From assembly GCA_902543485.1 (NCBI GenBank), contig CACBYP010000006.1, forward strand, positions 11,807 through 75,806: 64,000 bases of DNA, given 5' to 3'. The notes beneath the pieces were generated by a model that saw nothing but the letters and a program-made list of their open reading frames with translations, was not told the origin of the DNA and searched no databases. This DNA is from an uncultured Pelagibacteraceae bacterium (GTDB taxonomy: Bacteria > Pseudomonadota > Alphaproteobacteria > Pelagibacterales > Pelagibacteraceae). Positions 1-64,000 of the stretch are shown here, piece after piece (positions within the stretch are counted from its first letter, which is position 1; each line of letters begins with the position of its first letter). A program made the translations under genes and the position numbers.

Positions 1-568
1 TTCCAATATCTTTATAAGTTTGACCTGGAATTCCTGGAGGAGTTCTGAACTTAAATGTTCTGAAATCATCCATATCTTTGATTTTTCTTGGGAACCATCC
101 TAAAGCTTCTGGACCAACTGGTTGAAGCATGAAACCTTTAATGTCTCTTTTCATTTCTCCCCAAAGTCTGTCATATAGTTGTTCTCCACCACCATATAAA
201 AACCATGATAAAAATGCGATGTTATCAATTCCTACACCACCACCTGCTACTGGCGAACCAAATAACATAGCAGCTGGATGTTCTCCAGACCAATAGTGAG
301 TCCAAGCAAATCCGCAATCAATCAAACCTTTATCAACAGCATCAAGAGTTTCTTTAACTCCAACCACTGTTCCTGCTGGCATAATTTCAAATTTTAAAGA
401 TCCACCTGTTAGTTTTGTTACGTTGTCAGTAAAGTCTTTTAACATTACCGCTTCATCACCTTTAGCGCTAATAACCGTCTGACACTTTAACGTTTTTGCA
501 GCATTCGCATTTGAAATAAATCCAAATACTAAGAACGCAGCAAACAACGCTGAAACGATTTTTTTCAT
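1..568 (-). CDS. TRAP-type transporter periplasmic solute-binding protein (DctP-family-like), 3' end cut by window edge
   Basis: Own reverse-strand translation from ATG at 568-566: MKKIVSALFAAFLVFGFISNANAAKTLKCQTVISAKGDEAVMLKDFTDNVTKLTGGSLKFEIMPAGTVV... This is a signal peptide followed by a TRAP solute-receptor-like sequence, open to position 1. It is absent from the ORF track because it is truncated. Confidence 0.7.
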   Translation of the reverse strand, partial: MKKIVSALFAAFLVFGFISNANAAKTLKCQTVISAKGDEAVMLKDFTDNVTKLTGGSLKFEIMPAGTVVGVKETLDAVDKGLIDCGFAWTHYWSGEHPAAMLFGSPVAGGGVGIDNIAFLSWFLYGGGEQLYDRLWGEMKRDIKGFMLQPVGPEALGWFPRKIKDMDDFRTFKFRTPPGIPGQTYKDIG

Positions 569-703
569 TATATCCCTCTCTTTTTATTTATAATGTGAAG
601 ATCCTCTCAAAAATCAAAGGCACATACAAGTGTCATTTCGACGTTTTTATGAGAAAAATGTTTAAAATCATTAAATATTCATTAAAGATTATTTATAAAA
701 AAT

Positions 704-2308
704 ATGGATAAATTTGATTACATAATTATTGGTGCAGGATCCGCAGGCTGTGTCTTGGCTAATAGATTAACAGCAAACCCTGATACTAAAGTTCTTTTAC
801 TTGAGGCTGGTGGTAAAGACACTAATCCATGGATCCATATTCCAGGGGGTTATTTTAAAACCATGCACAATCCAGATACTGACTGGTGTTTTAACACGGA
901 AAAAGAGCCAAACTGTGATAACAGGCAAATGGTTTATCCAAGAGGTAAAACACTAGGCGGAAGCTCATCTATCAATGGAATGCTTTATATTAGAGGTCAA
1001 TCAAATGATTATAATTATTGGAGACAACTAGGTAATGTTGGTTGGTCATGGGATGATGTTCTACCTTATTTTAAAAAATCTGAAGATTTTCAATTTGGAG
1101 AAAATGAGTTTCATGGTTCTGGGGGTCCTATTGCAGTTGAGAAAATTAGAGCAACATTTAAAGTTCTCGATCTATTTTTAGAAGCTGCTGAAGAGCATGG
1201 TTATAAAAGAACTGATGATTTTAACAATGGTGATAATGAGGGAATGGGATATTTTCCATTCACAATTAAAAATGGCTTTAGATGCAGTACAGCTGTAGGT
1301 TATTTAAATCCAGTTAAGAGTAGAAAAAATTTAAAAATTATTACTAAGGCTCACATTAAAAATATAGAATTTGAAAATAAAAAAGCAAAAAAAGTAAATT
1401 ATTGGATAGATGGAAAAGAATTTTCTGTTGAGACTAATAAAGAAATTATATTAAGCGCAGGTACAATTGGTTCACCTCATATATTACAAGCATCGGGAAT
1501 TGGTCCAGGAGAACTTCTAAAAGAAAACAATATTAATGTTTTAAAAGATCACCAAGGAGTTGGAAGAAATCTAACTGATCATTTAATGCTAAGACCAGTT
1601 TATAAGATTAAAAATTTAGAAACTTTAAATGATATTTATTACAGCTTTACTAAAAAAATGTTATCTGGTTTGAAGTTTCTTCTATTAAGAAAAGGACCTT
1701 TAACAGTTGGTGCTAGTTATGTTTGTGGTTTTGTTAAAAGTGATGAGCATTTAGAAACCCCAAATCTTCAATTTCATATTTCACCAGCAAGTACCGATCT
1801 TTTAGGAAAATCTGCTTTACATAAATTTCCGGCGTTCACTCCAACAATTACAAATGTAAGACCAACAAGCAGAGGATCTATAGAATTAAAATCTCCAGAC
1901 ACCAGAGTTTCACCAAAAATAAAAATGAATTATTTATCAACTGATGAAGATCGTGAAATTGCTGGAAAAGCATTAAAGATTGTAAGAAAAATTGTTATGG
2001 AGTCTAAAGCTTATAAAGATTATCAACCTGAAGAGCTTAGACCGGGAATCAATATTACTGATAATGAAGAATTAGCAAAAGAAGCTGGAAAATTTGCGAA
2101 TACTATTTTCCATCCAGTAAGCACATGTAGAATGGGTAAAGATGAAAATGCTGTTGTTAACGATAGATTAGTCGCTCACGGACTTGAAAATTTAAGGGTT
2201 GTAGATGCCTCTGTTATGCCTCATATCACATCAGGAAATACAAATGCACCGACAATAATGATTGCGGAAAAAGCAGCTGATATGATAATTGAGGATAGTA
2301 GAAGATGA
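704..2308 (+). CDS. GMC-family FAD oxidoreductase (choline/alcohol dehydrogenase-like)
   Basis: 534 aa. N-terminal GAGSAGCVLANRL dinucleotide fold, the GGSSSINGM motif and a C-terminal GMC signature region (HPVSTCRMG...NTNAPTIMIAEKAADMI). Confidence 0.85.
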   Translation: MDKFDYIIIGAGSAGCVLANRLTANPDTKVLLLEAGGKDTNPWIHIPGGYFKTMHNPDTDWCFNTEKEPNCDNRQMVYPRGKTLGGSSSINGMLYIRGQSNDYNYWRQLGNVGWSWDDVLPYFKKSEDFQFGENEFHGSGGPIAVEKIRATFKVLDLFLEAAEEHGYKRTDDFNNGDNEGMGYFPFTIKNGFRCSTAVGYLNPVKSRKNLKIITKAHIKNIEFENKKAKKVNYWIDGKEFSVETNKEIILSAGTIGSPHILQASGIGPGELLKENNINVLKDHQGVGRNLTDHLMLRPVYKIKNLETLNDIYYSFTKKMLSGLKFLLLRKGPLTVGASYVCGFVKSDEHLETPNLQFHISPASTDLLGKSALHKFPAFTPTITNVRPTSRGSIELKSPDTRVSPKIKMNYLSTDEDREIAGKALKIVRKIVMESKAYKDYQPEELRPGINITDNEELAKEAGKFANTIFHPVSTCRMGKDENAVVNDRLVAHGLENLRVVDASVMPHITSGNTNAPTIMIAEKAADMIIEDSRR

Positions 2309-2883
2309 CCGAACAAATAGTAATTTTTTTTCAAATAGTTTTTATCGATTTAGTTTTAGCAGGAGATAATGCAATTATAATTGGAATGGTTGCTTCTCAG
2401 TTTCCAACTGAGCAGAGAAAAAAAATTATTTTTTGGGGAATTGGAGCAGCGGTAGTTTTAAGAATTATATTTACACTAATAACTGCTTATCTATTACAAA
2501 TCACAGGACTTAGACTTATAGGTGGAATATTACTTCTTTATATATGTTACCGACTTTATGAAGATGTAATAAAAATGAATGGTAATGCTGAAGAAAATGT
2601 AAAAAAAGTAGATAACAGCTCATTCATGAAAGCTATAACAACTGTAATCCTTGCAGATGTAACTATGAGTTTAGATAATGTATTAGGAGTAGCAGGTGCA
2701 GCTAGAGATCACTATATGCTATTAATATTTGGTCTAGTTTTATCTATAGTTTTAATGGCTACTGCAGCAACTTTGATATCTGGGTGGATTAAAAAGTATA
2801 AATGGATAGGATGGGTTGGATTATTAGCAATATTATTTGTTGCAATAGAGCTAATATATACAGACGTAAAACTATTTTTGTAA
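2305..2883 (+). CDS. TerC-family integral membrane protein
   Basis: 192 aa and polytopic. Duplicated (A)GDNAI / SLDNVLGV motifs typical of the TerC/YjbE family. ATGA overlap with the upstream gene. Confidence 0.7.
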   Translation: MTEQIVIFFQIVFIDLVLAGDNAIIIGMVASQFPTEQRKKIIFWGIGAAVVLRIIFTLITAYLLQITGLRLIGGILLLYICYRLYEDVIKMNGNAEENVKKVDNSSFMKAITTVILADVTMSLDNVLGVAGAARDHYMLLIFGLVLSIVLMATAATLISGWIKKYKWIGWVGLLAILFVAIELIYTDVKLFL

Positions 2884-3642
2884 ATGTACTTAAAAAAAAT
2901 TAATTTAAAAAATAAAGTTGCTTTAGTTACTGGTGCAGGAAAAGGTATTGGTAGAGCTTGTTCAATTGCTCTTGCGGAAGCTGGTGCAACAATAATTGGT
3001 GTAAGTAGAACTACTTCTGATCTTGATAAACTTCAAAAAGATATAAAAAAAGTTAAAGGAAAATTAACTAAAATAACTTGCGATATTATGGATTATGAGG
3101 ATCTTTCCTCTAAATTAAAAAAAATTAAGCAAGTTGATATTCTTGTAAATAACGCTGGTACAAACATTCCTGAACCTTTTGAAAAAATAAAACAAACAAG
3201 TATGAATTATCTTGTAGATTTAAATATGAAAGCAGCATTCAATGTTGCTCAATTAGTAGTCCTAAAAATGTTAAAAAATAAAAAAAAAGGTGGATCTATA
3301 ATTAATATGTCCTCACAATTAGGGCATGTTGGTATGTCGGGTAGAAATGTTTATAACATGACAAAATTTGGAATTGAGGGATTAACAAAGGGAATGGGAG
3401 TTGAACTTGCAACAAAAAATATCAGAGTAAACACCGTTGCACCTACATTTGTTGAAACTCCAATGGTTAAAAAATTCTTTAAAAATAAGAAATTTAAACA
3501 ACTTGCTTTAAGTAATATTCCAATGGGAAAAGTTGCAACAGAGTCTGATGTAGCTACAGCAGTATGTTTTTTAGCGTCAGATGCAGCAAGTATGATAACC
3601 GGGACATCAATTGTAATTGATGGGGGTTGGACAGCAAAATAA
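2884..3642 (+). CDS. Short-chain dehydrogenase/reductase (SDR)
   Basis: 252 aa. TGAGKGIGRA cofactor motif, NNAG, and the S...YNMTK catalytic tetrad region. Confidence 0.85.
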   Translation: MYLKKINLKNKVALVTGAGKGIGRACSIALAEAGATIIGVSRTTSDLDKLQKDIKKVKGKLTKITCDIMDYEDLSSKLKKIKQVDILVNNAGTNIPEPFEKIKQTSMNYLVDLNMKAAFNVAQLVVLKMLKNKKKGGSIINMSSQLGHVGMSGRNVYNMTKFGIEGLTKGMGVELATKNIRVNTVAPTFVETPMVKKFFKNKKFKQLALSNIPMGKVATESDVATAVCFLASDAASMITGTSIVIDGGWTAK

Positions 3643-4430
3643 TGAAAAAATTGTTGCTTTTTTTAGCAATTATATTTTCTACTCACTCTCATGCTTTAGA
3701 GTTTCAGGGTAAATTTTTACAAGGTCATTTTATTTTAGGTAAAGCAGAAGCTGGATCAAAGGTATTTGTAGATAAAACACAAGTTAAAGTATCTGAGGAT
3801 GGATATTTTGTATTTGGCATTGATAGAGATCGAAAATTCGATTTAGCTATTACTGAAATAAGTAATGGTAAAAAAAATAAAGTTATAAAAAAAGTTTTTA
3901 AGAGAAAATATAATATTCAAAGAATAGATGGTCTGCCTGAAAGTAAAGTTACACCACCAGAATCTGTTTATAAAAGAATTAAAGAAGAAAATGGAAGAAT
4001 TGGAAAAGCAAGGGCCATAAATTCAGATTTAACTTTCTTTGCTGAACAATTTATTATGCCAGTTGAAGGAATAATTAGTGGAGTATATGGAAGTCAAAGA
4101 ATTCTTAATGGCAAACCGAAGTGGCCTCACTATGGAATTGATATTGCGGCTAAACAGGGAACTGAAATAAAATCATCTGGAACTGGAATAGTGACAATGG
4201 CTGAAGATGATCTTTATTATACGGGTGGCACTGTAATAATGGATCACGGACATGGTATTTCAACGATATATTCTCATCTTGAAAATGTAATGGTTAAAGT
4301 TGGTGATGAAGTTAAACAAGGAGAAATTATTGGAACTGTTGGATCTACTGGTAGATCAACTGGTCCTCATTTAGATTTTAGGATAAATTGGTTTCAAACT
4401 AGACTTGATCCTATGAGCATTCTTCAATAA
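3642..4430 (+). CDS. Secreted M23-family metallopeptidase
   Basis: The track ORF begins at a TTG (3627). The ATG at 3642 (TAATG overlap with the SDR stop) gives the signal peptide MKKLLLFLAIIFSTHSHA. HYGIDIA and GSTGRSTGPHLDF are M23/LytM motifs. Confidence 0.85.
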   Translation: MKKLLLFLAIIFSTHSHALEFQGKFLQGHFILGKAEAGSKVFVDKTQVKVSEDGYFVFGIDRDRKFDLAITEISNGKKNKVIKKVFKRKYNIQRIDGLPESKVTPPESVYKRIKEENGRIGKARAINSDLTFFAEQFIMPVEGIISGVYGSQRILNGKPKWPHYGIDIAAKQGTEIKSSGTGIVTMAEDDLYYTGGTVIMDHGHGISTIYSHLENVMVKVGDEVKQGEIIGTVGSTGRSTGPHLDFRINWFQTRLDPMSILQ

Positions 4431-4439
4431 GTTCTGGCT

Positions 4440-5213
4440 ATGAAAAATGAAATTAATCGTATTGCTGATAGACTAGTTAAAGCTTTCAACACAAATACAG
4501 TTATTAATCCTATCCCAGTAAAATATTGTAAAAATATTAATTTAGCTAACAAGCTTAGAAAATTGTGTGAAGATCAAATTAAAGATGAAACTATAGGTGT
4601 AAAAGCTGGAGGAACAGGCATTCAAGCATTAAAAAAATTAAAAGAAAAAGAACCTTTTACAGCAAAAGTATTTAAAAAAAGATTAGTTAAATCTGGTCAA
4701 AAAGTAAAAATAAACCAACACACTAAAGGTATAGAGGTTGAAGTTTATTATTTTATTAAGAAATCTTTCTTTGATTTTAAAGGAAAAGTTACAAAATCAA
4801 ATGTCACTAAATTTATTAAGTTTATGGGACCTTGTTTTGAAATAGTTGGTTTCAGACAAAGAAATAAAAAATTTACATATTTGGGAGATATCTGTGGAGA
4901 TTTTGGATTTAACATTAAATTTGTTGTTGGAAGAAAAACAAAATTCAAAAAATTAAACTTAAATAATTTAAAAACATCATTAGTCAGCAAAAAGAATGGG
5001 GTAAAAGTAAATGGTAATACAAATATTGTTTATATTAACCCATTAAATTCTTTAAGATTTGTTTTAAATAAAGTTAAGAAAGAAAAGATTAACTTAAATA
5101 AAGATTTTTATGTTTTCACAGGCTCAACTGTGGGAGTAGTTCCATTTAAAGGAAAAGGAATATACAAAGGAACAGTTGATAAAATTGGTTCTGTCAGTGT
5201 CAATATTCGTTAA
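4440..5213 (+). CDS. FAH-fold hydratase/decarboxylase family protein (MhpD/HpcG-like)
   Basis: 257 aa. By eye the block order resembles 2-keto-4-pentenoate hydratases (IEVEVYY, PCFEIVGFR, INPLNSLRFVLNKV, FTGSTVGVVP...IGSVSV). Not verified by HMM. Confidence 0.5.
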   Translation: MKNEINRIADRLVKAFNTNTVINPIPVKYCKNINLANKLRKLCEDQIKDETIGVKAGGTGIQALKKLKEKEPFTAKVFKKRLVKSGQKVKINQHTKGIEVEVYYFIKKSFFDFKGKVTKSNVTKFIKFMGPCFEIVGFRQRNKKFTYLGDICGDFGFNIKFVVGRKTKFKKLNLNNLKTSLVSKKNGVKVNGNTNIVYINPLNSLRFVLNKVKKEKINLNKDFYVFTGSTVGVVPFKGKGIYKGTVDKIGSVSVNIR

Positions 5214-6364
5214 TGGGTCTTCATTTTAGCAAAGAAGAATTCTCAAATAGAAAAAAAAAGACACTAAACTCAATGAAAAATGAGGGTCTAGATGCTCTTA
5301 TCATGTTTAGACAAGAGTCTATGTATTGGCTCACTGGTTACGACACATTTGGATATGTATTTTTTCAAGCGTTAGTTTTAGATCAACAAGGTAATATAAT
5401 ATTATTAACTAGAGCCCCTGATCTAAGGCAAGCACAAAATACTTCTAACATTAGTGATATCAGAATTTGGGTTGATAAAGATGGTGCTAACCCTGCTGAT
5501 GATCTCAAAATAATTTTAGATGAATTAAATTTAAAAGGAAAAAAAATTGGTGTTGAATATGAAGCCTACGGTCTTACAGGAAGAAATGCATTAAGACTTA
5601 ATACAGTTTTGCAAAACTATTGCTCTATTGAAGATAAGTCGGAATTAATAACAAAACTCAGGGTAATAAAATCTAAAGAGGAAATTAATTATGTAAAAAA
5701 AGCAGCAAATTTAGCAGACAAAGCTTTAGATGAAGTATGGAAGAATGCAAAAACAGGTGTAAGTGAGTCTAAAATTTTAGCTGAAATGAATAGAGTTATA
5801 TTTGAAGGAGGTGGAGATTATCCTGCTAATGAATTTATTATAGGGTCTGGAAAGAATGCACTACTCTGTCGATATCAAGCAGAAAAACAAATACTTAATA
5901 ATCAAGATCAGTTGACCATTGAATGGGCTGGTACTTATAGGCACTATCATTCAGCGATGTTTAGAACAATACCAATAGGAAAAGCAGATCCGAAACATTA
6001 TAAAATGCATGAGGCTTGTGTTGAGGCGCTTACAAATTGTGAAAATAAATTAAAACCTGGAAATAAAATTGGGGAGGTTTTTGATGTTCATGCAAAAACC
6101 TTTGATGATTATGGCTTTAAAAATTCACGAATGAATGCATGTGGTTACTCATTAGGAGCAACTTTTTCTCCAAACTGGATGGATTGGCCAATGTTATACA
6201 CAGGAAATCCATATGAAATTAAGCCAGGAAATGTATTCTTTATGCATATGATATTGATGGACTCTGAAAATCAATTAGCCATGAACTTAGGTGAAACATA
6301 TATTGTTACTGAAAAAGGGCATGAAAGATTAGGTAAGCAGAAATTAGACTTGGTTGTCCTATAA
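5213..6364 (+). CDS. M24-family hydrolase (creatinase/Xaa-Pro peptidase/ectoine-hydrolase-like)
   Basis: 383 aa. A creatinase-type N-domain followed by a pita-bread M24 domain pattern. TAATG overlap with the upstream gene. Confidence 0.75.
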   Translation: MGLHFSKEEFSNRKKKTLNSMKNEGLDALIMFRQESMYWLTGYDTFGYVFFQALVLDQQGNIILLTRAPDLRQAQNTSNISDIRIWVDKDGANPADDLKIILDELNLKGKKIGVEYEAYGLTGRNALRLNTVLQNYCSIEDKSELITKLRVIKSKEEINYVKKAANLADKALDEVWKNAKTGVSESKILAEMNRVIFEGGGDYPANEFIIGSGKNALLCRYQAEKQILNNQDQLTIEWAGTYRHYHSAMFRTIPIGKADPKHYKMHEACVEALTNCENKLKPGNKIGEVFDVHAKTFDDYGFKNSRMNACGYSLGATFSPNWMDWPMLYTGNPYEIKPGNVFFMHMILMDSENQLAMNLGETYIVTEKGHERLGKQKLDLVVL

Positions 6365-6374
6365 AACAGATATT

Positions 6375-7262
6375 ATGAATAAAAAAACTTACGCAGTTAT
6401 TTTAATAATATTATCTGTCTTCTTTACTAGTACTATGATTGCTTCTTTTAAATTAGCACAATTAGAGGTAAATATTTTTACTGTAGCACTAATTAGTTAT
6501 ATTTTTGGATTGATAATAATTTCACCAATAATAATAAAGTCAAACTTTTCCATATTTAAAACTAAAAACTTAAAATTACATTTTGTTCGATCAAGTATAA
6601 ATCTACCAGCAATGTTATTAGGTTTTGGATCTATATCTTTTATTCCGATTGAAAAATTTACTGCTATTCAATTTATTGTGCCATTTATTGTCACAATATT
6701 AGCTGTAATTTTTTTGAAAGAGAAAATTTACATTTACAGAACGATTGCTTTGATTTTTGGATTTGTTGGTATGTTAATAATAATTAGACCAGGATTTATT
6801 GATATATCAATAGGTGTTTCAATGGCCCTCTGCTCATGCTTCTTTTGGTCGACCGTTATTGTAATTACTAAAAAAATGTCTGCAGACGATAGTGCTGTAA
6901 CCATTCTAGCTTACCAGTATGTTATTATGATAATTTTCATGTTAGTGTTAGCAATATTTTATTGGCAAGCACCATCTATTAAAACATTAGGATTTATATT
7001 TTTATCAGCTTTAAGTGGAGCTATATTCCATCTATGTATTAATAATGCTTACAGATTGGTTGATGTAACAATGACACAACCTTATACATTTTTAGGTTTA
7101 ATATTTTCATCTATACTTGGTTTTTACATTTTTGGAGATATTCCTGATAAATATACTTGGTTAGGTGCATTTATTATATTTGTTGGGATATTAATTATTA
7201 CTTATAGAGAAACTAAATTAAAAAAACAAATAGCTACTAAAGAATTAAATATTAATACTTAA
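6375..7262 (+). CDS. EamA/DMT-family transporter
   Basis: About 10 TM segments in two similar halves. The track start at 6354 is TTG; the first ATG (MNKKTYAVILIIL) is at 6375. Confidence 0.8.
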   Translation: MNKKTYAVILIILSVFFTSTMIASFKLAQLEVNIFTVALISYIFGLIIISPIIIKSNFSIFKTKNLKLHFVRSSINLPAMLLGFGSISFIPIEKFTAIQFIVPFIVTILAVIFLKEKIYIYRTIALIFGFVGMLIIIRPGFIDISIGVSMALCSCFFWSTVIVITKKMSADDSAVTILAYQYVIMIIFMLVLAIFYWQAPSIKTLGFIFLSALSGAIFHLCINNAYRLVDVTMTQPYTFLGLIFSSILGFYIFGDIPDKYTWLGAFIIFVGILIITYRETKLKKQIATKELNINT

Positions 7263-7267
7263 TATTT

Positions 7268-7726
7268 TCACAATTCTTTAGTGCAACCAAAGAAAGAAAT
7301 ATATTTTTCATTATCCTTAGTATTCATATTTTTTGTAACTTCATGAATTAATTCACCAGTTGATCTATTTAAAAATACTGATTCCGAGTATTTTTTTTCT
7401 TTATCTATATTTTTAAATAAAATGGTGTCGTTTTTAGCAATTCTAACATCATCTTTACTAATATCTGAATAAGTATCTATAAATTCTGATAAACCATTGA
7501 TAGTAAGCTTACTTGGTTGTGCTGCTACAACTTTTAAAACTTTTTTTTTATCTACCTCAATATTGTCTGCAGTAAAAGTTTGATAATTAAAATCTTTATT
7601 TTTGATCATTATTTTTTCTAATTTACAATCAAAAGTAATTTTAAAGTCATGGATAATATCAGTATTTTTAGAAAAACTAATTGATGATGAAAAAAGTAAA
7701 ATTACTATCGAAAATATAATTTTCAT
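7268..7726 (-). CDS. Hypothetical secreted protein
   Basis: 152 aa with an N-terminal signal-like MKIIFSIVILLFSSSISFS. Abuts the upstream gene's stop with no gap. No recognisable motifs. Confidence 0.5.
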   Translation of the reverse strand: MKIIFSIVILLFSSSISFSKNTDIIHDFKITFDCKLEKIMIKNKDFNYQTFTADNIEVDKKKVLKVVAAQPSKLTINGLSEFIDTYSDISKDDVRIAKNDTILFKNIDKEKKYSESVFLNRSTGELIHEVTKNMNTKDNEKYISFFGCTKEL

Positions 7727-8704
7727 TTATTTACCATATCGTATTTTACTGTGTAAATCGTGTGCACTTTGCCACCCATTTTCTAATCTTGGTCCTCCAA
7801 AATAATCACCGCACAAACCTAAATTTATTGACTTATTCCATAAAGATAATTGTTTAAGTGGCTTTGAATTAGAAGAATACATCCAGCCATGAATTCTAGA
7901 GTGATGAATTTTTTTGATTTTTAACTTTGTTAATTTTTCAAATTTTTTAACTAGTTGATTTGTGTAGTATTTTCTTTTGTTTCTATAATCTTTAGTGAAT
8001 TTATTACCATATTTGTATGTGCTTTGAAGTGTCCATAAATCATACTTAAATTTAAATCTTTTCTTACTATTTTCGTATGCAGCCCAACCAAGCATATCAT
8101 CATTAAAAAAATAACTACTATTTGATTGTTTAAGCTTATTAGAGACAATCATGACTGTTAAATTAGCATCCATTTTAACTTTTTGATTTAAATAGGATTT
8201 ATTTAAATATTTTTGTCCTAATTTCTTACTTTGAGGAAATGGACAAGTCAAAATAAGATTTTTACAAATTTGTTTTACATCATTTTTAAATGTTAATTCC
8301 CAATGATCATTTAATCTCTTTATATTTGTAAGTTCATGTTCAAAATTACATTTAATTTTCTTTAATAAATGTTTGCTAATAGAGTTGTTTCCTTTTGTTC
8401 CAATTAATTTTATATGATTTTTAATTTCTTTGACTGTTTTATGCAGAAACAAATGATTTCCTCCCCACTTTTTTAAAACTCTTTTTTTTATTAGTTGATT
8501 AGTAAAGGTTTTAAATTTTGCAGATTTTGGAGAGATATATTGAAGTCCGTGATCAAATCCGACTTTATCTTTATATTTTTTAAAAGAGCTTCTGCCACCA
8601 AAACCCCTTGCTTTGTCATAAACTGCAACGGAATATTTTTTATTTAATAAGTTTGCTATCGTTGATCCCGAAATTCCTGATCCTATGATACAAAAATCAA
8701 GCAT
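7727..8704 (-). CDS. NAD(P)/FAD-dependent oxidoreductase (renalase/COG3380-like)
   Basis: 325 aa. N-terminal IIGSGISGSTIANLL Rossmann motif and a C-terminal GDYFGGPRLE region typical of amine-oxidase-like flavoproteins. Confidence 0.65.
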   Translation of the reverse strand: MLDFCIIGSGISGSTIANLLNKKYSVAVYDKARGFGGRSSFKKYKDKVGFDHGLQYISPKSAKFKTFTNQLIKKRVLKKWGGNHLFLHKTVKEIKNHIKLIGTKGNNSISKHLLKKIKCNFEHELTNIKRLNDHWELTFKNDVKQICKNLILTCPFPQSKKLGQKYLNKSYLNQKVKMDANLTVMIVSNKLKQSNSSYFFNDDMLGWAAYENSKKRFKFKYDLWTLQSTYKYGNKFTKDYRNKRKYYTNQLVKKFEKLTKLKIKKIHHSRIHGWMYSSNSKPLKQLSLWNKSINLGLCGDYFGGPRLENGWQSAHDLHSKIRYGK

Positions 8705-8722
8705 AATTCATAACTTGATTAA

Positions 8723-9895
8723 TTAACAAAGATACTCAAGTGCCTTAAGTATTCCGCCTTTTTTATAAGGTATTTTAGATTTCATTAAACCCATTTCAAC
8801 ACCTGCCAATGTTCCAGCTAACATGAGTTCATTAAAATCACCTAAGTGGCCAATTCTAAAAATTTTACCAGCAACTTTTGCAAGTCCTGTTCCCAATGAC
8901 ATGTTGTAGTGATCTAAAATAGTTTTTCTTAAAAAATCTGCATCATGACCATCTGGAACCATTACTGCTGTTAATGAATCTGAGTATTCTTCTGGATTTT
9001 TACAAAGTATTTCTAACCCCCACGAATTGACTGCAACTCTTGTAGCTTCTGCAAATCTTTTGTGTCTTTTGAAAACATTATCTAAACCTTCTTCTGTAAG
9101 CATATTGATTGCTTCATCCAAACCATAAAATAAATTTGTGGCTGGTGTGTAAGGAAAGTAACCTTTTTTATTGTTTTCTAACATCGGTCCCCAATCCCAG
9201 TAAGATTTTGGTAATTCAGATGTTTTATATGCCTCTAAAGCTTTAGAACTTATTGCATTAAAAGAAAGTCCTGGTGGTAATAGTAATCCTTTTTGAGAAC
9301 CACCAACAGTTACATCAACTTTCCACTCTTCATGTCTATAATCAATAGAGCCTAATGAAGATATCGTATCAACAAATAATAAAGCTGGATGTTCCGCATT
9401 ATCCATAGCTTTTCTAATTTCTCCAATTCTACTTGTAACACCTGTAGAAGTTTCATTATGTACAGCACAAACTGCTTTAATTTTTTTATCTTTGTCTTCT
9501 TTTAGTTTTTGTTCAACGATGTTTGGATCAACACCTGTTCTCCAATCACCTTCAACAAAGTCTACTTCAATTTTAAATTTTTGAGCAATATCCCACCAAA
9601 GAGTTGAGAAATGTCCAGTTTCAAACATCAAGATTTTATCTCCAGCACTTAAAGTGTTTACAAGTGCAGCTTCCCAAGCACCCGTTCCTGAAGCTGGAAA
9701 AATTATTACAGGTTCAGAAGTTTTAAAAATTAATTTTATTCGGTCTAAAACTCTTAATCCTAATTCAGCAAAGTCAGGACCTCTGTGATCTATAGTTGGA
9801 TAATCCATAGCTCTTAAAACTCTATCTGGAACGTTTGTTGGTCCTGGAATTTGTAAAAAATGTCGACCAGGTCTTATATTATTTGAAATTGCCAT
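8723..9895 (-). CDS. Class V aminotransferase (serine/alanine-glyoxylate aminotransferase type)
   Basis: 390 aa. The LQIPGPTNVPDRVLRAM N-terminus and the GGSQKGL PLP-lysine region are typical of the SgaA/AGXT family. Confidence 0.85.
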   Translation of the reverse strand: MAISNNIRPGRHFLQIPGPTNVPDRVLRAMDYPTIDHRGPDFAELGLRVLDRIKLIFKTSEPVIIFPASGTGAWEAALVNTLSAGDKILMFETGHFSTLWWDIAQKFKIEVDFVEGDWRTGVDPNIVEQKLKEDKDKKIKAVCAVHNETSTGVTSRIGEIRKAMDNAEHPALLFVDTISSLGSIDYRHEEWKVDVTVGGSQKGLLLPPGLSFNAISSKALEAYKTSELPKSYWDWGPMLENNKKGYFPYTPATNLFYGLDEAINMLTEEGLDNVFKRHKRFAEATRVAVNSWGLEILCKNPEEYSDSLTAVMVPDGHDADFLRKTILDHYNMSLGTGLAKVAGKIFRIGHLGDFNELMLAGTLAGVEMGLMKSKIPYKKGGILKALEYLC

Positions 9896-9940
9896 ACCGC
9901 TGTATATGCTAAAGAAATTATATAAGCAAATTTATAATGT

Positions 9941-11095
9941 ATGACAAATAGTAGTAATTTAATTGATAGCTTAGAAGTTTATGTTCTTAATAATCCAGAT
10001 GAAGTAAAGCCACATTGGGTTAGTCACTTTATTGTACCAACAGCTAATGAACTCTTAATTAAAATTAAAACTAAAGATGGTCATTCAGGGTTTGGTTTAG
10101 CAACAAGCTATACTGATATTGCTCCTATCATCAAACCATTTTCAAATGGCTTACAAGATTTAATAATTGGAGAAGATCCATTTTGCCCTGAAAAAATTTA
10201 TGAAAAAATTTTCAAATTAACAGATACTCGAACCAGTAGCGAAAAAGGTTGGAGCAGAGAAGCATTAATCAGAATTTCAGCCGCTTTAGATATTGCTTGT
10301 TGGGATTTAATAGGAAAGGCATCAAACATCCCGTTGTACAAATTATTTGGAGGATACAGAAATAAAATTCCAGTTTATGTTACATGTGCTTACTACAGAG
10401 ATGGTAAAGGAGAAAAAGAACTAAGAGATGAAATAAAAAAGTTATTAAATGTTGGTCATCAAAGTTTTAAAGTTAAAGTTGGGGGACTTAGTATCAAAGA
10501 AGATGCTAAGAGATTAGAAATCATTAGAGATGAAATTGGAGATCAAAAAGGTTTAATGATTGATGTTAATAGAGCATGGGATCTAAAAACTGCAATTGAA
10601 GGTGTAAAAGAATTTGAGAGATTTAATCCTACATGGATTGAAGAACCTGTTAGATGGGAAGATGATAGAAGAACTTTAAAACTTTTATCAAAGCAAACCA
10701 AAATTCCATTGTCAGGTGGTGAAAGTGAAATAACTATTTATGGATGTAGGTCTATGATTGAAGAAGAGGCAATACAAATTTTACAATTTGATTGCACAAT
10801 GTTTGGTGGTTTTACTAATGGAAAAAAACTTTCATCTTTATGTGAATTAAATCATATAGATGTGGCTCCACATCATGATTGTTATATTCATGCTCCATTA
10901 GTAGCATCAACTCCAGCTGGGAGAATTGTTGAGTCATTTGATGATGAAAGAGATCCTCTTCAAGCTCAATTATTTGAAAATCCACATAAAATGAGTGATG
11001 GATGGATACATTTAAATGAAAAACCTGGTCTAGGTTTAGAGATTTCAGAGGCCGCGTTAAAAAAGTTCGGTAAACTGGTTTACAAAAATAAATAA
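9941..11095 (+). CDS. Enolase-superfamily enzyme (mandelate racemase/muconate lactonizing family)
   Basis: 384 aa. FKVKVGG, MIDVNRAW, IEEP and GGES metal-ligand blocks appear in the canonical order. Confidence 0.8.
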   Translation: MTNSSNLIDSLEVYVLNNPDEVKPHWVSHFIVPTANELLIKIKTKDGHSGFGLATSYTDIAPIIKPFSNGLQDLIIGEDPFCPEKIYEKIFKLTDTRTSSEKGWSREALIRISAALDIACWDLIGKASNIPLYKLFGGYRNKIPVYVTCAYYRDGKGEKELRDEIKKLLNVGHQSFKVKVGGLSIKEDAKRLEIIRDEIGDQKGLMIDVNRAWDLKTAIEGVKEFERFNPTWIEEPVRWEDDRRTLKLLSKQTKIPLSGGESEITIYGCRSMIEEEAIQILQFDCTMFGGFTNGKKLSSLCELNHIDVAPHHDCYIHAPLVASTPAGRIVESFDDERDPLQAQLFENPHKMSDGWIHLNEKPGLGLEISEAALKKFGKLVYKNK

Positions 11096-11112
11096 ACCTT
11101 TAATTAAGTTTT

Positions 11113-14016
11113 ATGCGGTTTAATTCAGATCAGATACAAAAAATTGGTAAAGAAATTAGTAGTAAAGTTGATGGAAAAACTTTATTCGATGAATTCTCAC
11201 GTGGAAGATACAGTACTGATGCTTCTGTATATCAAATTAAACCTCTTGGTGTAGTTCTTCCAAAAGATACCAATGATGTTTTAAGTTTAATGGAGTATTC
11301 ACAAAAGAATTCTGTACCTCTATTAGCGAGAGGAGGTGGAAGTTCTCAATGTGGTCAGACTGTTGGCGAAAGTGTTGTACTCGATTACAGCAAACATCAA
11401 AATAAAATTTTAGAACTTAATGTTGAAGAAAAATATGTATGGGTTCAGCCAGGTGTCGTATTAGATCATCTAAATGCGTATTTAAAGCCTCACGATCTTT
11501 GGTTTCCAGTAGACGTTTCAACAAGTAGTAGAGCTACAATTGGAGGAATGTCAGCTAACAACTCTTGTGGATCAAGATCTTTATATTATGGCAACATGGT
11601 TCATAATGTACTAGCAATTGAAGCAATATTGGATGATGGCTCCATATTTAATTTTGATCAAATAAATAAGAATTATTTAGCTACAAAGAACAATCAAGAT
11701 AGACTCTATAAAATCATAGATAAATTCATAGATGTGAGACAACAGGTTGGAGGCGAAATTGATGCTAATTGGCCAACAACGCAAAGAAGAGTTGGGGGAT
11801 ATAATATCGACTTAATTGATCCAGAAGGATTTAATTCATCAAATCTTCTTGTTGGCTCTGAAGGAACATTATCTTTATTTAATAAAATAAAATTAAAATT
11901 ATCAGAAATACCAAAGAATAAAATTTTAGGTGTCTGTTACTTTGATAATTTTCATCAAGCAATGGAATTATCAAAAGAGATTGTGAAATTAAAACCAACT
12001 TGCGTTGAGTTGATGGACCAAAATTTATTGAATTTAGCGAAAGAAATCCCGATGTATGCTGGAGGTATAAAAAAATACATCAAAGGAAATCCTGAAGCTG
12101 TTTTGATGGTAGAATTTATTGATACTGAAAAAAGTGCATATGAAAAGAAAATAAAGGATCTAGAATATTTAGTTTTAAATCAAAACAAAAAAAATCAGTT
12201 TTCATATTATTCAGATCTTTCAGAACAGAAAGAGGTTTTTGAAATAAGAAAAGCTGGATTAAATATTTTGATGTCAATGAAAGGTGATAGAAAACCAGTT
12301 GCCTTCATTGAAGATTGTGCAGTTTCTTTAGAACACTTAGCTGACTACACAGCTAGATTAAAAGAAATATTTAAAAAATATGGAACAAGTGGAATGTTTT
12401 ATGCACATGCATCTGTTGGAACTCTCCATGTAAGACCAGTTTTAAATATGAAATCAGACAAAGATATACAAAACATGAGATCCATATCTGAAGAAGCTTT
12501 TGAAATGGTTAAAGATTATAAAGGTTCTCATTCTGGTGAGCATGGTGATGGAATTGTTAGATCAGAATTTCATGAAATGATGTTTGGTAAAAAAATTACA
12601 AATGCTTTTGAAGAAATAAAAGATACATTCGATAGTAAAAACCTTTTAAATCCAGGTAAAATTGTTCGACCGTTTAAATCAAATGATAGATCTTTAATGA
12701 GATACAAATCAGGTTATCAAACAGAAAATATAGATACACATTATGATTGGTCAAACTGGGGCCAATTCTCTGATGCTGTTGAGATGTGTAATAACAATGG
12801 AGCTTGTAGAAAATTAGATTCTGGTGTGATGTGTCCATCATACAGAGTAACTAAAGAAGAAAAAGATTTAGTTCGAGGTAGAGCAAATACTTTAAGATTA
12901 GCTTTATCTAATCAACTTCCAGAGGGTTCATTTGCATCAAAAGAAATGTATGAAACTATGGAGTTATGTGTGAGCTGTAAAGCTTGTCAAAGAGAATGTC
13001 CTATGTCGGTTGATATGGCTAAGATGAAATCTGAGTTTCTCTCTCATTACTATAAAAAATTTAGTATGCGAATTAAAGATAGAGTTATCTCAGATATGCC
13101 AAGACTGATTTGGTTATTAAAAATTGTTGCTCCTATATTCAACAAGGTTAAAAACCTACCACTAATCTCAACAATCGTTGAAAGGTTTGGTTTTGCAACA
13201 GCAAGGTCTATGCCTGAAGTTCAAAACCAGAATGCATTAAGAGAAATTTACGACAGTCAAACAGTATCAGAAAATAAAGTAATTCTGTTTGCAGATACAT
13301 TTAATATTAATTTTGAAAATGAAAATTTAGTTTATGCAATTAAAGTACTAAATAAATTTGGATATCAGGCGGTTATACCAAGTTTTGGTAAAGATAAATT
13401 AAAGAGACCCCTTTGTTGTGGAAGAACTTATATTTCTTACGGTCAATTAGACAAAGCCTCTGAAGAGCTAAATAGATTTAATGATTACGTTATCCAAAAT
13501 AATTATATTGATTTACCAGTTGTTGGTATTGAACCATCCTGTTTATTAACTTTTAATGATGAATATCAAACTTTAAAAAATGTGAAAAATAAAGAACAGA
13601 TTAAAAATAAATTTTATCTGCTTGAGGAATTTATTTTAGAACAAATAAGAAATAATAATAATATTAAAGCTAATAAGTTTGATCAAAATGTATTAATCCA
13701 CGGGCACTGTCATCAAAAATCACAAGATAGAATGAAGGGTCTAACTAATCTTTTATCAGAATTAAATATTAATAATAAAATGATAGATTCTAGTTGTTGT
13801 GGAATGGCTGGTTCATTTGGATATGACAGTAAAACTTATGAGGTATCCAAAAAAATGGCAAATCTTTCTTTGATACCTGCAATCAATAATAGTGATGAAA
13901 AAGATTTTATAGTTGCAAATGGTACAAGCTGTAGACATCAAATATCTGATTTATCTGATAAAAAAGGTAAGCATGTCTCAGAATTATTATTTAAAATTTT
14001 TGAAACTGTTAATTAA
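11113..14016 (+). CDS. FAD-linked oxidase fused to a 4Fe-4S/CCG-domain module (YdiJ / GlcD-GlcF-fusion type 2-hydroxyacid dehydrogenase)
   Basis: 967 aa. N-terminal FAD_binding_4-like region (ARGGGSSQCGQ), a CVSCKACQRECP ferredoxin motif and two CCG motifs (PLCCGRT, SSCCGMAGSFG). Confidence 0.85.
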   Translation: MRFNSDQIQKIGKEISSKVDGKTLFDEFSRGRYSTDASVYQIKPLGVVLPKDTNDVLSLMEYSQKNSVPLLARGGGSSQCGQTVGESVVLDYSKHQNKILELNVEEKYVWVQPGVVLDHLNAYLKPHDLWFPVDVSTSSRATIGGMSANNSCGSRSLYYGNMVHNVLAIEAILDDGSIFNFDQINKNYLATKNNQDRLYKIIDKFIDVRQQVGGEIDANWPTTQRRVGGYNIDLIDPEGFNSSNLLVGSEGTLSLFNKIKLKLSEIPKNKILGVCYFDNFHQAMELSKEIVKLKPTCVELMDQNLLNLAKEIPMYAGGIKKYIKGNPEAVLMVEFIDTEKSAYEKKIKDLEYLVLNQNKKNQFSYYSDLSEQKEVFEIRKAGLNILMSMKGDRKPVAFIEDCAVSLEHLADYTARLKEIFKKYGTSGMFYAHASVGTLHVRPVLNMKSDKDIQNMRSISEEAFEMVKDYKGSHSGEHGDGIVRSEFHEMMFGKKITNAFEEIKDTFDSKNLLNPGKIVRPFKSNDRSLMRYKSGYQTENIDTHYDWSNWGQFSDAVEMCNNNGACRKLDSGVMCPSYRVTKEEKDLVRGRANTLRLALSNQLPEGSFASKEMYETMELCVSCKACQRECPMSVDMAKMKSEFLSHYYKKFSMRIKDRVISDMPRLIWLLKIVAPIFNKVKNLPLISTIVERFGFATARSMPEVQNQNALREIYDSQTVSENKVILFADTFNINFENENLVYAIKVLNKFGYQAVIPSFGKDKLKRPLCCGRTYISYGQLDKASEELNRFNDYVIQNNYIDLPVVGIEPSCLLTFNDEYQTLKNVKNKEQIKNKFYLLEEFILEQIRNNNNIKANKFDQNVLIHGHCHQKSQDRMKGLTNLLSELNINNKMIDSSCCGMAGSFGYDSKTYEVSKKMANLSLIPAINNSDEKDFIVANGTSCRHQISDLSDKKGKHVSELLFKIFETVN

Positions 14017-15206
14017 AGAATTACTTTTCTATTATAAAAATCTTCAATTTGGTCATCTTTGTAACCAAAGATTTGCATAACTTCTTTTGTATGTTCTCCT
14101 AAGTTTGGAGCGCCTTTTGACTTTTCTGTTTTACTTTTTGAAAATTTAATTGGCATACCAATAGCTGTACTTTTTCCAGCTTTTTTATTATCTACTTCTA
14201 TAACCATTTCTCTTTCAATTGTTTGAGGATCTTTAAACATTTCTGTTATAGAGTTAATAGGTCCGCATGGTAATCCATTATCATCAAAGATTTTTAACCA
14301 TTCACTAGAAGTTTTTTTAATTAGTTCTTCGTTAAGAATATCAACTAATTCTTTTAAATTTTGTTTTCTATTTAAATTTGATGAAAATTTTTCATTTTCT
14401 TGCAAGTCTTCACGACCAATTGCTTTAAGTAACATCAACCAAGTGTTTTGATTTGAAGCACCTACAGTAATCCATTTATCTTTTGTTTTAAATGCTTGAT
14501 AAGGAGCTGTTAAAGGATGTGCTGAACCTAAAGGTCCAGGCGACTCTCCAGTTGCACCTGCAATAGCAGACTGCCAGTAAGTATGAACAATACCAGCTTC
14601 ATATAAAGAAGTATCAACTCTTTGTCCTTCACCTGTTTTTTCTCTATGAACTAATGCTGCTAAAATTCCACTAGCCGCAAGTAAACCAGCTGTTATATCA
14701 GTAATAGGTGCACCTACTTTCATTGGTGGTTTATCTTTGCTTTCGCCAGTAATACTCATTAATCCACTCATTCCTTGCGCGACTAGATCAAATCCTCCTT
14801 TATCTGCATAAGGACCAGTTCTACCGTATCCAGATATTTCACATAAAATGATTTTAGGATTAATTTCTGACATAACATCATATCCGACTCCTAATTTTTC
14901 TAATGTCCCTTTTCTAAAATTCTCCAAAACCACATCAGAATTTTTTACCATCGTTTTAAATATCTCAATTCCATCTTTGTCTTTTAAATTTAATGCAATA
15001 CCTTTCTTATTTCTATTCATCATCATAAAGGCTGCAGACTCTCCATTAATTTCTGGTGGCAAGAAGTTTCTGGTATCATCTCCTCCAGGTGTCTTTTCTA
15101 TTTTAATTACCTCTGCTCCAAGATCAGCTAATAACAGTCCACAAGTGGGACCAGCCATTATTTGTGCCATCTCAAGTACACGAATGCCTTTTAATGATGC
15201 AGTCAT
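14013..15206 (-). CDS. Class III CoA-transferase (CaiB/BaiF family)
   Basis: 397 aa. GIRVLEMAQIMAGPTCGLLLADLGAEVIKIE N-terminus and the GGFDLVAQGMSGLMS block. Confidence 0.85.
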   Translation of the reverse strand: MTASLKGIRVLEMAQIMAGPTCGLLLADLGAEVIKIEKTPGGDDTRNFLPPEINGESAAFMMMNRNKKGIALNLKDKDGIEIFKTMVKNSDVVLENFRKGTLEKLGVGYDVMSEINPKIILCEISGYGRTGPYADKGGFDLVAQGMSGLMSITGESKDKPPMKVGAPITDITAGLLAASGILAALVHREKTGEGQRVDTSLYEAGIVHTYWQSAIAGATGESPGPLGSAHPLTAPYQAFKTKDKWITVGASNQNTWLMLLKAIGREDLQENEKFSSNLNRKQNLKELVDILNEELIKKTSSEWLKIFDDNGLPCGPINSITEMFKDPQTIEREMVIEVDNKKAGKSTAIGMPIKFSKSKTEKSKGAPNLGEHTKEVMQIFGYKDDQIEDFYNRKVIL

Positions 15207-15209
15207 CTA

Positions 15210-15992
15210 TTACTTATTTTTGAATTTTGGTTTTGTTTTATTTAAGAAAGATTGATATCCAATTTTAAAGTCTTGTGTATCGTAGCATTTGTAACCAAGA
15301 TTATTTATTTTTTCTGTGACTTTTCCATTTTTTAAGATGTTTCTTGCAAATTGCTTATGCCACCTTGCAACTTTTGGAGCACCTTCGCAAATTAATTCAG
15401 CTGATTTATAGGCTTCTTTTTCAACATCTTTATCATTAACTACTCTATTAACTAGCCTCTTCTGAAACGCTTCATCAGCTCCAAATACTCTTCCTTCAAA
15501 TAATATTTCCATTGCAGTCGTGTAATTGGTTACTTTTAAAAGTACCTCAAGTTCTTTTGCAGCCATTGTTAAGCCTAATCTTTTAATTGGAACTCCAAAC
15601 CTAGAACTTTTACCACAAATTCTAATGTCACAACATCCTGCTATTTCTAATCCACCACCAACACATATTCCTTCAATCAAAGCAATTGTTGGTATTGGGC
15701 AATCAAAAATTGCTCCAAGTGTTCCGTGTAAAAATTTACCGTATGATTTTGCTAATTTTGATGAAGATCTTTGTTTTTTAAATTCTCCAATATCATTTCC
15801 TGGTGAAAAAGATTTACCACCCTCTCCTCTTATAATGATGCATCTTAAATTTTTATTCTTAGATAACTTTTTGAATACTTTGCCAAGCTCAATCCACATT
15901 GGCTTAGTCATTGCATTTAGTTTTTCTGGTCTATTGATAACAACTTCAACTAAATGTTTATTTTTTTTATTTACTTTAATTAATTTGCTCAT
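15210..15992 (-). CDS. Enoyl-CoA hydratase/isomerase (crotonase fold)
   Basis: 260 aa. Oxyanion-hole blocks FSPGNDI and GICVGGGLEIAGCCDIRI. Confidence 0.85.
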   Translation of the reverse strand: MSKLIKVNKKNKHLVEVVINRPEKLNAMTKPMWIELGKVFKKLSKNKNLRCIIIRGEGGKSFSPGNDIGEFKKQRSSSKLAKSYGKFLHGTLGAIFDCPIPTIALIEGICVGGGLEIAGCCDIRICGKSSRFGVPIKRLGLTMAAKELEVLLKVTNYTTAMEILFEGRVFGADEAFQKRLVNRVVNDKDVEKEAYKSAELICEGAPKVARWHKQFARNILKNGKVTEKINNLGYKCYDTQDFKIGYQSFLNKTKPKFKNK

Positions 15993-17276
15993 TTAGCTCC
16001 TATAAAAAAATTCAACTAAAGTCATTGGTATAGCTGGAACATAAGTTACTAACATTAACAATACTAATAATACACATATAAAGGATATATTAGATCTTGT
16101 TACATCCCATATATCTGCTTTTGCAACTGAACAAGCCGTAACTAGAACACTTGCAACTGGTGGTGTTTGTTGACCAATTGCTAAATTTAATGTCACAATT
16201 ATACCAAAGTGAACTGGATCAATTCCTACAGCATTAACTAATGGCATTACAATTGGAACTGTTAAAATTATTGCAGCAACTGAATGTAAAAAGAAACCTA
16301 TTATTAAAAGAAATACATTAAGTATTCCTAAGACTGCATATTTATTATTTGTAAAATCAATTATTGACTCTGCAACTTTTTGTGGAATTTGTTCAATTGT
16401 TAAAAATTCACCCAGTAATACAGATGCAGCCACTAATAACATTACTGAAGCTGTTTGAATTGCTCCTTCACAAGCTGACTCGTATAATCTTTTAAAGTCA
16501 ATTTCTTTATAAATAAATCCAATAACTAATGATGCTACAACTGCTAAACCTGCTCCTTCAGTTGCTGTTACAACTCCTCCAAAAATTCCACCTAATATAA
16601 TTATAGGTAGTAAAAATGCTAAAGCTGCATCTTTTGCAGTTTTCTTTACATTTGGAATATTAAATGTTTCCTCAACAGGAAAGTTTTTACGTCTTGCAGT
16701 AATGTATGCTGCTAACATTAAGAAGAAGCCACCTATTACACCTGGAACAATTCCCGCTACAAATAATTGAACCACTGAACTTTGAGCCATTACCGCGTAA
16801 ACAATCATTGGTATTGAAGGTGGAATGATAATCGCCAAAGACGCTGAGGATGAAGTTACTGCAGCAGCAAATGGACCTGGATATCCTTTTTTCTTCATCG
16901 CTGGAATTAGAATAGATCCAAGTGCAGCAACATCTGCCACAGCTGAGCCAGAAATTTCAGCAAAAAACATAGAGGTAGCAATGTTAATCATGCTTAAACC
17001 ACCTTTGATAAATCCAACAAGCGCTGAAGCAAAAGCAATTAATCTTCTAGAAATACCCGCACTATTCATAATTGATCCAGCTAGGATAAATAGAGGAATA
17101 GCGATCAATGGAAACTTCATTGATCCGTCAAACATAACGATTGCCGTATCAATTAGAAAACTTGTTCCAGTTTTCAAAACCATTGCAATAATTGTTGTTA
17201 CTGCAAGGCCAATAGCGATAGGTACATTTATAGATAAAAGAAGTAGAAGAACTGCAAACATTGTAAGAATTATCAT
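15993..17276 (-). CDS. dctM: TRAP transporter large permease
   Basis: 427 aa, polytopic, DctM-like sequence. Abuts the crotonase gene and overlaps dctQ by 1 nt. Confidence 0.9.
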   Translation of the reverse strand: MIILTMFAVLLLLLSINVPIAIGLAVTTIIAMVLKTGTSFLIDTAIVMFDGSMKFPLIAIPLFILAGSIMNSAGISRRLIAFASALVGFIKGGLSMINIATSMFFAEISGSAVADVAALGSILIPAMKKKGYPGPFAAAVTSSSASLAIIIPPSIPMIVYAVMAQSSVVQLFVAGIVPGVIGGFFLMLAAYITARRKNFPVEETFNIPNVKKTAKDAALAFLLPIIILGGIFGGVVTATEGAGLAVVASLVIGFIYKEIDFKRLYESACEGAIQTASVMLLVAASVLLGEFLTIEQIPQKVAESIIDFTNNKYAVLGILNVFLLIIGFFLHSVAAIILTVPIVMPLVNAVGIDPVHFGIIVTLNLAIGQQTPPVASVLVTACSVAKADIWDVTRSNISFICVLLVLLMLVTYVPAIPMTLVEFFYRS

Positions 17277-17785
17277 TAAATATCTCCTGTTTGCTCGTCA
17301 CCTGTTGTTTGAAGAACTAAATTTTTATAGTCTTCGGGAATTCTTAAAGTTTCAGATAAAATAAATAAACATGATGCAATTGGAATAACTGATTGCACAA
17401 AAGGTTGAGGAACCCACTCTAATGTTACTAAGGTTTCTCCAGTTATAAGAGTTAAAACTAAGTAACCATAGTAAGCTAATAATATTAAAAAACCATAAAC
17501 AACTAATTTTGAGACTACAAAGAAAATTTTTCTAAGTACTAATGGAAAGGCTTTAAAAATACTTGGAACACTTATATGAGCGCCTTTTAAAGCTGCGTAT
17601 GCTGAACCATAATAAGTTATCCAAGCAAGTTGAACAGCTGCAACCTCGTCATACCAAACTAAAGCACTACCAGCAAAACGAAAAGTAACACCAAGTAAAA
17701 CTGTTACTGCTAATGCTACCATCATTATAAACAGTATTAGTTTTAATATTTTTTCGTAAGAATTTATAAATTTTTGCAATGTCAT
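17276..17785 (-). CDS. dctQ: TRAP transporter small permease
   Basis: 169 aa with 4 TM segments, positioned between dctP and dctM. Confidence 0.8.
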   Translation of the reverse strand: MTLQKFINSYEKILKLILFIMMVALAVTVLLGVTFRFAGSALVWYDEVAAVQLAWITYYGSAYAALKGAHISVPSIFKAFPLVLRKIFFVVSKLVVYGFLILLAYYGYLVLTLITGETLVTLEWVPQPFVQSVIPIASCLFILSETLRIPEDYKNLVLQTTGDEQTGDI

Positions 17786-17792
17786 TTTTTTT

Positions 17793-17815
17793 CAGGCCCT
17801 CTGGTAGAGGGCCTG
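17793..17815 (-). promoter_or_regulatory. GC-rich intercistronic stem-loop between dctP and dctQ
   Basis: caggccctc-tggta-gagggcctg: a perfect 9-bp GC-rich stem in a 42-nt dctP-dctQ spacer. On the transcribed (minus) strand it is followed by A's, not U's, so it is not a canonical terminator. Confidence 0.5.
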
Positions 17816-17827
17816 TTACAAATTATG

Positions 17828-18802
17828 TTAATTTGCTAAAGACGATACTTTATCAATTAACGCACCACCAGTTGGTACTTCTGACGCGAATTGATCGTAT
17901 ATTCCTTTACTTGCACTAATGAAAGCACCTTTGTCAGCTTCGTTAACTTGAACTCCAGCTGATTTGATAACTCCCAATAAAGATTTTTCAAGATTAGCAG
18001 CCTCAGCATAAACAAATTTTTGTGTATCTTTAGCAGCTTGCTCTAAAATACTTTGTACATCTGCAGGTAGTTTGCTCCAATGATCTTTATGTACTGTTAC
18101 ATAAGCAGGAGTGTAGACGTGACCTGTGATTGATAAATATTTTTGAACTTCTTGGAATTTAGCACTAGCAATCTGAGCATATGGGTTTTCTTGTCCATCC
18201 ATTGTTCCTGTTTTCAAAGCAGTAAATACTTCTGAGAAAGACATTGGAGTTGGGTTTGCACCATATGATTGGAACATTTTAACTCTCCATTTTGATTTAG
18301 GTGTTCTTAATTTAATTCCTTTTAAGTCACCTGGAGTGTTAATTGGTCTAGTGTTGTTTGTGATATGTCTAAATCCATTTTCCCAAACAGCAATAACTTT
18401 GTATCCAGTTTTATCTTCAAGATTTTTAAACATTCCTGGTAAAACTTGGCTTTCAACTTTATTCATGTGTTTTCTGTCTTTAATAATGAAAGGCATATCA
18501 AATACACCAAACTCATCATGAATAGATGCCATTACTGATGAAGGTAACCACATGTTAACTGTACCTAATTTTAGTTTTTGCATTCCTTGTTTGTCTTTAC
18601 CAAGTTGCGAAGAACCAAAAACAGTTACTTTTCCTTTGCTGCCTAATCTCTCATTTGCAAGTTTAGCAAAATGATCAACTGATGCAGAAAATAAAGATCC
18701 AGGTTTTCCTACGTGTCCAAATTTTACTTCAGTTGAATTTGCTGAGAAACTTAAAAATAGAGACGATAATAAAACAACAATTATTTTAAAATATTTGTTC
18801 AT
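17828..18802 (-). CDS. dctP: TRAP transporter periplasmic solute-binding protein
   Basis: 324 aa. Signal peptide plus DctP-family sequence (KFGHVGKPGS..., NGFRHITN, RTPKS). Confidence 0.9.
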   Translation of the reverse strand: MNKYFKIIVVLLSSLFLSFSANSTEVKFGHVGKPGSLFSASVDHFAKLANERLGSKGKVTVFGSSQLGKDKQGMQKLKLGTVNMWLPSSVMASIHDEFGVFDMPFIIKDRKHMNKVESQVLPGMFKNLEDKTGYKVIAVWENGFRHITNNTRPINTPGDLKGIKLRTPKSKWRVKMFQSYGANPTPMSFSEVFTALKTGTMDGQENPYAQIASAKFQEVQKYLSITGHVYTPAYVTVHKDHWSKLPADVQSILEQAAKDTQKFVYAEAANLEKSLLGVIKSAGVQVNEADKGAFISASKGIYDQFASEVPTGGALIDKVSSLAN

Positions 18803-18889
18803 ATTTCCCTCTTAAGTTTGTTTTTTTAAAACAGCTTATAGAAAATATGGATGCAGTGCTAGGGATTAAATTGGCGTATAGGAAAAAAA

Positions 18890-19159
18890 TTATCGATCTT
18901 TAAATTCAAGATTGCCTCGGGAGTCGACACTCTTTTTTACATGCTGATAGTAGGTAGGATTATCAATCAGTCTTGACATATCTATACCCTTATTCTCATA
19001 ACGTCTTTTTATTGTCATTCTTGGGATTATTACGAGGTTCATATTATCAATGAAGTCCTCGGTCCACTCTTTTTCTATCTTATCTTTAACCAATCTTTTC
19101 AAAAATACTCTCAGATCAGAGCAACTAAGGTGTTTAATTTTTTCGTTATACAATACCAT
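18890..19159 (-). CDS. Hypothetical protein (orphan)
   Basis: 89-aa ORF with an ATG start. Its codon choice (cgg, gtc, gac, tcg) looks less AT-biased than its neighbours. No motif recognised. Confidence 0.35.
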   Translation of the reverse strand: MVLYNEKIKHLSCSDLRVFLKRLVKDKIEKEWTEDFIDNMNLVIIPRMTIKRRYENKGIDMSRLIDNPTYYQHVKKSVDSRGNLEFKDR

Positions 19160-19183
19160 TTTGATGAATATATAATCTTGGTA

Positions 19184-19885
19184 TTATCTTGCAAGTTTAA
19201 TGAATATATCTCCCATGCCTGACTGAAGCTGATCTAATGGAGTATTATTTCTAAGAGTACAATATCTGCCTGTAACTTGGTGTCTATCTATGGCATTAAC
19301 ATTATATTGAGTGCATGTTTTGGCTTTGTGTAATAAACCAATGACCAGTTTTCCATCTACTACTGAAACTTGTTTCGTATCTAAATCATTGCCATTACAA
19401 AAATATTTTTTGTTTACCCTTTCAGGAAAATCTGTTTTCCCACAAGGATTTTCAATTGTGAACACATAAAATTCTTTTTCTATACCTTTAAATTTATGCT
19501 TCATCTTAGTTGTTTTTGAATATTTCATTAAATCGCAGGAACATGGAATGCAGCATCTATAATATTCACCACATATCTTTTTACCTGTATTGTTTTCAGT
19601 TAAATAGACATATTCCGGTACTGCATTTGGGCTTATTAAAGAACCTGATACCGCACAATATAATTTATTATATTCTACAAAATCTTCATAAGAGATATCT
19701 TTATCTATTATATATTTAAAAAATTTAGGACCTGCTGCATTTCTATTTCTGTCTGGGAAAATTTTATTCCAATCATTAACGATATCTTGATAATAGTTTT
19801 TTTCTTGAGAATTTACTGAATTTATCGGAATTGAAAAAAAAATAACAAATATAATAAGACTAAGTATATTTTTAATACTGTACAT
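19184..19885 (-). CDS. Secreted cysteine-rich hypothetical protein
   Basis: 233 aa. Signal peptide MYSIKNILSLIIFVIFFSIPINSVNS and 10 Cys, including the dense block CGEYYRCCIPCSC. Confidence 0.5.
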   Translation of the reverse strand: MYSIKNILSLIIFVIFFSIPINSVNSQEKNYYQDIVNDWNKIFPDRNRNAAGPKFFKYIIDKDISYEDFVEYNKLYCAVSGSLISPNAVPEYVYLTENNTGKKICGEYYRCCIPCSCDLMKYSKTTKMKHKFKGIEKEFYVFTIENPCGKTDFPERVNKKYFCNGNDLDTKQVSVVDGKLVIGLLHKAKTCTQYNVNAIDRHQVTGRYCTLRNNTPLDQLQSGMGDIFIKLAR

Positions 19886-19896
19886 TAATTAATGAT

Positions 19897-20040
19897 TTAA
19901 AAACCCATATTTGACCAGTTACTTCGGTCTTGAGTTTTACTATTGAATTTTTTTAATTCTTCCTCAGATGGTTCTCTAAAAAGATACATTACAATTCCTG
20001 AAACAAATAATGCCAATAATGATAAAGAACAAATAGTCAT
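19897..20040 (-). CDS. Possible 47-aa single-TM peptide
   Basis: Own translation: MTICSLSLLALFVSGIVMYLFREPSEEELKKFNSKTQDRSNWSNMGF. It fills an otherwise empty 213-bp spacer and is below the ORF-track size cutoff. Confidence 0.25.
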   Translation of the reverse strand: MTICSLSLLALFVSGIVMYLFREPSEEELKKFNSKTQDRSNWSNMGF

Positions 20041-20098
20041 AAGTTTGATATATAAAAGCTTTATAATTTTTCAACACTATATAATGAGTAGTATTGTC

Positions 20099-21526
20099 CT
20101 ATAATTTTTGTCTAAATTCGTAAGTTTTATTTAATTCATCTATATCAAATGATTCTATTGATCCATCGGTCCATTTAATTTCAACTTTAAAGTCTTTTTC
20201 ACCTTGTCTTATTCCATAATGAGCTACTGGTTCCATCTGACAGAGATAACCTGAGCCTGCATCTATTGTTTTTGAGTGAATTCTTTTATTAGATTTCATT
20301 GTTACTGTTGCCCCTCTTGCAGGAGCTCCATACTGATTAAGTGGTTTAATTCTTAAATAATTAAAATTTTTTATATCTGCTTTATATAAAGTTAACGGTT
20401 GAAACCCTGACTCACCATGTGAAACTAATAGTTCTAAAATTCCATCGCCATCAACATCTGCAACAGCTGCTCCAGTTCCAAGACCTACAGTCTCTAAACC
20501 ATTTTCCATTTTAATTTCTTTAAATATTCCACCCTCTAAAACTTTGAAAAGTTTATTTGGTTCTCCAATATTATTCATGAAAATTTCATCATATCCATCA
20601 TTATCAAAATCAGCTGAAATAACTGTTCTTATCTTAGTAGGTTCGTTGTATGGAGATGTTGATATATCTTTAAATTTGTCTCCATCTAAAACATATGCTC
20701 TATGCATTCCATCCCAGTTTGAAGATAAGATATCTAATCTCCCTCTATATAAAAGATCACTTAAAGCTGTTCCTCTACCATTTTCAAATCTATCTTGTAC
20801 AGCATACTCTTCAGCAACATCTTGGAAAGAACCTTTAGAATTATAATATAAAAAGTTGTCTCCTCTTTCATTTGCTGCAAAAATATCAGATCTATCTGAA
20901 AGAATGTGTCCAGACACAATAGCTCTGCCTCCAGTAATTTTATCGATTGATAATGATTTCGCTTGGTCTTTTATTCGATTTCTAATTAATTCATAAAATC
21001 GCGTAGGACCTCCATAATTTGCAACATAAATACCGTATGCACCATCACCTTTTCTATCTACACAAACAACAGATCTTCCAGCGGTTAAGTTTAATTCATT
21101 TTGATTAATTTCTTTTTCGAATAAATCTTCAAATTTATTATTATTTAAATCTATTAGTCGATCAGAATAAATTTTTGATCCACTATATGTATCAGTATTT
21201 AAAAAATATATTTCTTCATAGCCATCTTGATCGATATCACATGCAGCAACACCAATTGTTCTTCTTTCTTCATCAGTGAATATTTTTTCATTTACAATAT
21301 TTATTAGTTTCCCATCTTTATAAGAGAGGGCTAAATTTTTAAAACCAAAGCCAGTTACTACAAAATCATATTTATTATCTTTGTTAACATCCGTAACAGA
21401 TACTCCATAGCTTAATCGAAACTCATTTTCAGCTATTTGATCAGTTATATTTAGGAAAAAATCTTTAGCGTTAGCATAATTAATTACTGATAAAATGCTT
21501 AGAAAAATGAAGATAATTTTTTTCAT
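20099..21526 (-). CDS. Secreted FG-GAP/VCBS-repeat beta-propeller protein with ASPIC/UnbV-like C-terminus (CRTAC1-like)
   Basis: Repeated Ca-binding-type D-x-D-x-DG loops (CDIDQDGYEEIYF, ADFDNDGYDEIFM, ADVDGDGILELLV) and a C-terminal GSGYLCQMEPVAHYGI block. The track start at 21532 is TTG; the ATG at 21526 gives the signal peptide MKKIIFIFLSILSVINYANA. Confidence 0.8.
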   Translation of the reverse strand: MKKIIFIFLSILSVINYANAKDFFLNITDQIAENEFRLSYGVSVTDVNKDNKYDFVVTGFGFKNLALSYKDGKLINIVNEKIFTDEERRTIGVAACDIDQDGYEEIYFLNTDTYSGSKIYSDRLIDLNNNKFEDLFEKEINQNELNLTAGRSVVCVDRKGDGAYGIYVANYGGPTRFYELIRNRIKDQAKSLSIDKITGGRAIVSGHILSDRSDIFAANERGDNFLYYNSKGSFQDVAEEYAVQDRFENGRGTALSDLLYRGRLDILSSNWDGMHRAYVLDGDKFKDISTSPYNEPTKIRTVISADFDNDGYDEIFMNNIGEPNKLFKVLEGGIFKEIKMENGLETVGLGTGAAVADVDGDGILELLVSHGESGFQPLTLYKADIKNFNYLRIKPLNQYGAPARGATVTMKSNKRIHSKTIDAGSGYLCQMEPVAHYGIRQGEKDFKVEIKWTDGSIESFDIDELNKTYEFRQKL

Positions 21527-21576
21527 AATCAAGCTCTTTATTGGAATTTTAAAATTATAATATGAGATAAATTAGC

Positions 21577-21774
21577 TTACTCGAGTAGGCCTAATATTGA
21601 ATAAATAACTAAACCTATGATTGCTGCGAAGAAAATTAAAAATGAAATTTGACTAAAAATATTATTCTTTGATCTAATTTCCCCCTTCTTGTACTTTCTA
21701 ATCTGAATGATGCCAAACCTAATTACTATTAAACCAAGAATTAATAATGATACTTTAAATAAAAATTCAATCAT
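21577..21774 (-). CDS. Small two-TM membrane protein
   Basis: 65 aa with two hydrophobic helices, lying 21 nt downstream of the second pilin gene. Confidence 0.4.
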   Translation of the reverse strand: MIEFLFKVSLLILGLIVIRFGIIQIRKYKKGEIRSKNNIFSQISFLIFFAAIIGLVIYSILGLLE

Positions 21775-21795
21775 TTTTGAATCGTAATAAATTTT

Positions 21796-22350
21796 TTATA
21801 AATTAGGATCGATTATAACAGAGTCTTGCATTTTTTTATTATCCCACCACCACATAACTTTAATTTTGCCCGCATTTGAAGAGCAATATGGATTTCTTGG
21901 ACAAACAACCATTGTAACTTCTCCATCATCTTCGCCATCACCAGCTCCAACTCCTTTTGAACTTTTCATCTTAACAGCACAATTACCTGATGGATGATTA
22001 TATGATCTTCCTTGATAACTTTTTGTAGATGTATCTAGAGGATTAGCTAGACCATATTTATGTGTTAATGTTATAGCTGCACAACTCCATTGTTTATTTT
22101 TAAAAATATCATTGCAGGGAACACCGGGATCTCCAAAAATTCTATTTGAGCTGTCAATGCTACATCTAACAAATTCAGTTTTCATATAATTTACTGTTGT
22201 TTTAAAATTTGCTTTAACAACTGCTTTTTTTGCACTCTCAGTATAACCATTGTAAGCAACAATACCTACTGCAGCAAGAATACCTATTATTGCGACAACA
22301 ACTAGGAGTTCGATCAATGTGAAACCTTTTTTATTCAAATGATATTTCAT
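21796..22350 (-). CDS. Type IV pilin / pseudopilin (prepilin-type N-terminal cleavage-methylation domain), copy 2
   Basis: MKYHLNKKG|FTLIELLVVVAIIGILAAVG class III signal. Six Cys in the C-terminal domain. The track start at 22356 is TTG; the ATG is at 22350. Overlaps the upstream pilin gene by 20 nt. Confidence 0.85.
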   Translation of the reverse strand: MKYHLNKKGFTLIELLVVVAIIGILAAVGIVAYNGYTESAKKAVVKANFKTTVNYMKTEFVRCSIDSSNRIFGDPGVPCNDIFKNKQWSCAAITLTHKYGLANPLDTSTKSYQGRSYNHPSGNCAVKMKSSKGVGAGDGEDDGEVTMVVCPRNPYCSSNAGKIKVMWWWDNKKMQDSVIIDPNL

Positions 22351-22852
22351 TTTCAATGTACTGAGTTTTACCTGTGCTATTTCCTAAATTTGAGCAAACT
22401 TTTATTGTCGTAGAGTTCAATTTAAATATTGATAGATAGCCACCCTGTTGAGCATGTGAAGGACATGCTGTCATATAACCTGGTGGATTGCAGTTTGTAA
22501 CATTTAATTTACACCATGAACCGTAAGGTGGATTACTTCCATAAAAAGGACTTGTCCAGTTCAATCCATATACTGTTTGATTCATATAACTAATAAAATT
22601 ATCAATGCTCATAGGACAGTTTGCTGTCTTCTCCTTGCCATTTATGTCATTATATTTTATTGGTTCACCAACACTACATAATGCTGATTTAGCTGCTACC
22701 ATTTTAAATATAGTTGTATGATTTGACTTTGTAGCTGCAATTTTTGCACCGCTTGTATACCCGCTATAAGCCACAACTCCGACAGCAGCTAAAATTCCAA
22801 TTATTGCTACAACGACTAAAAGTTCTATAAGTGTAAATCCTTTATTTTTCAT
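22331..22852 (-). CDS. Type IV pilin / pseudopilin, copy 1
   Basis: MKNKG|FTLIELLVVVAIIGILAAVG class III signal with Glu+5. Six Cys in the C-terminal domain. ATGA overlap with the upstream gene. Confidence 0.9.
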   Translation of the reverse strand: MKNKGFTLIELLVVVAIIGILAAVGVVAYSGYTSGAKIAATKSNHTTIFKMVAAKSALCSVGEPIKYNDINGKEKTANCPMSIDNFISYMNQTVYGLNWTSPFYGSNPPYGSWCKLNVTNCNPPGYMTACPSHAQQGGYLSIFKLNSTTIKVCSNLGNSTGKTQYIENEISFE

Positions 22853-23391
22853 TTTTTATTTGCTTTGTAATTTTCCATCCATTTTTTAAAAACTATTAAA
22901 GCATCATTCATATCTTTTGTTTTATTTGGATGATTTTTAGCCCTACCTAGCATAGTTGCAATAACATTTAATTGATATTTTATTGGTCTTTTTTTTATGG
23001 CTGAAACAGTAAACAATGCTTTTTCCTTATCTTTAAATCCTAAACCTTTTAAGGTTGTCTCTGGTTTATAATCTGAAAATAAAGAAAGATTTAATGGTTT
23101 AAATTTTTTATCTTTGATTAGTTTATTCATTGGCATTTTATCAACTATATCAAAGATTTTTTTTGTATATATTTTATCTAACTCAATTTTTATTGTGCCA
23201 TCAAAACCAATTAAAGTAACTTTAAATTTTTTTGATTTATCTAATTTTGTAACTAATTTTATATATCTTTTGTGAAAGGCTTTAATTTCTTTTTGATACA
23301 AATCTTTTGATCTTTTATATTCTGAATGATTGTAATTAGGCGTGTTGAGGACTAGCAATCTACATTTCCATAGATATTTTTTAAAACTCAT
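22849..23391 (-). CDS. DUF4174-like protein with an unrecognised C-terminal half
   Basis: 180 aa. The N-half (RLLVLNTP...KVTLIGFDGTIKIELDKIY...IFDIVDKMPMN) matches my recollection of the DUF4174 pattern. The C-half (GLGFKDKEKA...MLGRAKNHPNKTKDM) is unrecognised. Confidence 0.5.
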   Translation of the reverse strand: MSFKKYLWKCRLLVLNTPNYNHSEYKRSKDLYQKEIKAFHKRYIKLVTKLDKSKKFKVTLIGFDGTIKIELDKIYTKKIFDIVDKMPMNKLIKDKKFKPLNLSLFSDYKPETTLKGLGFKDKEKALFTVSAIKKRPIKYQLNVIATMLGRAKNHPNKTKDMNDALIVFKKWMENYKANKK

Positions 23392-23399
23392 TAAAAATA

Positions 23400-25991
23400 T
23401 TAATTGTAAATTTTGTCTCTTACAAGCTTACTTAACAAACTATATCCAAGTTCGTTCATATGTAGTGGATCTTCATCATAAAACTTATCATAACCAGCAT
23501 TTATCATTGGTGTTGTAATATCAACATAATCCCACATTTTTAAATTGGTTAGGTGTTTTTTTATCTTCGAATTAGCATCTAAAATTGTTGTCATAAGATC
23601 TCTTCTAAAGGGACTAGGCTTAATTGAAATAAAAAAACATTTTGCTCTAGGTAGTTTTTCTTCAACTTGGTTAGAAAATAATAAAAATTCTTTTAACAAT
23701 TCATCACTATCCATTCCATAACCAATATCATTATCTCCAGCATAAAAGAAAAGATTAGATGGGTTTAAAGGAGCAACCAATCTATCAAAATATCTTCTAC
23801 AAGAGACTAAGGTTGAGCCACCAAAACCTAAATTATAAAGATTATTTATTGATAAATCATTTTTAGCATTATCCCACATTTTAAAAGTTGAACTTCCATA
23901 CAAGGCAACACTGTTATTTGTTTTCGTCTGTTGAAAAGAATTATGCTCTAATTCTCTAACATCGAGTTCAAACTCTTCTTCAACTGGACTAACTAAATTT
24001 ACATTAGTTTTCAAATTTTCTATTTTATCTATGTTGTCTTGAACATTTTTAGCTAAATCAATAGCTTCTTCTACATAAGATCTAAATTTGGTTCTGTAAT
24101 TTTCTAAGAAGCTTTTCATTTCCTCTTGATTTTCTGGATCTTTGACATGATCACTTATAGTTATTGGCTCCTTAATAACTGCTGAATATATTGTTTTAGA
24201 AACTGGATAATCAAAATTAGCAAGGGCAATTGGAATTAGTTTTGGTTTAGGATTAAGTTTAAATGCAAGATTAAATGCACCAGCTTTAAATGGTCCTGGA
24301 GATGTTATTGTTTTATTATCTTCTGTTTCTGATGTTCCTTCGGGCGCAATTACAATCGGTTGTTTTTGATTAAATACCTTTTGAGCTTCATCAAAGAGTT
24401 TTTGTTTTCTAGCTTTCTTTTCTTCTTCACTTTCGTCCAATTTATCAGACTCTGGAGTATGAACAAAAATGTAATCTAAATTTTCATAATAATTATATCT
24501 CCAAAATTCTGTATTCCGACTTGTTCTAACAATACGTTGTCCTCCATCATTATATTTTGGATATAAAATTTTTGAACTGATGAAATGACTGTCGATTGAA
24601 AACGAATGCCCATTTGCAAGCTGATTATCATCTATAGCTGCTAAGTGATTGTAGAAAAAAATATTTGTTGGTTCATCTGGCAAATTTTCCCAACCCTTAA
24701 TTACATATTTAACATTATCAAAAGCTTTGGTGAAATTTGAATTGGTTAACTCTCTTAATTTTGTTTTATCTGAATTACTAGAAGAATTTGAAACTCTATT
24801 ATAAATAATATTTAATTGACTATGGAAACGAGACTCTCTTTCTAAATTATTTAATGTATCTTTTATTAAACTAGATAATGATTTTTCTATCTCATTTCCT
24901 TTAATAAGTAGTTCGTAAACAACATCAAATGCCATTGCATAAGTATGAGTACTCTTCAATAAATGTGGAATACTATATAACTTAGAACTAGCAGGTATTC
25001 TTGCAGTATTATCTTTCAATAATAAATTAACAAATTCTAATTCGTTTTCCGCTGAATATTTTGTCAGACCAGTTGCACTTTGTTGAAAACGTCCTAACTG
25101 CCACAATTGTCTTTTGAAAATCTTTATTGATAATTCTGGGTCAGAAATAATCAGATTTTCAAGTGCTTCGTTAGAAATATGTAAAACTTTTGTATCCCTA
25201 GTAGATTTAATTGTATATGGATTAAAAAAATCTCCTTTTCCAGAAGATAAAGTTAAAGCAATACCAGCTCTAGTTAGAGTTCTAAAATTTCTTCTTATTT
25301 TTCCATTAATAAAGTTATGGAATAAGCCATCAACTTTACCACTTAATAATATCTTTAAACCTTTAGAAACGTCTCCCTCTTTAACTATATATTGATTTGA
25401 TGAATACATCTTAATATTACCTAATTTAATAAACTTTTCTAAGTCATCATCTGTAAGTGTTGAGAAAAAAGTAGCAGATTTAATTCTATGTATATTTGTA
25501 ATACTTTTTTCTGATGGGATGCCTGGAGAAATTTGTATTTCATCATCTTTATACAAAGTGTTTAAATTTCTTGAAGAGACAAGCAGTTGGAAAGAAAAAA
25601 AAGAAATGGCTGAGTATAATGTTGATATAAGTTTACTATTTTTTTGTTGTAAATCTCTTAAATCATCTATTTTTATCGAGATATATTCTGTTCCACCTTC
25701 AATAAATATTTCACCCATAAATCTATTGGGTTGATTAAGTCCAGATATACCTAATGGTGTTGCAGGCTTTGTTATTTTTGCAAAGGTTATAGATTTAGTT
25801 TCAAAATACTTGGTAAATGTAGCTTTGCCTTTAATTAAAAAATAAATATTTTGTGAAATTTGATGCTGCTTTGCTAAAACTTCATCACTTGCAGCTATTA
25901 TGTGATCTGATATTCCATCTATTAGTCCAAAAGATTCTTTCAGATTTCCTAAATCAAAGCCATTTTGCTCAAATAATTCAGATAATTTCAT
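23400..25991 (-). CDS. Multidomain protein: 2 x CAP/cNMP-binding-like domains + glycerolipid acyltransferase (HX4D, PEGT) + SGNH/GDSL hydrolase
   Basis: 863 aa. cNMP-like beta-barrel starts at NIYFLIKGKATF (about aa 48) and YIVKEGDVSKGLKILLSGKV (about aa 201). The acyltransferase part has H449-LAAI-D454 and P550-EGT. The SGNH blocks are YGSS701, GFGG725, GDND755 and DPLH844. Confidence 0.8.
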   Translation of the reverse strand: MKLSELFEQNGFDLGNLKESFGLIDGISDHIIAASDEVLAKQHQISQNIYFLIKGKATFTKYFETKSITFAKITKPATPLGISGLNQPNRFMGEIFIEGGTEYISIKIDDLRDLQQKNSKLISTLYSAISFFSFQLLVSSRNLNTLYKDDEIQISPGIPSEKSITNIHRIKSATFFSTLTDDDLEKFIKLGNIKMYSSNQYIVKEGDVSKGLKILLSGKVDGLFHNFINGKIRRNFRTLTRAGIALTLSSGKGDFFNPYTIKSTRDTKVLHISNEALENLIISDPELSIKIFKRQLWQLGRFQQSATGLTKYSAENELEFVNLLLKDNTARIPASSKLYSIPHLLKSTHTYAMAFDVVYELLIKGNEIEKSLSSLIKDTLNNLERESRFHSQLNIIYNRVSNSSSNSDKTKLRELTNSNFTKAFDNVKYVIKGWENLPDEPTNIFFYNHLAAIDDNQLANGHSFSIDSHFISSKILYPKYNDGGQRIVRTSRNTEFWRYNYYENLDYIFVHTPESDKLDESEEEKKARKQKLFDEAQKVFNQKQPIVIAPEGTSETEDNKTITSPGPFKAGAFNLAFKLNPKPKLIPIALANFDYPVSKTIYSAVIKEPITISDHVKDPENQEEMKSFLENYRTKFRSYVEEAIDLAKNVQDNIDKIENLKTNVNLVSPVEEEFELDVRELEHNSFQQTKTNNSVALYGSSTFKMWDNAKNDLSINNLYNLGFGGSTLVSCRRYFDRLVAPLNPSNLFFYAGDNDIGYGMDSDELLKEFLLFSNQVEEKLPRAKCFFISIKPSPFRRDLMTTILDANSKIKKHLTNLKMWDYVDITTPMINAGYDKFYDEDPLHMNELGYSLLSKLVRDKIYN

Positions 25992-26243
25992 AGGTAGAAT
26001 GAATAGATATACTTAATTTGAATTTATTGATTAAGAATAAATGCATATCTGGGTTGAAAAGTTATCAATAGTTTACCTAATTTTTTTTAGTATTTATTAG
26101 CTGTGAAACGTAAATTTAAAAAAATCAAATTAATAAATAAATCTAAAACGCTTTCAAAAAAGCCAAAAGTAATAAACCCCAACTTTTTTTATTTTTATAA
26201 TGAAAATGGGAAATTAGTTGGAATTCCTTACGGTAATTAAACT

Positions 26244-27701
26244 TTATCTTCTTTGAGATAAACTAGCGTGTTTATTTAATACTTCGGCTGAAATAACTTT
26301 TGCTTCTGTTGTTTTCTTAACACTCCAGATTTTTTCTTTAGCGGTTTTAGTCGATATTTTATTATCAACTATTGGTGATGGATAATCTTTACCAATTTCT
26401 AAATCTATTCCCTTTTGTTCAATAAATGTTAATTTCCATGGTTCATGAATTAATTTTCCTGGAACATTTTTTAATTCTGGAACCCATTTTTTGATAAAAT
26501 CTCCTGTAGGATCTTGATCAATTGATTGTTTAATTGGATTGTAAATTCTTATTGAATTTATTCCAGTTGTTCCTGATTGCATTTGAAATTGCGAATAATG
26601 AATACCTGGCTCATAATCTGTAAATAATTTTGCTAAATGTTTTGATGTTTTTTTCCAATCAAGCCATAATTGATATGACGCAAATGAAACTAACATTGCT
26701 CTCATTCTAAAATTAATCCATCCTTTAGTTCTAAGGTACCTCATGCAAGCGTCAACAAATGGATAACCAGTAGTTCCATTTTTCCATGCTAAATGATAAT
26801 CTTCATTAAAATCATTTTCTCTTATTCCATTGTAAGCGCTATTCATATTTCTAAATTCAATTTCTGGTTCATCATATAACTTTTGAATAAAATGACAGTG
26901 CCAAGCTAATCGACTTTTAAAAGCAATTAAGGATTTCTTTTTTGAAAAAGATAAATTTGATTTTAACTTTTCGTTAGTTTTTTTAAAAATTTCTTTGATA
27001 GAAATATTTCCAAATGCAATATGAGGGCTTAATCTTGAACAAGAAATTTCTCCTGTTATCGGCGAAGACATTTCTTTTTGGTAATTTTCTGATCTGTCAT
27101 TAAGGAAAGAATCTAAAAGTTGAAGTGCATTTTGTCTTCCACCAATTTGAATTTTTCCATTTTCTAAATTATTTGTTTGTATTTTTGTTAAATCCTCTAC
27201 ATAATTATCTGAAATAAACTCACAATTTAAATTTGAATTTACGCTTTCACTATCTATAAATTTATTCCAATTATATGACCATTTATTTCTAATTCTATGA
27301 TTTAGTTGAACACCAAATTGATTTGATAATTTCCAATTAATATTTTTTTCTTTAAATAAAAAACTAACTTCTTTATCTAAGTTAGTTATGTACATGTTCT
27401 TGAATATTATATTTGAATAAACCTCATTTATTTCAAATTTATCAGTTAAATGACTTAAAATTTCTAATGTATCTCCATAATATATATTGAGTTTAGCATT
27501 ATATTTTTTACTCAATGTTTTTGATAAATCATTTAACGATGATTTTAAAAAATCTAAATGGAATGAACTTGATGTAGATAATTTGTGATATTCTTTATCA
27601 AATATGTAAATTGGTAAAATCTTTCCTGATTTTGCAGCTTCGTTAAATGCATCATTATTAGATACACGTAGATCGTTCCTGAACCATACGATTTTGTTCA
27701 T
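26244..27701 (-). CDS. Cryptochrome/photolyase-family flavoprotein
   Basis: 485 aa. N-terminal [16 protein letters not shown] photolyase domain and a C-terminal FAD-binding region ([13 protein letters not shown]...[10 protein letters not shown]...YNPIKQS). Confidence 0.9.
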
Positions 27702-27710
27702 TTTTAATAA

Positions 27711-27902
27711 TTAAAGACTGATTTTGAAAGTTCTTGAAGTTTTGTCGTCTGATACTTTTAAAATTTTAAATTTTGAAGTTTTTTCAAGTTTTTGTCCTTT
27801 GTTTGTAACAAAAGATTTCATTTTTTTAACTTCGCCCTCAGGCATTTTTCTTGTGTATTTCAGAGTATGTTTTTTTGATCCAATAACAAATATAGTCTTC
27901 AT
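27711..27902 (-). CDS. Hypothetical small basic protein
   Basis: 63-aa Lys-rich ORF, 9 nt upstream of the photolyase gene. No motif recognised. A same-size antisense ORF exists, so coding status is uncertain. Confidence 0.35.
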   Translation of the reverse strand: MKTIFVIGSKKHTLKYTRKMPEGEVKKMKSFVTNKGQKLEKTSKFKILKVSDDKTSRTFKISL

Positions 27903-28010
27903 AAGATTTTAATTACAAATATATTTATTATCTGTCTCTGTGACATAAGTTTCATTTAAGAGTTTGGGAATATTTTGATTATTTTGATATCGAGAATCTA
28001 CTAAAGAGAC

Positions 28011-28069
28011 AGGTTGTATTCAAATAATATATTTATAAAAGATAGAAATAAATTTGTTGAATACAACCT
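28011..28069. repeat. Perfect 13-bp inverted repeat with 33-nt spacer
   Basis: aggttgtattcaa (28011-28023) and ttgaatacaacct (28057-28069) are exact reverse complements. They lie inside a 348-bp intergenic region. Confidence 0.7.
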
Positions 28070-28204
28070 ACCTAAAACTTATTTTTATAAGTGAAGGAGG
28101 TGCAAATGCTTAGAATAACGCCACCTGACACTTAGCTGGTGAGATATCACATATTAAAAATAACACAAACTAAATCCATTTGATGGATTTGGCCAAAATG
28201 GCAT

Positions 28205-28252
28205 AAAAAAGGGGAGCTCTTTTGGTAATAACCAATTGAGCTGACCCCTTTT
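28205..28252 (-). terminator. Rho-independent terminator after the xsc-to-aminotransferase gene string (usable in both directions)
   Basis: aaaaaaggggagctc...gagctgacccctttt: GC-rich stem with a 2-nt bulge, flanked by an A-run and a T-run. It overlaps the stop codon at 28251-28253. Confidence 0.65.
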
Positions 28253-29399
28253 AATAATTTTTAGACATAAAATCTTTAATTCTCTTAGCACCTTCAATTA
28301 TATCTTTTGTGCTTCTGGCATATGAGAATCGGATAGTAGAATTTCCTCTTTTTTGATCAAAATCAATTCCTGGTGTTATCGCAACATTTGCTTCATCTAA
28401 AACTTTTTTACAAAAAGCTAAGCTATCATTTGAATATTCAGAAATATCTACATAGATGTAAAAAGCTCCATCAGGTGGTGAAAACTTTTTTAATCCTGCT
28501 TTCGGTAATTCTTCCAAAAGTATCTCTCTATTTTTTTTATATACTTCAACATTCGATTGTAACTCCTCATTTGCATCTAATGAAGCAAGGGCTGTAACTT
28601 GACTTGCATGTGGAGGACAAACAAATAAATTCTGTGAAAGCCTTTCTACTTGTCTAACATGATCATCTGGTACAACCATCCATCCTATTCTCCAACCAGT
28701 CATAGAAAAGTATTTTGAAAAAGAATTAATTACATAGCAATTATCTGTAATCTCTAAAGCTGAAGTTGGATTATTTTCATATTGAATTCCGTGATAAATC
28801 TCATCACTAATAAAACTTACATTATTCTCATTTGCAGTATTAATTAAATTCTCTAGCGATTGTTTATCTAACATAGACCCGGTTGGATTTGCAGGTGATG
28901 CAACAAGAATTCCATTTAAATTATTATCTGTAATATCTTCTGGAACAGGTTGAAATCTATTTTGAAGTTTAGTTTGAATATCTACAGTTTCCAAACTTAG
29001 TGATTTTAATATTTGTCTATAACTAGGATAACTTGGAGATCCAATTCCAACTCTGTCTCCACTATCAAACAATGCAGAAAACGATAATATAAAGGCTCCG
29101 GAAGACCCTGTTGTAACTACTATTCTATTTGGATTTAAATCTAAATTGTACCAATCTCCATATAACTTTGAAATTTTTGTTCTTAGAGCAGGTAAACCAA
29201 GCGATACTGTGTAACCTAGATTGTTTTTGTTTATCTCATTAGTAATATAATCTTTTGCAATCTTAGGCGCTGGTGTTCCCGGCTGCCCTACCTCCATATG
29301 AATTATATCTTTACCTTTTTCTTCAGCAATTCTAGCAGACTCCATTACATCCATTACAATAAATGGATCAACATCTGATCTTTTTGATTTTTTCATCAT
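28251..29399 (-). CDS. Class I/II (aspartate-type) PLP aminotransferase
   Basis: 382 aa. SFSKYFSMTGWRIGW PLP-lysine block and the C-terminal RFSYA motif. Confidence 0.85.
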   Translation of the reverse strand: MMKKSKRSDVDPFIVMDVMESARIAEEKGKDIIHMEVGQPGTPAPKIAKDYITNEINKNNLGYTVSLGLPALRTKISKLYGDWYNLDLNPNRIVVTTGSSGAFILSFSALFDSGDRVGIGSPSYPSYRQILKSLSLETVDIQTKLQNRFQPVPEDITDNNLNGILVASPANPTGSMLDKQSLENLINTANENNVSFISDEIYHGIQYENNPTSALEITDNCYVINSFSKYFSMTGWRIGWMVVPDDHVRQVERLSQNLFVCPPHASQVTALASLDANEELQSNVEVYKKNREILLEELPKAGLKKFSPPDGAFYIYVDISEYSNDSLAFCKKVLDEANVAITPGIDFDQKRGNSTIRFSYARSTKDIIEGAKRIKDFMSKNY

Positions 29400-29602
29400 T
29401 TTATTTGATCTTCACAAAATTTTTTAATTTGTTCATTTGATAATCTGTCTTCTTTAGCTTTTTTAGAATCTAATTCAGCTTTTCCAATTATACATGCTTT
29501 AATAGTTTTGCTTCTATTAAAATCATTATAATAGTTAGTTGAGATGTAAAGAGCAATAATTCCTAATACTAAAAAAACTATAAGCTTTAAATTTTTTTTC
29601 AT
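29396..29602 (-). CDS. Small membrane-anchored or secreted protein
   Basis: 68 aa with one N-terminal hydrophobic helix. Translationally coupled on both sides (1-nt and 4-nt overlaps). Confidence 0.4.
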   Translation of the reverse strand: MKKNLKLIVFLVLGIIALYISTNYYNDFNRSKTIKACIIGKAELDSKKAKEDRLSNEQIKKFCEDQIK

Positions 29603-30906
29603 TAAATTTCAGTTTGAGCTTTTATTCTTTCGTAAGCTAATCTAGTGTAAATTCCTAAATTTAAAAAGGGTTGTGGTGGTAACCAGTTTGGTTTTTTTCT
29701 TTGTTGTATTACTTCAATTTCATTAGATTGTTGATTAGAGGCCATTAGAGCTATTTGTTCACCGAATAGTGTTCCTACTCCAATTCCAGATCCATTGTAA
29801 CAGCCTGCGCTAAAAATATTATCATCAATTTTTTCAAATATTTGAGAGCTATTACCACTTCTACATACAATCCCTGACCAACTGCTCTCTATTATATTAT
29901 CAGGTAATTGTTTAAATCTTTTCTTGATGCCTTCTTTATGAATTGCAGCTCTTTTATTTAATTCATTTCTATTCATTGAAAAAAGGTTTCTTAACTCTGC
30001 AGTATTTCTTATAAGTATTCTCCTATCTTTAGTCATTCTTATCGTAGCACCCATTGGTCTTATAGGAAGAACACCCCACTCTTTTGGAGAACCTATATCT
30101 TTAAATTCTTTATCTGTGAGTTTTCTCGTGAGACTAGCAGTTAATGTGATTGGGAAACTATAATTTTTTTTTACATTCAAATATTTCAAAAAACCGTTTG
30201 TGCAAAAAATAATTTTTTTAGTAGTTATTTTGTGCTTTTTTGTAAAACATTCAATTTTGTTATTAATCTTTTTCCAATTATAAATTTGAGAATTTTCATA
30301 TAATTTTACATTATCTGGCAATGTATCAACCATTGCTCTAGCTAATTTACCAGGGTTTAAAAGAATTCCTCCTGAGGTAAAAACTCCAATTTTATAAAAA
30401 GGCGTTCCCAATTTTTCAGTTAACTCTTTATTAAATAAAATTTTATTTTTAAAACCAAGACTATTTAATAATTTGCTGAACGATTGAGCTTTTGTCTCAT
30501 CTTGCTCTTTAGAGGAAGCAAAATATTTTCCACATTCATTCCAATCACAATCAACCTGATATTCTTTTATAAATTTTCTAACAGCTTCTATACCCAAGTG
30601 ATATATTTTTGTTTTTTTTACATAATTCTCTTTATCGCTGTTAGATGTAAAACCATCATTTAATGTAGTATCAACTAGATAGCCTGAATTTCTTGAACTT
30701 CCACCCTCGCCCGCTAACTGTGCATCAATGAGAATAATTTTTTGATCTTTTATTATATCTGAAAGTTTTCTAGCAGCTGATAATCCTGTATACCCAGCTC
30801 CTACAATTAAATAATCACAGTAAATGTCTTGATCTAGTAATTTAAAATTACTTCTCTCAGGAAGTTGTCTTGTCCATCCACAGAAATTGTTGTTTATTAA
30901 ATCCAA
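29602..30906 (-). CDS. FAD-dependent oxidoreductase (DAO family, PuuB/amine-oxidoreductase-like)
   Basis: 434 aa. YLIVGAGYTGLSAARKL dinucleotide fold. The apparent start is TTG and there is no nearby ATG. Confidence 0.75.
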   Translation of the reverse strand: MDLINNNFCGWTRQLPERSNFKLLDQDIYCDYLIVGAGYTGLSAARKLSDIIKDQKIILIDAQLAGEGGSSRNSGYLVDTTLNDGFTSNSDKENYVKKTKIYHLGIEAVRKFIKEYQVDCDWNECGKYFASSKEQDETKAQSFSKLLNSLGFKNKILFNKELTEKLGTPFYKIGVFTSGGILLNPGKLARAMVDTLPDNVKLYENSQIYNWKKINNKIECFTKKHKITTKKIIFCTNGFLKYLNVKKNYSFPITLTASLTRKLTDKEFKDIGSPKEWGVLPIRPMGATIRMTKDRRILIRNTAELRNLFSMNRNELNKRAAIHKEGIKKRFKQLPDNIIESSWSGIVCRSGNSSQIFEKIDDNIFSAGCYNGSGIGVGTLFGEQIALMASNQQSNEIEVIQQRKKPNWLPPQPFLNLGIYTRLAYERIKAQTEI

Positions 30907-30937
30907 TAATTATTTTTATAATGAAATTTTACTAATC

Positions 30938-32722
30938 TCAACTAACAAGAGACTTTTGAGGCTTCATATCACTCTTACTTATACCAGCTACTTTAACTGG
31001 TTTTTTCATAGCATCTCTTCTGAATGGCTCACCTAATTCTTGATTTAGAATTATTTCGATAAATGTAGTAATACCTTTTTTCTGGTCTTCACATGATTGT
31101 TTAATAGCTTTAGTAGTTTCTTCCATTGTATTTGCAATAACTCCTTTTAAACCGCAGGCATTGGCAACTTTTGCGTAGCTTAATTCTGGATCTAACTCTG
31201 TTCCAACAAAATTATCATCAAACCATAAAATTGAATTTCTTTTTTCAGCGCCCCATTGATAATTTCTAAAAATTACCATAGTTATTGCTGGCCATTCTTC
31301 TCTAGCACATGAACTCATTTCGTTCATACTTATTCCAAATGCTCCGTCACCTGCAAAACCTATAACTGGGGTATCTGGACATCCAATTTTTGCTCCAAGA
31401 ATAGATGGAAATCCATAACCACATGGTCCAAATAAACCTGGTGCCAAATATTTTCTTGGTTTTTCAAATGTTGGGTATGCATTACCAATTGCACAATTAT
31501 TTCCAATATCACTTGAAATTATAACATCTTCTGGCATTCCAGCTTGAATAGCTCTCCACGCTTGTCTTGGAGACATTCTATCTTTATCTCTTTCTCTTGC
31601 TTCTTTATTCCAAACAGTTCCTGGATCATCATCTTCATGATCTAAACTTGTAAGAGTTTGTAACCATGCAGATTTTGTTTGATGAATTAGATTTTTTCTA
31701 TCTTCTCTACCATTATCTCCAGCATTTGATGAAAGTTTTTCTAATATCTGTTGAGCTACCATTTTAGCATCACCACAAATACCAACTGTAACTTTCTTGG
31801 TTAAACCAATACGATCAGGGTTCATATCTACTTGAATAATTGTTGCATCTTTTGGCCAGTAATCAATTCCATATCCTGGTAATGTTGAAAATGGATTTAA
31901 TCTTGTTCCTAATGCCAAAACTACATCAGCTTTTGAAATTAACTCCATTGCAGCTTTAGATCCGTTGTAACCTAATGGACCAACAGCTAATGGATGACTT
32001 CCTGGAAAGCTATCGTTATGTTGATATCCATTGCATACAGGTGCATCAAGTTTTTCTGCTAATTTTTTACAATCATCAATGGCATCACCTATAACAACTC
32101 CTGCTCCAGATAAAATTACTGGGAATTTTGCTTCTGATAATAATTTCGCAGCTCTATCAACAGCATCTTTTCCTCCACCTTGTCTTTCAAATCTTACTAT
32201 TGGAGGCAATTCTATATCTATAACTTGTGTCCAAAAATCTCTTGGTACATTTATTTGTGCAGGCGCTGAACCTCTAAATGCTTTTTCTATTACTCTGTTT
32301 AAAACTTCTGCCATTCTTGATGGGTCTCTAACTTCTTCTTGATAACACACCATGTCTTTAAATAAATTCATTTGCTCTACTTCTTGAAAACCACCTTGTC
32401 CCATAGTTTTGTTTGCAGCTTGTGGTGTAACTAAAAGTAGTGGAGTATGGTTCCAGTAAGCTGTCTTAATTGGTGTAACAAGTCCTGTAATACCTGGACC
32501 ATTTTGAGCAATCACCATTGACATTTTTCCAGTTGCTCTCGTGTAACCATCAGCAATCAGTCCACCATTTGTTTCATGAGCAACATCCCAAAAAGTTATT
32601 CCAGCTTCTGGGAAAAGATCAGAAATAGGCATGAATGCAGAACCAATAATACCAAACGAATGTTCGATACCATGCATTTGTAAAACTTTTACAAAAGCTT
32701 CTTCGGTTGTCATTTTAGCCAT
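30938..32722 (-). CDS. xsc: Sulfoacetaldehyde acetyltransferase (TPP-dependent)
   Basis: 594 aa. The N-terminus MAKMTTEEAFVKVLQMHGIEHSFGIIGSAFMPISDLF...MVIAQNGPGITGLVTPIKTAYWNHTPLLLVTPQA closely matches my recollection of Xsc proteins. A TPP-binding GDGAF motif is present. Confidence 0.85.
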   Translation of the reverse strand: MAKMTTEEAFVKVLQMHGIEHSFGIIGSAFMPISDLFPEAGITFWDVAHETNGGLIADGYTRATGKMSMVIAQNGPGITGLVTPIKTAYWNHTPLLLVTPQAANKTMGQGGFQEVEQMNLFKDMVCYQEEVRDPSRMAEVLNRVIEKAFRGSAPAQINVPRDFWTQVIDIELPPIVRFERQGGGKDAVDRAAKLLSEAKFPVILSGAGVVIGDAIDDCKKLAEKLDAPVCNGYQHNDSFPGSHPLAVGPLGYNGSKAAMELISKADVVLALGTRLNPFSTLPGYGIDYWPKDATIIQVDMNPDRIGLTKKVTVGICGDAKMVAQQILEKLSSNAGDNGREDRKNLIHQTKSAWLQTLTSLDHEDDDPGTVWNKEARERDKDRMSPRQAWRAIQAGMPEDVIISSDIGNNCAIGNAYPTFEKPRKYLAPGLFGPCGYGFPSILGAKIGCPDTPVIGFAGDGAFGISMNEMSSCAREEWPAITMVIFRNYQWGAEKRNSILWFDDNFVGTELDPELSYAKVANACGLKGVIANTMEETTKAIKQSCEDQKKGITTFIEIILNQELGEPFRRDAMKKPVKVAGISKSDMKPQKSLVS

Positions 32723-32812
32723 ATCAAATCCTTCTTAATTCTATTTTTTAATTGTCAAAGTGCCCAATTCATATATAAATTGGATCGAATTTCAAACAAA
32801 GAAATCGTCACA

Positions 32813-33100
32813 ATGGCTGGCACAGATATTATAATCCACGATGAAAAAGACAATGTAGGTGTTGTAGTTATTGAAAAAATTACTCCTAAACAAGACTGTG
32901 ATTGCTGGATTATGGAAAACGATAAATCAGTAAAAATTCAATCGATGGATGAAATACCTTTGGGTCATAAAATTGCTATGACTGATCTTAACGAAGGAGA
33001 TACAATATTAAAGTACGGGCATGATATTGGCAAAGTAGTAAAATCAATTAAAAAAGGTGAGCATGTACATGTTCACAACGTAAAAACTAAAAAGTGGTAA
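32813..33100 (+). CDS. suyA: SAF-domain small subunit of a split UxaA-type dehydratase; probable (R)-sulfolactate sulfo-lyase alpha subunit
   Basis: The track ORF starts at TTG 32780; the first ATG at 32813 gives about 95 aa. A SAF-like domain is followed 1 nt later by the large subunit. Context includes xsc, tauE and apr. Confidence 0.6.
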
Positions 33101-33101
33101 A

Positions 33102-34268
33102 ATGGAAATTCCAAAAACGTTTTTAGGATATAAAAGAGAAGATGGAAGAACAGGTACAAGAAATCACGTAATAATTCTACCTGTTGATGATATTTCAAAT
33201 GCTTGTGCTGAAGCTGTAGCTAATAATATTAAAGGTACGATTGCACTTCCACATTCTTATGGAAGATTACAATTTGGAGCAGACTTAGAACTTCATTTCA
33301 GAACAATGATTGGAACAGGAAAAAATCCAAATGTTGCAGCGGTTATAGTAATTGGTATTGAGCCTAAGTGGACAAAAAGAATTGTTGATGCAATCGCAAC
33401 CACTGGAAAACCAGTTGAAGGTTTTAGCATTGAAGGTGTAGGAGATATAGACACAATTGCAAGAGTTTCAAAGAAAGCTCAAGAATTTTCAATTTGGGCA
33501 TCAGAGAAACAAAGAGAAGAGCGTCCTATAAGTGATTTATGGATTTCAGTTAAATGTGGAGAGTCTGATACAACATCTGGATTAGCATCAAATCCTACAG
33601 TTGGAAATTTAATGGATAAATTAGAGCCCCTTGGTGTTCATTTGTGTTTTGGTGAAACATCTGAGCTAACGGGAGCTGAAACTGTTTGTGAAAAAAGAGG
33701 AAAAACTCCTGAGGCTCAAGAGAAGTTTAGAAAAACTTGGAGTTCGTATAATGATTTCATCTTAAAAGAGGCAACAAACGATCTTTCTGAAAGTCAACCA
33801 ACAGCTGGTAACATAGCTGGTGGACTTACTACAATTGAAGAAAAAGCATTTGGAAACTTTCAAAAAATTGGTGGATGTAAATTTATTGATGTACTAGAGC
33901 CGGCAGAAGAACCAACTAAAGGTCCAGGCTTATACTTTATGGATACCTCATCAGCTGCTGCTGAATGTGTTACTTTACAAGCTGCAGGAGGATTCAATCT
34001 TCACCTATTTCCAACCGGACAAGGAAATATAATTGGAAACCCAATTGAGCCAGTAGTAAAACTAACTGCTAATCCTTTAACTGCTAGAACCATGAGTGAG
34101 CATATTGATGTTGATGTTTCTAAAATCTTATCAAGAGAAATGAATTTAGATGAAGCTGGTGATGAATTAATTAAAGCTACGATAAGAGTTGCAAATGGAA
34201 GATTAACTTGTGCTGAAGCATTAGGTCATAGAGAATTTGTGATGACTAAATTATACAGAAGTGCTTAA
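33102..34268 (+). CDS. suyB: UxaA-family large subunit; probable (R)-sulfolactate sulfo-lyase beta subunit
   Basis: 388 aa. C-terminal altronate-dehydratase-type domain encoded separately from the SAF domain, as in SuyAB. The assignment rests partly on gene context. Confidence 0.62.
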
Positions 34269-35350
34269 GCTTTAAGCTTAGCTTCTCTTGCTTTGTTCCA
34301 CTTAGAAATATAATTTCTTAAAATTGCAGCTCCAATTCCAAGAACTACTGCTAATACAACTGATGTAAGTCCATAAAACACAGGAAGGTCTTTTGAATAA
34401 TCTAAAATAAACTGTGCAATGTTACCAAGGTTTTTAGTTCCATTAACTACGGTTTCAACTATTACATCTTCTTTAATAAAAGTGTCATAAGCAATTGCAA
34501 TTCCAACTAATAATAAAAGTACTGCTAAGATTGTTTTAAATTCTGAGCTATCAACTTTTTCACCAATTTTTTGACCAAACTGAACACCAATAATTGAACC
34601 AAGTATAAGTACAAAAACTAAAACAAGATCAATTGTTCCGTAATTAAAAGCATGAAGAACTGTTACGATTGCACTTACAAATATTGTAACAAACAAAGAT
34701 GTGCCAGGAATTAGTTTAGTTGGCATTCCAATAATATAAATCATTGCAGGAACCAATATAAATGCACCACCCACTCCCATAATTGCTGCAATATATCCAA
34801 CAATTAAACCAATAATAATTGGAGTAAATGCACTTTCATAAACTTTTGATTTTTTAAAACGCATTCTAAAGGGTAGTCCATGTATCCAATAATGAGTGTG
34901 TAATTTTTTTCTAACAACAATTTTTTTTCTAGCCTTATCAATTTCTGATACTCCTTGAATAAGCATTAAAGTTCCAAGTATAGCTAAGATGTACATGTAG
35001 GCTAAAGAGATAACGATATTTATTTTTCCAATATCTTGAAAATAAGAAAAAGTTAAGATCCCAAGTAAAGTTCCAATAGTTCCTCCGACTACAATCATCA
35101 ATCCCATTTTATAATCTAATGTACCTTTTAAATAATGAGTAGTTGAACCAGATACTGATGTTCCTAAAATGTTACTTGCTTCATTTGGAACTGCATAAGC
35201 AGGTGGAATACCTAAAAATATTAAAAACGGTGTCATTAAAAATCCCCCACCTACACCAAATAATCCTGAAAGAATACCAACTGCTAAACTTAAACCAAAT
35301 ATAAAGAGTATGTTAATTTCGACTTGAGCTATTGGAAGAAAATATTCCAT
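34265..35350 (-). CDS. TauE/SafE-family (DUF81) sulfite/sulfonate exporter, long form
   Basis: 361 aa. Two TauE-like halves with [10 protein letters not shown] and [10 protein letters not shown] motifs, a basic central loop and an extra C-terminal TM segment. Confidence 0.8.
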
Positions 35351-35599
35351 ATAATCTAACTATTCCTCTCATAATCTAAAGTCAATGATTATAAGAATAA
35401 ATTAAATAAAATTTTGAAATGTTCCTAGGATTATAATAGCCCAAGTAAAAAATATAAAAAGATATAGAAAAGATTTAATTATTTTTGAAAACTGATTAGA
35501 AACTAACAAAGGGATTTTCTTAATATTTTGATTAAAAGCTTGAAGCATACCCGCGAAATACCACAAGTTTTATTAAATGCAAATAATATTTAATTAAAT

Positions 35600-35950
35600 T
35601 TAAAAAATAGTTGCCCCGAAGACTTTAACCTCATCTCCCTCTTCTCCAAGGACGAGTCGACCTAAAAAGTCTCCTGGTATCTCTGTACTGTTTTGTTTAT
35701 AGATTACAGTTACGTACAAGCCTCTTCTTAGACAGCCTATAGCCTTACACCCCTCTTTAAGGCTTGAGATCAGCTTATTGCTTGCCCATTGCTTACCAAG
35801 CTCTACTTCGTTAGCCCCGTAAAGCATTTGTGATGATAAATCTCTTGTAAAACCACCGTAATCTTTCATGTTGGAACATCTAACCATGTTATCCCAGATA
35901 GGATCAGCAATTTTAATGATTTCTTCGTCTGATTTGTCGACAATACTCAT
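35600..35950 (-). CDS. Hypothetical soluble protein coupled to aprA
   Basis: 116 aa, starting 9 nt after the aprA stop. It is visibly more GC-rich than its surroundings, has no TM segment and contains a CKAIGC (CxxxC) pair. Confidence 0.55.
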   Translation of the reverse strand: MSIVDKSDEEIIKIADPIWDNMVRCSNMKDYGGFTRDLSSQMLYGANEVELGKQWASNKLISSLKEGCKAIGCLRRGLYVTVIYKQNSTEIPGDFLGRLVLGEEGDEVKVFGATIF

Positions 35951-35959
35951 CTAAAATGG

Positions 35960-37819
35960 TTAGGAAGCTTGCTTCTTCTCTTTATCATCAACGATATGAT
36001 AAACAGGCTTTTTCTCCATTTCAAATTTTCCAGTTTCAGGATCTCTTCTAGAAACAGTTAAACAGTGCCAGTTTTCATCATCAAGTTTCATATGATCGCC
36101 TCTATAATAATAGCCTGGCCAACGCGTTTCTTCTCTAAATAAAGTATGATGAGCAACACATTCTGATGTTACAGCTCTATGCTTAAGTTCCCATGCTCTC
36201 ATCAATTGGTGATAATCTTCTGCTCCGACGTGATCTAAGTCTTCTTGAAGTAATTGTAGCTGTTCTAAGCCTTTTTTAAGTAGATTATCATTTGTCATGT
36301 AATTATTTGTTAATCCACCACAATATTCATCCATAATTTTTTGTAGTCTTTGTAGTCCTTGTATAGGTAAAATATAGCTTGGAGAAACAGTTCCTCCAGT
36401 AATTTCATTTCTTCCCACGGTATAGTTCTCAATTGGCTTAAATATTTCTTCTTTAAGCTTCTCTAATTGTGCATCAGAAACTTCGATATCATCAGCTTTT
36501 TTATCTTGAATATATTTAACAGCAGCTTTAGACGCTAACCTTCCTTCCGTGAATGAGCCAGATGAAAACTTATGAGCACTTCCGCCAACTGCATCTCCTG
36601 CTCCAAATAATCCATCGATAGTCATCATTCTATTGTATCCCCAGAAATATTCATCAGGTGCTATATCTTCTGGTCCACTAACCCATGCTCCTGAACATGT
36701 AGCATGAGATCCCATTACATATGGCTCCGAGGTTGTTAATTCAGGATTTGTATATTTTGGATCAATATTTTGAGATGCCCATACAACCGCTTGGCCAACT
36801 GTCATTCCTAAGAAATTTTCCCATCCAACCGTTTCTAAGTGTGGATCTTGGAATGCTTCTTTTGTAACCATGTGGATTGGTCCGCCACCAGCGGCTGTTT
36901 CTTGAATAAATGCGTGATTTCTTAAACAAGTTGGTGTTGGATGGTGGTCTATATATTCACCTACTAATTCTTTAGTAGCTTCATACCATTTCTTCTCATA
37001 ATTTTCGCCATTGGCGTTTTGCGTATAAGTTTTTAAATGTAAAAAATATGCTCCAACTGGACCATAACCATCTTTAAATCTACAAAGTACAATTCTATTT
37101 TCCATTTGAGTCATTTTTGCACCTGCTTGAATAGGTAATGCATAAGCAGATCCATTACTCCAAGGTGCATACCAAGTTCTACCCATACCTTCACCAACTG
37201 CTCTTGGTTTAAATATGTGCGATGCTCCTCCAGCAGATACTACTACTGTTCTAGATTTAAATACGTGAAAATTTCCAGTTCTAACATTAAATCCAACTGC
37301 ACCAGCTATTCGGTTTGGATTTTTTTCATCTTTTAAAAGATGAGTAATCATTATTCTGTTATAAATTTTATCAGCAGATTTTTTTGCAGCTTCAGCTACA
37401 ATTGGTTTGTAACTTTCGCCGTGTATCATTATTTGCCACTTACCTTCTCTTTGATATCTTCCAGTTTCTTTATTTTTCATCATTGGGAGACCCCATTCAT
37501 CAAACATGTGAACAGTTGAGTCTACATGACGTGCCATGTCATAACCTAAATCTTCTCTAACAAGACCCATCAAATCATTTCTAGCGTACCGTACATGGTC
37601 TTCTGGCATATTCTCGCCCCACTGCATTCCCATATAACAGTTAATAGCGTAAAGACCTTGTGCAACGGCACCACTTCTATCTATGTTTGCTTTTTCAACA
37701 CAGATAATTTTTAAATCTCTTCCCCAGTGTCTTGCCTCAAAGGTAGCACCTGTTCCAGCCATACCTCCACCGACAACTAGTACGTCACATTCTTCGATGA
37801 TAGTTTTGTGCTTAGCCAT
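35960..37819 (-). CDS. aprA: Adenylylsulfate (APS) reductase alpha subunit (flavoprotein)
   Basis: 619 aa. N-terminal DVLVVGGGMAGTGA FAD fold. AprA-like throughout, following aprB with a 1-nt overlap. Confidence 0.9.
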   Translation of the reverse strand: MAKHKTIIEECDVLVVGGGMAGTGATFEARHWGRDLKIICVEKANIDRSGAVAQGLYAINCYMGMQWGENMPEDHVRYARNDLMGLVREDLGYDMARHVDSTVHMFDEWGLPMMKNKETGRYQREGKWQIMIHGESYKPIVAEAAKKSADKIYNRIMITHLLKDEKNPNRIAGAVGFNVRTGNFHVFKSRTVVVSAGGASHIFKPRAVGEGMGRTWYAPWSNGSAYALPIQAGAKMTQMENRIVLCRFKDGYGPVGAYFLHLKTYTQNANGENYEKKWYEATKELVGEYIDHHPTPTCLRNHAFIQETAAGGGPIHMVTKEAFQDPHLETVGWENFLGMTVGQAVVWASQNIDPKYTNPELTTSEPYVMGSHATCSGAWVSGPEDIAPDEYFWGYNRMMTIDGLFGAGDAVGGSAHKFSSGSFTEGRLASKAAVKYIQDKKADDIEVSDAQLEKLKEEIFKPIENYTVGRNEITGGTVSPSYILPIQGLQRLQKIMDEYCGGLTNNYMTNDNLLKKGLEQLQLLQEDLDHVGAEDYHQLMRAWELKHRAVTSECVAHHTLFREETRWPGYYYRGDHMKLDDENWHCLTVSRRDPETGKFEMEKKPVYHIVDDKEKKQAS

Positions 37820-38289
37820 TAATAGTAAACGCCTTGCTTAAATGAATTCTTATCTAATGTTGGTAAATCTTTTTCAGTATTTAAACCATGTGGCTCATTA
37901 TATAAAATTTGTGAGTTAATCTCTCCTTGATTAGGAGTATCAGCTTCAGCTAATTTTGGTATGAATTTCCCCCAAGGTTTTGTAGTTATTGGTGATACAA
38001 AATTTTTCTCTGTACCGTTTCTAAATTTAATTCTCCAAGAGATGGTTCCTTTTTCTTCTTCTCTTCTAACTCTAACACTATGACCCATTGGAGCAAAGTC
38101 AGCATATCCTCTTACATCAATTGCATGATTAGGACATGCCTTAACGCATGAATAGCATTCCCAACAAAAATTTGGTTCTATATTTTTTGCTCTTCTAATA
38201 GTTTCGTCTATATGCATAATATCTGATGGACATATATCTACACAATGACCACAACCATCACATCTCGTCATGTATACAAAAGTTGACAT
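37819..38289 (-). CDS. aprB: Adenylylsulfate reductase beta subunit (2 x 4Fe-4S)
   Basis: 156 aa. CDGCGHCVDICP and CWECYSCVKACP clusters plus the AprB-type C-terminal tail. Confidence 0.9.
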   Translation of the reverse strand: MSTFVYMTRCDGCGHCVDICPSDIMHIDETIRRAKNIEPNFCWECYSCVKACPNHAIDVRGYADFAPMGHSVRVRREEEKGTISWRIKFRNGTEKNFVSPITTKPWGKFIPKLAEADTPNQGEINSQILYNEPHGLNTEKDLPTLDKNSFKQGVYY

Positions 38290-38328
38290 ATCTACTTATT
38301 ACCTTTCTTTAAAATTTTATCAATCATA

Positions 38329-39123
38329 TTAATAGTGCTTTGGTGCCTCACGTTTAATTCCAAGTCCAAATTGTTCTGGAGCATCTGCAGGTGGAGGTAA
38401 ATTATCTCTAGAACCATCTGCTTCTGCTAAATTTTTTTGGATTGCAGCACCTGGTTTGTAGAACATATGAGCAAATTTAGACCAGTAAACTCCTCCAAAT
38501 AAAACTATGTTAGCAACCGCGAACAAAATTAAAAATATAATACTTAAACCAGTAGTTCCTGAATATTGGAAATACGACCAAGCTAAACCAAACGTAGAAG
38601 ATAATACTAAAGCTAAAACAAATAAATCTGCTTTTATGATTCTAAAAACTGAGTGAGCTTCAGCAGATACATCTACTCTTAAAAAAAACCAAAACCAATA
38701 TGCTCCAAGGCAAGTTAAGATTGCACCAGCATGCCAAATGATTGGCCATATAGATGGGGTTACAGCATTAGGAGAAGAATATCCAAATATCATAACACCT
38801 GAACCGATCCAAAATAATATTGTTCCATACATTCCTAATACATGTGCAAATCTTCTTTTACCCAAACCTAATTCAGATGTAGTTCCAATATCGTGTACTA
38901 CTGTTTTAGAAATTATTGCTGTTTTCTCTCCAAGACTTAATTCTCTACTTGCTGCTTTTTTTGCTTTTTTAGCATTATTAAAAAAATATTTTACATTCTT
39001 CTTATGAATAATATCCATCAGTGTTCCAATCACCACTAATGCCAACATCAATAAAACAAATGCTTGCAAAGCAATTGAAGGGACTGTTGAGGAAAGTACA
39101 GCAAATGGATTTGTTGTGAACAT
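38329..39123 (-). CDS. aprM: Membrane anchor associated with APS reductase (AprM-like)
   Basis: 264 aa polytopic membrane protein immediately upstream of aprBA. The call rests on position and topology, not on a verified alignment. Confidence 0.6.
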   Translation of the reverse strand: MFTTNPFAVLSSTVPSIALQAFVLLMLALVVIGTLMDIIHKKNVKYFFNNAKKAKKAASRELSLGEKTAIISKTVVHDIGTTSELGLGKRRFAHVLGMYGTILFWIGSGVMIFGYSSPNAVTPSIWPIIWHAGAILTCLGAYWFWFFLRVDVSAEAHSVFRIIKADLFVLALVLSSTFGLAWSYFQYSGTTGLSIIFLILFAVANIVLFGGVYWSKFAHMFYKPGAAIQKNLAEADGSRDNLPPPADAPEQFGLGIKREAPKHY

Positions 39124-39229
39124 ATTATTATCTCCGCTAAATATAATACTAAACTGAGTTCTTAATCTATAAAAAATATTAGTTCAACTGACTAATAATC
39201 TCATCTCAATAAAAAAATGTTAATAAAAG

Positions 39230-39628
39230 TTACTTTTTCCTTACATAATGCTGTTTAGAAGAAATTACAGCTCTAACACCACCTTGAGGATTTTTAACAT
39301 CATTTTTTCGTCTTGGAATCAAATGAATATGACAATGATTAATAGATTGTCCAGCAACCTTGCCGGAGTTAGTGCCAATGTTAAAACCCTTCACAGATTT
39401 ATCACTCTTTTCAATTTTTTTTTTTAGTTTCTTTATTAATTTATTACACGCTAAGATTTCATTTGAAGTTAGATCAAAATAATTTTTAACACACCGCTTT
39501 GGGATTATAAGTGAATGAAATTTGGATACAGGATAAGTGTCGGTAGTTGCATAAGCTAGTTCGTTTTCAAAAAGATATTCCTTTTTCTTTGTAAAACAGA
39601 ATATGCACGGATTATTAGGATTTCTCAT
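39230..39628 (-). CDS. HIT-family (histidine triad) nucleotide hydrolase/transferase
   Basis: 132 aa with the HCHIHLIPR histidine triad. ATGA overlap with pabC-like upstream; 106 bp upstream of aprM. Confidence 0.85.
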   Translation of the reverse strand: MRNPNNPCIFCFTKKKEYLFENELAYATTDTYPVSKFHSLIIPKRCVKNYFDLTSNEILACNKLIKKLKKKIEKSDKSVKGFNIGTNSGKVAGQSINHCHIHLIPRRKNDVKNPQGGVRAVISSKQHYVRKK

Positions 39629-40401
39629 AAATAATTACTCAATTTTTTTTGTTTAAGTATTTGAGTTTTATATTTGCTTACAAAAGTTTCATAAGATTTA
39701 TATTTTTTTCTATTCCAGTTTTTCTCTTTTATAGATGAAACAGTGGAAACTCCCTTTCCAGATCCGATTAGAAGTATTTCCTCATATTGATTTAAATTAT
39801 TAATATTAATATTAGTTTTTTTTATCCTAAAATTTTTTTCAAAAAACTTAAGATTTACTCCTCGATAAAATTTTCTTATTGGTGAATAATATTTATTATC
39901 TTTTATAAAAATAATATTTGAAGTTCCTGTTTCTAAAATTTTTCCATTTGAACAAAGTGCAATATCAGATTTTGAATTATCCATTTTAGATAAATTTTTT
40001 AAAATAAATTTATACTTTAGATTTTTATGTTCAGGCTTAATTCTATTGTAATTGATTAGCTTTAACTGAAGATTTTTTTTAATTTTTAATTTATCTCTTA
40101 AAGAAATAGAAATTAAACTTTTGGTAACTGCAATTCGCAATAAATGATTATAATTTTTTCGTTTATTTAAATTCGATTTAATTATTTTAAATATATTTTT
40201 TTTTAAATTTCGATCGTAGACTTTATAATTTTTAGTTGACTTAATAAGATTTGTTATGTGTTCTTTAAAAAATAAAATCTTTTGAGGCTTTCCATAGATC
40301 CACATAGTTGTGAAAACCCCGTGGGCATTCCATAGATCTTTAAATTCTTTTTCTTTAAGATCTTTTCGACTGTAAGATTTTTTTAATAAGAATTTTACCA
40401 T
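39625..40401 (-). CDS. pabC: Class IV aminotransferase-fold protein, probable aminodeoxychorismate lyase
   Basis: 258 aa. Position after pabB-pabA, with a GTSNIIF-type block. Extremely K/N/I-rich, so the alignment by eye is weak. Confidence 0.55.
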   Translation of the reverse strand: MVKFLLKKSYSRKDLKEKEFKDLWNAHGVFTTMWIYGKPQKILFFKEHITNLIKSTKNYKVYDRNLKKNIFKIIKSNLNKRKNYNHLLRIAVTKSLISISLRDKLKIKKNLQLKLINYNRIKPEHKNLKYKFILKNLSKMDNSKSDIALCSNGKILETGTSNIIFIKDNKYYSPIRKFYRGVNLKFFEKNFRIKKTNININNLNQYEEILLIGSGKGVSTVSSIKEKNWNRKKYKSYETFVSKYKTQILKQKKLSNYL

Positions 40402-40921
40402 TTGTTGTTAAAAAAGATTCTGGATGAAATTGAAAACCATATACATCATCTCTTTTGTTTTCAAAAGCCATAGCAATATTAGTTTTAGCGCATCTCATAG
40501 TAATATCAAAATTTTCTTTAATAAATGGCTCTTGAAGCTTAAGTGAATGATATCTTCCGACTTTAAATTTAGAATTCTTTCTAAAGATAGATTTATTCGA
40601 AACAACTTTTACTTCAGATTGATAACCATGGAATATTCTCCTTTGTTGAATAATTTTGGCATTTTCACAATGTAATATTTGCTGGTACCCTAAGCAAATT
40701 CCTATGATTTTTTTTCTTCCTTTAAATTTATTATAAATTTTTGAAGTATTTGGATAATCTTTGGGTGAACCGGGTCCAGGAGATAATACAATTGTATTAG
40801 ATTTATTTAATAAACTGTTATTTATTTCAAAATAATTTGAACAATAAACTTTATCAAACTGAGAGAATTGATGAACTACATTCCATGTGAATGAATCCTG
40901 ATGGTCTATTATATAAATCAT
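40355..40921 (-). CDS. pabA: Aminodeoxychorismate/anthranilate synthase glutamine amidotransferase component
   Basis: 188 aa. GICLGYQ nucleophile elbow and a FQFHPES histidine block. Confidence 0.85.
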   Translation of the reverse strand: MIYIIDHQDSFTWNVVHQFSQFDKVYCSNYFEINNSLLNKSNTIVLSPGPGSPKDYPNTSKIYNKFKGRKKIIGICLGYQQILHCENAKIIQQRRIFHGYQSEVKVVSNKSIFRKNSKFKVGRYHSLKLQEPFIKENFDITMRCAKTNIAMAFENKRDDVYGFQFHPESFLTTNGKILIKKILQSKRS

Positions 40922-42132
40922 TTAAATAATTCTAATAATGATTTTGCTTTGATAAAATTTTCATTAAATTCTTTTTTTGCTGCACTATCTAATACAACTC
41001 CAGATGCTGCAGATATTTCTGATGTATTTTTATAATTTAGTATAGATCTTATTATTATGTTAAACCTCATATCTTTATTAAATTTTATATAGCCAAAACT
41101 ACCTGTAAAAATATTTCTATTCTCTTTTTCTTGTTGATTTAACAATTCCAAAGTTCTTACTTTTGGACAGCCTATGACTGATCCACCAGGCATCATAGAT
41201 TTGATAATATTTTTTATAGTCATACCTTTTAATAGGCTTCCAGATATGGTTGTAACATAATGAAATAAGTGTCTGTATTCCTCAACATACTTTTCTTTAT
41301 CAATTTTTACTGTTCCTGGAATACAAACTCTGGATAAATCACTTCTTTCCATATCAACAATCATATTGTGTTCTTTAGTCTCTTTAATGTTATTTCTAAA
41401 AAACTTTAAGGCACTAGATCTGTTAGATTTTTTACTTTTTCTTAATGTGCCAGCAATAGGCTTGGTAATGATTTTGTTACCTTTTTTTAATAATAAAGTT
41501 TCAGGTGAGCAGCTTACAATAGAATAATTTTTATCTCTTATCATAAAAGATTCTGGTGAAGCATTTGACTTCATCAATCTCCAGAAAAAATTAATTGGAT
41601 TTATTGAAGATTTATTACGATATTTTGTACAAATTTTTATTTGATATGTTTCTCCTTGTCTTATTTTTTTTGAAAAAATATCGAATATTTTTTTGTATTT
41701 TTGATATTTAATATTTAATTTAAAGGGTGATAAAATTTTAGTTGGTTTAAAATAATTATTAAATTCGTGCTTTTTTTTATTTGAAAATATTGAAATATTA
41801 TCTCTTATTTTAATGATTGTTTCTGGTTTGTAAAAAACTCCTTTATAAAATCCATTTTTAGACTGTTTGCTAATTTTAATACCAAGTAAATAATTTAAAA
41901 TTTCATATCCAAAAAAACCAACATATTGATCAGTTTCTTTTTTATATTTCATCCTTTCAAAAGAGTTTAAAAATTTATGTATATTTTTTTTTGTTAAATT
42001 AATTTTTTTAGAAAAATCTGTATAAATGTCATAACCATTATCAACTTTGTAGATTATCAGTGGCTTATCCGACTGATAAAGTTTTTCTAAATACGGGTTA
42101 AATTTAAGTTTATGCGATTTGCGGTCTTTCAA
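40918..42132 (-). CDS. pabB: Aminodeoxychorismate synthase component I (chorismate-binding enzyme)
   Basis: 404 aa. SPETLL, PIAGT, DMERSDL, PGGSVIGCP and GSFGY chorismate-binding blocks. Confidence 0.8.
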   Translation of the reverse strand: MKDRKSHKLKFNPYLEKLYQSDKPLIIYKVDNGYDIYTDFSKKINLTKKNIHKFLNSFERMKYKKETDQYVGFFGYEILNYLLGIKISKQSKNGFYKGVFYKPETIIKIRDNISIFSNKKKHEFNNYFKPTKILSPFKLNIKYQKYKKIFDIFSKKIRQGETYQIKICTKYRNKSSINPINFFWRLMKSNASPESFMIRDKNYSIVSCSPETLLLKKGNKIITKPIAGTLRKSKKSNRSSALKFFRNNIKETKEHNMIVDMERSDLSRVCIPGTVKIDKEKYVEEYRHLFHYVTTISGSLLKGMTIKNIIKSMMPGGSVIGCPKVRTLELLNQQEKENRNIFTGSFGYIKFNKDMRFNIIIRSILNYKNTSEISAASGVVLDSAAKKEFNENFIKAKSLLELFK

Positions 42133-43330
42133 TTGGCTTCTCTTTTATAGGTAAATGTATCAAACCAGCAAAAATAGATAATGCGATAGATATGTACCAA
42201 GCATAATCAAAATTGCCGTTAAGTTCGTAGAAAACTCCACTCAAATAAGCTCCTAAAAAAGATCCAATTTGATGACTTACAAAAACAATTCCATATAATA
42301 ATCCGATATACTTAGTTCCAAATACCTTGCCTATTATTCCATTTGTTGGTGGAACTGTTGATAGCCACAACATTCCAAATGTTATTCCAAAGATTACTGA
42401 ATTAAAAACACTTGGTGGTAGGAATATGAAATAAATAATTGATACTCCTCTTAGTAGATAAATTGCACTTAATAAAATTTTTTGACTGTATCTAGTTGCA
42501 AGATATCCACTTGTAATTGTTCCAACCATATTAAAAAGTCCAATTAAAGCCAAAACCATTGCCGCACACCAATCTGGTAATCCTTTATCAATCATGTAAG
42601 TGGGTATATGAGTTGCTACTAAAGCAATGTGCCAACCGCATACAAAGAAACCTAAAGTAAGATAGATGTAACTTTTATTTGAAAAAGCCTCTTTTAAAGC
42701 TTCTCTAGCTGTTTGATTGTTATTTTGATTTGTGCCGACAGGTATTTTTGGTGTTGAAACAAATAATGCTACTATTAATCCTAGACCTAAAAAGAAACAG
42801 AAAAATAGCATTGTATTTTCCCACCCATGTTCAACAAGTGAATATCTAGTTATTAATGGTGATATAAAATATCCAAAAGATCCTGCTGAGGTTACTATTC
42901 CTGTTGCTATTGTTCTGCTTGATACTGGAAAATGTTTTGCAACAACTGAAACCGGTATACTGATAGCTGTAGATCCCAGTCCAACACCAACTAATATTCC
43001 AATTGTTATAGTAAAATAATAACCAGTATTAAAACCTGAATAAAACAATAAAATTGCTAACAAATAAAAAACAAAACCAATAAAGATTGCAATATTACCA
43101 CCATACTTATCCGTAATAATTCCAAACATAGGACTGAAAACACCCCACAATAAGAGCTGTAATCCCATTGTAAAGCCGAACTGTGTTATGGTGATATCTA
43201 AATCAGTTGCAAAATCAAAATAAAACATTCCAAAAGTTTGTCTTATTCCTAATGCAATAATAACAACAACGGATGCAGCTATTACAGTAACTAATGCTTT
43301 TTTTGTTGGAAAAAATTTGGTGTCATTCAT
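42110..43330 (-). CDS. MFS transporter
   Basis: 406 aa with about 12 TM segments and an MFS loop motif (ITDKYGG). Confidence 0.85.
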   Translation of the reverse strand: MNDTKFFPTKKALVTVIAASVVVIIALGIRQTFGMFYFDFATDLDITITQFGFTMGLQLLLWGVFSPMFGIITDKYGGNIAIFIGFVFYLLAILLFYSGFNTGYYFTITIGILVGVGLGSTAISIPVSVVAKHFPVSSRTIATGIVTSAGSFGYFISPLITRYSLVEHGWENTMLFFCFFLGLGLIVALFVSTPKIPVGTNQNNNQTAREALKEAFSNKSYIYLTLGFFVCGWHIALVATHIPTYMIDKGLPDWCAAMVLALIGLFNMVGTITSGYLATRYSQKILLSAIYLLRGVSIIYFIFLPPSVFNSVIFGITFGMLWLSTVPPTNGIIGKVFGTKYIGLLYGIVFVSHQIGSFLGAYLSGVFYELNGNFDYAWYISIALSIFAGLIHLPIKEKPIERPQIA

Positions 43331-44505
43331 CTTACAGATGTAATAGCCTGTTTAATGTCAGCAATCAAATCATTTGGGTCTTCTAAACCAATATGTAATC
43401 TTATAATATGTTCGTTATTACTCAGCTTTGTGTAGCTCCTATTACCCAGTGCCAATTTGTCTTGATATAAAGCGAGACTTTCAAATCCACCCCAGCTGTA
43501 ACCATGGGCAAATAATTTTAGTTTATTCAAAAATTTAATTACAGAGTTTTTATTTTTAGAAATAATTTTTACACCCATTAACCCAGATGATCCTGAGTAA
43601 TACTTTTTCCACATTTTGTATTGTTTAATATTTTTTTTAATTGGGTAAAAAACCTCTTTAACTTTTTTTTGTTTGCTCAAAAAATTAGCTACCTTGATGG
43701 TATTTTCTTGATGCTTGTCTAGCCTAATATCTAATGTTCTTAGTCCTCTCATAATTAAATAGGCATCATCAGGGCTTAGTCTTAAACCAACTGCTTTTTG
43801 ACTTAATTCCACTTCTTTAAAAAGTCTTTTTTTAATAGCTAAACTGCCACCCATAACATCTGAATGACCAGAATAATATTTTGTCGCTGAAACTATAGAC
43901 ATATCAAAACCTAAGTCTAAAGGCTTGATTAAATAAGGTGTTCCCCATGTGTTATCAATAGCTGTATAAATATTCTTATTCTTAGCAAATGATAATATTT
44001 TTTTTAAATCTTGAAATTCAAATGTGTTACTTCCTGGGTTTTCAACAAAAATAAGTTTAGTCTTATTTGTAATTTTTTTTTTTAAGTCATCTAAGTTTTT
44101 TGGATCATAAAATACTGCTTTAATATTGAATTTTTTTAAATAGTCTTCGGTTAAAAATCTTGTAGGCGAGTATACCGAGTCTGTTATAATAATTTCATCA
44201 CCAGGTCTTACAACACTAATCACTCCAAGAAAAACTGCACCAAATCCTGTTGGTGTTAAATAAACTTGATAAGCATTTTCAATTTTTCTTAATATTTCTT
44301 GTAGTGCAAAAGTTGTTGATGTTCCTTTTCTACCATAATCAAAATTTTTGCTTAAGGGATTTTTTTTATAATTACTTTGTGTTTTCTTTATATCTTGAAG
44401 AGTTTTAAATATTATTGTTGAAGCTCTTACTACTGGCGGATTAACTGACTGATTTTGATAATCTTTTCCTACTTGTTTTAAAAAAGTTTTAACTGAATTA
44501 ACCAT
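43327..44505 (-). CDS. metC: Cys/Met-metabolism PLP enzyme, cystathionine beta-lyase-like
   Basis: 392 aa. SATKYYSGHSDVMGG PLP-lysine block and a C-terminal RLHIGLED motif. Confidence 0.75.
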   Translation of the reverse strand: MVNSVKTFLKQVGKDYQNQSVNPPVVRASTIIFKTLQDIKKTQSNYKKNPLSKNFDYGRKGTSTTFALQEILRKIENAYQVYLTPTGFGAVFLGVISVVRPGDEIIITDSVYSPTRFLTEDYLKKFNIKAVFYDPKNLDDLKKKITNKTKLIFVENPGSNTFEFQDLKKILSFAKNKNIYTAIDNTWGTPYLIKPLDLGFDMSIVSATKYYSGHSDVMGGSLAIKKRLFKEVELSQKAVGLRLSPDDAYLIMRGLRTLDIRLDKHQENTIKVANFLSKQKKVKEVFYPIKKNIKQYKMWKKYYSGSSGLMGVKIISKNKNSVIKFLNKLKLFAHGYSWGGFESLALYQDKLALGNRSYTKLSNNEHIIRLHIGLEDPNDLIADIKQAITSVR

Positions 44506-44580
44506 AAAAAAATTGATTAGTTATATTGACAATGCTATATCCCTCAAATAAGTCAATAAAATTGTAAAACTAAGGAGATT

Positions 44581-44664
44581 ATGGGGTACCCGAAAAAGCA
44601 TAGAGGCCGAAGGAAAATGGGCTCTAAAAAAAGAAGAGCAAGAAAAAAGAATAAGAAAAAGTAA
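44581..44664 (+). CDS. Candidate 27-aa hyper-basic peptide
   Basis: AAGGAG at 44572-44577, then the ATG at 44581. The product is MGYPKKHRGRRKMGSKKRRARKKNKKK (18 of 27 residues K/R/H). It is below the track cutoff. The codons are unusually GC-rich for this genome, so an RNA-structure explanation is also possible. Confidence 0.3.
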   Translation: MGYPKKHRGRRKMGSKKRRARKKNKKK

Positions 44665-44670
44665 AATTAA

Positions 44671-45789
44671 TTATTCTTTAATCCAACCACCACCAAGAAC
44701 TTTGTGACCATATTGGTCTTTTTTATAAAAGACACATGCTTGTCCAGGTGAAATACCATCTTCAGAATTATCTAAATTTACCTCAGCATCATTCTGGTTT
44801 ATAAAATTTAATTTGGCGCTTAATAACTTTCCTGTAGACCTAACTTTAACTAATATATTTTCATTTAATTCGTTTTTATCGGATAATAGATTAATATTTT
44901 TTAAATTAATTTTCTTTTTTCCTAGATGTTCTCTTCCTCCAACAATTATTTCATTATTCTCTGCATTAATTTTAATTACATATAATGCCTCTTTGTCAGC
45001 TACTTTAATTCCTTTTCTTTGACCAATAGTAAAATTTATAATTCCATCATGAACACCTATTACTTCACCATTTAGATTTTTAATATTACCTTTTTTTAAG
45101 GAGTCTGGCTTAAACTTTTTTATTACTGATGAATAGTCTCCGTTAGGAACAAAACATATATCTTGACTATCTGGCTTATCTGCAACATTTAAATTTAGTT
45201 TTTTAGCAATTTCTCTAGTTTCATTTTTTAACATTCCACCTAATGGAAATCGTAAATAATTTAATTGCTCTCTTGTAGTATTAAATAGAAAATAACTTTG
45301 ATCTCTATTTTCATCTACTGCTCTATACATATTATTTTTTTCATTTATTGTTATATTTTTTACATAATGACCTGTAATCAAAGCATCAGCATTTAAATCT
45401 TTAGCAACTTCATACAAATCTTTAAATTTGACAGTTTGATTACACTGTACGCATGGTATTGGAGTTTCTCCTTTTAAGTAACTTTCTACAAAATTATCAA
45501 TAACACCTTGCTTAAATTTATCTTGGTAATAAAGAATTTTATGATCAATATCTAATTTATGAGCAACTCTTTTTGCATCTATAACATCTTGGCCTGAGCA
45601 ACATACTTTTGATTTAACAACTTCTTTACTATCGTTGTATAGTTTTAATGTTATACCGGTAACATTATATCCTTGCATTTTCATCAAACCTGCAACTGTA
45701 GATGAGTCTACACCACCAGACATAGCTACAATTACTTTAGTATCAGTAGGTTTCTTATCTAATCCAATTGAGTTTAACTCTAAATTCAT
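44671..45789 (-). CDS. mnmA: tRNA 2-thiouridine(34) synthase
   Basis: 372 aa. [12 protein letters not shown]-loop and MnmA-like sequence throughout (DSQDICF, GGGWI end). Confidence 0.92.
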
Positions 45790-45830
45790 GAGGTGGTATT
45801 TATACTCATTTCTATTATAAGTAAAATCAA

Positions 45831-45998
45831 ATGATTTTAGATTTTGAACCAGGTGATAAAGTTATAAATCCTAATAATAAAGATTGGGGAATAGGACAAG
45901 TACAGTCAATTATTAAAGAAAAAGTAACTGTGAATTTCGAAAATGTAGGAAAAAAAGTTATCAATGCTAAAAATATCGAATTAGAAAAGTTAGAATAA
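45831..45998 (+). CDS. DUF3553-like small protein
   Basis: Own translation: [55 protein letters not shown]. The GD.V....WG.GQVQS....VTVNFE pattern matches my recollection of DUF3553. It ends immediately before the cysQ ATG. Confidence 0.6.
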
Positions 45999-46769
45999 AT
46001 GAAACAAATTGAAATAAAGGCAGCTATTGAAAAATTGATTGACACTTTTTTATACGCAGGAAAAGTTTCAATAGAATTAAGAGAAAAAGGCTTAATAAAA
46101 GAAATTAAGGAAGATAACACACCTGTTAGCAATGGTGATCTTGAGGTTAATAGAATTTTAACTGAAAAAATAAATGACTTAACTCCTCAAATACCGATTA
46201 TATCAGAAGAAACTAGTCATAATAAATCCAAGAAAGATTTAAAAAATTTTTGGCTAATAGATCCAATTGATGGTACTTATGATTACATTAATGATCTTGA
46301 CGAATTTACTCTAAATGCTGGTTTAATAATTAATAATCGATCAGTAGCAGGTATAATATATGCACCCGCTAAAAATAGATTATTTTATTCTTATGAGAAA
46401 GGTTGTTCATTTGAAATAATTAATAGCAAACATGTAAAATTAGACTGTTCAAAAATTTCAAATAATAAACTTAAATTTGTATCATATTCAAATAAACTAA
46501 AACCTGAAATAAACAAAATATATCAAACAATGAATGTTAGCGAATTTAAAAGGATGAAAAGTTCTTTAAAATTTTGTGTAATAGCTTCAAATGAATACGA
46601 CGGCTATGTTGCAGAGCCTAGAGCATGTGAATGGGATATAGCAGCTGGGCATGCTATTCTTGAAAATGCAGGGGGTATAGTTACTGATTTTGAGGGAAAT
46701 GAAATACTTTACGGAAAAGAAAATTTTAAAAATCCTAGTATAATTTTGAAAAGAAATAAAAATATATAA
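45999..46769 (+). CDS. cysQ: 3'(2'),5'-bisphosphate nucleotidase / inositol monophosphatase family
   Basis: 256 aa. ISEE metal site, the WLIDPIDGT motif and a C-terminal WDIAAGHAI block. Confidence 0.8.
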   Translation: MKQIEIKAAIEKLIDTFLYAGKVSIELREKGLIKEIKEDNTPVSNGDLEVNRILTEKINDLTPQIPIISEETSHNKSKKDLKNFWLIDPIDGTYDYINDLDEFTLNAGLIINNRSVAGIIYAPAKNRLFYSYEKGCSFEIINSKHVKLDCSKISNNKLKFVSYSNKLKPEINKIYQTMNVSEFKRMKSSLKFCVIASNEYDGYVAEPRACEWDIAAGHAILENAGGIVTDFEGNEILYGKENFKNPSIILKRNKNI

Positions 46770-46918
46770 TGAGTGAGCAATTAAGAATAATATTAATTAT
46801 AATAGTTTCTGTATCAATTTTTGGATTGATAGTATTTGTGATGGTAAAGAACTATATCAAAAGCAAAATTCAGTATTATTTAGAGGAAAAGAATAAAAAG
46901 TCTAAAGAAGATTTATAA
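46769..46918 (+). CDS. Possible 49-aa single-TM peptide
   Basis: TAATG coupling to cysQ. The product is MSEQLRIILIIIVSVSIFGLIVFVMVKNYIKSKIQYYLEEKNKKSKEDL. It overlaps the recX 3' end convergently by 17 nt. Confidence 0.3.
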   Translation: MSEQLRIILIIIVSVSIFGLIVFVMVKNYIKSKIQYYLEEKNKKSKEDL

Positions 46919-47465
46919 TTTTCAAATATTCCTCTTTATCTAGTTCCATTACTCTTCTGGAAACTTCAAAATCAAATCCAGATCTTGCTAATATACCAAT
47001 ATCTTTTTTATAGAATAAAGGTCTATTATCTTCAGTTCTTGAAGGACCAATTCTTTTTTTTTTACAAACTTTTATGGCTGAAAAAAAATCTTGATCTTCA
47101 TTATTTTCATTAATTTGTTCAATTGTATTTTTAATATATTTTTCTCCAACTCCTTTACTTATTAAATAATTTCTAATCTTATTTATTGATGAACCTCTTT
47201 GGATTAGACTTTTTGCTTTTGTTTCTGAATAAAATTTATCATTTATAAATTTAGATTTTTCTAAATCTTCGGCTACAATCTCGATTAGATCTGAAATATT
47301 GCTTCTTTTAACGTTATCAACTTTAGATCTTAAATATTTCTTTAAAAGATATGTTTTTAGCTGTTGTTTTGATGGTGCAAATTTTTCTACATAATTAAGT
47401 GCAAAGTTGCGCATTTCATCAATTGTCGCTTCTAAGTTTTTTTTTTTATTTTTTATAGGAATCAT
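46902..47465 (-). CDS. recX: RecX-like regulatory protein
   Basis: The track start at 47504 is TTG; the ATG at 47465 gives 187 aa. The sequence is helical-repeat with RecX-like segments (KAKSLIQRGSSINKIRNYLISKGV). Confidence 0.65.
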   Translation of the reverse strand: MIPIKNKKKNLEATIDEMRNFALNYVEKFAPSKQQLKTYLLKKYLRSKVDNVKRSNISDLIEIVAEDLEKSKFINDKFYSETKAKSLIQRGSSINKIRNYLISKGVGEKYIKNTIEQINENNEDQDFFSAIKVCKKKRIGPSRTEDNRPLFYKKDIGILARSGFDFEVSRRVMELDKEEYLKIINLL

Positions 47466-47492
47466 TATTGCATTTAATATAATATAACCCTT

Positions 47493-47966
47493 ATGATTGA
47501 ACAAATATCTGCATTTTTTACAGTAGAAATGATCTATATGTGGTTGAATATAGGTGTAATACCTTTTTGGTTAATGCTTATTATTTTTCCACAAACTAAA
47601 GTTTGTGGTTTATTTGTTACATCAATAATTCCAACATTTATTTTGGCAAGTGTTTATGTTTATCTATTATATATATTCTTTTTTGCCGGATATGATTTTG
47701 ATAAAAACTTTATTTTATATTTAAGTTTTTATGATCTGGCTGAGCTTTTTGAGAATAATGAGTTTTTAATTTTATTTTGGACGCACTTCTTAGCTATAAA
47801 TTTGTTTTGTGGATCTTGGATTGTTAGAGATAGCCAGAGGTTTTATATGTCAAAAATTCTAGTTTTTTTTCCCTTAATAATCACATATTTTATTGGTCCT
47901 TTAGGATTATTTATATATTGGGTGATAAGAATTTTTTTCGCAAAGAGAATAAGTTTATTTGATTAA
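47493..47966 (+). CDS. DUF4281 (ABA4-like) membrane protein
   Basis: 157 aa with 4-5 TM segments. The IPFWLMLIIFPQTK N-terminal pattern is as I recall for DUF4281. Confidence 0.55.
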   Translation: MIEQISAFFTVEMIYMWLNIGVIPFWLMLIIFPQTKVCGLFVTSIIPTFILASVYVYLLYIFFFAGYDFDKNFILYLSFYDLAELFENNEFLILFWTHFLAINLFCGSWIVRDSQRFYMSKILVFFPLIITYFIGPLGLFIYWVIRIFFAKRISLFD

Positions 47967-47969
47967 ATT

Positions 47970-48356
47970 TTATTTCTCTACTTTAAAGCCACTGCTCTTC
48001 ATTTGAGAAAAGCCACCATCTATATGTGAAATTTTTTCAAACCCCATATCTTTCAATGATTTTGTAGCTAGTGCAGATCTTAGCCCACCTGCACAAAATA
48101 AAACCATTTCTTTGTTCATATCTATCTTGCCTTCTTTAAAGTAAGGACTATCTGGATCCATCCAAAACTCTAACATTCCTCTAGGAATGTGATGAGAATT
48201 TTCTATTCTTCCCATTTTCTCAAGTTCTCGAATATCTCTTATGTCAATTAAATTGCATTTATCACTGTTTACCATCTCTAATGCTTCCGTTGGGGAAAGT
48301 GTCTTGATTTCTGTCAAAGCTTCTGCGACCAATGTTTGTGCTGATTTAATGCTCAT
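47970..48356 (-). CDS. Rhodanese-domain sulfurtransferase
   Basis: 128 aa. Single rhodanese domain with the active-site loop CAGGLRS. Confidence 0.85.
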   Translation of the reverse strand: MSIKSAQTLVAEALTEIKTLSPTEALEMVNSDKCNLIDIRDIRELEKMGRIENSHHIPRGMLEFWMDPDSPYFKEGKIDMNKEMVLFCAGGLRSALATKSLKDMGFEKISHIDGGFSQMKSSGFKVEK

Positions 48357-48399
48357 AAAGGTTTATTACATCATTATAAATTTTAATCTACGAAAAAAT

Positions 48400-48849
48400 A
48401 TGCCAAATAAAGCTCCTAATTTCAAAATCCCATCAACTAATTCAAAACTTTTAGAGTTAAAGAAAATCAAAAGCAAATATAAAGTTTTATATTTCTATCC
48501 AAAGGATAATACACCAGGCTGCACAATTGAAACAAAAGACTTCAATTCTCTACTTTCACAATTTAAAAAACTAGACTGTGAAGTTATTGGTATTTCTAAA
48601 GATAGTATGGAAAGTCATGAAAAATTTAGAGATAAATTTAAAATTAAATTTGATTTGGTAGCAGATGTTAAGAAAGAAGCGATTAAAGCTTACAAAGTTT
48701 GGGGTAAAAAAAAATTCATGGGTAGAGAATTTATGGGATTAATAAGAAGTACATTTTTATTAAAAGATGACAAAATTATTAAAGAGTGGCGTTCAGTAAA
48801 AGTTAAAGACCACGCAAAAAAAGTGTTAGAATTTTTAAAAACAGTTTAA
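48400..48849 (+). CDS. bcp: Peroxiredoxin (Bcp type)
   Basis: The real start is the ATG at 48400 (MPNKAPNFKIPS...). The track ORF's upstream extension is antisense to the rhodanese gene. YFYPKDNTPGCTIE is the peroxidatic-Cys motif. Confidence 0.9.
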   Translation: MPNKAPNFKIPSTNSKLLELKKIKSKYKVLYFYPKDNTPGCTIETKDFNSLLSQFKKLDCEVIGISKDSMESHEKFRDKFKIKFDLVADVKKEAIKAYKVWGKKKFMGREFMGLIRSTFLLKDDKIIKEWRSVKVKDHAKKVLEFLKTV

Positions 48850-48850
48850 T

Positions 48851-48880
48851 AAAAAAAGGCCCCATTTACGGGGCCTTTTT
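48851..48880. terminator. Bidirectional rho-independent terminator (bcp / amt convergent)
   Basis: aaaaaaa-ggcccc-atttac-ggggcc-ttttt: a GC stem flanked by an A-run and a T-run, lying between convergent genes. Confidence 0.8.
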
Positions 48881-48907
48881 AGTTTAACTTAAGGGAGGGA
48901 GTTAAAT

Positions 48908-50209
48908 TTAGTCTCTTATAGCGTAAGCTATTACACCAGTTTCAGTTACGTCTGTACCTTTCAGTTCAGCCTCTTTACTTAATCTGATACCCATAGTGTT
49001 TTTCATAATTGCCCATACAATGTATGATACTACAAAAACAAATGCGTTGATCGAGATTACACCGATTAACTGTGCACTAAAATTTGCGTCAGAGTTTGTT
49101 AGTGGAACAGCTAATGTTCCCCAAACTCCAGCAAATAAGTGAGCTGGTATTGCACCAACAACATCGTCAATCTTAAATGAGAATAATAGTTTTGTTCCAA
49201 ACACTACTATCAATCCACCGATTGCACCGATGAATATTGCTGCTATAGGTGCTGGCGCTAATGGTTCAGCTGTTATTGCAACTAATCCACCAATCGCACC
49301 GTTAAGCATTTGAACTACATCAGTTTTACCATACATTAATCTGGTAATTACTGCTGCTGCTAAAACACCACCACACGCTGCTAAGTTTGTATTAATAAAT
49401 ATGTTTGATACAGCTACTGCATCATCGAAAGTTCCCATAGCAAGCTGTGAACCACCGTTGAAACCAAACCAACCTAACCATAAAATAAATACTCCAACTG
49501 TTACCAAAGGTATAGAAGAAGCTGCAAATGGTCTCATTGGCTTTGCTGCACCTGATTTATCAAATCTTCCTGTTCTTGCACCTAACAACATAGCACCTGC
49601 TAATGCTGCAGCACCACCAGTTGAGTGTACAAGAGTTGAACCAGCAAAATCAGAGAAACCTAAAGCGGCTAACCAGCCACCACCCCACTGCCATCCCATG
49701 ACAATTGGATAAATGATTCCTGATAAAATTGCTGCAAATAAGAAGAAAGGCCATAATTTAATTCTTTCTGCTAACGTACCAGATACAATTGATACTGTTG
49801 TTGCACAGAATACCATTTGGAAATACCAATCCGAACCATCTGCATATCCTGTATCAACAGCACTTGCATCAGACCACGGAGTGAATGTTCCTATATAGCC
49901 ACCTTCTGGAATTCCATATGCTAGATTATAACCAACCATCCAGAACATAATTCCAGCGATAGAAAATAATCCTATATTTTTTGCACAAATTACAGATACA
50001 CTTTTTGAAGTTACCATTCCTGATTCTAGCATCGCAAATCCGCAAGCCATAAACATGACAAGAAAACCACAAACTAAAAATAGAAATGTATTAAAAATAA
50101 ATCCAACTTCTGCAGAGACTGTAGATTCGGCATAACCTACACTTGTCATGTTTAGTAAGAAAAACAAACTTACTAAAGGACCGACAAGTTTTTTTAAATG
50201 TTTAGTCAT
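48908..50209 (-). CDS. amtB: Ammonium transporter (Amt family)
   Basis: 433 aa with a signal peptide. Amt signature blocks (DFAGSTLVHSTGG, LGWFGFNGGS). A GGAGG Shine-Dalgarno lies 5 nt upstream. Confidence 0.92.
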   Translation of the reverse strand: MTKHLKKLVGPLVSLFFLLNMTSVGYAESTVSAEVGFIFNTFLFLVCGFLVMFMACGFAMLESGMVTSKSVSVICAKNIGLFSIAGIMFWMVGYNLAYGIPEGGYIGTFTPWSDASAVDTGYADGSDWYFQMVFCATTVSIVSGTLAERIKLWPFFLFAAILSGIIYPIVMGWQWGGGWLAALGFSDFAGSTLVHSTGGAAALAGAMLLGARTGRFDKSGAAKPMRPFAASSIPLVTVGVFILWLGWFGFNGGSQLAMGTFDDAVAVSNIFINTNLAACGGVLAAAVITRLMYGKTDVVQMLNGAIGGLVAITAEPLAPAPIAAIFIGAIGGLIVVFGTKLLFSFKIDDVVGAIPAHLFAGVWGTLAVPLTNSDANFSAQLIGVISINAFVFVVSYIVWAIMKNTMGIRLSKEAELKGTDVTETGVIAYAIRD

Positions 50210-50305
50210 TTAACCTCCATTGTTAAAAAGAGGTTCTTATAATTTTAAAATAAATAAAAACTAATGATTGTTGTTAAAAATAGATATGCAGTTTTTGCAT
50301 GTAGA

Positions 50306-50349
50306 AACAGCCTTTATTAAATGTTTTAGCATTCCTAATAAAGGCTGTT
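50306..50349 (-). other. Perfect 14-bp stem-loop downstream of the HU gene
   Basis: aacagcctttatta (50306-50319) pairs with taataaaggctgtt (50336-50349) across a 16-nt loop. Neither strand has a clear U-tract, so terminator function is uncertain. Confidence 0.45.
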
Positions 50350-50358
50350 AAATGAGTT

Positions 50359-50634
50359 TTACTTGTTAAATACTTCTTTAAGTGCTTTAGCAGGCAAAAA
50401 CTTTACCTTTTGAGAAGCAGCGATTTGGATTTGCTCTCCAGTTCTTGGATTACGTCCAATTCGGGCTTTTCTTTTAGCCACTTTATATGTACCAAAACCT
50501 GCAATCTTTACAGAATCGTCGTTTTTCAACGCATCTAGTATAGTATTCGTAATAGTATCAAAAGTACGCTCTGCATCAGCTTTACTTTGATTTAACGAAC
50601 CAGCTAGCTTTGCTACTAATTGTTTTTTGTTCAT
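50359..50634 (-). CDS. hupB: HU-family DNA-binding protein
   Basis: 91 aa. GFGTYKVAKRKARIGRNPRTGEQIQI beta-arm. Confidence 0.92.
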   Translation of the reverse strand: MNKKQLVAKLAGSLNQSKADAERTFDTITNTILDALKNDDSVKIAGFGTYKVAKRKARIGRNPRTGEQIQIAASQKVKFLPAKALKEVFNK

Positions 50635-50786
50635 TTTAGCTCCGGTTTTAAAGGTTTATGAAACTATACTTAACAAAATCATTGATAATTCAAGCTTTTT
50701 TTTAGTATATATTTTTTTTTGAACAACAATATATAGTGGTAAAAAAAGTCAATAAATACAATGTTTTTTTAGCTATTAAAAAAGCC

Positions 50787-51896
50787 TTAAAATAAGCCTA
50801 AATCTTTAAGGTCGTTAAATGTTGCGAAAAACATCAAAGATAACAACAAAAACATTCCGATTCGAAAAAAACCTTCCTGTGTTTTTTGACTTAAAGGACG
50901 ACCTAAAACTTTTTCAAATGCGTAAAACATGAGATGTCCTCCGTCTAATAAAGGTATTGGAAATAAGTTAATTAATCCTAAACTTATTGAGATATAAGCC
51001 ATCATACTGACAAAGGGTATAATTCCAAATTCTGCTACTTGGCCAGAAATTTTAGCAATTCTAATTGGACCACCCAATTGAGAACTGTCCCCTGCTCCTG
51101 TAAACATTGATCCAAGATATTTAAGTGATGAAGTTGTTACAAAATAAACTTCATTAAATGATTGAAGTAAAGCTTGTGCAGGTCCAAGTTTTTTGTGTGT
51201 TATTTGATTGTTATAAGGACTAAGTTTAATGCCTACCATCCTTTTCTTTAATTTGTTTCCTAATTCATCAACGCTATCAACAAAATTTGGCTTTACTTTT
51301 AATATTATCTCCTGGTCATATCTTGAAACTTTAAAATCGATAAATTCTGATGTTGACATTGCTATTAATTTAGAAACATCAAGAATACTCTCAACTTTTG
51401 TATTATCTATTTCAATAATAACATCATTTTTTTGCATACCGGCAACTTCTGCTGGACTGTCTTTTAATACTTCATCAATTACAGCTGGTGTAAAATCTTT
51501 ACCTGCAAACATGTATATGAAAGTAAAAATGACTAAAGCTAAAATAAAATTAGCCAATGGTCCTCCAGCAACAATTAAGGCTCTTTGGTAAAGAGGTTTT
51601 GTTACAAACAATTTGTGTTGGTCTTCTTTGCTATATTTTTTTAGTAGTTCCTCTTGATCTGCTTGTGAAAATACATTCCTATCTCCGAAAAATTTTACAT
51701 AACCGCCTAGTGGTATCCAACAAACTTTCCATCTTGTCCCTGATTTATCGTTCCATCCAAATAATTCTCGACCAAAACCTATCGAAAAATCTGTTACACC
51801 AACACCATATCTTTTTGCAAAATAATAATGTCCATATTCATGAATGAAAACAACAACAACGATTAATACAATAAATGGTAATATAAAATTGAGCAT
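50787..51896 (-). CDS. rseP: RIP (site-2) zinc metalloprotease
   Basis: 369 aa. HEYGHY zinc motif, a central PDZ-like segment and a C-terminal NLFPIPLLDGGH motif. Confidence 0.9.
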   Translation of the reverse strand: MLNFILPFIVLIVVVVFIHEYGHYYFAKRYGVGVTDFSIGFGRELFGWNDKSGTRWKVCWIPLGGYVKFFGDRNVFSQADQEELLKKYSKEDQHKLFVTKPLYQRALIVAGGPLANFILALVIFTFIYMFAGKDFTPAVIDEVLKDSPAEVAGMQKNDVIIEIDNTKVESILDVSKLIAMSTSEFIDFKVSRYDQEIILKVKPNFVDSVDELGNKLKKRMVGIKLSPYNNQITHKKLGPAQALLQSFNEVYFVTTSSLKYLGSMFTGAGDSSQLGGPIRIAKISGQVAEFGIIPFVSMMAYISISLGLINLFPIPLLDGGHLMFYAFEKVLGRPLSQKTQEGFFRIGMFLLLSLMFFATFNDLKDLGLF

Positions 51897-51937
51897 TTAT
51901 TAAATTATACAATAATTAGGTTTTAAATAAACATCAA

Positions 51938-53368
51938 TTATTTCAATTTCCATGCAATTATTGGTGATAAAGTTGCCGCAATAAATGAACAAAATAAAAG
52001 AGATTGAGAAATATACGATGGTGCTAAATCCATTGGCAAAATTATTCCAAATAGTATTGATTTAGAAAAATCAGGACTTGGAAAAAATAATAGTCCTGCA
52101 ATTAATCCTATTAATATAGAAACATAAGCATTTTTTTCATCATAAGATTTTGAATAAAAAGTATAAAAAACACTTAGAACAGCCGCACAACAAAATAAAT
52201 CTGCTATTAAGAATAAATAAAGAATACTAAATCCTTTTGATGCTACAAAAAAAGCTATGACCGAAAGAAAAATAACAAATTGTTTTGAGATATTTAAATG
52301 ATTATTTTTTAAATTTAATACTTTATCTACATCGACTATTACCAAACTTGAAATAGCATTTATTAAAGTATCAATACTACTTATTGTTAAAGAGATAGCT
52401 AAAATTATTACAATGACTGAAAATATTATTAAATTTTCTTTTAATAAAATTGAGAAAAATGCAAGATCAGGTATTACATTAGTATCTTGAGAGACAGCCA
52501 CTAAACCACTAAATCCCATAAAAAAGACTATTGGTAATATTATTAAAAATGAAAATATTAAACTTTTTTTTAAAACTTCGTAATTTTTTGCAGCGTAAAC
52601 TCTCTGCCAATTACCTTGATGAAAAAGATTAGTTGCGGCAACAGCTATAAAGAAAGTTAAACCAGCAGTATAATTTGGGAGATAACTAAAACTTAACAAA
52701 TGCGGATTATTATTTTTAATAATTTCAAAGTTAAAATCGTTTGTTTCAATTGAGGTAATAAAAATTAAACTAATTATTAAAAGTGCTGTAAATACAAAAA
52801 ATTGAATATTATCTGTAATTAAGGATGCTCTTAAACCTCCATATAATGTGTAAAGTAACGAACATGATATTACTATTAAAGAGGTAATCCACAACTCAGT
52901 ACCAGATATGTAATTAATTAAAAAAGCTACAGCAGTAACTTCAGCAATTAAAAAGATTGTCATATAAAAAATGGAAAAAACTAAAATAAGTTTATAAAGA
53001 TTTGGTCCAAATCTTAATCTTATTATTTCAATAATACTTTTGCCTTGCGGATAACTAGTTCTAAATTTTTTACCAAGATAAATTAAAATAAAGAGTGGAA
53101 ATGCAGTTCCTAGTGAATAACCAATCACTGCACCAGTTCCTCCCCATGTTGCTGCTGATGCCGGTCCAAATAAAATCCAAGCACCAAGTGCTGAAGCAAC
53201 AAGACTTGTTGTTAAGGATAAAGTTCCAATCGAACGGTTTGCAACTAAATAATTATTAAGTCCTTTAAATTTTTTTGAAAAATAAATTCCAACAAAAACA
53301 AATATTAAAGAAATTGAAATAATTAATATTATTGCTGATGATTGATTGATTATATTTAAATTATTCAT
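51938..53368 (-). CDS. thiV: Sodium:solute symporter (SSS) family transporter under TPP-riboswitch control; probable thiamin-precursor (HMP) transporter
   Basis: 476 aa and polytopic, SSS-like. Preceded directly by a TPP riboswitch. The thiV name follows what I recall being described for SAR11. Confidence 0.7.
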   Translation of the reverse strand: MNNLNIINQSSAIILIISISLIFVFVGIYFSKKFKGLNNYLVANRSIGTLSLTTSLVASALGAWILFGPASAATWGGTGAVIGYSLGTAFPLFILIYLGKKFRTSYPQGKSIIEIIRLRFGPNLYKLILVFSIFYMTIFLIAEVTAVAFLINYISGTELWITSLIVISCSLLYTLYGGLRASLITDNIQFFVFTALLIISLIFITSIETNDFNFEIIKNNNPHLLSFSYLPNYTAGLTFFIAVAATNLFHQGNWQRVYAAKNYEVLKKSLIFSFLIILPIVFFMGFSGLVAVSQDTNVIPDLAFFSILLKENLIIFSVIVIILAISLTISSIDTLINAISSLVIVDVDKVLNLKNNHLNISKQFVIFLSVIAFFVASKGFSILYLFLIADLFCCAAVLSVFYTFYSKSYDEKNAYVSILIGLIAGLLFFPSPDFSKSILFGIILPMDLAPSYISQSLLFCSFIAATLSPIIAWKLK

Positions 53369-53448
53369 TTTCCCTTTCTGAATTACCGGACAGGTTCTAA
53401 GGGTATTTCTCAGCCTTCTGGCACCCCATTTGCAACTTATTTCAAAGA
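53369..53448 (-). promoter_or_regulatory. TPP (THI-box) riboswitch
   Basis: Minus-strand read: ...aaatGGGGTGCcagaaGGCTGAGAaatACCCttaGAACCTGtccggtaattCAGaaAGGGAAaATG. The GGGGUGC / CUGAGA / ACCC / GAACCUG / AGGGA core elements are in canonical order. The element fills the whole 80-nt spacer and ends 1-2 nt before the start codon. Confidence 0.85.
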
Positions 53449-54192
53449 TTAAATGAAATCAATTATTAACTTAGCGCTACTAACAAGAATTAAAGCGTAA
53501 ATGATATTATAAAATAAATTTTCCTCAATTATTTTAAGTAATTTATAACCTATAAAAATTCCAATAAGCGCTAGGGGAAAGAGAGTAACTGATTGATATA
53601 AAGTATCAAAATTCATCATAGATAAATAAACATACAGAGGAAGCTTAATTAGATTAACACAACTAAAAAAAATAATTCTTGTGCCAACATAAATTTCTTT
53701 TTTCATTCTTAGTGGAAGCAAATAAAGACTTGTTGGGGTTCCTCCCGCATGAACACAAAAACTTGAAAAACCAGCAATGGATGAACAAATAGCCCCTTTA
53801 AAAAAGTTTTTTTTTGCCGGTATAGTTTTTTCTTTTTTAAATAGAAAATAATGACCAGAAAATAAAAAACCCATTATTCCAACAATTAACTTAAGCAAAT
53901 CCTCAGAAAAATAAGTAAATGTAAATGAGCCAATTATTATTCCAATAGCTGCAAATGGAACTATTAATTTAAGTGTTCCAAAATCAAACTCTCTTCTAAA
54001 TCTATAAACTGCAATAATGTCTGAAAAAATTAATATTGGTAAAATAATTGCAAGTGCTTGATTTAATGGCATTACTACTGTCATTAATGGAACTGAAATT
54101 AATGATATTGATCCACCTAAACCTGATTTAGCAATTCCATATAATACGATAGCTGGAACAACGCTAACAAAGAATAATAAATTTATCTCCAT
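53449..54192 (-). CDS. TauE/SafE-family (DUF81) anion exporter, short form
   Basis: 247 aa with about 8 TM segments and DUF81-like repeat halves. Confidence 0.75.
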   Translation of the reverse strand: MEINLLFFVSVVPAIVLYGIAKSGLGGSISLISVPLMTVVMPLNQALAIILPILIFSDIIAVYRFRREFDFGTLKLIVPFAAIGIIIGSFTFTYFSEDLLKLIVGIMGFLFSGHYFLFKKEKTIPAKKNFFKGAICSSIAGFSSFCVHAGGTPTSLYLLPLRMKKEIYVGTRIIFFSCVNLIKLPLYVYLSMMNFDTLYQSVTLFPLALIGIFIGYKLLKIIEENLFYNIIYALILVSSAKLIIDFI

Positions 54193-54198
54193 TATAAA

Positions 54199-54363
54199 TT
54201 AGAAATATAGTAATAAAGATAAAACCACTAATATTAAAACTAATATGATGACAGCTATGTAATTGAGTTTAATTTTAAATTTGCTTAATAAAAATTCATT
54301 AATTTTTTCCCAGAAAATAATAATTAAAATTAATAGTACTGCTGGAAGAATAAATTTAATCAT
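54199..54363 (-). CDS. Possible 54-aa two-TM peptide
   Basis: The track ORF (to 54423) starts at TTG. The first ATG at 54363 gives MIKFILPAVLLILIIIFWEKINEFLLSKFKIKLNYIAVIILVLILVVLSLLLYF. Confidence 0.3.
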   Translation of the reverse strand: MIKFILPAVLLILIIIFWEKINEFLLSKFKIKLNYIAVIILVLILVVLSLLLYF

Positions 54364-54371
54364 AAATCTAT

Positions 54372-54539
54372 TTACATCAAAAAATACATCAATCCAAATA
54401 TAACAAGTATAATTATTATCCAAATTGAAAAATTAGATATCAATTGTTTAATATTTGAGTTTGATCTGAGAAAATTAGGTAGAACTAATATTAAGACTAA
54501 TATTAAAAATATTGCAGGAATTATCTGGTCAACAGTCAA
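54372..54539 (-). CDS. Possible 55-aa two-TM peptide (TTG start)
   Basis: Own translation, beginning 2 nt after the ABC-2 permease stop: (M/L)TVDQIIPAIFLILVLILVLPNFLRSNSNIKQLISNFSIWIIIILVIFGLMYFLM. There is no ATG start, so it is weak. Confidence 0.2.
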   Translation of the reverse strand: MTVDQIIPAIFLILVLILVLPNFLRSNSNIKQLISNFSIWIIIILVIFGLMYFLM

Positions 54540-54540
54540 A

Positions 54541-55308
54541 TTAATTTTTTATATTATAACCTTTTTTAAGTATAATTGAGACAAGCGTTACACATACAAT
54601 TAAAAATATAAACATTGTTGAAATACTTATCCAAATATCAAAATCAGAAACTCCATAAAATGCAAACCTCAGCCCATTAATTAAATATACAACAGGATTA
54701 AAATAAGTGACTGTTTGCCAGAAACTTGGGAGCATATCTAGCGAATACAAACTTCCACCTAAGAATACCATTGGTGTTATGACAATTGTTGGTATTATAG
54801 ACATTTGCTCGAAATTTTTACTAAGAAGTCCAATTAAAAACCCGAACAAAGCAAAAGTAAAAGCAACTAGAATTAATAAGAAAATCATTAGTAAAGGAAA
54901 CTTTACATTTACTTCTGCAAAAAAAAGTGAAGTGCAGAAAATTACTGCAGCAACAATTAAGGTTTTAGTTGCACCTGCACCAACATAAGCAATTACAATT
55001 TCTACAGTAGAAATTGGAGCTGCTAAAATTTCATAAATTGTTCCATTAAATTTAGGAAAAAAAATTCCAAAAGAAGTGTTACTGATAGATTGCGTTAATA
55101 ATGTTAACATCAATAATCCTGGAACTATATAAGAGCCATAACTAATGCCATCAATTTTTTGTACATAATCCCCGATTACCGAGCCGAATACTATAAAGTA
55201 TAATGAAGTAGATAAAACTGGAGAAAGAAGAGATTGTATTAATGTTCTTCTAAATCTATCCATTTCATGAAAATAAATTGCTCTTAATGCGTAAAAATTA
55301 ATCCTCAT
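54541..55308 (-). CDS. ABC-2 type exporter permease
   Basis: 255 aa with 6 TM segments and an ABC-2 family pattern. Overlaps the ATPase gene by 11 nt. Confidence 0.85.
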   Translation of the reverse strand: MRINFYALRAIYFHEMDRFRRTLIQSLLSPVLSTSLYFIVFGSVIGDYVQKIDGISYGSYIVPGLLMLTLLTQSISNTSFGIFFPKFNGTIYEILAAPISTVEIVIAYVGAGATKTLIVAAVIFCTSLFFAEVNVKFPLLMIFLLILVAFTFALFGFLIGLLSKNFEQMSIIPTIVITPMVFLGGSLYSLDMLPSFWQTVTYFNPVVYLINGLRFAFYGVSDFDIWISISTMFIFLIVCVTLVSIILKKGYNIKN

Positions 55309-56233
55309 TATTTTCCTTTACCAATGTCACAAAAATCTTTTCAAGATTATTTTGCTCTGTTTTTAAGTCTCTCATCCTCAAACCTGCATTTTTTAAATCT
55401 TGAAGCATCTTTGTAATACCTGTTCTTTCAGCATGTAAGTTATAGTTGTAAATTAATGAATAATTATCATTAGAGATTGATAGATTATATTCATCAAGTT
55501 CTGATGGAATTTTTTCGACTTTATCTTGTAATTCAATGGTTAATTTTTTATGACCCATCTTTTTTAATAAATCTATTTTATTATCAACAACAATGATTTC
55601 TCCTTGATTAATTACAGCAACTCGGTCTGCGATTGCCTCTGCTTCTTCAATATAGTGTGTTGTTAAAATTATGGTTACTCCAGTTTTCCTTAATCCCTCT
55701 ACAACTTTCCACATATCTTTTCTCAATTCTACATCTACGCCTGCCGTTGGTTCATCAAGAAATAATATCGAAGGTTCATGAGATAATGCTTTTGCTATCA
55801 TTACACGTCTTTTCATTCCTCCTGAAAGCTGATTTAACCTTAAATCTTTTTTATCCCATAAACTAAAATCTTTTAGAACTTTTTCTATATGTTGCGGGTT
55901 TGGCTTTTTTCCGTATAAGCCTCTTGAATATGAAACATTGTTAAACACTGTTTCAAATTGTTCTAGTGAAATTTCTTGGGGGACCAGTCCTATTCTTGAT
56001 CTTGTTTCTCTATAATCTTTTATAATATCAAAACCATCTACTGTAATTACTCCAGAAGTTGGTTTAACTATACCACATACAATACTTATCAGTGTAGTTT
56101 TGCCAGCTCCATTTGGTCCAAGCATAGCAATAATTTCTCCTTGCTTTATATTTAGATTAACAGTTTTTAAAGCGTTAAATCCATTGTCGTATACCTTTGA
56201 AAGGCCATCAATTGTTATTAAATCTTTAGTCAT
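55298..56233 (-). CDS. ABC transporter ATP-binding protein (ABC-2 exporter partner)
   Basis: 311 aa. Walker A GPNGAGKTT, signature LSGGMKRR and Walker B ILFLDEP. Confidence 0.9.
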   Translation of the reverse strand: MTKDLITIDGLSKVYDNGFNALKTVNLNIKQGEIIAMLGPNGAGKTTLISIVCGIVKPTSGVITVDGFDIIKDYRETRSRIGLVPQEISLEQFETVFNNVSYSRGLYGKKPNPQHIEKVLKDFSLWDKKDLRLNQLSGGMKRRVMIAKALSHEPSILFLDEPTAGVDVELRKDMWKVVEGLRKTGVTIILTTHYIEEAEAIADRVAVINQGEIIVVDNKIDLLKKMGHKKLTIELQDKVEKIPSELDEYNLSISNDNYSLIYNYNLHAERTGITKMLQDLKNAGLRMRDLKTEQNNLEKIFVTLVKENNED

Positions 56234-56266
56234 TATCTGAGGTCTTAATTTGATATAGAGATGTTT

Positions 56267-56710
56267 TTAGTGACAAGCAATATTATATTTTTTTAATCTC
56301 CAGTAATTGTAAGGCCATGGAGTTAAAAATCCAACTAAAAGCATTATTGGTACTACCCACCAATTTAAAATAGCTCCACCTGTTAAAATTACATCTGTGA
56401 GGTTCATGGCTATTTCCATACTGACCATTGATATAAAGCTCATACCAAGTGCAGTCTTTAATGCTTTGGAAAAATCAAGTTTTTGTCTTAGTAAAATTAT
56501 AGTTTCTAAAATAATACTTGTAATCAAACCATTTATAATTGCTAATGTCATGATGGCTAAAACAGGCCAGGGAATTCCTGTTATCTGAAAATACAATATA
56601 GTTCCAAAGTCACCAATTGCACAGCCTAGTAAACACCAAGCGGTATTTTTTGCGCTTCTTTTCCAAGTATGTTTGCATGACCAATTAAAATTAATTGCTT
56701 CTGAACTCAT
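56267..56710 (-). CDS. DUF4396-like membrane protein
   Basis: 147 aa with 4 TM segments. The N-terminal W.C..H...R......WCLLGCAIGDFG pattern is as I recall for DUF4396. Confidence 0.55.
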   Translation of the reverse strand: MSSEAINFNWSCKHTWKRSAKNTAWCLLGCAIGDFGTILYFQITGIPWPVLAIMTLAIINGLITSIILETIILLRQKLDFSKALKTALGMSFISMVSMEIAMNLTDVILTGGAILNWWVVPIMLLVGFLTPWPYNYWRLKKYNIACH

Positions 56711-57135
56711 TGTTTGCTCATTTCTAAATGATATTCATAAATATCATCTTTCCAATAAGATTTAATGTACGAAAGAATGTTATCAATACCTTCATCACTT
56801 ATTTTATCACCAAAACCCATCATCTTGCCTTCATAATTTTTTATCAATTTAGCAAATCCATACTTTATCATTCTATGTAGTAACTCATCTGTATGATGCC
56901 AAGTATGACCAGTTCCATTTAAAGGCGGTGCTTTTCTATGCCCATCTTCATCTAAACCTTGCCAATTTGTAGCTCCAGCTAAATTTGCTTGGTGACAAGA
57001 AACACAATATTGATTGTATAATATCTTGCCATTTTTAATTGCTTCTAATGAATCTCTAGTTATGGGGTAGTGCGAATGAGAGAAAGCAGTATCTGCATAA
57101 AATAAAACAATAAAAATAAAAAAATACTTTTTCAT
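56707..57135 (-). CDS. Class I c-type cytochrome
   Basis: 142 aa. Signal peptide and a single CVSCH heme-binding motif. Confidence 0.85.
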   Translation of the reverse strand: MKKYFFIFIVLFYADTAFSHSHYPITRDSLEAIKNGKILYNQYCVSCHQANLAGATNWQGLDEDGHRKAPPLNGTGHTWHHTDELLHRMIKYGFAKLIKNYEGKMMGFGDKISDEGIDNILSYIKSYWKDDIYEYHLEMSKQ

Positions 57136-57599
57136 TAGTGTGGAGCCCTATATCTGCTATGACAAGCTTTACAGCTCGACCACATATATTGTTTCAAAGC
57201 TGCTCTAAAATCATCTTGGTCTTCGATAATTGAAGCTAGCTTTATCATTTGATCAGATGATTTTTTCATTAGAGCATTAAATTCATCTCTTTCTTCCCAA
57301 ATAATTGGTAAAGCCTCTGTTCCGTATCTCTCTTTTGTATTTTCTGGAAATAAATTTAGTAATTCTAAATAATTATCACTCATTCTAATCATCAGTTTTT
57401 TTGAGTCCTCAATTTCAACTTCGTTAAGTAAAATACTAATTCTTTTTGCTAGTTTATAATTTTGACTGAATAAAGACTTTCTTTTCTTTATAATGTCTTT
57501 TGCGCTTTCTTCTGATAAAACATTAGAATTAAATGAAAAAGAAAGTGCTACAATAAACATTATTTTGAAAATATTATTTATTTTTATAAAATAGCTCAT
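57135..57599 (-). CDS. Class II cytochrome c (cytochrome c'/c556-like)
   Basis: C-terminal CKACH heme motif on a four-helix-type sequence. The track start at 57656 is GTG. The ATG at 57599 gives a plausible signal peptide, MSYFIKINNIFKIMFIVALSFSFNSNVLS. Confidence 0.7.
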   Translation of the reverse strand: MSYFIKINNIFKIMFIVALSFSFNSNVLSEESAKDIIKKRKSLFSQNYKLAKRISILLNEVEIEDSKKLMIRMSDNYLELLNLFPENTKERYGTEALPIIWEERDEFNALMKKSSDQMIKLASIIEDQDDFRAALKQYMWSSCKACHSRYRAPH

Positions 57600-58125
57600 G
57601 TCTGACAGTATAACATTAAAATATAGTTGGTTAGCTAAATTTTTCCATTGGTTCACTTTGCTCCTTCTAATTGCTCAGATACCAATGGGGTTTATTTTGG
57701 TCAGATTAGATTTTTCGGATTTAAGAATAACTATTGAAAATGTACATGTAATTGTAGGAATATCCATATTTTACATAACCTTATTTAGGTTAATTTATAA
57801 ATTTTTTAGCAAGTCCCCAAAACTAATGCCTGAGGCATTCTTTGGACAAAACTTGATTGCGAAATTGAATCATTTCGCTCTTTATGTCGCACTTTTAACA
57901 ATAACAACATCAGGAATTTTAAAAAAGCTATTTAATGGTGAAAAACTAAATTTTTTTATTTTTAAATTAAGGATTGAAGATAACTTTGATTTAGCAGATC
58001 AATTTTACAATGTTCATGTTATTTCAAATTATACATTAATAGTTTTAATCTCATTGCATATTTTAGCAGTTTTGTTTCATCAAATATTTTTGAAAGAAAA
58101 CATCTTGAAAAGAATGACCAGATAA
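57598..58125 (+). CDS. Cytochrome b561 family (CybB-like) membrane protein
   Basis: 175 aa with 4 TM segments. KYSWLAKFFHW N-terminal His motif and conserved His residues in helices 2-4. Confidence 0.8.
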   Translation: MSDSITLKYSWLAKFFHWFTLLLLIAQIPMGFILVRLDFSDLRITIENVHVIVGISIFYITLFRLIYKFFSKSPKLMPEAFFGQNLIAKLNHFALYVALLTITTSGILKKLFNGEKLNFFIFKLRIEDNFDLADQFYNVHVISNYTLIVLISLHILAVLFHQIFLKENILKRMTR

Positions 58126-58138
58126 TTAAATAAATCTC

Positions 58139-58513
58139 ATGAAAAAATATTTTTTCTTTCTAATTTTATTCTTAATACCAAATATCTCATTTGGTTTTGA
58201 AAAAACTACAAATTTTGATCTGAAAAAATTATTAGAAATTCAAAAATCTGGTAAAACAATTGTTATTAATTCTTGGAACGAATATTGTTCAACATGTGCA
58301 GCACAAACAAAAGTTTTCGATCAAGCAATGAAAGACTTTAAAGATGTTGAGTTTTTATTTTATGAGCAAACAGAACATGAAGATATTGCTAAAGCTTTAG
58401 CTGTTAATTATTGGACCACAATAGTAGTTTTTAAAGGTGAAAAAGAAGTAGCAAGAGACATTGGTTTAACTGACAAAGATCAAATATACAATCTTATAAA
58501 TAAAGGTATATAA
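58139..58513 (+). CDS. Secreted thioredoxin-fold protein
   Basis: 124 aa. Signal peptide and a WNEYCSTC (CxxC) motif. Confidence 0.7.
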   Translation: MKKYFFFLILFLIPNISFGFEKTTNFDLKKLLEIQKSGKTIVINSWNEYCSTCAAQTKVFDQAMKDFKDVEFLFYEQTEHEDIAKALAVNYWTTIVVFKGEKEVARDIGLTDKDQIYNLINKGI

Positions 58514-58522
58514 TTCCTTTTT

Positions 58523-58542
58523 ACCTCCCCTTTCGAGGAGGT
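58523..58542. other. GC-rich stem-loop between convergent trx-like and ald genes
   Basis: acctcc-cctttcga-ggaggt: a 6-bp GC-rich stem. The T-run precedes rather than follows it on the + strand, so it is not a canonical terminator. Confidence 0.35.
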
Positions 58543-58668
58543 GAATTCAACAAAAAAGAGAGAAATAAATGAATGTTAAATTCAGGAATAATTTTTTAAA
58601 TTATAACTGCTATATAGAATTAATTTTTTTTTTGTCAATTTACGAAAAAGTAAGAGAAAATAGGGATT

Positions 58669-59787
58669 TTAGTTAAGCAAAGCTTTGTGAGCTGGTAAAT
58701 AATCGTGGCCAAATACATCTGCTACAGCTTTATGAGTAACGCCTCCTTTAAATACATTTAATCCTGCTTGAAAATTTTGATCATCATTTAAAGCTTTTAA
58801 GTAACCATCTTTTGCTAATTTAGATAAAAAAGGAAGTGTTGCTTTATTTAAAGCAATTGTTGATGTTCTAGGAACACCACCAGGCATGTTAGCAACGCAA
58901 TAATGAATTACATCATCTATTATAAAAGTTGGTTCTGCAAAGGTAGTGGGTTTACTGGTTTCAACACATCCTCCTTGATCAATTGCAACATCTACAATCA
59001 CTGATCCCCTTTTCATTTTTTTTAACATATTCTTTGTAACTAATTTTGGTGCCTCAGCACCTGGTATCAAAACACCACCTACTAACAAATCACATTCGGA
59101 AATTAATTTTTCTAAATCAGTTTTATCACTTAAATTAGGTATTATTTTATCTCCAAACATTTGGGTAAGTTCGTTTAATCTTTTTTCAGATTTATCTACA
59201 ATATTAACTTTGGCTTTCATGCCTGTTGCAATTATAGCAGCATTTTCTCCTACTACTCCACCTCCAAGTATAACTACATTTCCAGGCTCTACACCAGGAG
59301 CTCCTCCTAACAAAAGACCACGGCCTTTTTGATTTTTTTCTAAACAATGTGCACCCGCTTGTACTGACATTCTTCCAGCTACTGCACTCATTGGTGCTAG
59401 CAAAGGAAGTCTTCCGTTATTATCTGTGACTGTTTCATAAGCGATGCATATTGATTTGCTGTCTATTAAACCTTGTGTCAGTTCCTTGGCTGCAGCAAGA
59501 TGAAGATATGTAAAGACAACTTGATTTTCTCTTATCATTCTTACTTCGCTAGATTGTGGCTCTTTGACTTTAACAATGATGTCGGAGTCGTTAAATATAT
59601 CTTCAGCTGTATTAACTATTTTTGCTCCACTTGATACGTAATGATCGTTTTCAAATCCTGCTTCAAAACCTCCATTATTTTCAATTAAAACTTCGTGGCC
59701 ATTAGAAGTTAATGTCTTTACACTTTCGGGAGTGAGTCCAATTCTATTTTCTTGAGGCTTTATTTCTTTTGGAACCCCGATTTTCAT
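58669..59787 (-). CDS. ald: Alanine dehydrogenase
   Basis: 372 aa. MKIGVPKEIKPQENRIGLTP N-terminus and the VILGGGVVG NAD fold. Confidence 0.92.
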   Translation of the reverse strand: MKIGVPKEIKPQENRIGLTPESVKTLTSNGHEVLIENNGGFEAGFENDHYVSSGAKIVNTAEDIFNDSDIIVKVKEPQSSEVRMIRENQVVFTYLHLAAAKELTQGLIDSKSICIAYETVTDNNGRLPLLAPMSAVAGRMSVQAGAHCLEKNQKGRGLLLGGAPGVEPGNVVILGGGVVGENAAIIATGMKAKVNIVDKSEKRLNELTQMFGDKIIPNLSDKTDLEKLISECDLLVGGVLIPGAEAPKLVTKNMLKKMKRGSVIVDVAIDQGGCVETSKPTTFAEPTFIIDDVIHYCVANMPGGVPRTSTIALNKATLPFLSKLAKDGYLKALNDDQNFQAGLNVFKGGVTHKAVADVFGHDYLPAHKALLN

Positions 59788-59796
59788 AGAATTAAA

Positions 59797-61158
59797 TTAA
59801 TTTTTTTTGCTTTTTGAATAGTTTGTAATACCAGTTCTTAGTTTCTCGATTATTTCATCAATATGTTTTTTTTCACAGATAAACATTGGAGCAATAATTA
59901 AACAATCTCCAGTCGCTTTAAAGTTAACTCCTGCATCATAACAGTGTTTGAAACATGTAAATCCTGCTGCGCCAGGTTTTTTATGCATTTTAATATCAAT
60001 ACCACCCATCATTCCATAACCTCTTATGTTATCAACAACATCAATATCTTTTAAAGACATTAAACCTTCTTGGAAATATGGAGATAAATTTTTTGCTCTA
60101 TTAAAGATATCATCTTTTTCAAAAATATCTTGAACCGCTAAGCCTGCAGCTACTGAGACAGGAATTCCAGAGTAAGTGTAACCATGAAATAATTCTATTG
60201 TTCCTTTTGGAGATCCATCCATAACTGTGTCATAAATTTCTTCTTTACACGCAACTGCACCTAAAGGACTTATTCCATTTGTTGTAGCTTTAGCCATTGT
60301 AATAATATCTGGAGTAACACCGTATTCTTGCGATGCAAATGCTGAACCTGTCCTTCCCCATCCTGTGATAACTTCGTCAAAAACTAATAAAATACCATGC
60401 TTATCACAAATTTCTCGTAACCTTTGCAAATAACCTTTTGGTGGAACTAATGTTCCTGTTGATCCAGCAATTGGCTCAACAATACAAGCTGCTATGTTCT
60501 CTGATCCAAAATTTGTACAAATTCTCTCTAGATCTTCAGCCATCTCTGCGCCAGTTTCAGGTTGACCTGAAACAAATTTATGTTCTGGTAAATGTGTATG
60601 TCTCATGTGAAGAACACCTGGCATCAAAACATTGGCAAATGTTTTCACGTTGTTAATCATTCCGCCAACAGAAGTAGCTCCGATATTCATTCCATGATAG
60701 CCTCTTTCTCTTCCAACAAACCTAAATCTATGTCCTTCACCTGTTGCTTTATGATATGCAACTGCAATTTTTATTGCAGTCTCAACAGCAGTAGATCCAC
60801 AAATTGTGTAAAAAATTCTATTTAAATTTCCTGGCGTATGTTTTGAAATTTTTGTTGCAAGTTCAAATGAACCTCCAAAACCTTGTTGAAATGGTTGAGC
60901 ATAGTCTAATTTTTTTAATTGATTTGTAATTGCATTAATAATTTCCTCTCTTCCATGACCTAAAGGATTACAAAATAATCCCGAGCTTGCATCTATCTGA
61001 GTTTGACCTTGATGATTTTTTAAATATACACCTTTTGCTTCTACAATTAATCTTGGAGATTCTTTAAAGTCTCTATTAGATGTAAATGGCATCCAATGTT
61101 CATTTAAAGAATTCGGTATTTGAGGTTTTTCTGAACTCATAATTAAGTTTTGATTCAT
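59797..61158 (-). CDS. tpa: Class III (omega) aminotransferase; probable taurine/omega-amino acid:pyruvate aminotransferase
   Basis: 453 aa. DEVITGWGRTG block and the MAKATTNG PLP lysine. It lies 9 nt upstream of ald and divergent from the tauA-like gene, the classic Tpa-Ald arrangement. Confidence 0.75.
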   Translation of the reverse strand: MNQNLIMSSEKPQIPNSLNEHWMPFTSNRDFKESPRLIVEAKGVYLKNHQGQTQIDASSGLFCNPLGHGREEIINAITNQLKKLDYAQPFQQGFGGSFELATKISKHTPGNLNRIFYTICGSTAVETAIKIAVAYHKATGEGHRFRFVGRERGYHGMNIGATSVGGMINNVKTFANVLMPGVLHMRHTHLPEHKFVSGQPETGAEMAEDLERICTNFGSENIAACIVEPIAGSTGTLVPPKGYLQRLREICDKHGILLVFDEVITGWGRTGSAFASQEYGVTPDIITMAKATTNGISPLGAVACKEEIYDTVMDGSPKGTIELFHGYTYSGIPVSVAAGLAVQDIFEKDDIFNRAKNLSPYFQEGLMSLKDIDVVDNIRGYGMMGGIDIKMHKKPGAAGFTCFKHCYDAGVNFKATGDCLIIAPMFICEKKHIDEIIEKLRTGITNYSKSKKN

Positions 61159-61331
61159 AGACTAATTTTATAAATTAACCAGTAAATTTTAGTCATACTT
61201 GCTATGTTAAAAGACCGCAACTATAGGTTGTAACTTATAACTTTTGAAGCCTGTGTAATTTATTCATCATTTACTTAAAAGAAAATTTAAACTTAAATAT
61301 CAATAATTAAATTTAATTAACAGGAGATGAA

Positions 61332-62273
61332 ATGAAAAAAATAATTAGTTTCATTTTAGGAAGTTTATTTGCTCTAAACTTAACAATCACAGCAGCAAAC
61401 TCTGCTGCGAACGAAGTTAGAGTTGCATACTTTCTAGAGTGGCCAAGTCCAAATTTAGAGGACATGCAAAAAAAGAATTTTGCTAAAGCTTTAGGAGTTC
61501 CAGTAAAATGGACAAACTTCACAAATGGTGGAGCAATGACAGATGCAATGTTAGCAGGAGATATTGATATTTCTTACTCACAAGGTTTGGTACCATTTAT
61601 TAATGCTGTAAAATCAAATGCGCCTATCAAATTAGTTGATATCGCAATGGAATATGGAATGGGTGGAACAACTTGTGTAACATCTAATGCATCAGGAATA
61701 ACAAAAGCGAACGCAACAGAATTAGAAGGTAAAAAAGTTGCTGTTCCGTTAGGTACTATGGCTGAGTACGTTTTTGACGAAAGTATGAAAGTTGTTGGAG
61801 CTGACAGAAGCAAAATGGATATTATCCAAATGGACCCTGAAGAAGGAGCAGCTGCATTAGTAAGTGGAGATGTAGTAATGGCATGCCTATTTGGTGGTAA
61901 TTCTATCAAAGCTGCGGTTGCTGTAGGATCAAGACTTTTAACTGTTCAAGAAGCAAGAGATGCAGGTATTTTAGGAATAGATATTACTTCTGTAACAGAC
62001 AAGTTTATGAAGGAAAATCCTGGAATGTTGAGAACTTTTATTGAAGTAACTCATGAAGCAAATGAAAGATATAGAAATGGAAAAAGCGATATGAATTCTA
62101 TGTCGAAAGCTTCAGAGATGAAAATTGCTGATATGAAAGATACTTTAAGTGGTTTCAAATTCTTAACTCCAGAAGAAACTAAAAAATCTATGGAAAGCGG
62201 AAACTTAGATGCATTCTTGAAAGGAATGGGAACTCCAGGTGGAGCAGTAGACACTAGTTTCTTACCTTTATAA
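61332..62273 (+). CDS. tauA: ABC transporter substrate-binding protein, NitT/TauT family (taurine-binding-like)
   Basis: 313 aa. AGGAGA SD, a signal peptide and a TauA/NMT1-like fold pattern (VRVAYFLEWPSPN...). Confidence 0.75.
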   Translation: MKKIISFILGSLFALNLTITAANSAANEVRVAYFLEWPSPNLEDMQKKNFAKALGVPVKWTNFTNGGAMTDAMLAGDIDISYSQGLVPFINAVKSNAPIKLVDIAMEYGMGGTTCVTSNASGITKANATELEGKKVAVPLGTMAEYVFDESMKVVGADRSKMDIIQMDPEEGAAALVSGDVVMACLFGGNSIKAAVAVGSRLLTVQEARDAGILGIDITSVTDKFMKENPGMLRTFIEVTHEANERYRNGKSDMNSMSKASEMKIADMKDTLSGFKFLTPEETKKSMESGNLDAFLKGMGTPGGAVDTSFLPL

Positions 62274-62294
62274 TTTAAAGATTAGAATAATTAA

Positions 62295-62328
62295 ATAGGC
62301 GCCAATTTTATTGGTGCCTATTTTTTTA
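62295..62328 (+). terminator. Strong rho-independent hairpin between the tauA-like and tauB-like genes
   Basis: ataggcgccaa-tttta-ttggtgcctat: an 11-bp stem with one G-U pair, followed by seven T's. Confidence 0.75.
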
Positions 62329-62355
62329 AATAAATATTTTATATAAAGTCAGCTA

Positions 62356-63153
62356 ATGAGTGATTTAATATCTCAAAATCTAAACATGATTTTCAAAACT
62401 CCAAAAGGAGAGACCGTTCATGCTCTAAAAGATTTAAATTTCAAATTAAAAAAAGGAGAACTTCTAACAGTTCTTGGACCTTCTGGTTGTGGAAAAACAA
62501 CTTTGTTAAATATTGCAGCTGGTTTCTTAAGACCAACATCTGGAAATATAACTTTGAACGGTAAAGAAATTGACGGACCTGGAGTTGAAAGAGGTATGGT
62601 TTTTCAACAAGGTGCATTATTTGAATGGTTGACTGTTGCAGAGAACGTCAACTTTGGTCTTAGAATGAAAAAAAAAGATCCTATAGAAACTTCAAAAAAA
62701 GTTGGTGAGTGGTTGGAAATTGTTGGCTTAAAAGGATTTGGAAATACCCCAACATATCAATTATCTGGAGGAATGCAGCAAAGAGTAGCTCTTGCAAGGT
62801 GTTTAATCAATGATCCTGATTTGATTTTAATGGATGAGCCTTTAGGTGCTCTTGATGCTCTAACAAGAGAAAAAATGCAATCTTTAGTTTTGAAAATTTG
62901 GAAAGAAACTGGAAAAACAATTATTTTAATTACGCACTCAGTTGAGGAAGCACTACTGCTTGGTGAAAGATTGTACGTAATGGCACCAAGACCAGGTAGG
63001 ATACATAAAGAATATAATCTTCCGTTTGCAGAGATGGGATTAAAAGAAGATTTAAGAGAAATAAAAAAAAATAAAGATTTTTCATCAAAAAGAGAAGAAA
63101 TTTTATCCATGATTTGGAACATGGAGGAAGAAATTATGGGAAAAGAAAATTAA
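62356..63153 (+). CDS. tauB: ABC transporter ATP-binding protein, NitT/TauT family
   Basis: 265 aa. GPSGCGKTT, LSGGMQQRVALARCL and LILMDEP. Confidence 0.9.
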   Translation: MSDLISQNLNMIFKTPKGETVHALKDLNFKLKKGELLTVLGPSGCGKTTLLNIAAGFLRPTSGNITLNGKEIDGPGVERGMVFQQGALFEWLTVAENVNFGLRMKKKDPIETSKKVGEWLEIVGLKGFGNTPTYQLSGGMQQRVALARCLINDPDLILMDEPLGALDALTREKMQSLVLKIWKETGKTIILITHSVEEALLLGERLYVMAPRPGRIHKEYNLPFAEMGLKEDLREIKKNKDFSSKREEILSMIWNMEEEIMGKEN

Positions 63154-64000
63154 ATGTTTACTCAAATAATAACAATATTAATTCTCGTATCAATTATCGG
63201 GTGCATACTTTATGGAAGACGTTTAATAAAAACTGAAAAAGTTGATGCAGTTTTTGGAAATCCAGAAAGAGCAAAAGGTGGAACTCATTGGATAATTGTC
63301 GGAAGCAGTGCAATATTGTTAGTTTGGCTTTATTATTCCTGGGATATTGCAAAAGGATTTTATCCAAAATCAGCAAATGAATTATGTCAGGTCGCAAAAA
63401 TAAATGAGTCTTTACTAGGATTAAAATATCAATTTCCAATTGAAGAAAGAGAATTCAAAAGTACTTCAATAATAAAAATAGAAAATAAAAATCTTAAAAA
63501 AATAAGTTTAGAAATTCAAAATTCGCCAGATTTAAGCAACATACAGAAAACTGCATTAGTTGGTTTTATTAATAAAACAAACAAATTAATTCCATTGCTT
63601 ACTAACGATAATCTAATGGAGATTAATACAAAAATAAAAATAGATGAGATGACTGATGAAATTAGATTGTTAAGCACTAATTTTCAAAAGAAAGATTATC
63701 CATTTGAAACACCAGAGCAAAAAAATGAAAGACAAAAGGCAATTGCTGAGCAAGGAAGCTGGGGTATAGTAACTGTAAGTGCCGGCACAGGATCAATAGA
63801 AAACACTATTGAAGTACCTTTAGTGCCTGAAACTGATAGAGGGTTAAAATTTCACGCTGCAGCTGAACAATTAAAAAAAATTAATGATAAATTTTTTAAA
63901 TTAAGAAACCATAATCCTCAATTCAAAAATGCAATAAAAGAACTTAAATCAGAGATAAAATTATATAGAAAAAATTTAGATGACACTGAAGAAGTGGCAT
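63154..64000 (+). CDS. Open reading frame continuing past the window end, in the position expected for the ABC permease; the visible 282 codons are not permease-like
   Basis: Own translation from the ATG at 63154, directly after the tauB stop. There is no stop codon up to 64000. The sequence is MFTQIITILILVSIIGCILYGRRL...HWIIVGSSAILLVWLYYSW, followed by more than 200 hydrophilic K/E/N-rich residues. Confidence 0.55.
   Translation, partial: MFTQIITILILVSIIGCILYGRRLIKTEKVDAVFGNPERAKGGTHWIIVGSSAILLVWLYYSWDIAKGFYPKSANELCQVAKINESLLGLKYQFPIEEREFKSTSIIKIENKNLKKISLEIQNSPDLSNIQKTALVGFINKTNKLIPLLTNDNLMEINTKIKIDEMTDEIRLLSTNFQKKDYPFETPEQKNERQKAIAEQGSWGIVTVSAGTGSIENTIEVPLVPETDRGLKFHAAAEQLKKINDKFFKLRNHNPQFKNAIKELKSEIKLYRKNLDDTEEVA

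What the first reader, a model, noticed from the sequence alone, without database searches (positions are those of the whole stretch)
23400..25991. Single polypeptide combining two CAP/cNMP-like sensor barrels, a glycerolipid acyltransferase and an SGNH esterase
The motifs appear in this order:
- Two cNMP-binding-like starts (NIYFLIKGKATF; YIVKEGDVSKGLKILLSGKV).
- Acyltransferase block I H449xxxxD454 and block III P550EGT.
- All four SGNH blocks (GSS701, GG725, GDND755, DPLH844).

A deacylase and a reacylase on one chain under an allosteric sensor would be a self-contained lipid-remodelling device (Lands-cycle-like). The design echoes eukaryotic NTE (cNMP domains + lipase) but uses different catalytic folds. 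Both phosphate-binding cassettes look degenerate, with no clear GE...R[ST]A, so the ligand may not be cAMP or cGMP. No cyclase is visible in the window.
Basis: partly seen in the sequence, partly recalled or inferred. Interest (0 to 1): 0.7.

Follow-up and report, generated by a model that had tools for sequence, protein, structure and literature searches.

The report
Sensor-linked acyltransferase–esterase fusion enzyme
This SAR11 gene really does encode one 863-residue protein joining two cyclic-nucleotide-type sensor domains, a glycerolipid-type acyltransferase and a small serine esterase; it belongs to a widespread but unstudied bacterial family whose acyltransferase and esterase usually travel together, though its substrate and signal are still unknown.

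Summary
ORF 23400–25991 (−) encodes 863 aa, and every motif sits at the stated residue. Pfam, a confident AlphaFold model (pLDDT 86.6) and Foldseek support four modules: a tandem CNB pair, a helical bundle, a GPAT/PlsC-fold acyltransferase (AT) and an SGNH esterase.

Corrections and additions:
- **Block I motif.** "H449xxxxD454" is coincidental. The family signature is NH-x17-D, with D467 invariant.
- **Sensors.** Neither domain has a canonical cAMP/cGMP site: CNB-1 lacks the Glu and the Arg-Ser/Thr pair, and CNB-2 lacks the cassette.
- **Partner esterase.** Most distant relatives are unfused. Four of eight informative short forms have an SGNH gene directly downstream. Two have a CE7 acetyl-esterase next door instead.
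- **Esterase type.** The nearest characterised relatives of both esterase types are acetyl or short-chain esterases, not phospholipases A.

The family occurs in at least 578 species genomes across several phyla, and I found no paper on it.

Best reading: a ligand-gated deacylation/reacylation enzyme acting on a glycerolipid-like ester. The removed group is possibly short or damaged.

Verdict: a new variant of known kinds. Interest is moderate to high.

The parts
23400..25991 (-). Whole gene: 863-aa CNB-CNB-helical bundle-acyltransferase-SGNH protein (stop codon 23400-23402)
   Evidence: ORF list; translation check; full-length homologues of 860-890 aa
25557..25934 (-). CNB-like domain 1 (residues ~20-145)
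   Evidence: Profile A4 hits CNB domains in the PDB and aligns to E. coli CRP at 87% probability; Foldseek matches to PKA-R/PKG
25722..25751 (-). CNB-1 degenerate phosphate-binding cassette, G81-I-S-G-L-N-Q-P-N-R90
   Evidence: G81, S83 and R90 are invariant in 37/37 and P88 in 36/37. The position of CRP Glu72 is I/V/W. R90 aligns two residues before CRP Arg82, and there is no Ser/Thr after it
25107..25499 (-). CNB-like domain 2 (residues ~165-295); best Pfam cNMP_binding stretch is 195-282
   Evidence: The alignment to CRP shows the cassette helix deleted, with Arg82 opposite a variable residue and Ser83 opposite Pro258
24717..25106 (-). All-helical bundle (residues 296-425) between the sensors and the acyltransferase core
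   Evidence: DSSP of the models. It is co-aligned with the N-terminal helical domain of soluble plastidial GPAT in Foldseek, 387-400 aligned columns
24117..24716 (-). GPAT/AGPAT-superfamily acyltransferase alpha/beta core (residues 426-625)
   Evidence: Pfam PF01553, with full-profile matches in relatives; Foldseek to 1iuq/1k30/8ia1/5kym/5f2z/8e4y; the most conserved module, mean pairwise identity 0.64
24591..24650 (-). Block I variant: N448-H449 ... D467 (NHLAAIDDNQLANGHSFSID)
   Evidence: N448, H449 and D467 are invariant in 37/37, while D454 is variable. H-to-D spacing is 18 in 96 of 97 distant relatives
24504..24545 (-). Candidate block II, G483-G-Q-R486-I-V-R489-T-S-R492
   Evidence: G484, R486 and R489 are invariant in 37/37 and R492 in 34/37. 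Assignment to block II is by resemblance to the GxxFIxR motif and is an inference
24333..24344 (-). Block III, P550-E-G-T553
   Evidence: P550, E551 and G552 are invariant in 37/37. It aligns to FPEGTR of E. coli PlsC in hhalign
23403..23984 (-). SGNH esterase module (residues 670-863), including its N-terminal EEEFExDVRELE helix
   Evidence: Pfam Lipase_GDSL_2; PDB sequence and fold matches. This exact unit is a separate ~195-202-aa gene in the split lineages
23889..23897 (-). SGNH block I, G699-S-S701 (nucleophile S701)
   Evidence: G699 and S701 are invariant in 37/37
23727..23738 (-). SGNH block III, G752-D-N754-D (oxyanion Asn)
   Evidence: Invariant in 37/37
23460..23471 (-). SGNH block V, D841-P-L-H844 (catalytic Asp/His)
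   Evidence: D841 and H844 are invariant in 37/37
26244..27701 (-). Upstream neighbour: photolyase/cryptochrome-family gene. It is context only and not shown to be part of the unit
   Evidence: Pfam DNA_photolyase + FAD_binding_7. Photolyase-family genes lie within ~5 kb in four lineages
22849..23391 (-). Downstream neighbour: DUF4174 protein starting 8 bp after the stop codon, probably co-transcribed. Seen in this clade only

Best explanation
The gene encodes a cytoplasmic, ligand-gated enzyme with two catalytic activities that turn over an O-acyl ester. Its C-terminal SGNH serine esterase (S701/D841/H844) removes an ester-linked acyl group. The GPAT/PlsC-fold acyltransferase (H449, D467, PEG 550-552, Arg 486/489) installs an acyl group from an acyl-thioester donor (acyl-ACP or acyl-CoA) on the same or the resulting acceptor. 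That acceptor is most probably a glycerolipid or lysolipid-type molecule at the inner face of the membrane. The N-terminal pair of CNB-fold domains is joined to the acyltransferase through a helical bundle. It acts as an allosteric sensor for a ligand that is probably not cAMP or cGMP. The esterase's closest characterised relatives, and its CE7 substitute in other lineages, are acetyl or short-chain esterases. The group removed is therefore more likely short, modified or damaged than an ordinary long fatty acyl chain. Shown here: the architecture, the folds, the conservation of catalytic residues, the loss of canonical cNMP contacts, and the genomic coupling of acyltransferase and esterase. 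Inferred: substrate class, order of reactions, donor, ligand, and direction of regulation.
For: - Folds and domains.
- All catalytic residues of both enzymes are invariant in 37 representatives down to ~30% identity, and the acyltransferase core is the most constrained module (identity 0.64 against 0.36-0.40 for the CNB domains).
- There is no transmembrane segment or signal peptide.
- The best structural match, over the whole helical-bundle plus core region, is the soluble acyl-ACP-dependent plastidial GPAT.
- Functional coupling of the two enzymes: the helical+AT module forms a small family of 204 clusters. Many members are 630-700 aa without a fused SGNH. In 4 of 8 informative cases an SGNH gene of ~200 aa follows immediately, by a 14-nt overlap, a TAAATG junction, a 4-nt overlap or a 4-bp gap. 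In the two junctions read at nucleotide level (L081, L076) the break falls at the same linker helix and the catalytic blocks are intact.
- In 2 further cases an orthologous CE7 acetyl-esterase is the divergent neighbour, although the CNB-AT genes there are only 33% identical.
- Esterase relatives are sialate O-acetylesterase and PAF-acetylhydrolase-like proteins.
- Non-canonical sensors.
Against: - The active-site geometry, pocket size and mutual orientation of the two active sites are therefore unknown.
- Two of eight short forms have no esterase neighbour, so the pairing is frequent but not obligatory.
- The canonical HX4D Asp is absent from most of the family, and block III lacks the Arg of EGTR. 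Chemistry and acceptor may therefore differ from PlsC/GPAT.
- Acetyl-esterase-like partners fit carbohydrate or small-molecule deacetylation as well as lipid work.
- No lipid-synthesis genes are consistently nearby.
Confidence: 0.42

Rival explanations
1. Classical bacterial Lands cycle. The SGNH domain is a phospholipase A or lysophospholipase that removes ordinary long-chain fatty acids from membrane phospholipids. The acyltransferase then re-acylates the lysophospholipid to change acyl composition.
For: The domain families are compatible. Some databases name members 'lysophospholipase L1-like esterase' or '1-acyl-sn-glycerol-3-phosphate acyltransferase'. The tight AT-esterase coupling fits a two-step cycle. 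Bacterial remodelling systems exist: PlaF (PMC9132575) and LplT/Aas (PMC11416262).
Against: The nearest solved relatives of the SGNH module are acetyl-specific esterases. In two lineages the partner is a CE7 acetyl-esterase. CE7 is a family known, from general knowledge, for small acetylated substrates. The database names are automatic labels. No long-chain lipase feature was shown.
Confidence: 0.2
2. Writer/eraser pair for a short O-acyl (acetyl) mark on a non-lipid substrate such as a sugar, sugar-phosphate, cell-wall recycling intermediate or other small metabolite. The CNB sensors would decide which of two opposing activities dominates.
For: Both partner esterase types are acetyl-esterase-like. 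Some neighbours are carbohydrate or cell-wall genes: AnmK and a NagA-like gene in Rhodobacteraceae, fucosidases in L089, and trehalose genes in L091.
Against: The transferase fold and motifs are those of glycerolipid acyltransferases, with GPAT, PlsC and PatA as the only significant fold matches. The neighbours differ from lineage to lineage. From general knowledge, PF01553 enzymes are not known to acetylate sugars.
Confidence: 0.15
3. The esterase acts on the acyl donor, not the product. It would be a thioesterase, like the SGNH enzyme TesA, that hydrolyses acyl-ACP/acyl-CoA. Alternatively it relays the acyl group as an acyl-enzyme, as the SGNH domains of OafA/OatA do. Either way the fusion would control or channel acyl supply to the transferase.
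For: SGNH enzymes include thioesterases (general knowledge). SGNH domains fused to acyltransferases act as transferases in AT3-SGNH proteins (PMC7448272, PMC9558356, listed). Fusion or adjacency fits channelling.
Against: The fold neighbours found here are O-acetylesterases rather than TesA. Replacement by a CE7 esterase is hard to reconcile with a specific relay role. AT3-SGNH proteins are membrane and periplasmic, and use an unrelated transferase family.
Confidence: 0.12
4. A canonical cAMP- or cGMP-activated lipid enzyme, or a cyclic-nucleotide-triggered anti-phage effector of the Pycsar/CBASS type that attacks the membrane.
For: It has a tandem CNB fold like PKA-R. There is a marginal PADLOC match of CNB-2 to a Pycsar effector model (E 0.0088).
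Against: Glu and Arg-Ser/Thr of the phosphate-binding cassette are missing in CNB-1, and the cassette is deleted in CNB-2. No cyclase gene was seen among the neighbours inspected. Many, but not all, were annotated. The gene is conserved at the same place in closely related streamlined SAR11 genomes and in at least 578 species. That pattern is unlike a mobile defence island. There is no significant PADLOC hit.
Confidence: 0.05

Closest known systems
Neuropathy target esterase / PNPLA6-PNPLA7 (and bacterial CNB-patatin proteins)
   Same: Several CNB-type domains sit N-terminal to a serine lipid hydrolase. The role of cyclic nucleotides is doubtful: in PNPLA7, cNMP analogues changed localisation but not activity (PMC5704489).
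   Different: The catalytic fold is patatin, not SGNH. NTE has no acyltransferase module and is anchored by a transmembrane helix, whereas this protein has none.
Soluble plastidial glycerol-3-phosphate acyltransferase (squash 1K30/1IUQ, Myrmecia 8IA1)
   Same: It is the best fold match over the whole middle region: an N-terminal helical bundle plus an alpha/beta acyltransferase core, in a soluble protein.
   Different: Sequence identity is only 12-14%, with no sequence-level hit. Block I is NH-x17-D instead of HX4D. GPAT has no sensor or esterase modules. The acceptor here is unknown.
PlsC, 1-acyl-sn-glycerol-3-phosphate acyltransferase (T. maritima 5KYM, E. coli PlsC)
   Same: Same superfamily (Pfam PF01553). 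Foldseek gives TM 0.60. Blocks III and IV align to E. coli PlsC.
   Different: It is far below the curated NCBIfam score for AGP acyltransferase (20 bits against 103). It lacks the HX4D Asp and the Arg of EGTR, and it has no membrane-anchoring N-terminus.
Bacterial phospholipid remodelling systems: PlaF of P. aeruginosa, and LplT/Aas
   Same: They embody the concept of deacylation followed by re-acylation of membrane lipids in bacteria. Aas is also a fusion of a PF01553 acyltransferase with a second enzyme (PMC9132575, PMC11416262).
   Different: The folds and partners differ: PlaF is a membrane-bound alpha/beta hydrolase, and Aas carries an acyl-ACP synthetase. Neither has a sensor domain, and neither joins hydrolase and transferase on one chain.
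PAF-acetylhydrolase Ib (SGNH) together with LPCAT1/2 (AGPAT family) in animals (own knowledge, not tested here)
   Same: It pairs the same two enzyme superfamilies: an SGNH esterase that removes a short sn-2 acyl group and a PF01553 transferase that re-acylates the lyso-lipid. The SGNH module here has weak sequence matches to PAF-AH-like proteins (2hsj).
   Different: In animals the two are separate proteins acting on ether-lipid substrates not known in these bacteria. The resemblance is only at family level.
Sialate O-acetylesterase of Phocaeicola vulgatus (6NJC/7PZG), and CE7 acetyl-xylan esterase / cephalosporin-C deacetylase
   Same: The sialate esterase is the closest solved relative of the SGNH module (TM 0.82-0.85). 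CE7 is the family of the alternative partner esterase (E 4e-36).
   Different: Those enzymes are stand-alone carbohydrate or small-molecule deacetylases. Sequence identity to the SGNH module is ~15-16%.
AT3-SGNH O-acetyltransferases (OafA, OatA)
   Same: An acyltransferase is fused to a C-terminal SGNH domain, showing that such SGNH domains can work with a transferase on one substrate (PMC7448272).
   Different: The transferase there is the unrelated ten-helix membrane AT3 family. The SGNH domain is periplasmic, and there is no sensor.

Membership tests
CNB (cyclic-nucleotide-binding, CAP/CRP-type) fold | Eight-stranded beta-barrel with flanking helices, recognised by Pfam PF00027 and by structure | tested here: met
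   Pfam E 5e-9 with two stretches; profiles of each domain hit CNB structures; Foldseek to tandem CNB domains of PKA-R/PKG at E 2e-10
Functional cAMP/cGMP receptors | Phosphate-binding cassette with Gly-Glu ... Arg-Ser/Thr (CRP G71, E72, R82, S83) | tested here: not met
   In CNB-1 the Gly is kept but Glu is replaced by I/V/W in 37/37. The invariant R90 lies two positions before CRP R82 and has no Ser/Thr after it. In CNB-2 the cassette helix is deleted, with R82 opposite a variable residue and S83 opposite Pro
GPAT/AGPAT (LPLAT, PF01553) acyltransferases | Alpha/beta acyltransferase fold | tested here: met
   Pfam 31.6 bits against a cut-off of 23, with full-profile hits in relatives. GPAT, PlsC, PatA and GPAT1 are the only significant Foldseek matches
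GPAT/AGPAT (LPLAT, PF01553) acyltransferases | Block I HX4D: catalytic His with Asp five residues later | tested here: not met
   His449 is invariant. Position +5 is P/E/D = 13/11/10 of 37, and P in 50 and D in 3 of 97 distant relatives. The conserved acid is D467 at +18 in 96 of 97. Whether D467 is spatially equivalent could not be measured because no coordinates were available
GPAT/AGPAT (LPLAT, PF01553) acyltransferases | Block III (F)PEGT(R) and block IV hydrophobic-Pro stretch | tested here: met
   P550-E-G is invariant and aligns to FPEGTR of E. coli PlsC, followed by LIPIAL. The Arg after EGT is Ser here
PlsC proper (1-acylglycerol-3-phosphate O-acyltransferase) | Score above the curated family threshold; lysophosphatidate as acceptor | tested here: not met
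   TIGR00530 scores 20.2 bits against a cut-off of 102.95. The acceptor cannot be tested with these tools
SGNH/GDSL hydrolases | Four blocks providing Ser (I), Gly (II), Asn (III) and Asp-x-x-His (V) on the SGNH fold | tested here: met
   G-S-S701, G724-G725, G-D-N754-D and D841-x-x-H844 are all invariant in 37/37. Pfam Lipase_GDSL_2 matches. Foldseek TM is 0.82-0.85 to SGNH esterases
NTE / PNPLA6-7 | Patatin catalytic domain and N-terminal transmembrane anchor | tested here: not met
   There is no patatin match in Pfam and no hydrophobic segment above the usual threshold. The relation is an analogy only
Lands-cycle remodelling system | Phospholipase A activity producing a lysophospholipid that the acyltransferase re-acylates | not testable with these tools
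   Only the genomic coupling of esterase and transferase could be shown
Pycsar/CBASS-type defence effectors | Match to a defence-system model and an adjacent nucleotide cyclase | tested here: not met
   PADLOC gives only E 0.0088 over 42 residues of CNB-2. No cyclase was seen among the neighbours inspected in the sampled loci, not all of which were annotated

The most novel reading that the evidence does not exclude
The family is a bacterial repair enzyme for photo-oxidised or otherwise oxidised membrane lipids. The acetyl-esterase-like module would clip oxidatively truncated or modified acyl groups, as PAF-acetylhydrolases do in animals. The attached acyltransferase would immediately re-acylate the lysolipid, and the CNB pair would sense a damage-related or acyl-derived ligand rather than a cyclic nucleotide. 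This would explain three things: retention of the gene in streamlined surface-ocean SAR11 genomes, its repeated proximity to photolyase/cryptochrome genes (four lineages), and its proximity to peroxide-defence genes (AhpC, OsmC/Ohr+MarR, an OYE-type reductase, DCC1) elsewhere.
Probability: 0.13. Interest if true: 0.85.

Novelty: new variant of a known kind. Interest (0 to 1): 0.58.

Why it matters
SAR11 is among the most abundant organisms in the ocean and keeps very few regulatory or multi-domain proteins. A conserved 863-residue sensor-enzyme fusion in it is therefore likely to matter physiologically.

The family spans at least 578 species genomes in several phyla but carries only automatic names, and I found no study of it.

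If the two catalytic modules act on one substrate, this would be the first bacterial enzyme combining removal and re-installation of an acyl group under direct allosteric control. Controlled lipid turnover in bacteria is poorly understood, so such an enzyme would make the question directly testable.

It also adds a clear case of CNB domains that have lost the cyclic-nucleotide site while keeping an invariant Gly/Ser/Arg pocket. That implies an unknown ligand. It further defines an unusual NH-x17-D variant of the acyltransferase catalytic motif.

Cultured hosts such as Marinomonas mediterranea make experiments feasible.

Tried and rejected
1. A sequence profile of the acyltransferase region against all PDB sequences found nothing even at E ≤ 10. 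hhalign against E. coli PlsC aligned only blocks III/IV at 8% probability. Residue-level equivalence of block I therefore had to rest on conservation and secondary structure.
2. I tried to measure H449-D467/D454 distances and the relative position of the two active sites. Model coordinates are not exposed to the sandbox.
3. A search for a universally conserved operon partner found none. Neighbours differ between lineages.
4. The promoter/terminator scan was uninformative in this AT-rich DNA: 33 promoter-like sites against 42 expected.
5. The defence-system hypothesis found no support in PADLOC.
6. Eight literature searches, one using accession numbers of the Marinomonas protein, found no description of this architecture. 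The 2007 survey of CNB families does not list it either.
7. The idea that the CNB pair is always attached was rejected. Single-CNB forms of ~495 aa exist, and possibly CNB-less forms of 353-456 aa.
8. Obligatory SGNH adjacency was rejected. Two short forms have no esterase neighbour and two have a CE7 esterase instead.
9. I did not scan the window for cyclases. Absence in 64 kb would not be informative.


Full report

Yes. The ORF list gives one ORF at exactly 23400..25991 on the minus strand, with an ATG start and 863 codons. The window has about 30% G+C. Its closest relatives are single-cell genomes of Pelagibacteraceae (SAR11) at 98-99% identity.

Pfam supports all three domain types above its curated thresholds, although only just:

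| Pfam family | Score (bits) | Cut-off (bits) |
|---|---|---|
| cNMP_binding (two stretches) | 36.4 | 27.5 |
| Acyltransferase PF01553 | 31.6 | 23 |
| Lipase_GDSL_2 | 33.0 | 32.9 |

NCBIfam gives only sub-threshold hints.

Structure gives independent support. An AlphaFold2 model built on a 20-sequence alignment has mean pLDDT 86.6 and pTM 0.82. Foldseek against the PDB matches the first ~300 residues to tandem CNB domains of PKA regulatory subunits and PKG (E 2e-10). It matches the last ~200 residues to SGNH sialate O-acetylesterases (TM 0.82-0.85, rmsd 2.3-3.1 Å).

I also modelled the middle region (residues 296-665) alone (pLDDT 85.8). Its only significant fold matches are glycerolipid acyltransferases:
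- soluble plastidial glycerol-3-phosphate acyltransferase (1IUQ/1K30/8IA1; E 1e-7 to 1e-6, aligned over 372-400 columns, so including the N-terminal helical bundle);
- T. maritima PlsC (E 4e-5, TM 0.60);
- PatA;
- human GPAT1.

There is no hydrophobic segment typical of a membrane helix and no signal peptide.

**2. Anatomy**

| Residues | Module |
|---|---|
| ~20-145 | CNB-1 |
| ~165-295 | CNB-2 |
| 296-425 | helical bundle |
| 426-625 | acyltransferase core |
| 626-669 | long linker helix |
| 670-863 | SGNH module, starting with a conserved EEEFExDVRELE helix |

I compared 37 family representatives below 90% identity, taken from SAR11, Rhodobacteraceae, Marinomonas, Thermodesulfobacteriota and others. 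These residues are all invariant:
- acyltransferase: N448, H449, D467, G484, R486, R489, P550, E551, G552;
- esterase: G699, S701, G724, G725, G752-D-N-D755, D841, H844.

The acyltransferase core is the most constrained module, with mean pairwise identity 0.64. The SGNH module scores 0.51 and the CNB domains 0.36-0.40. Both enzymes therefore look catalytically competent.

**3.

The 'HxxxxD' is not the family motif. Position 454 is P/E/D in 13/11/10 of the 37 representatives. I then examined 97 more distant relatives recovered by an exhaustive search. In these, the residue five after the His is Pro in 50 and Asp in only 3. An Asp lies exactly 18 residues after the His in 96 of the 97. The consensus is NHLxNHPxNTLPNxFQ[IL]TLDSHF.

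In the models D467 sits at the start of the helix that follows the His-bearing strand. From general knowledge, that is where the canonical Asp sits in PlsC-type enzymes. I therefore infer that D467 is the functional acid.

Pfam matches that cover nearly the whole acyltransferase profile in several relatives confirm that the 'NH' is block I. Block III lacks the Arg of 'EGTR', with Ser at that position here.

**4. The sensors**

Profiles of each CNB domain find CNB structures. However, matches to PKA and PKG stop before the phosphate-binding cassette.

Aligned to E. coli CRP (87% probability), CNB-1 keeps Gly71 (as G81). It has Ile/Val/Trp instead of Glu72. Its invariant Arg90 lies two positions before Arg82 and has no Ser/Thr after it. 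In CNB-2 the cassette helix is missing, and Arg82/Ser83 correspond to a variable residue and Pro258.

The only solved protein that aligns through the cassette is 3MDP, an uncharacterised 'CNMP-BD' protein with a similar GVSSL..P..Y motif.

The invariant G81/S83/R90 (with P88 in 36 of 37) in CNB-1 argues that something, perhaps an anionic ligand, is still bound there. CNB folds are known to bind other ligands, for example nucleosides in trypanosome PKA (PMC10959531).

**5. Distribution and the key comparative result**

These include SAR11, Rhodobacteraceae, SAR202, Nitriliruptoraceae, Cytophagales and Thermodesulfobacteriota, and Marinomonas mediterranea. Public names are automatic and inconsistent.

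I ran an exhaustive HMMER search with the helical-bundle plus acyltransferase module alone. It finds a small, discrete family: 204 clusters at 50% identity with E ≤ 1e-3, and 91 at 1e-30. In most full-length hits the module starts about 300 residues from the N-terminus. Pfam detects cNMP_binding in that N-terminal region in the members I checked. Single-CNB forms of ~495 aa also exist, and possibly CNB-less ones.

Most of the more distant relatives are 630-700 aa and end right after the acyltransferase. I examined their contigs. One (P0139) lies on a contig too short to tell. The eight informative cases were:

| Neighbour | Cases | Detail |
|---|---|---|
| SGNH gene of ~195-202 aa directly downstream | P0099 lineage | 14-nt overlap ATGGAAGTCATTAA, seen in three independent assemblies |
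| | Cytophagales L076 | TAAATG junction |
| | P0132 | 4-nt overlap, in the complete genome CP029480.1 |
| | P0144 | 4-bp gap |
| CE7 acetyl-esterase as immediate divergent neighbour | P0162, P0222 | see below |
| No esterase neighbour | P0188, P0200 | — |

In the two junctions I read at nucleotide level (L081 and L076), the break falls immediately before the EEEFExDVRELE-type helix. The detached SGNH proteins there keep all four catalytic blocks.

In the two CE7 cases there is no SGNH gene. The two CE7 proteins are 39% identical to each other and match cephalosporin-C deacetylase at E 4e-36. The adjacent CNB-AT genes are only 33% identical.

Fusion in some lineages, translationally coupled adjacency in others, and replacement by an unrelated esterase fold in yet others together make a classic signature of two activities working in one process.

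**6. What kind of esterase?**

The SGNH module's closest solved relatives by sequence and fold are sialate O-acetylesterases, Bacteroides 'GDSL-like' acylhydrolases and a PAF-acetylhydrolase-like protein. The alternative partner is a CE7 acetyl-esterase. Both point to short acyl groups. This weakens the simple 'phospholipase A + re-acylase' picture without excluding it.

From my own knowledge, animals pair exactly these two superfamilies in the PAF remodelling cycle. PAF-acetylhydrolase Ib is an SGNH enzyme, and LPCAT1/2 belong to the AGPAT family. PAF-acetylhydrolases also clear oxidatively truncated phospholipids.

**7. Genomic context**

No neighbour is universal.

In the window the gene follows a photolyase gene (26244-27701) after a 252-bp gap. 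Eight base pairs after its stop codon comes a DUF4174 gene, then overlapping pilin-like genes.

Photolyase/cryptochrome-family genes of different classes lie within ~5 kb in four lineages:
- the window clade has a classical photolyase directly upstream;
- a 57%-identity SAR11 lineage has DPRP plus DCC1 directly upstream and another FAD_binding_7 gene directly downstream;
- a 56%-identity lineage has DPRP 4.8 kb away;
- Rhodobacteraceae have DPRP 3.5 kb away.

Elsewhere the neighbours include an AhpC/TSA peroxiredoxin (L076), an OYE-type reductase and a rhodanese (L066), and an OsmC/Ohr-type protein plus a MarR regulator in Marinomonas. This oxidative or photo-damage theme is suggestive but anecdotal. 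I did not test it statistically, and distant lineages lack it.

**8. Mechanism**

My best-supported reading (confidence ~0.4) is a cytoplasmic, ligand-gated enzyme. Its esterase removes an ester-linked acyl group that is probably short, modified or damaged. Its GPAT/PlsC-fold transferase installs an acyl group from acyl-ACP/CoA on the same class of acceptor, probably glycerolipid-like. The CNB pair transmits an unknown, non-cNMP signal through the helical bundle.

- Shown: architecture, folds, catalytic conservation, loss of cNMP contacts, and esterase-transferase coupling.
- Inferred: substrate, donor, order of reactions, ligand, and sign of regulation.

The rivals are:
- the classical long-chain Lands cycle;
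- a writer/eraser pair for an acetyl mark on a non-lipid;
- an esterase acting on the acyl donor or as an acyl relay;
- a canonical cNMP or defence effector, which is poorly supported.

**9. Comparison with known systems and novelty**

The protein works like NTE/PNPLA6-7 in layout, with CNB domains ahead of a lipid hydrolase. It is not a member of that family, having neither a patatin domain nor a membrane anchor. It belongs to the CNB, PF01553 and SGNH superfamilies by fold. It fails the defining cNMP-contact residues, the HX4D Asp, and the PlsC family score.

Eight literature searches and the 2007 CNB-family survey yielded no description of this architecture.

I rate it a new variant of known kinds. 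The domain types are all known, but the combination is uncharacterised and conserved, and it carries an unusual catalytic motif and an orphan sensor.

Interest is moderate to high (0.58). Three things raise it: abundance in SAR11, clear evidence of module coupling, and direct testability in cultured hosts. The unknown substrate and signal temper it.

Noticed in passing
window 26244-27701 (-); L033 5848-7669 and 10488-11624; L030 1712-3193; L061 14073-15569: Photolyase/cryptochrome-family genes of different classes lie next to or within ~5 kb of the gene in four lineages, but not in more distant ones. The classes are classical PHR, DPRP/PF04244 with a DCC1-like oxidoreductase, and a 378-aa FAD_binding_7 protein. 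This may mean a light or UV-damage link, or it may be inherited synteny.
   Followed up: partly
window 21796-23391 (-): A DUF4174 gene starts 8 bp after the stop codon. It is followed by two overlapping genes with prepilin-type N-terminal methylation motifs, so this is probably one transcription unit in this clade only. L001 carries three pilin-like copies where the window has two.
   Followed up: partly
L018, L020, L021 versus L001 and the window (window 26244-29399): Three near-identical SAR11 single-cell genomes lack the photolyase and the aminotransferase upstream of the gene, while the other full-length loci of this clade have them. This is a presence/absence polymorphism right beside the gene.
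   Followed up: no
window 20099-21532 (-): A 477-aa protein with FG-GAP repeats and an ASPIC/UnbV domain and a signal-like N-terminus lies downstream of the pilin-like genes.
   Followed up: no
window 28251-32722 (-): There is a run of a class I/II aminotransferase, a FAD-dependent (DAO) oxidoreductase and a thiamine-pyrophosphate enzyme. It may be a small catabolic cluster. An aminotransferase also lies near the gene in the 56%-identity lineage (28% identical).
   Followed up: no
window 15993-18802 (-): A TRAP-type solute-binding protein (DctP, E 6e-91) is followed by 169-aa and 427-aa ORFs of the sizes expected for the small and large membrane subunits. Those two were not scanned.
   Followed up: no
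PDB 3MDP against window residues ~27-135 and 168-277: An uncharacterised structural-genomics 'CNMP-BD' protein shares the same degenerate cassette (FGVSSLIKPYHY) as CNB-1. This suggests a wider subfamily of CNB domains with an unknown ligand.
   Followed up: partly
L090 5076-7957: In one distant short-form lineage the CNB-AT gene is followed by an ABC ATPase and a PhoB/PhoR-like two-component pair. This hints at a link to phosphate limitation, but it is a single observation.
   Followed up: no
L092 9706-11086 (Marinomonas mediterranea CP047694.1): YCII, an OsmC/Ohr-family protein and a MarR-type regulator lie just downstream (convergent) of the fused gene. An AhpC/TSA peroxiredoxin lies directly upstream in Cytophagales L076 (6796-7398).
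   Followed up: no
L066 11014-12660 and L069 10970-12601: An AMP-binding (acyl-CoA-ligase-type) enzyme lies two genes downstream in one alphaproteobacterial lineage. It could supply an acyl donor, but it was seen in only that lineage.
   Followed up: no
L072 7485-10595: The longest ORF for this MAG's homologue is 1036 aa. That is probably an over-extended start rather than a real N-terminal extension.
   Followed up: no
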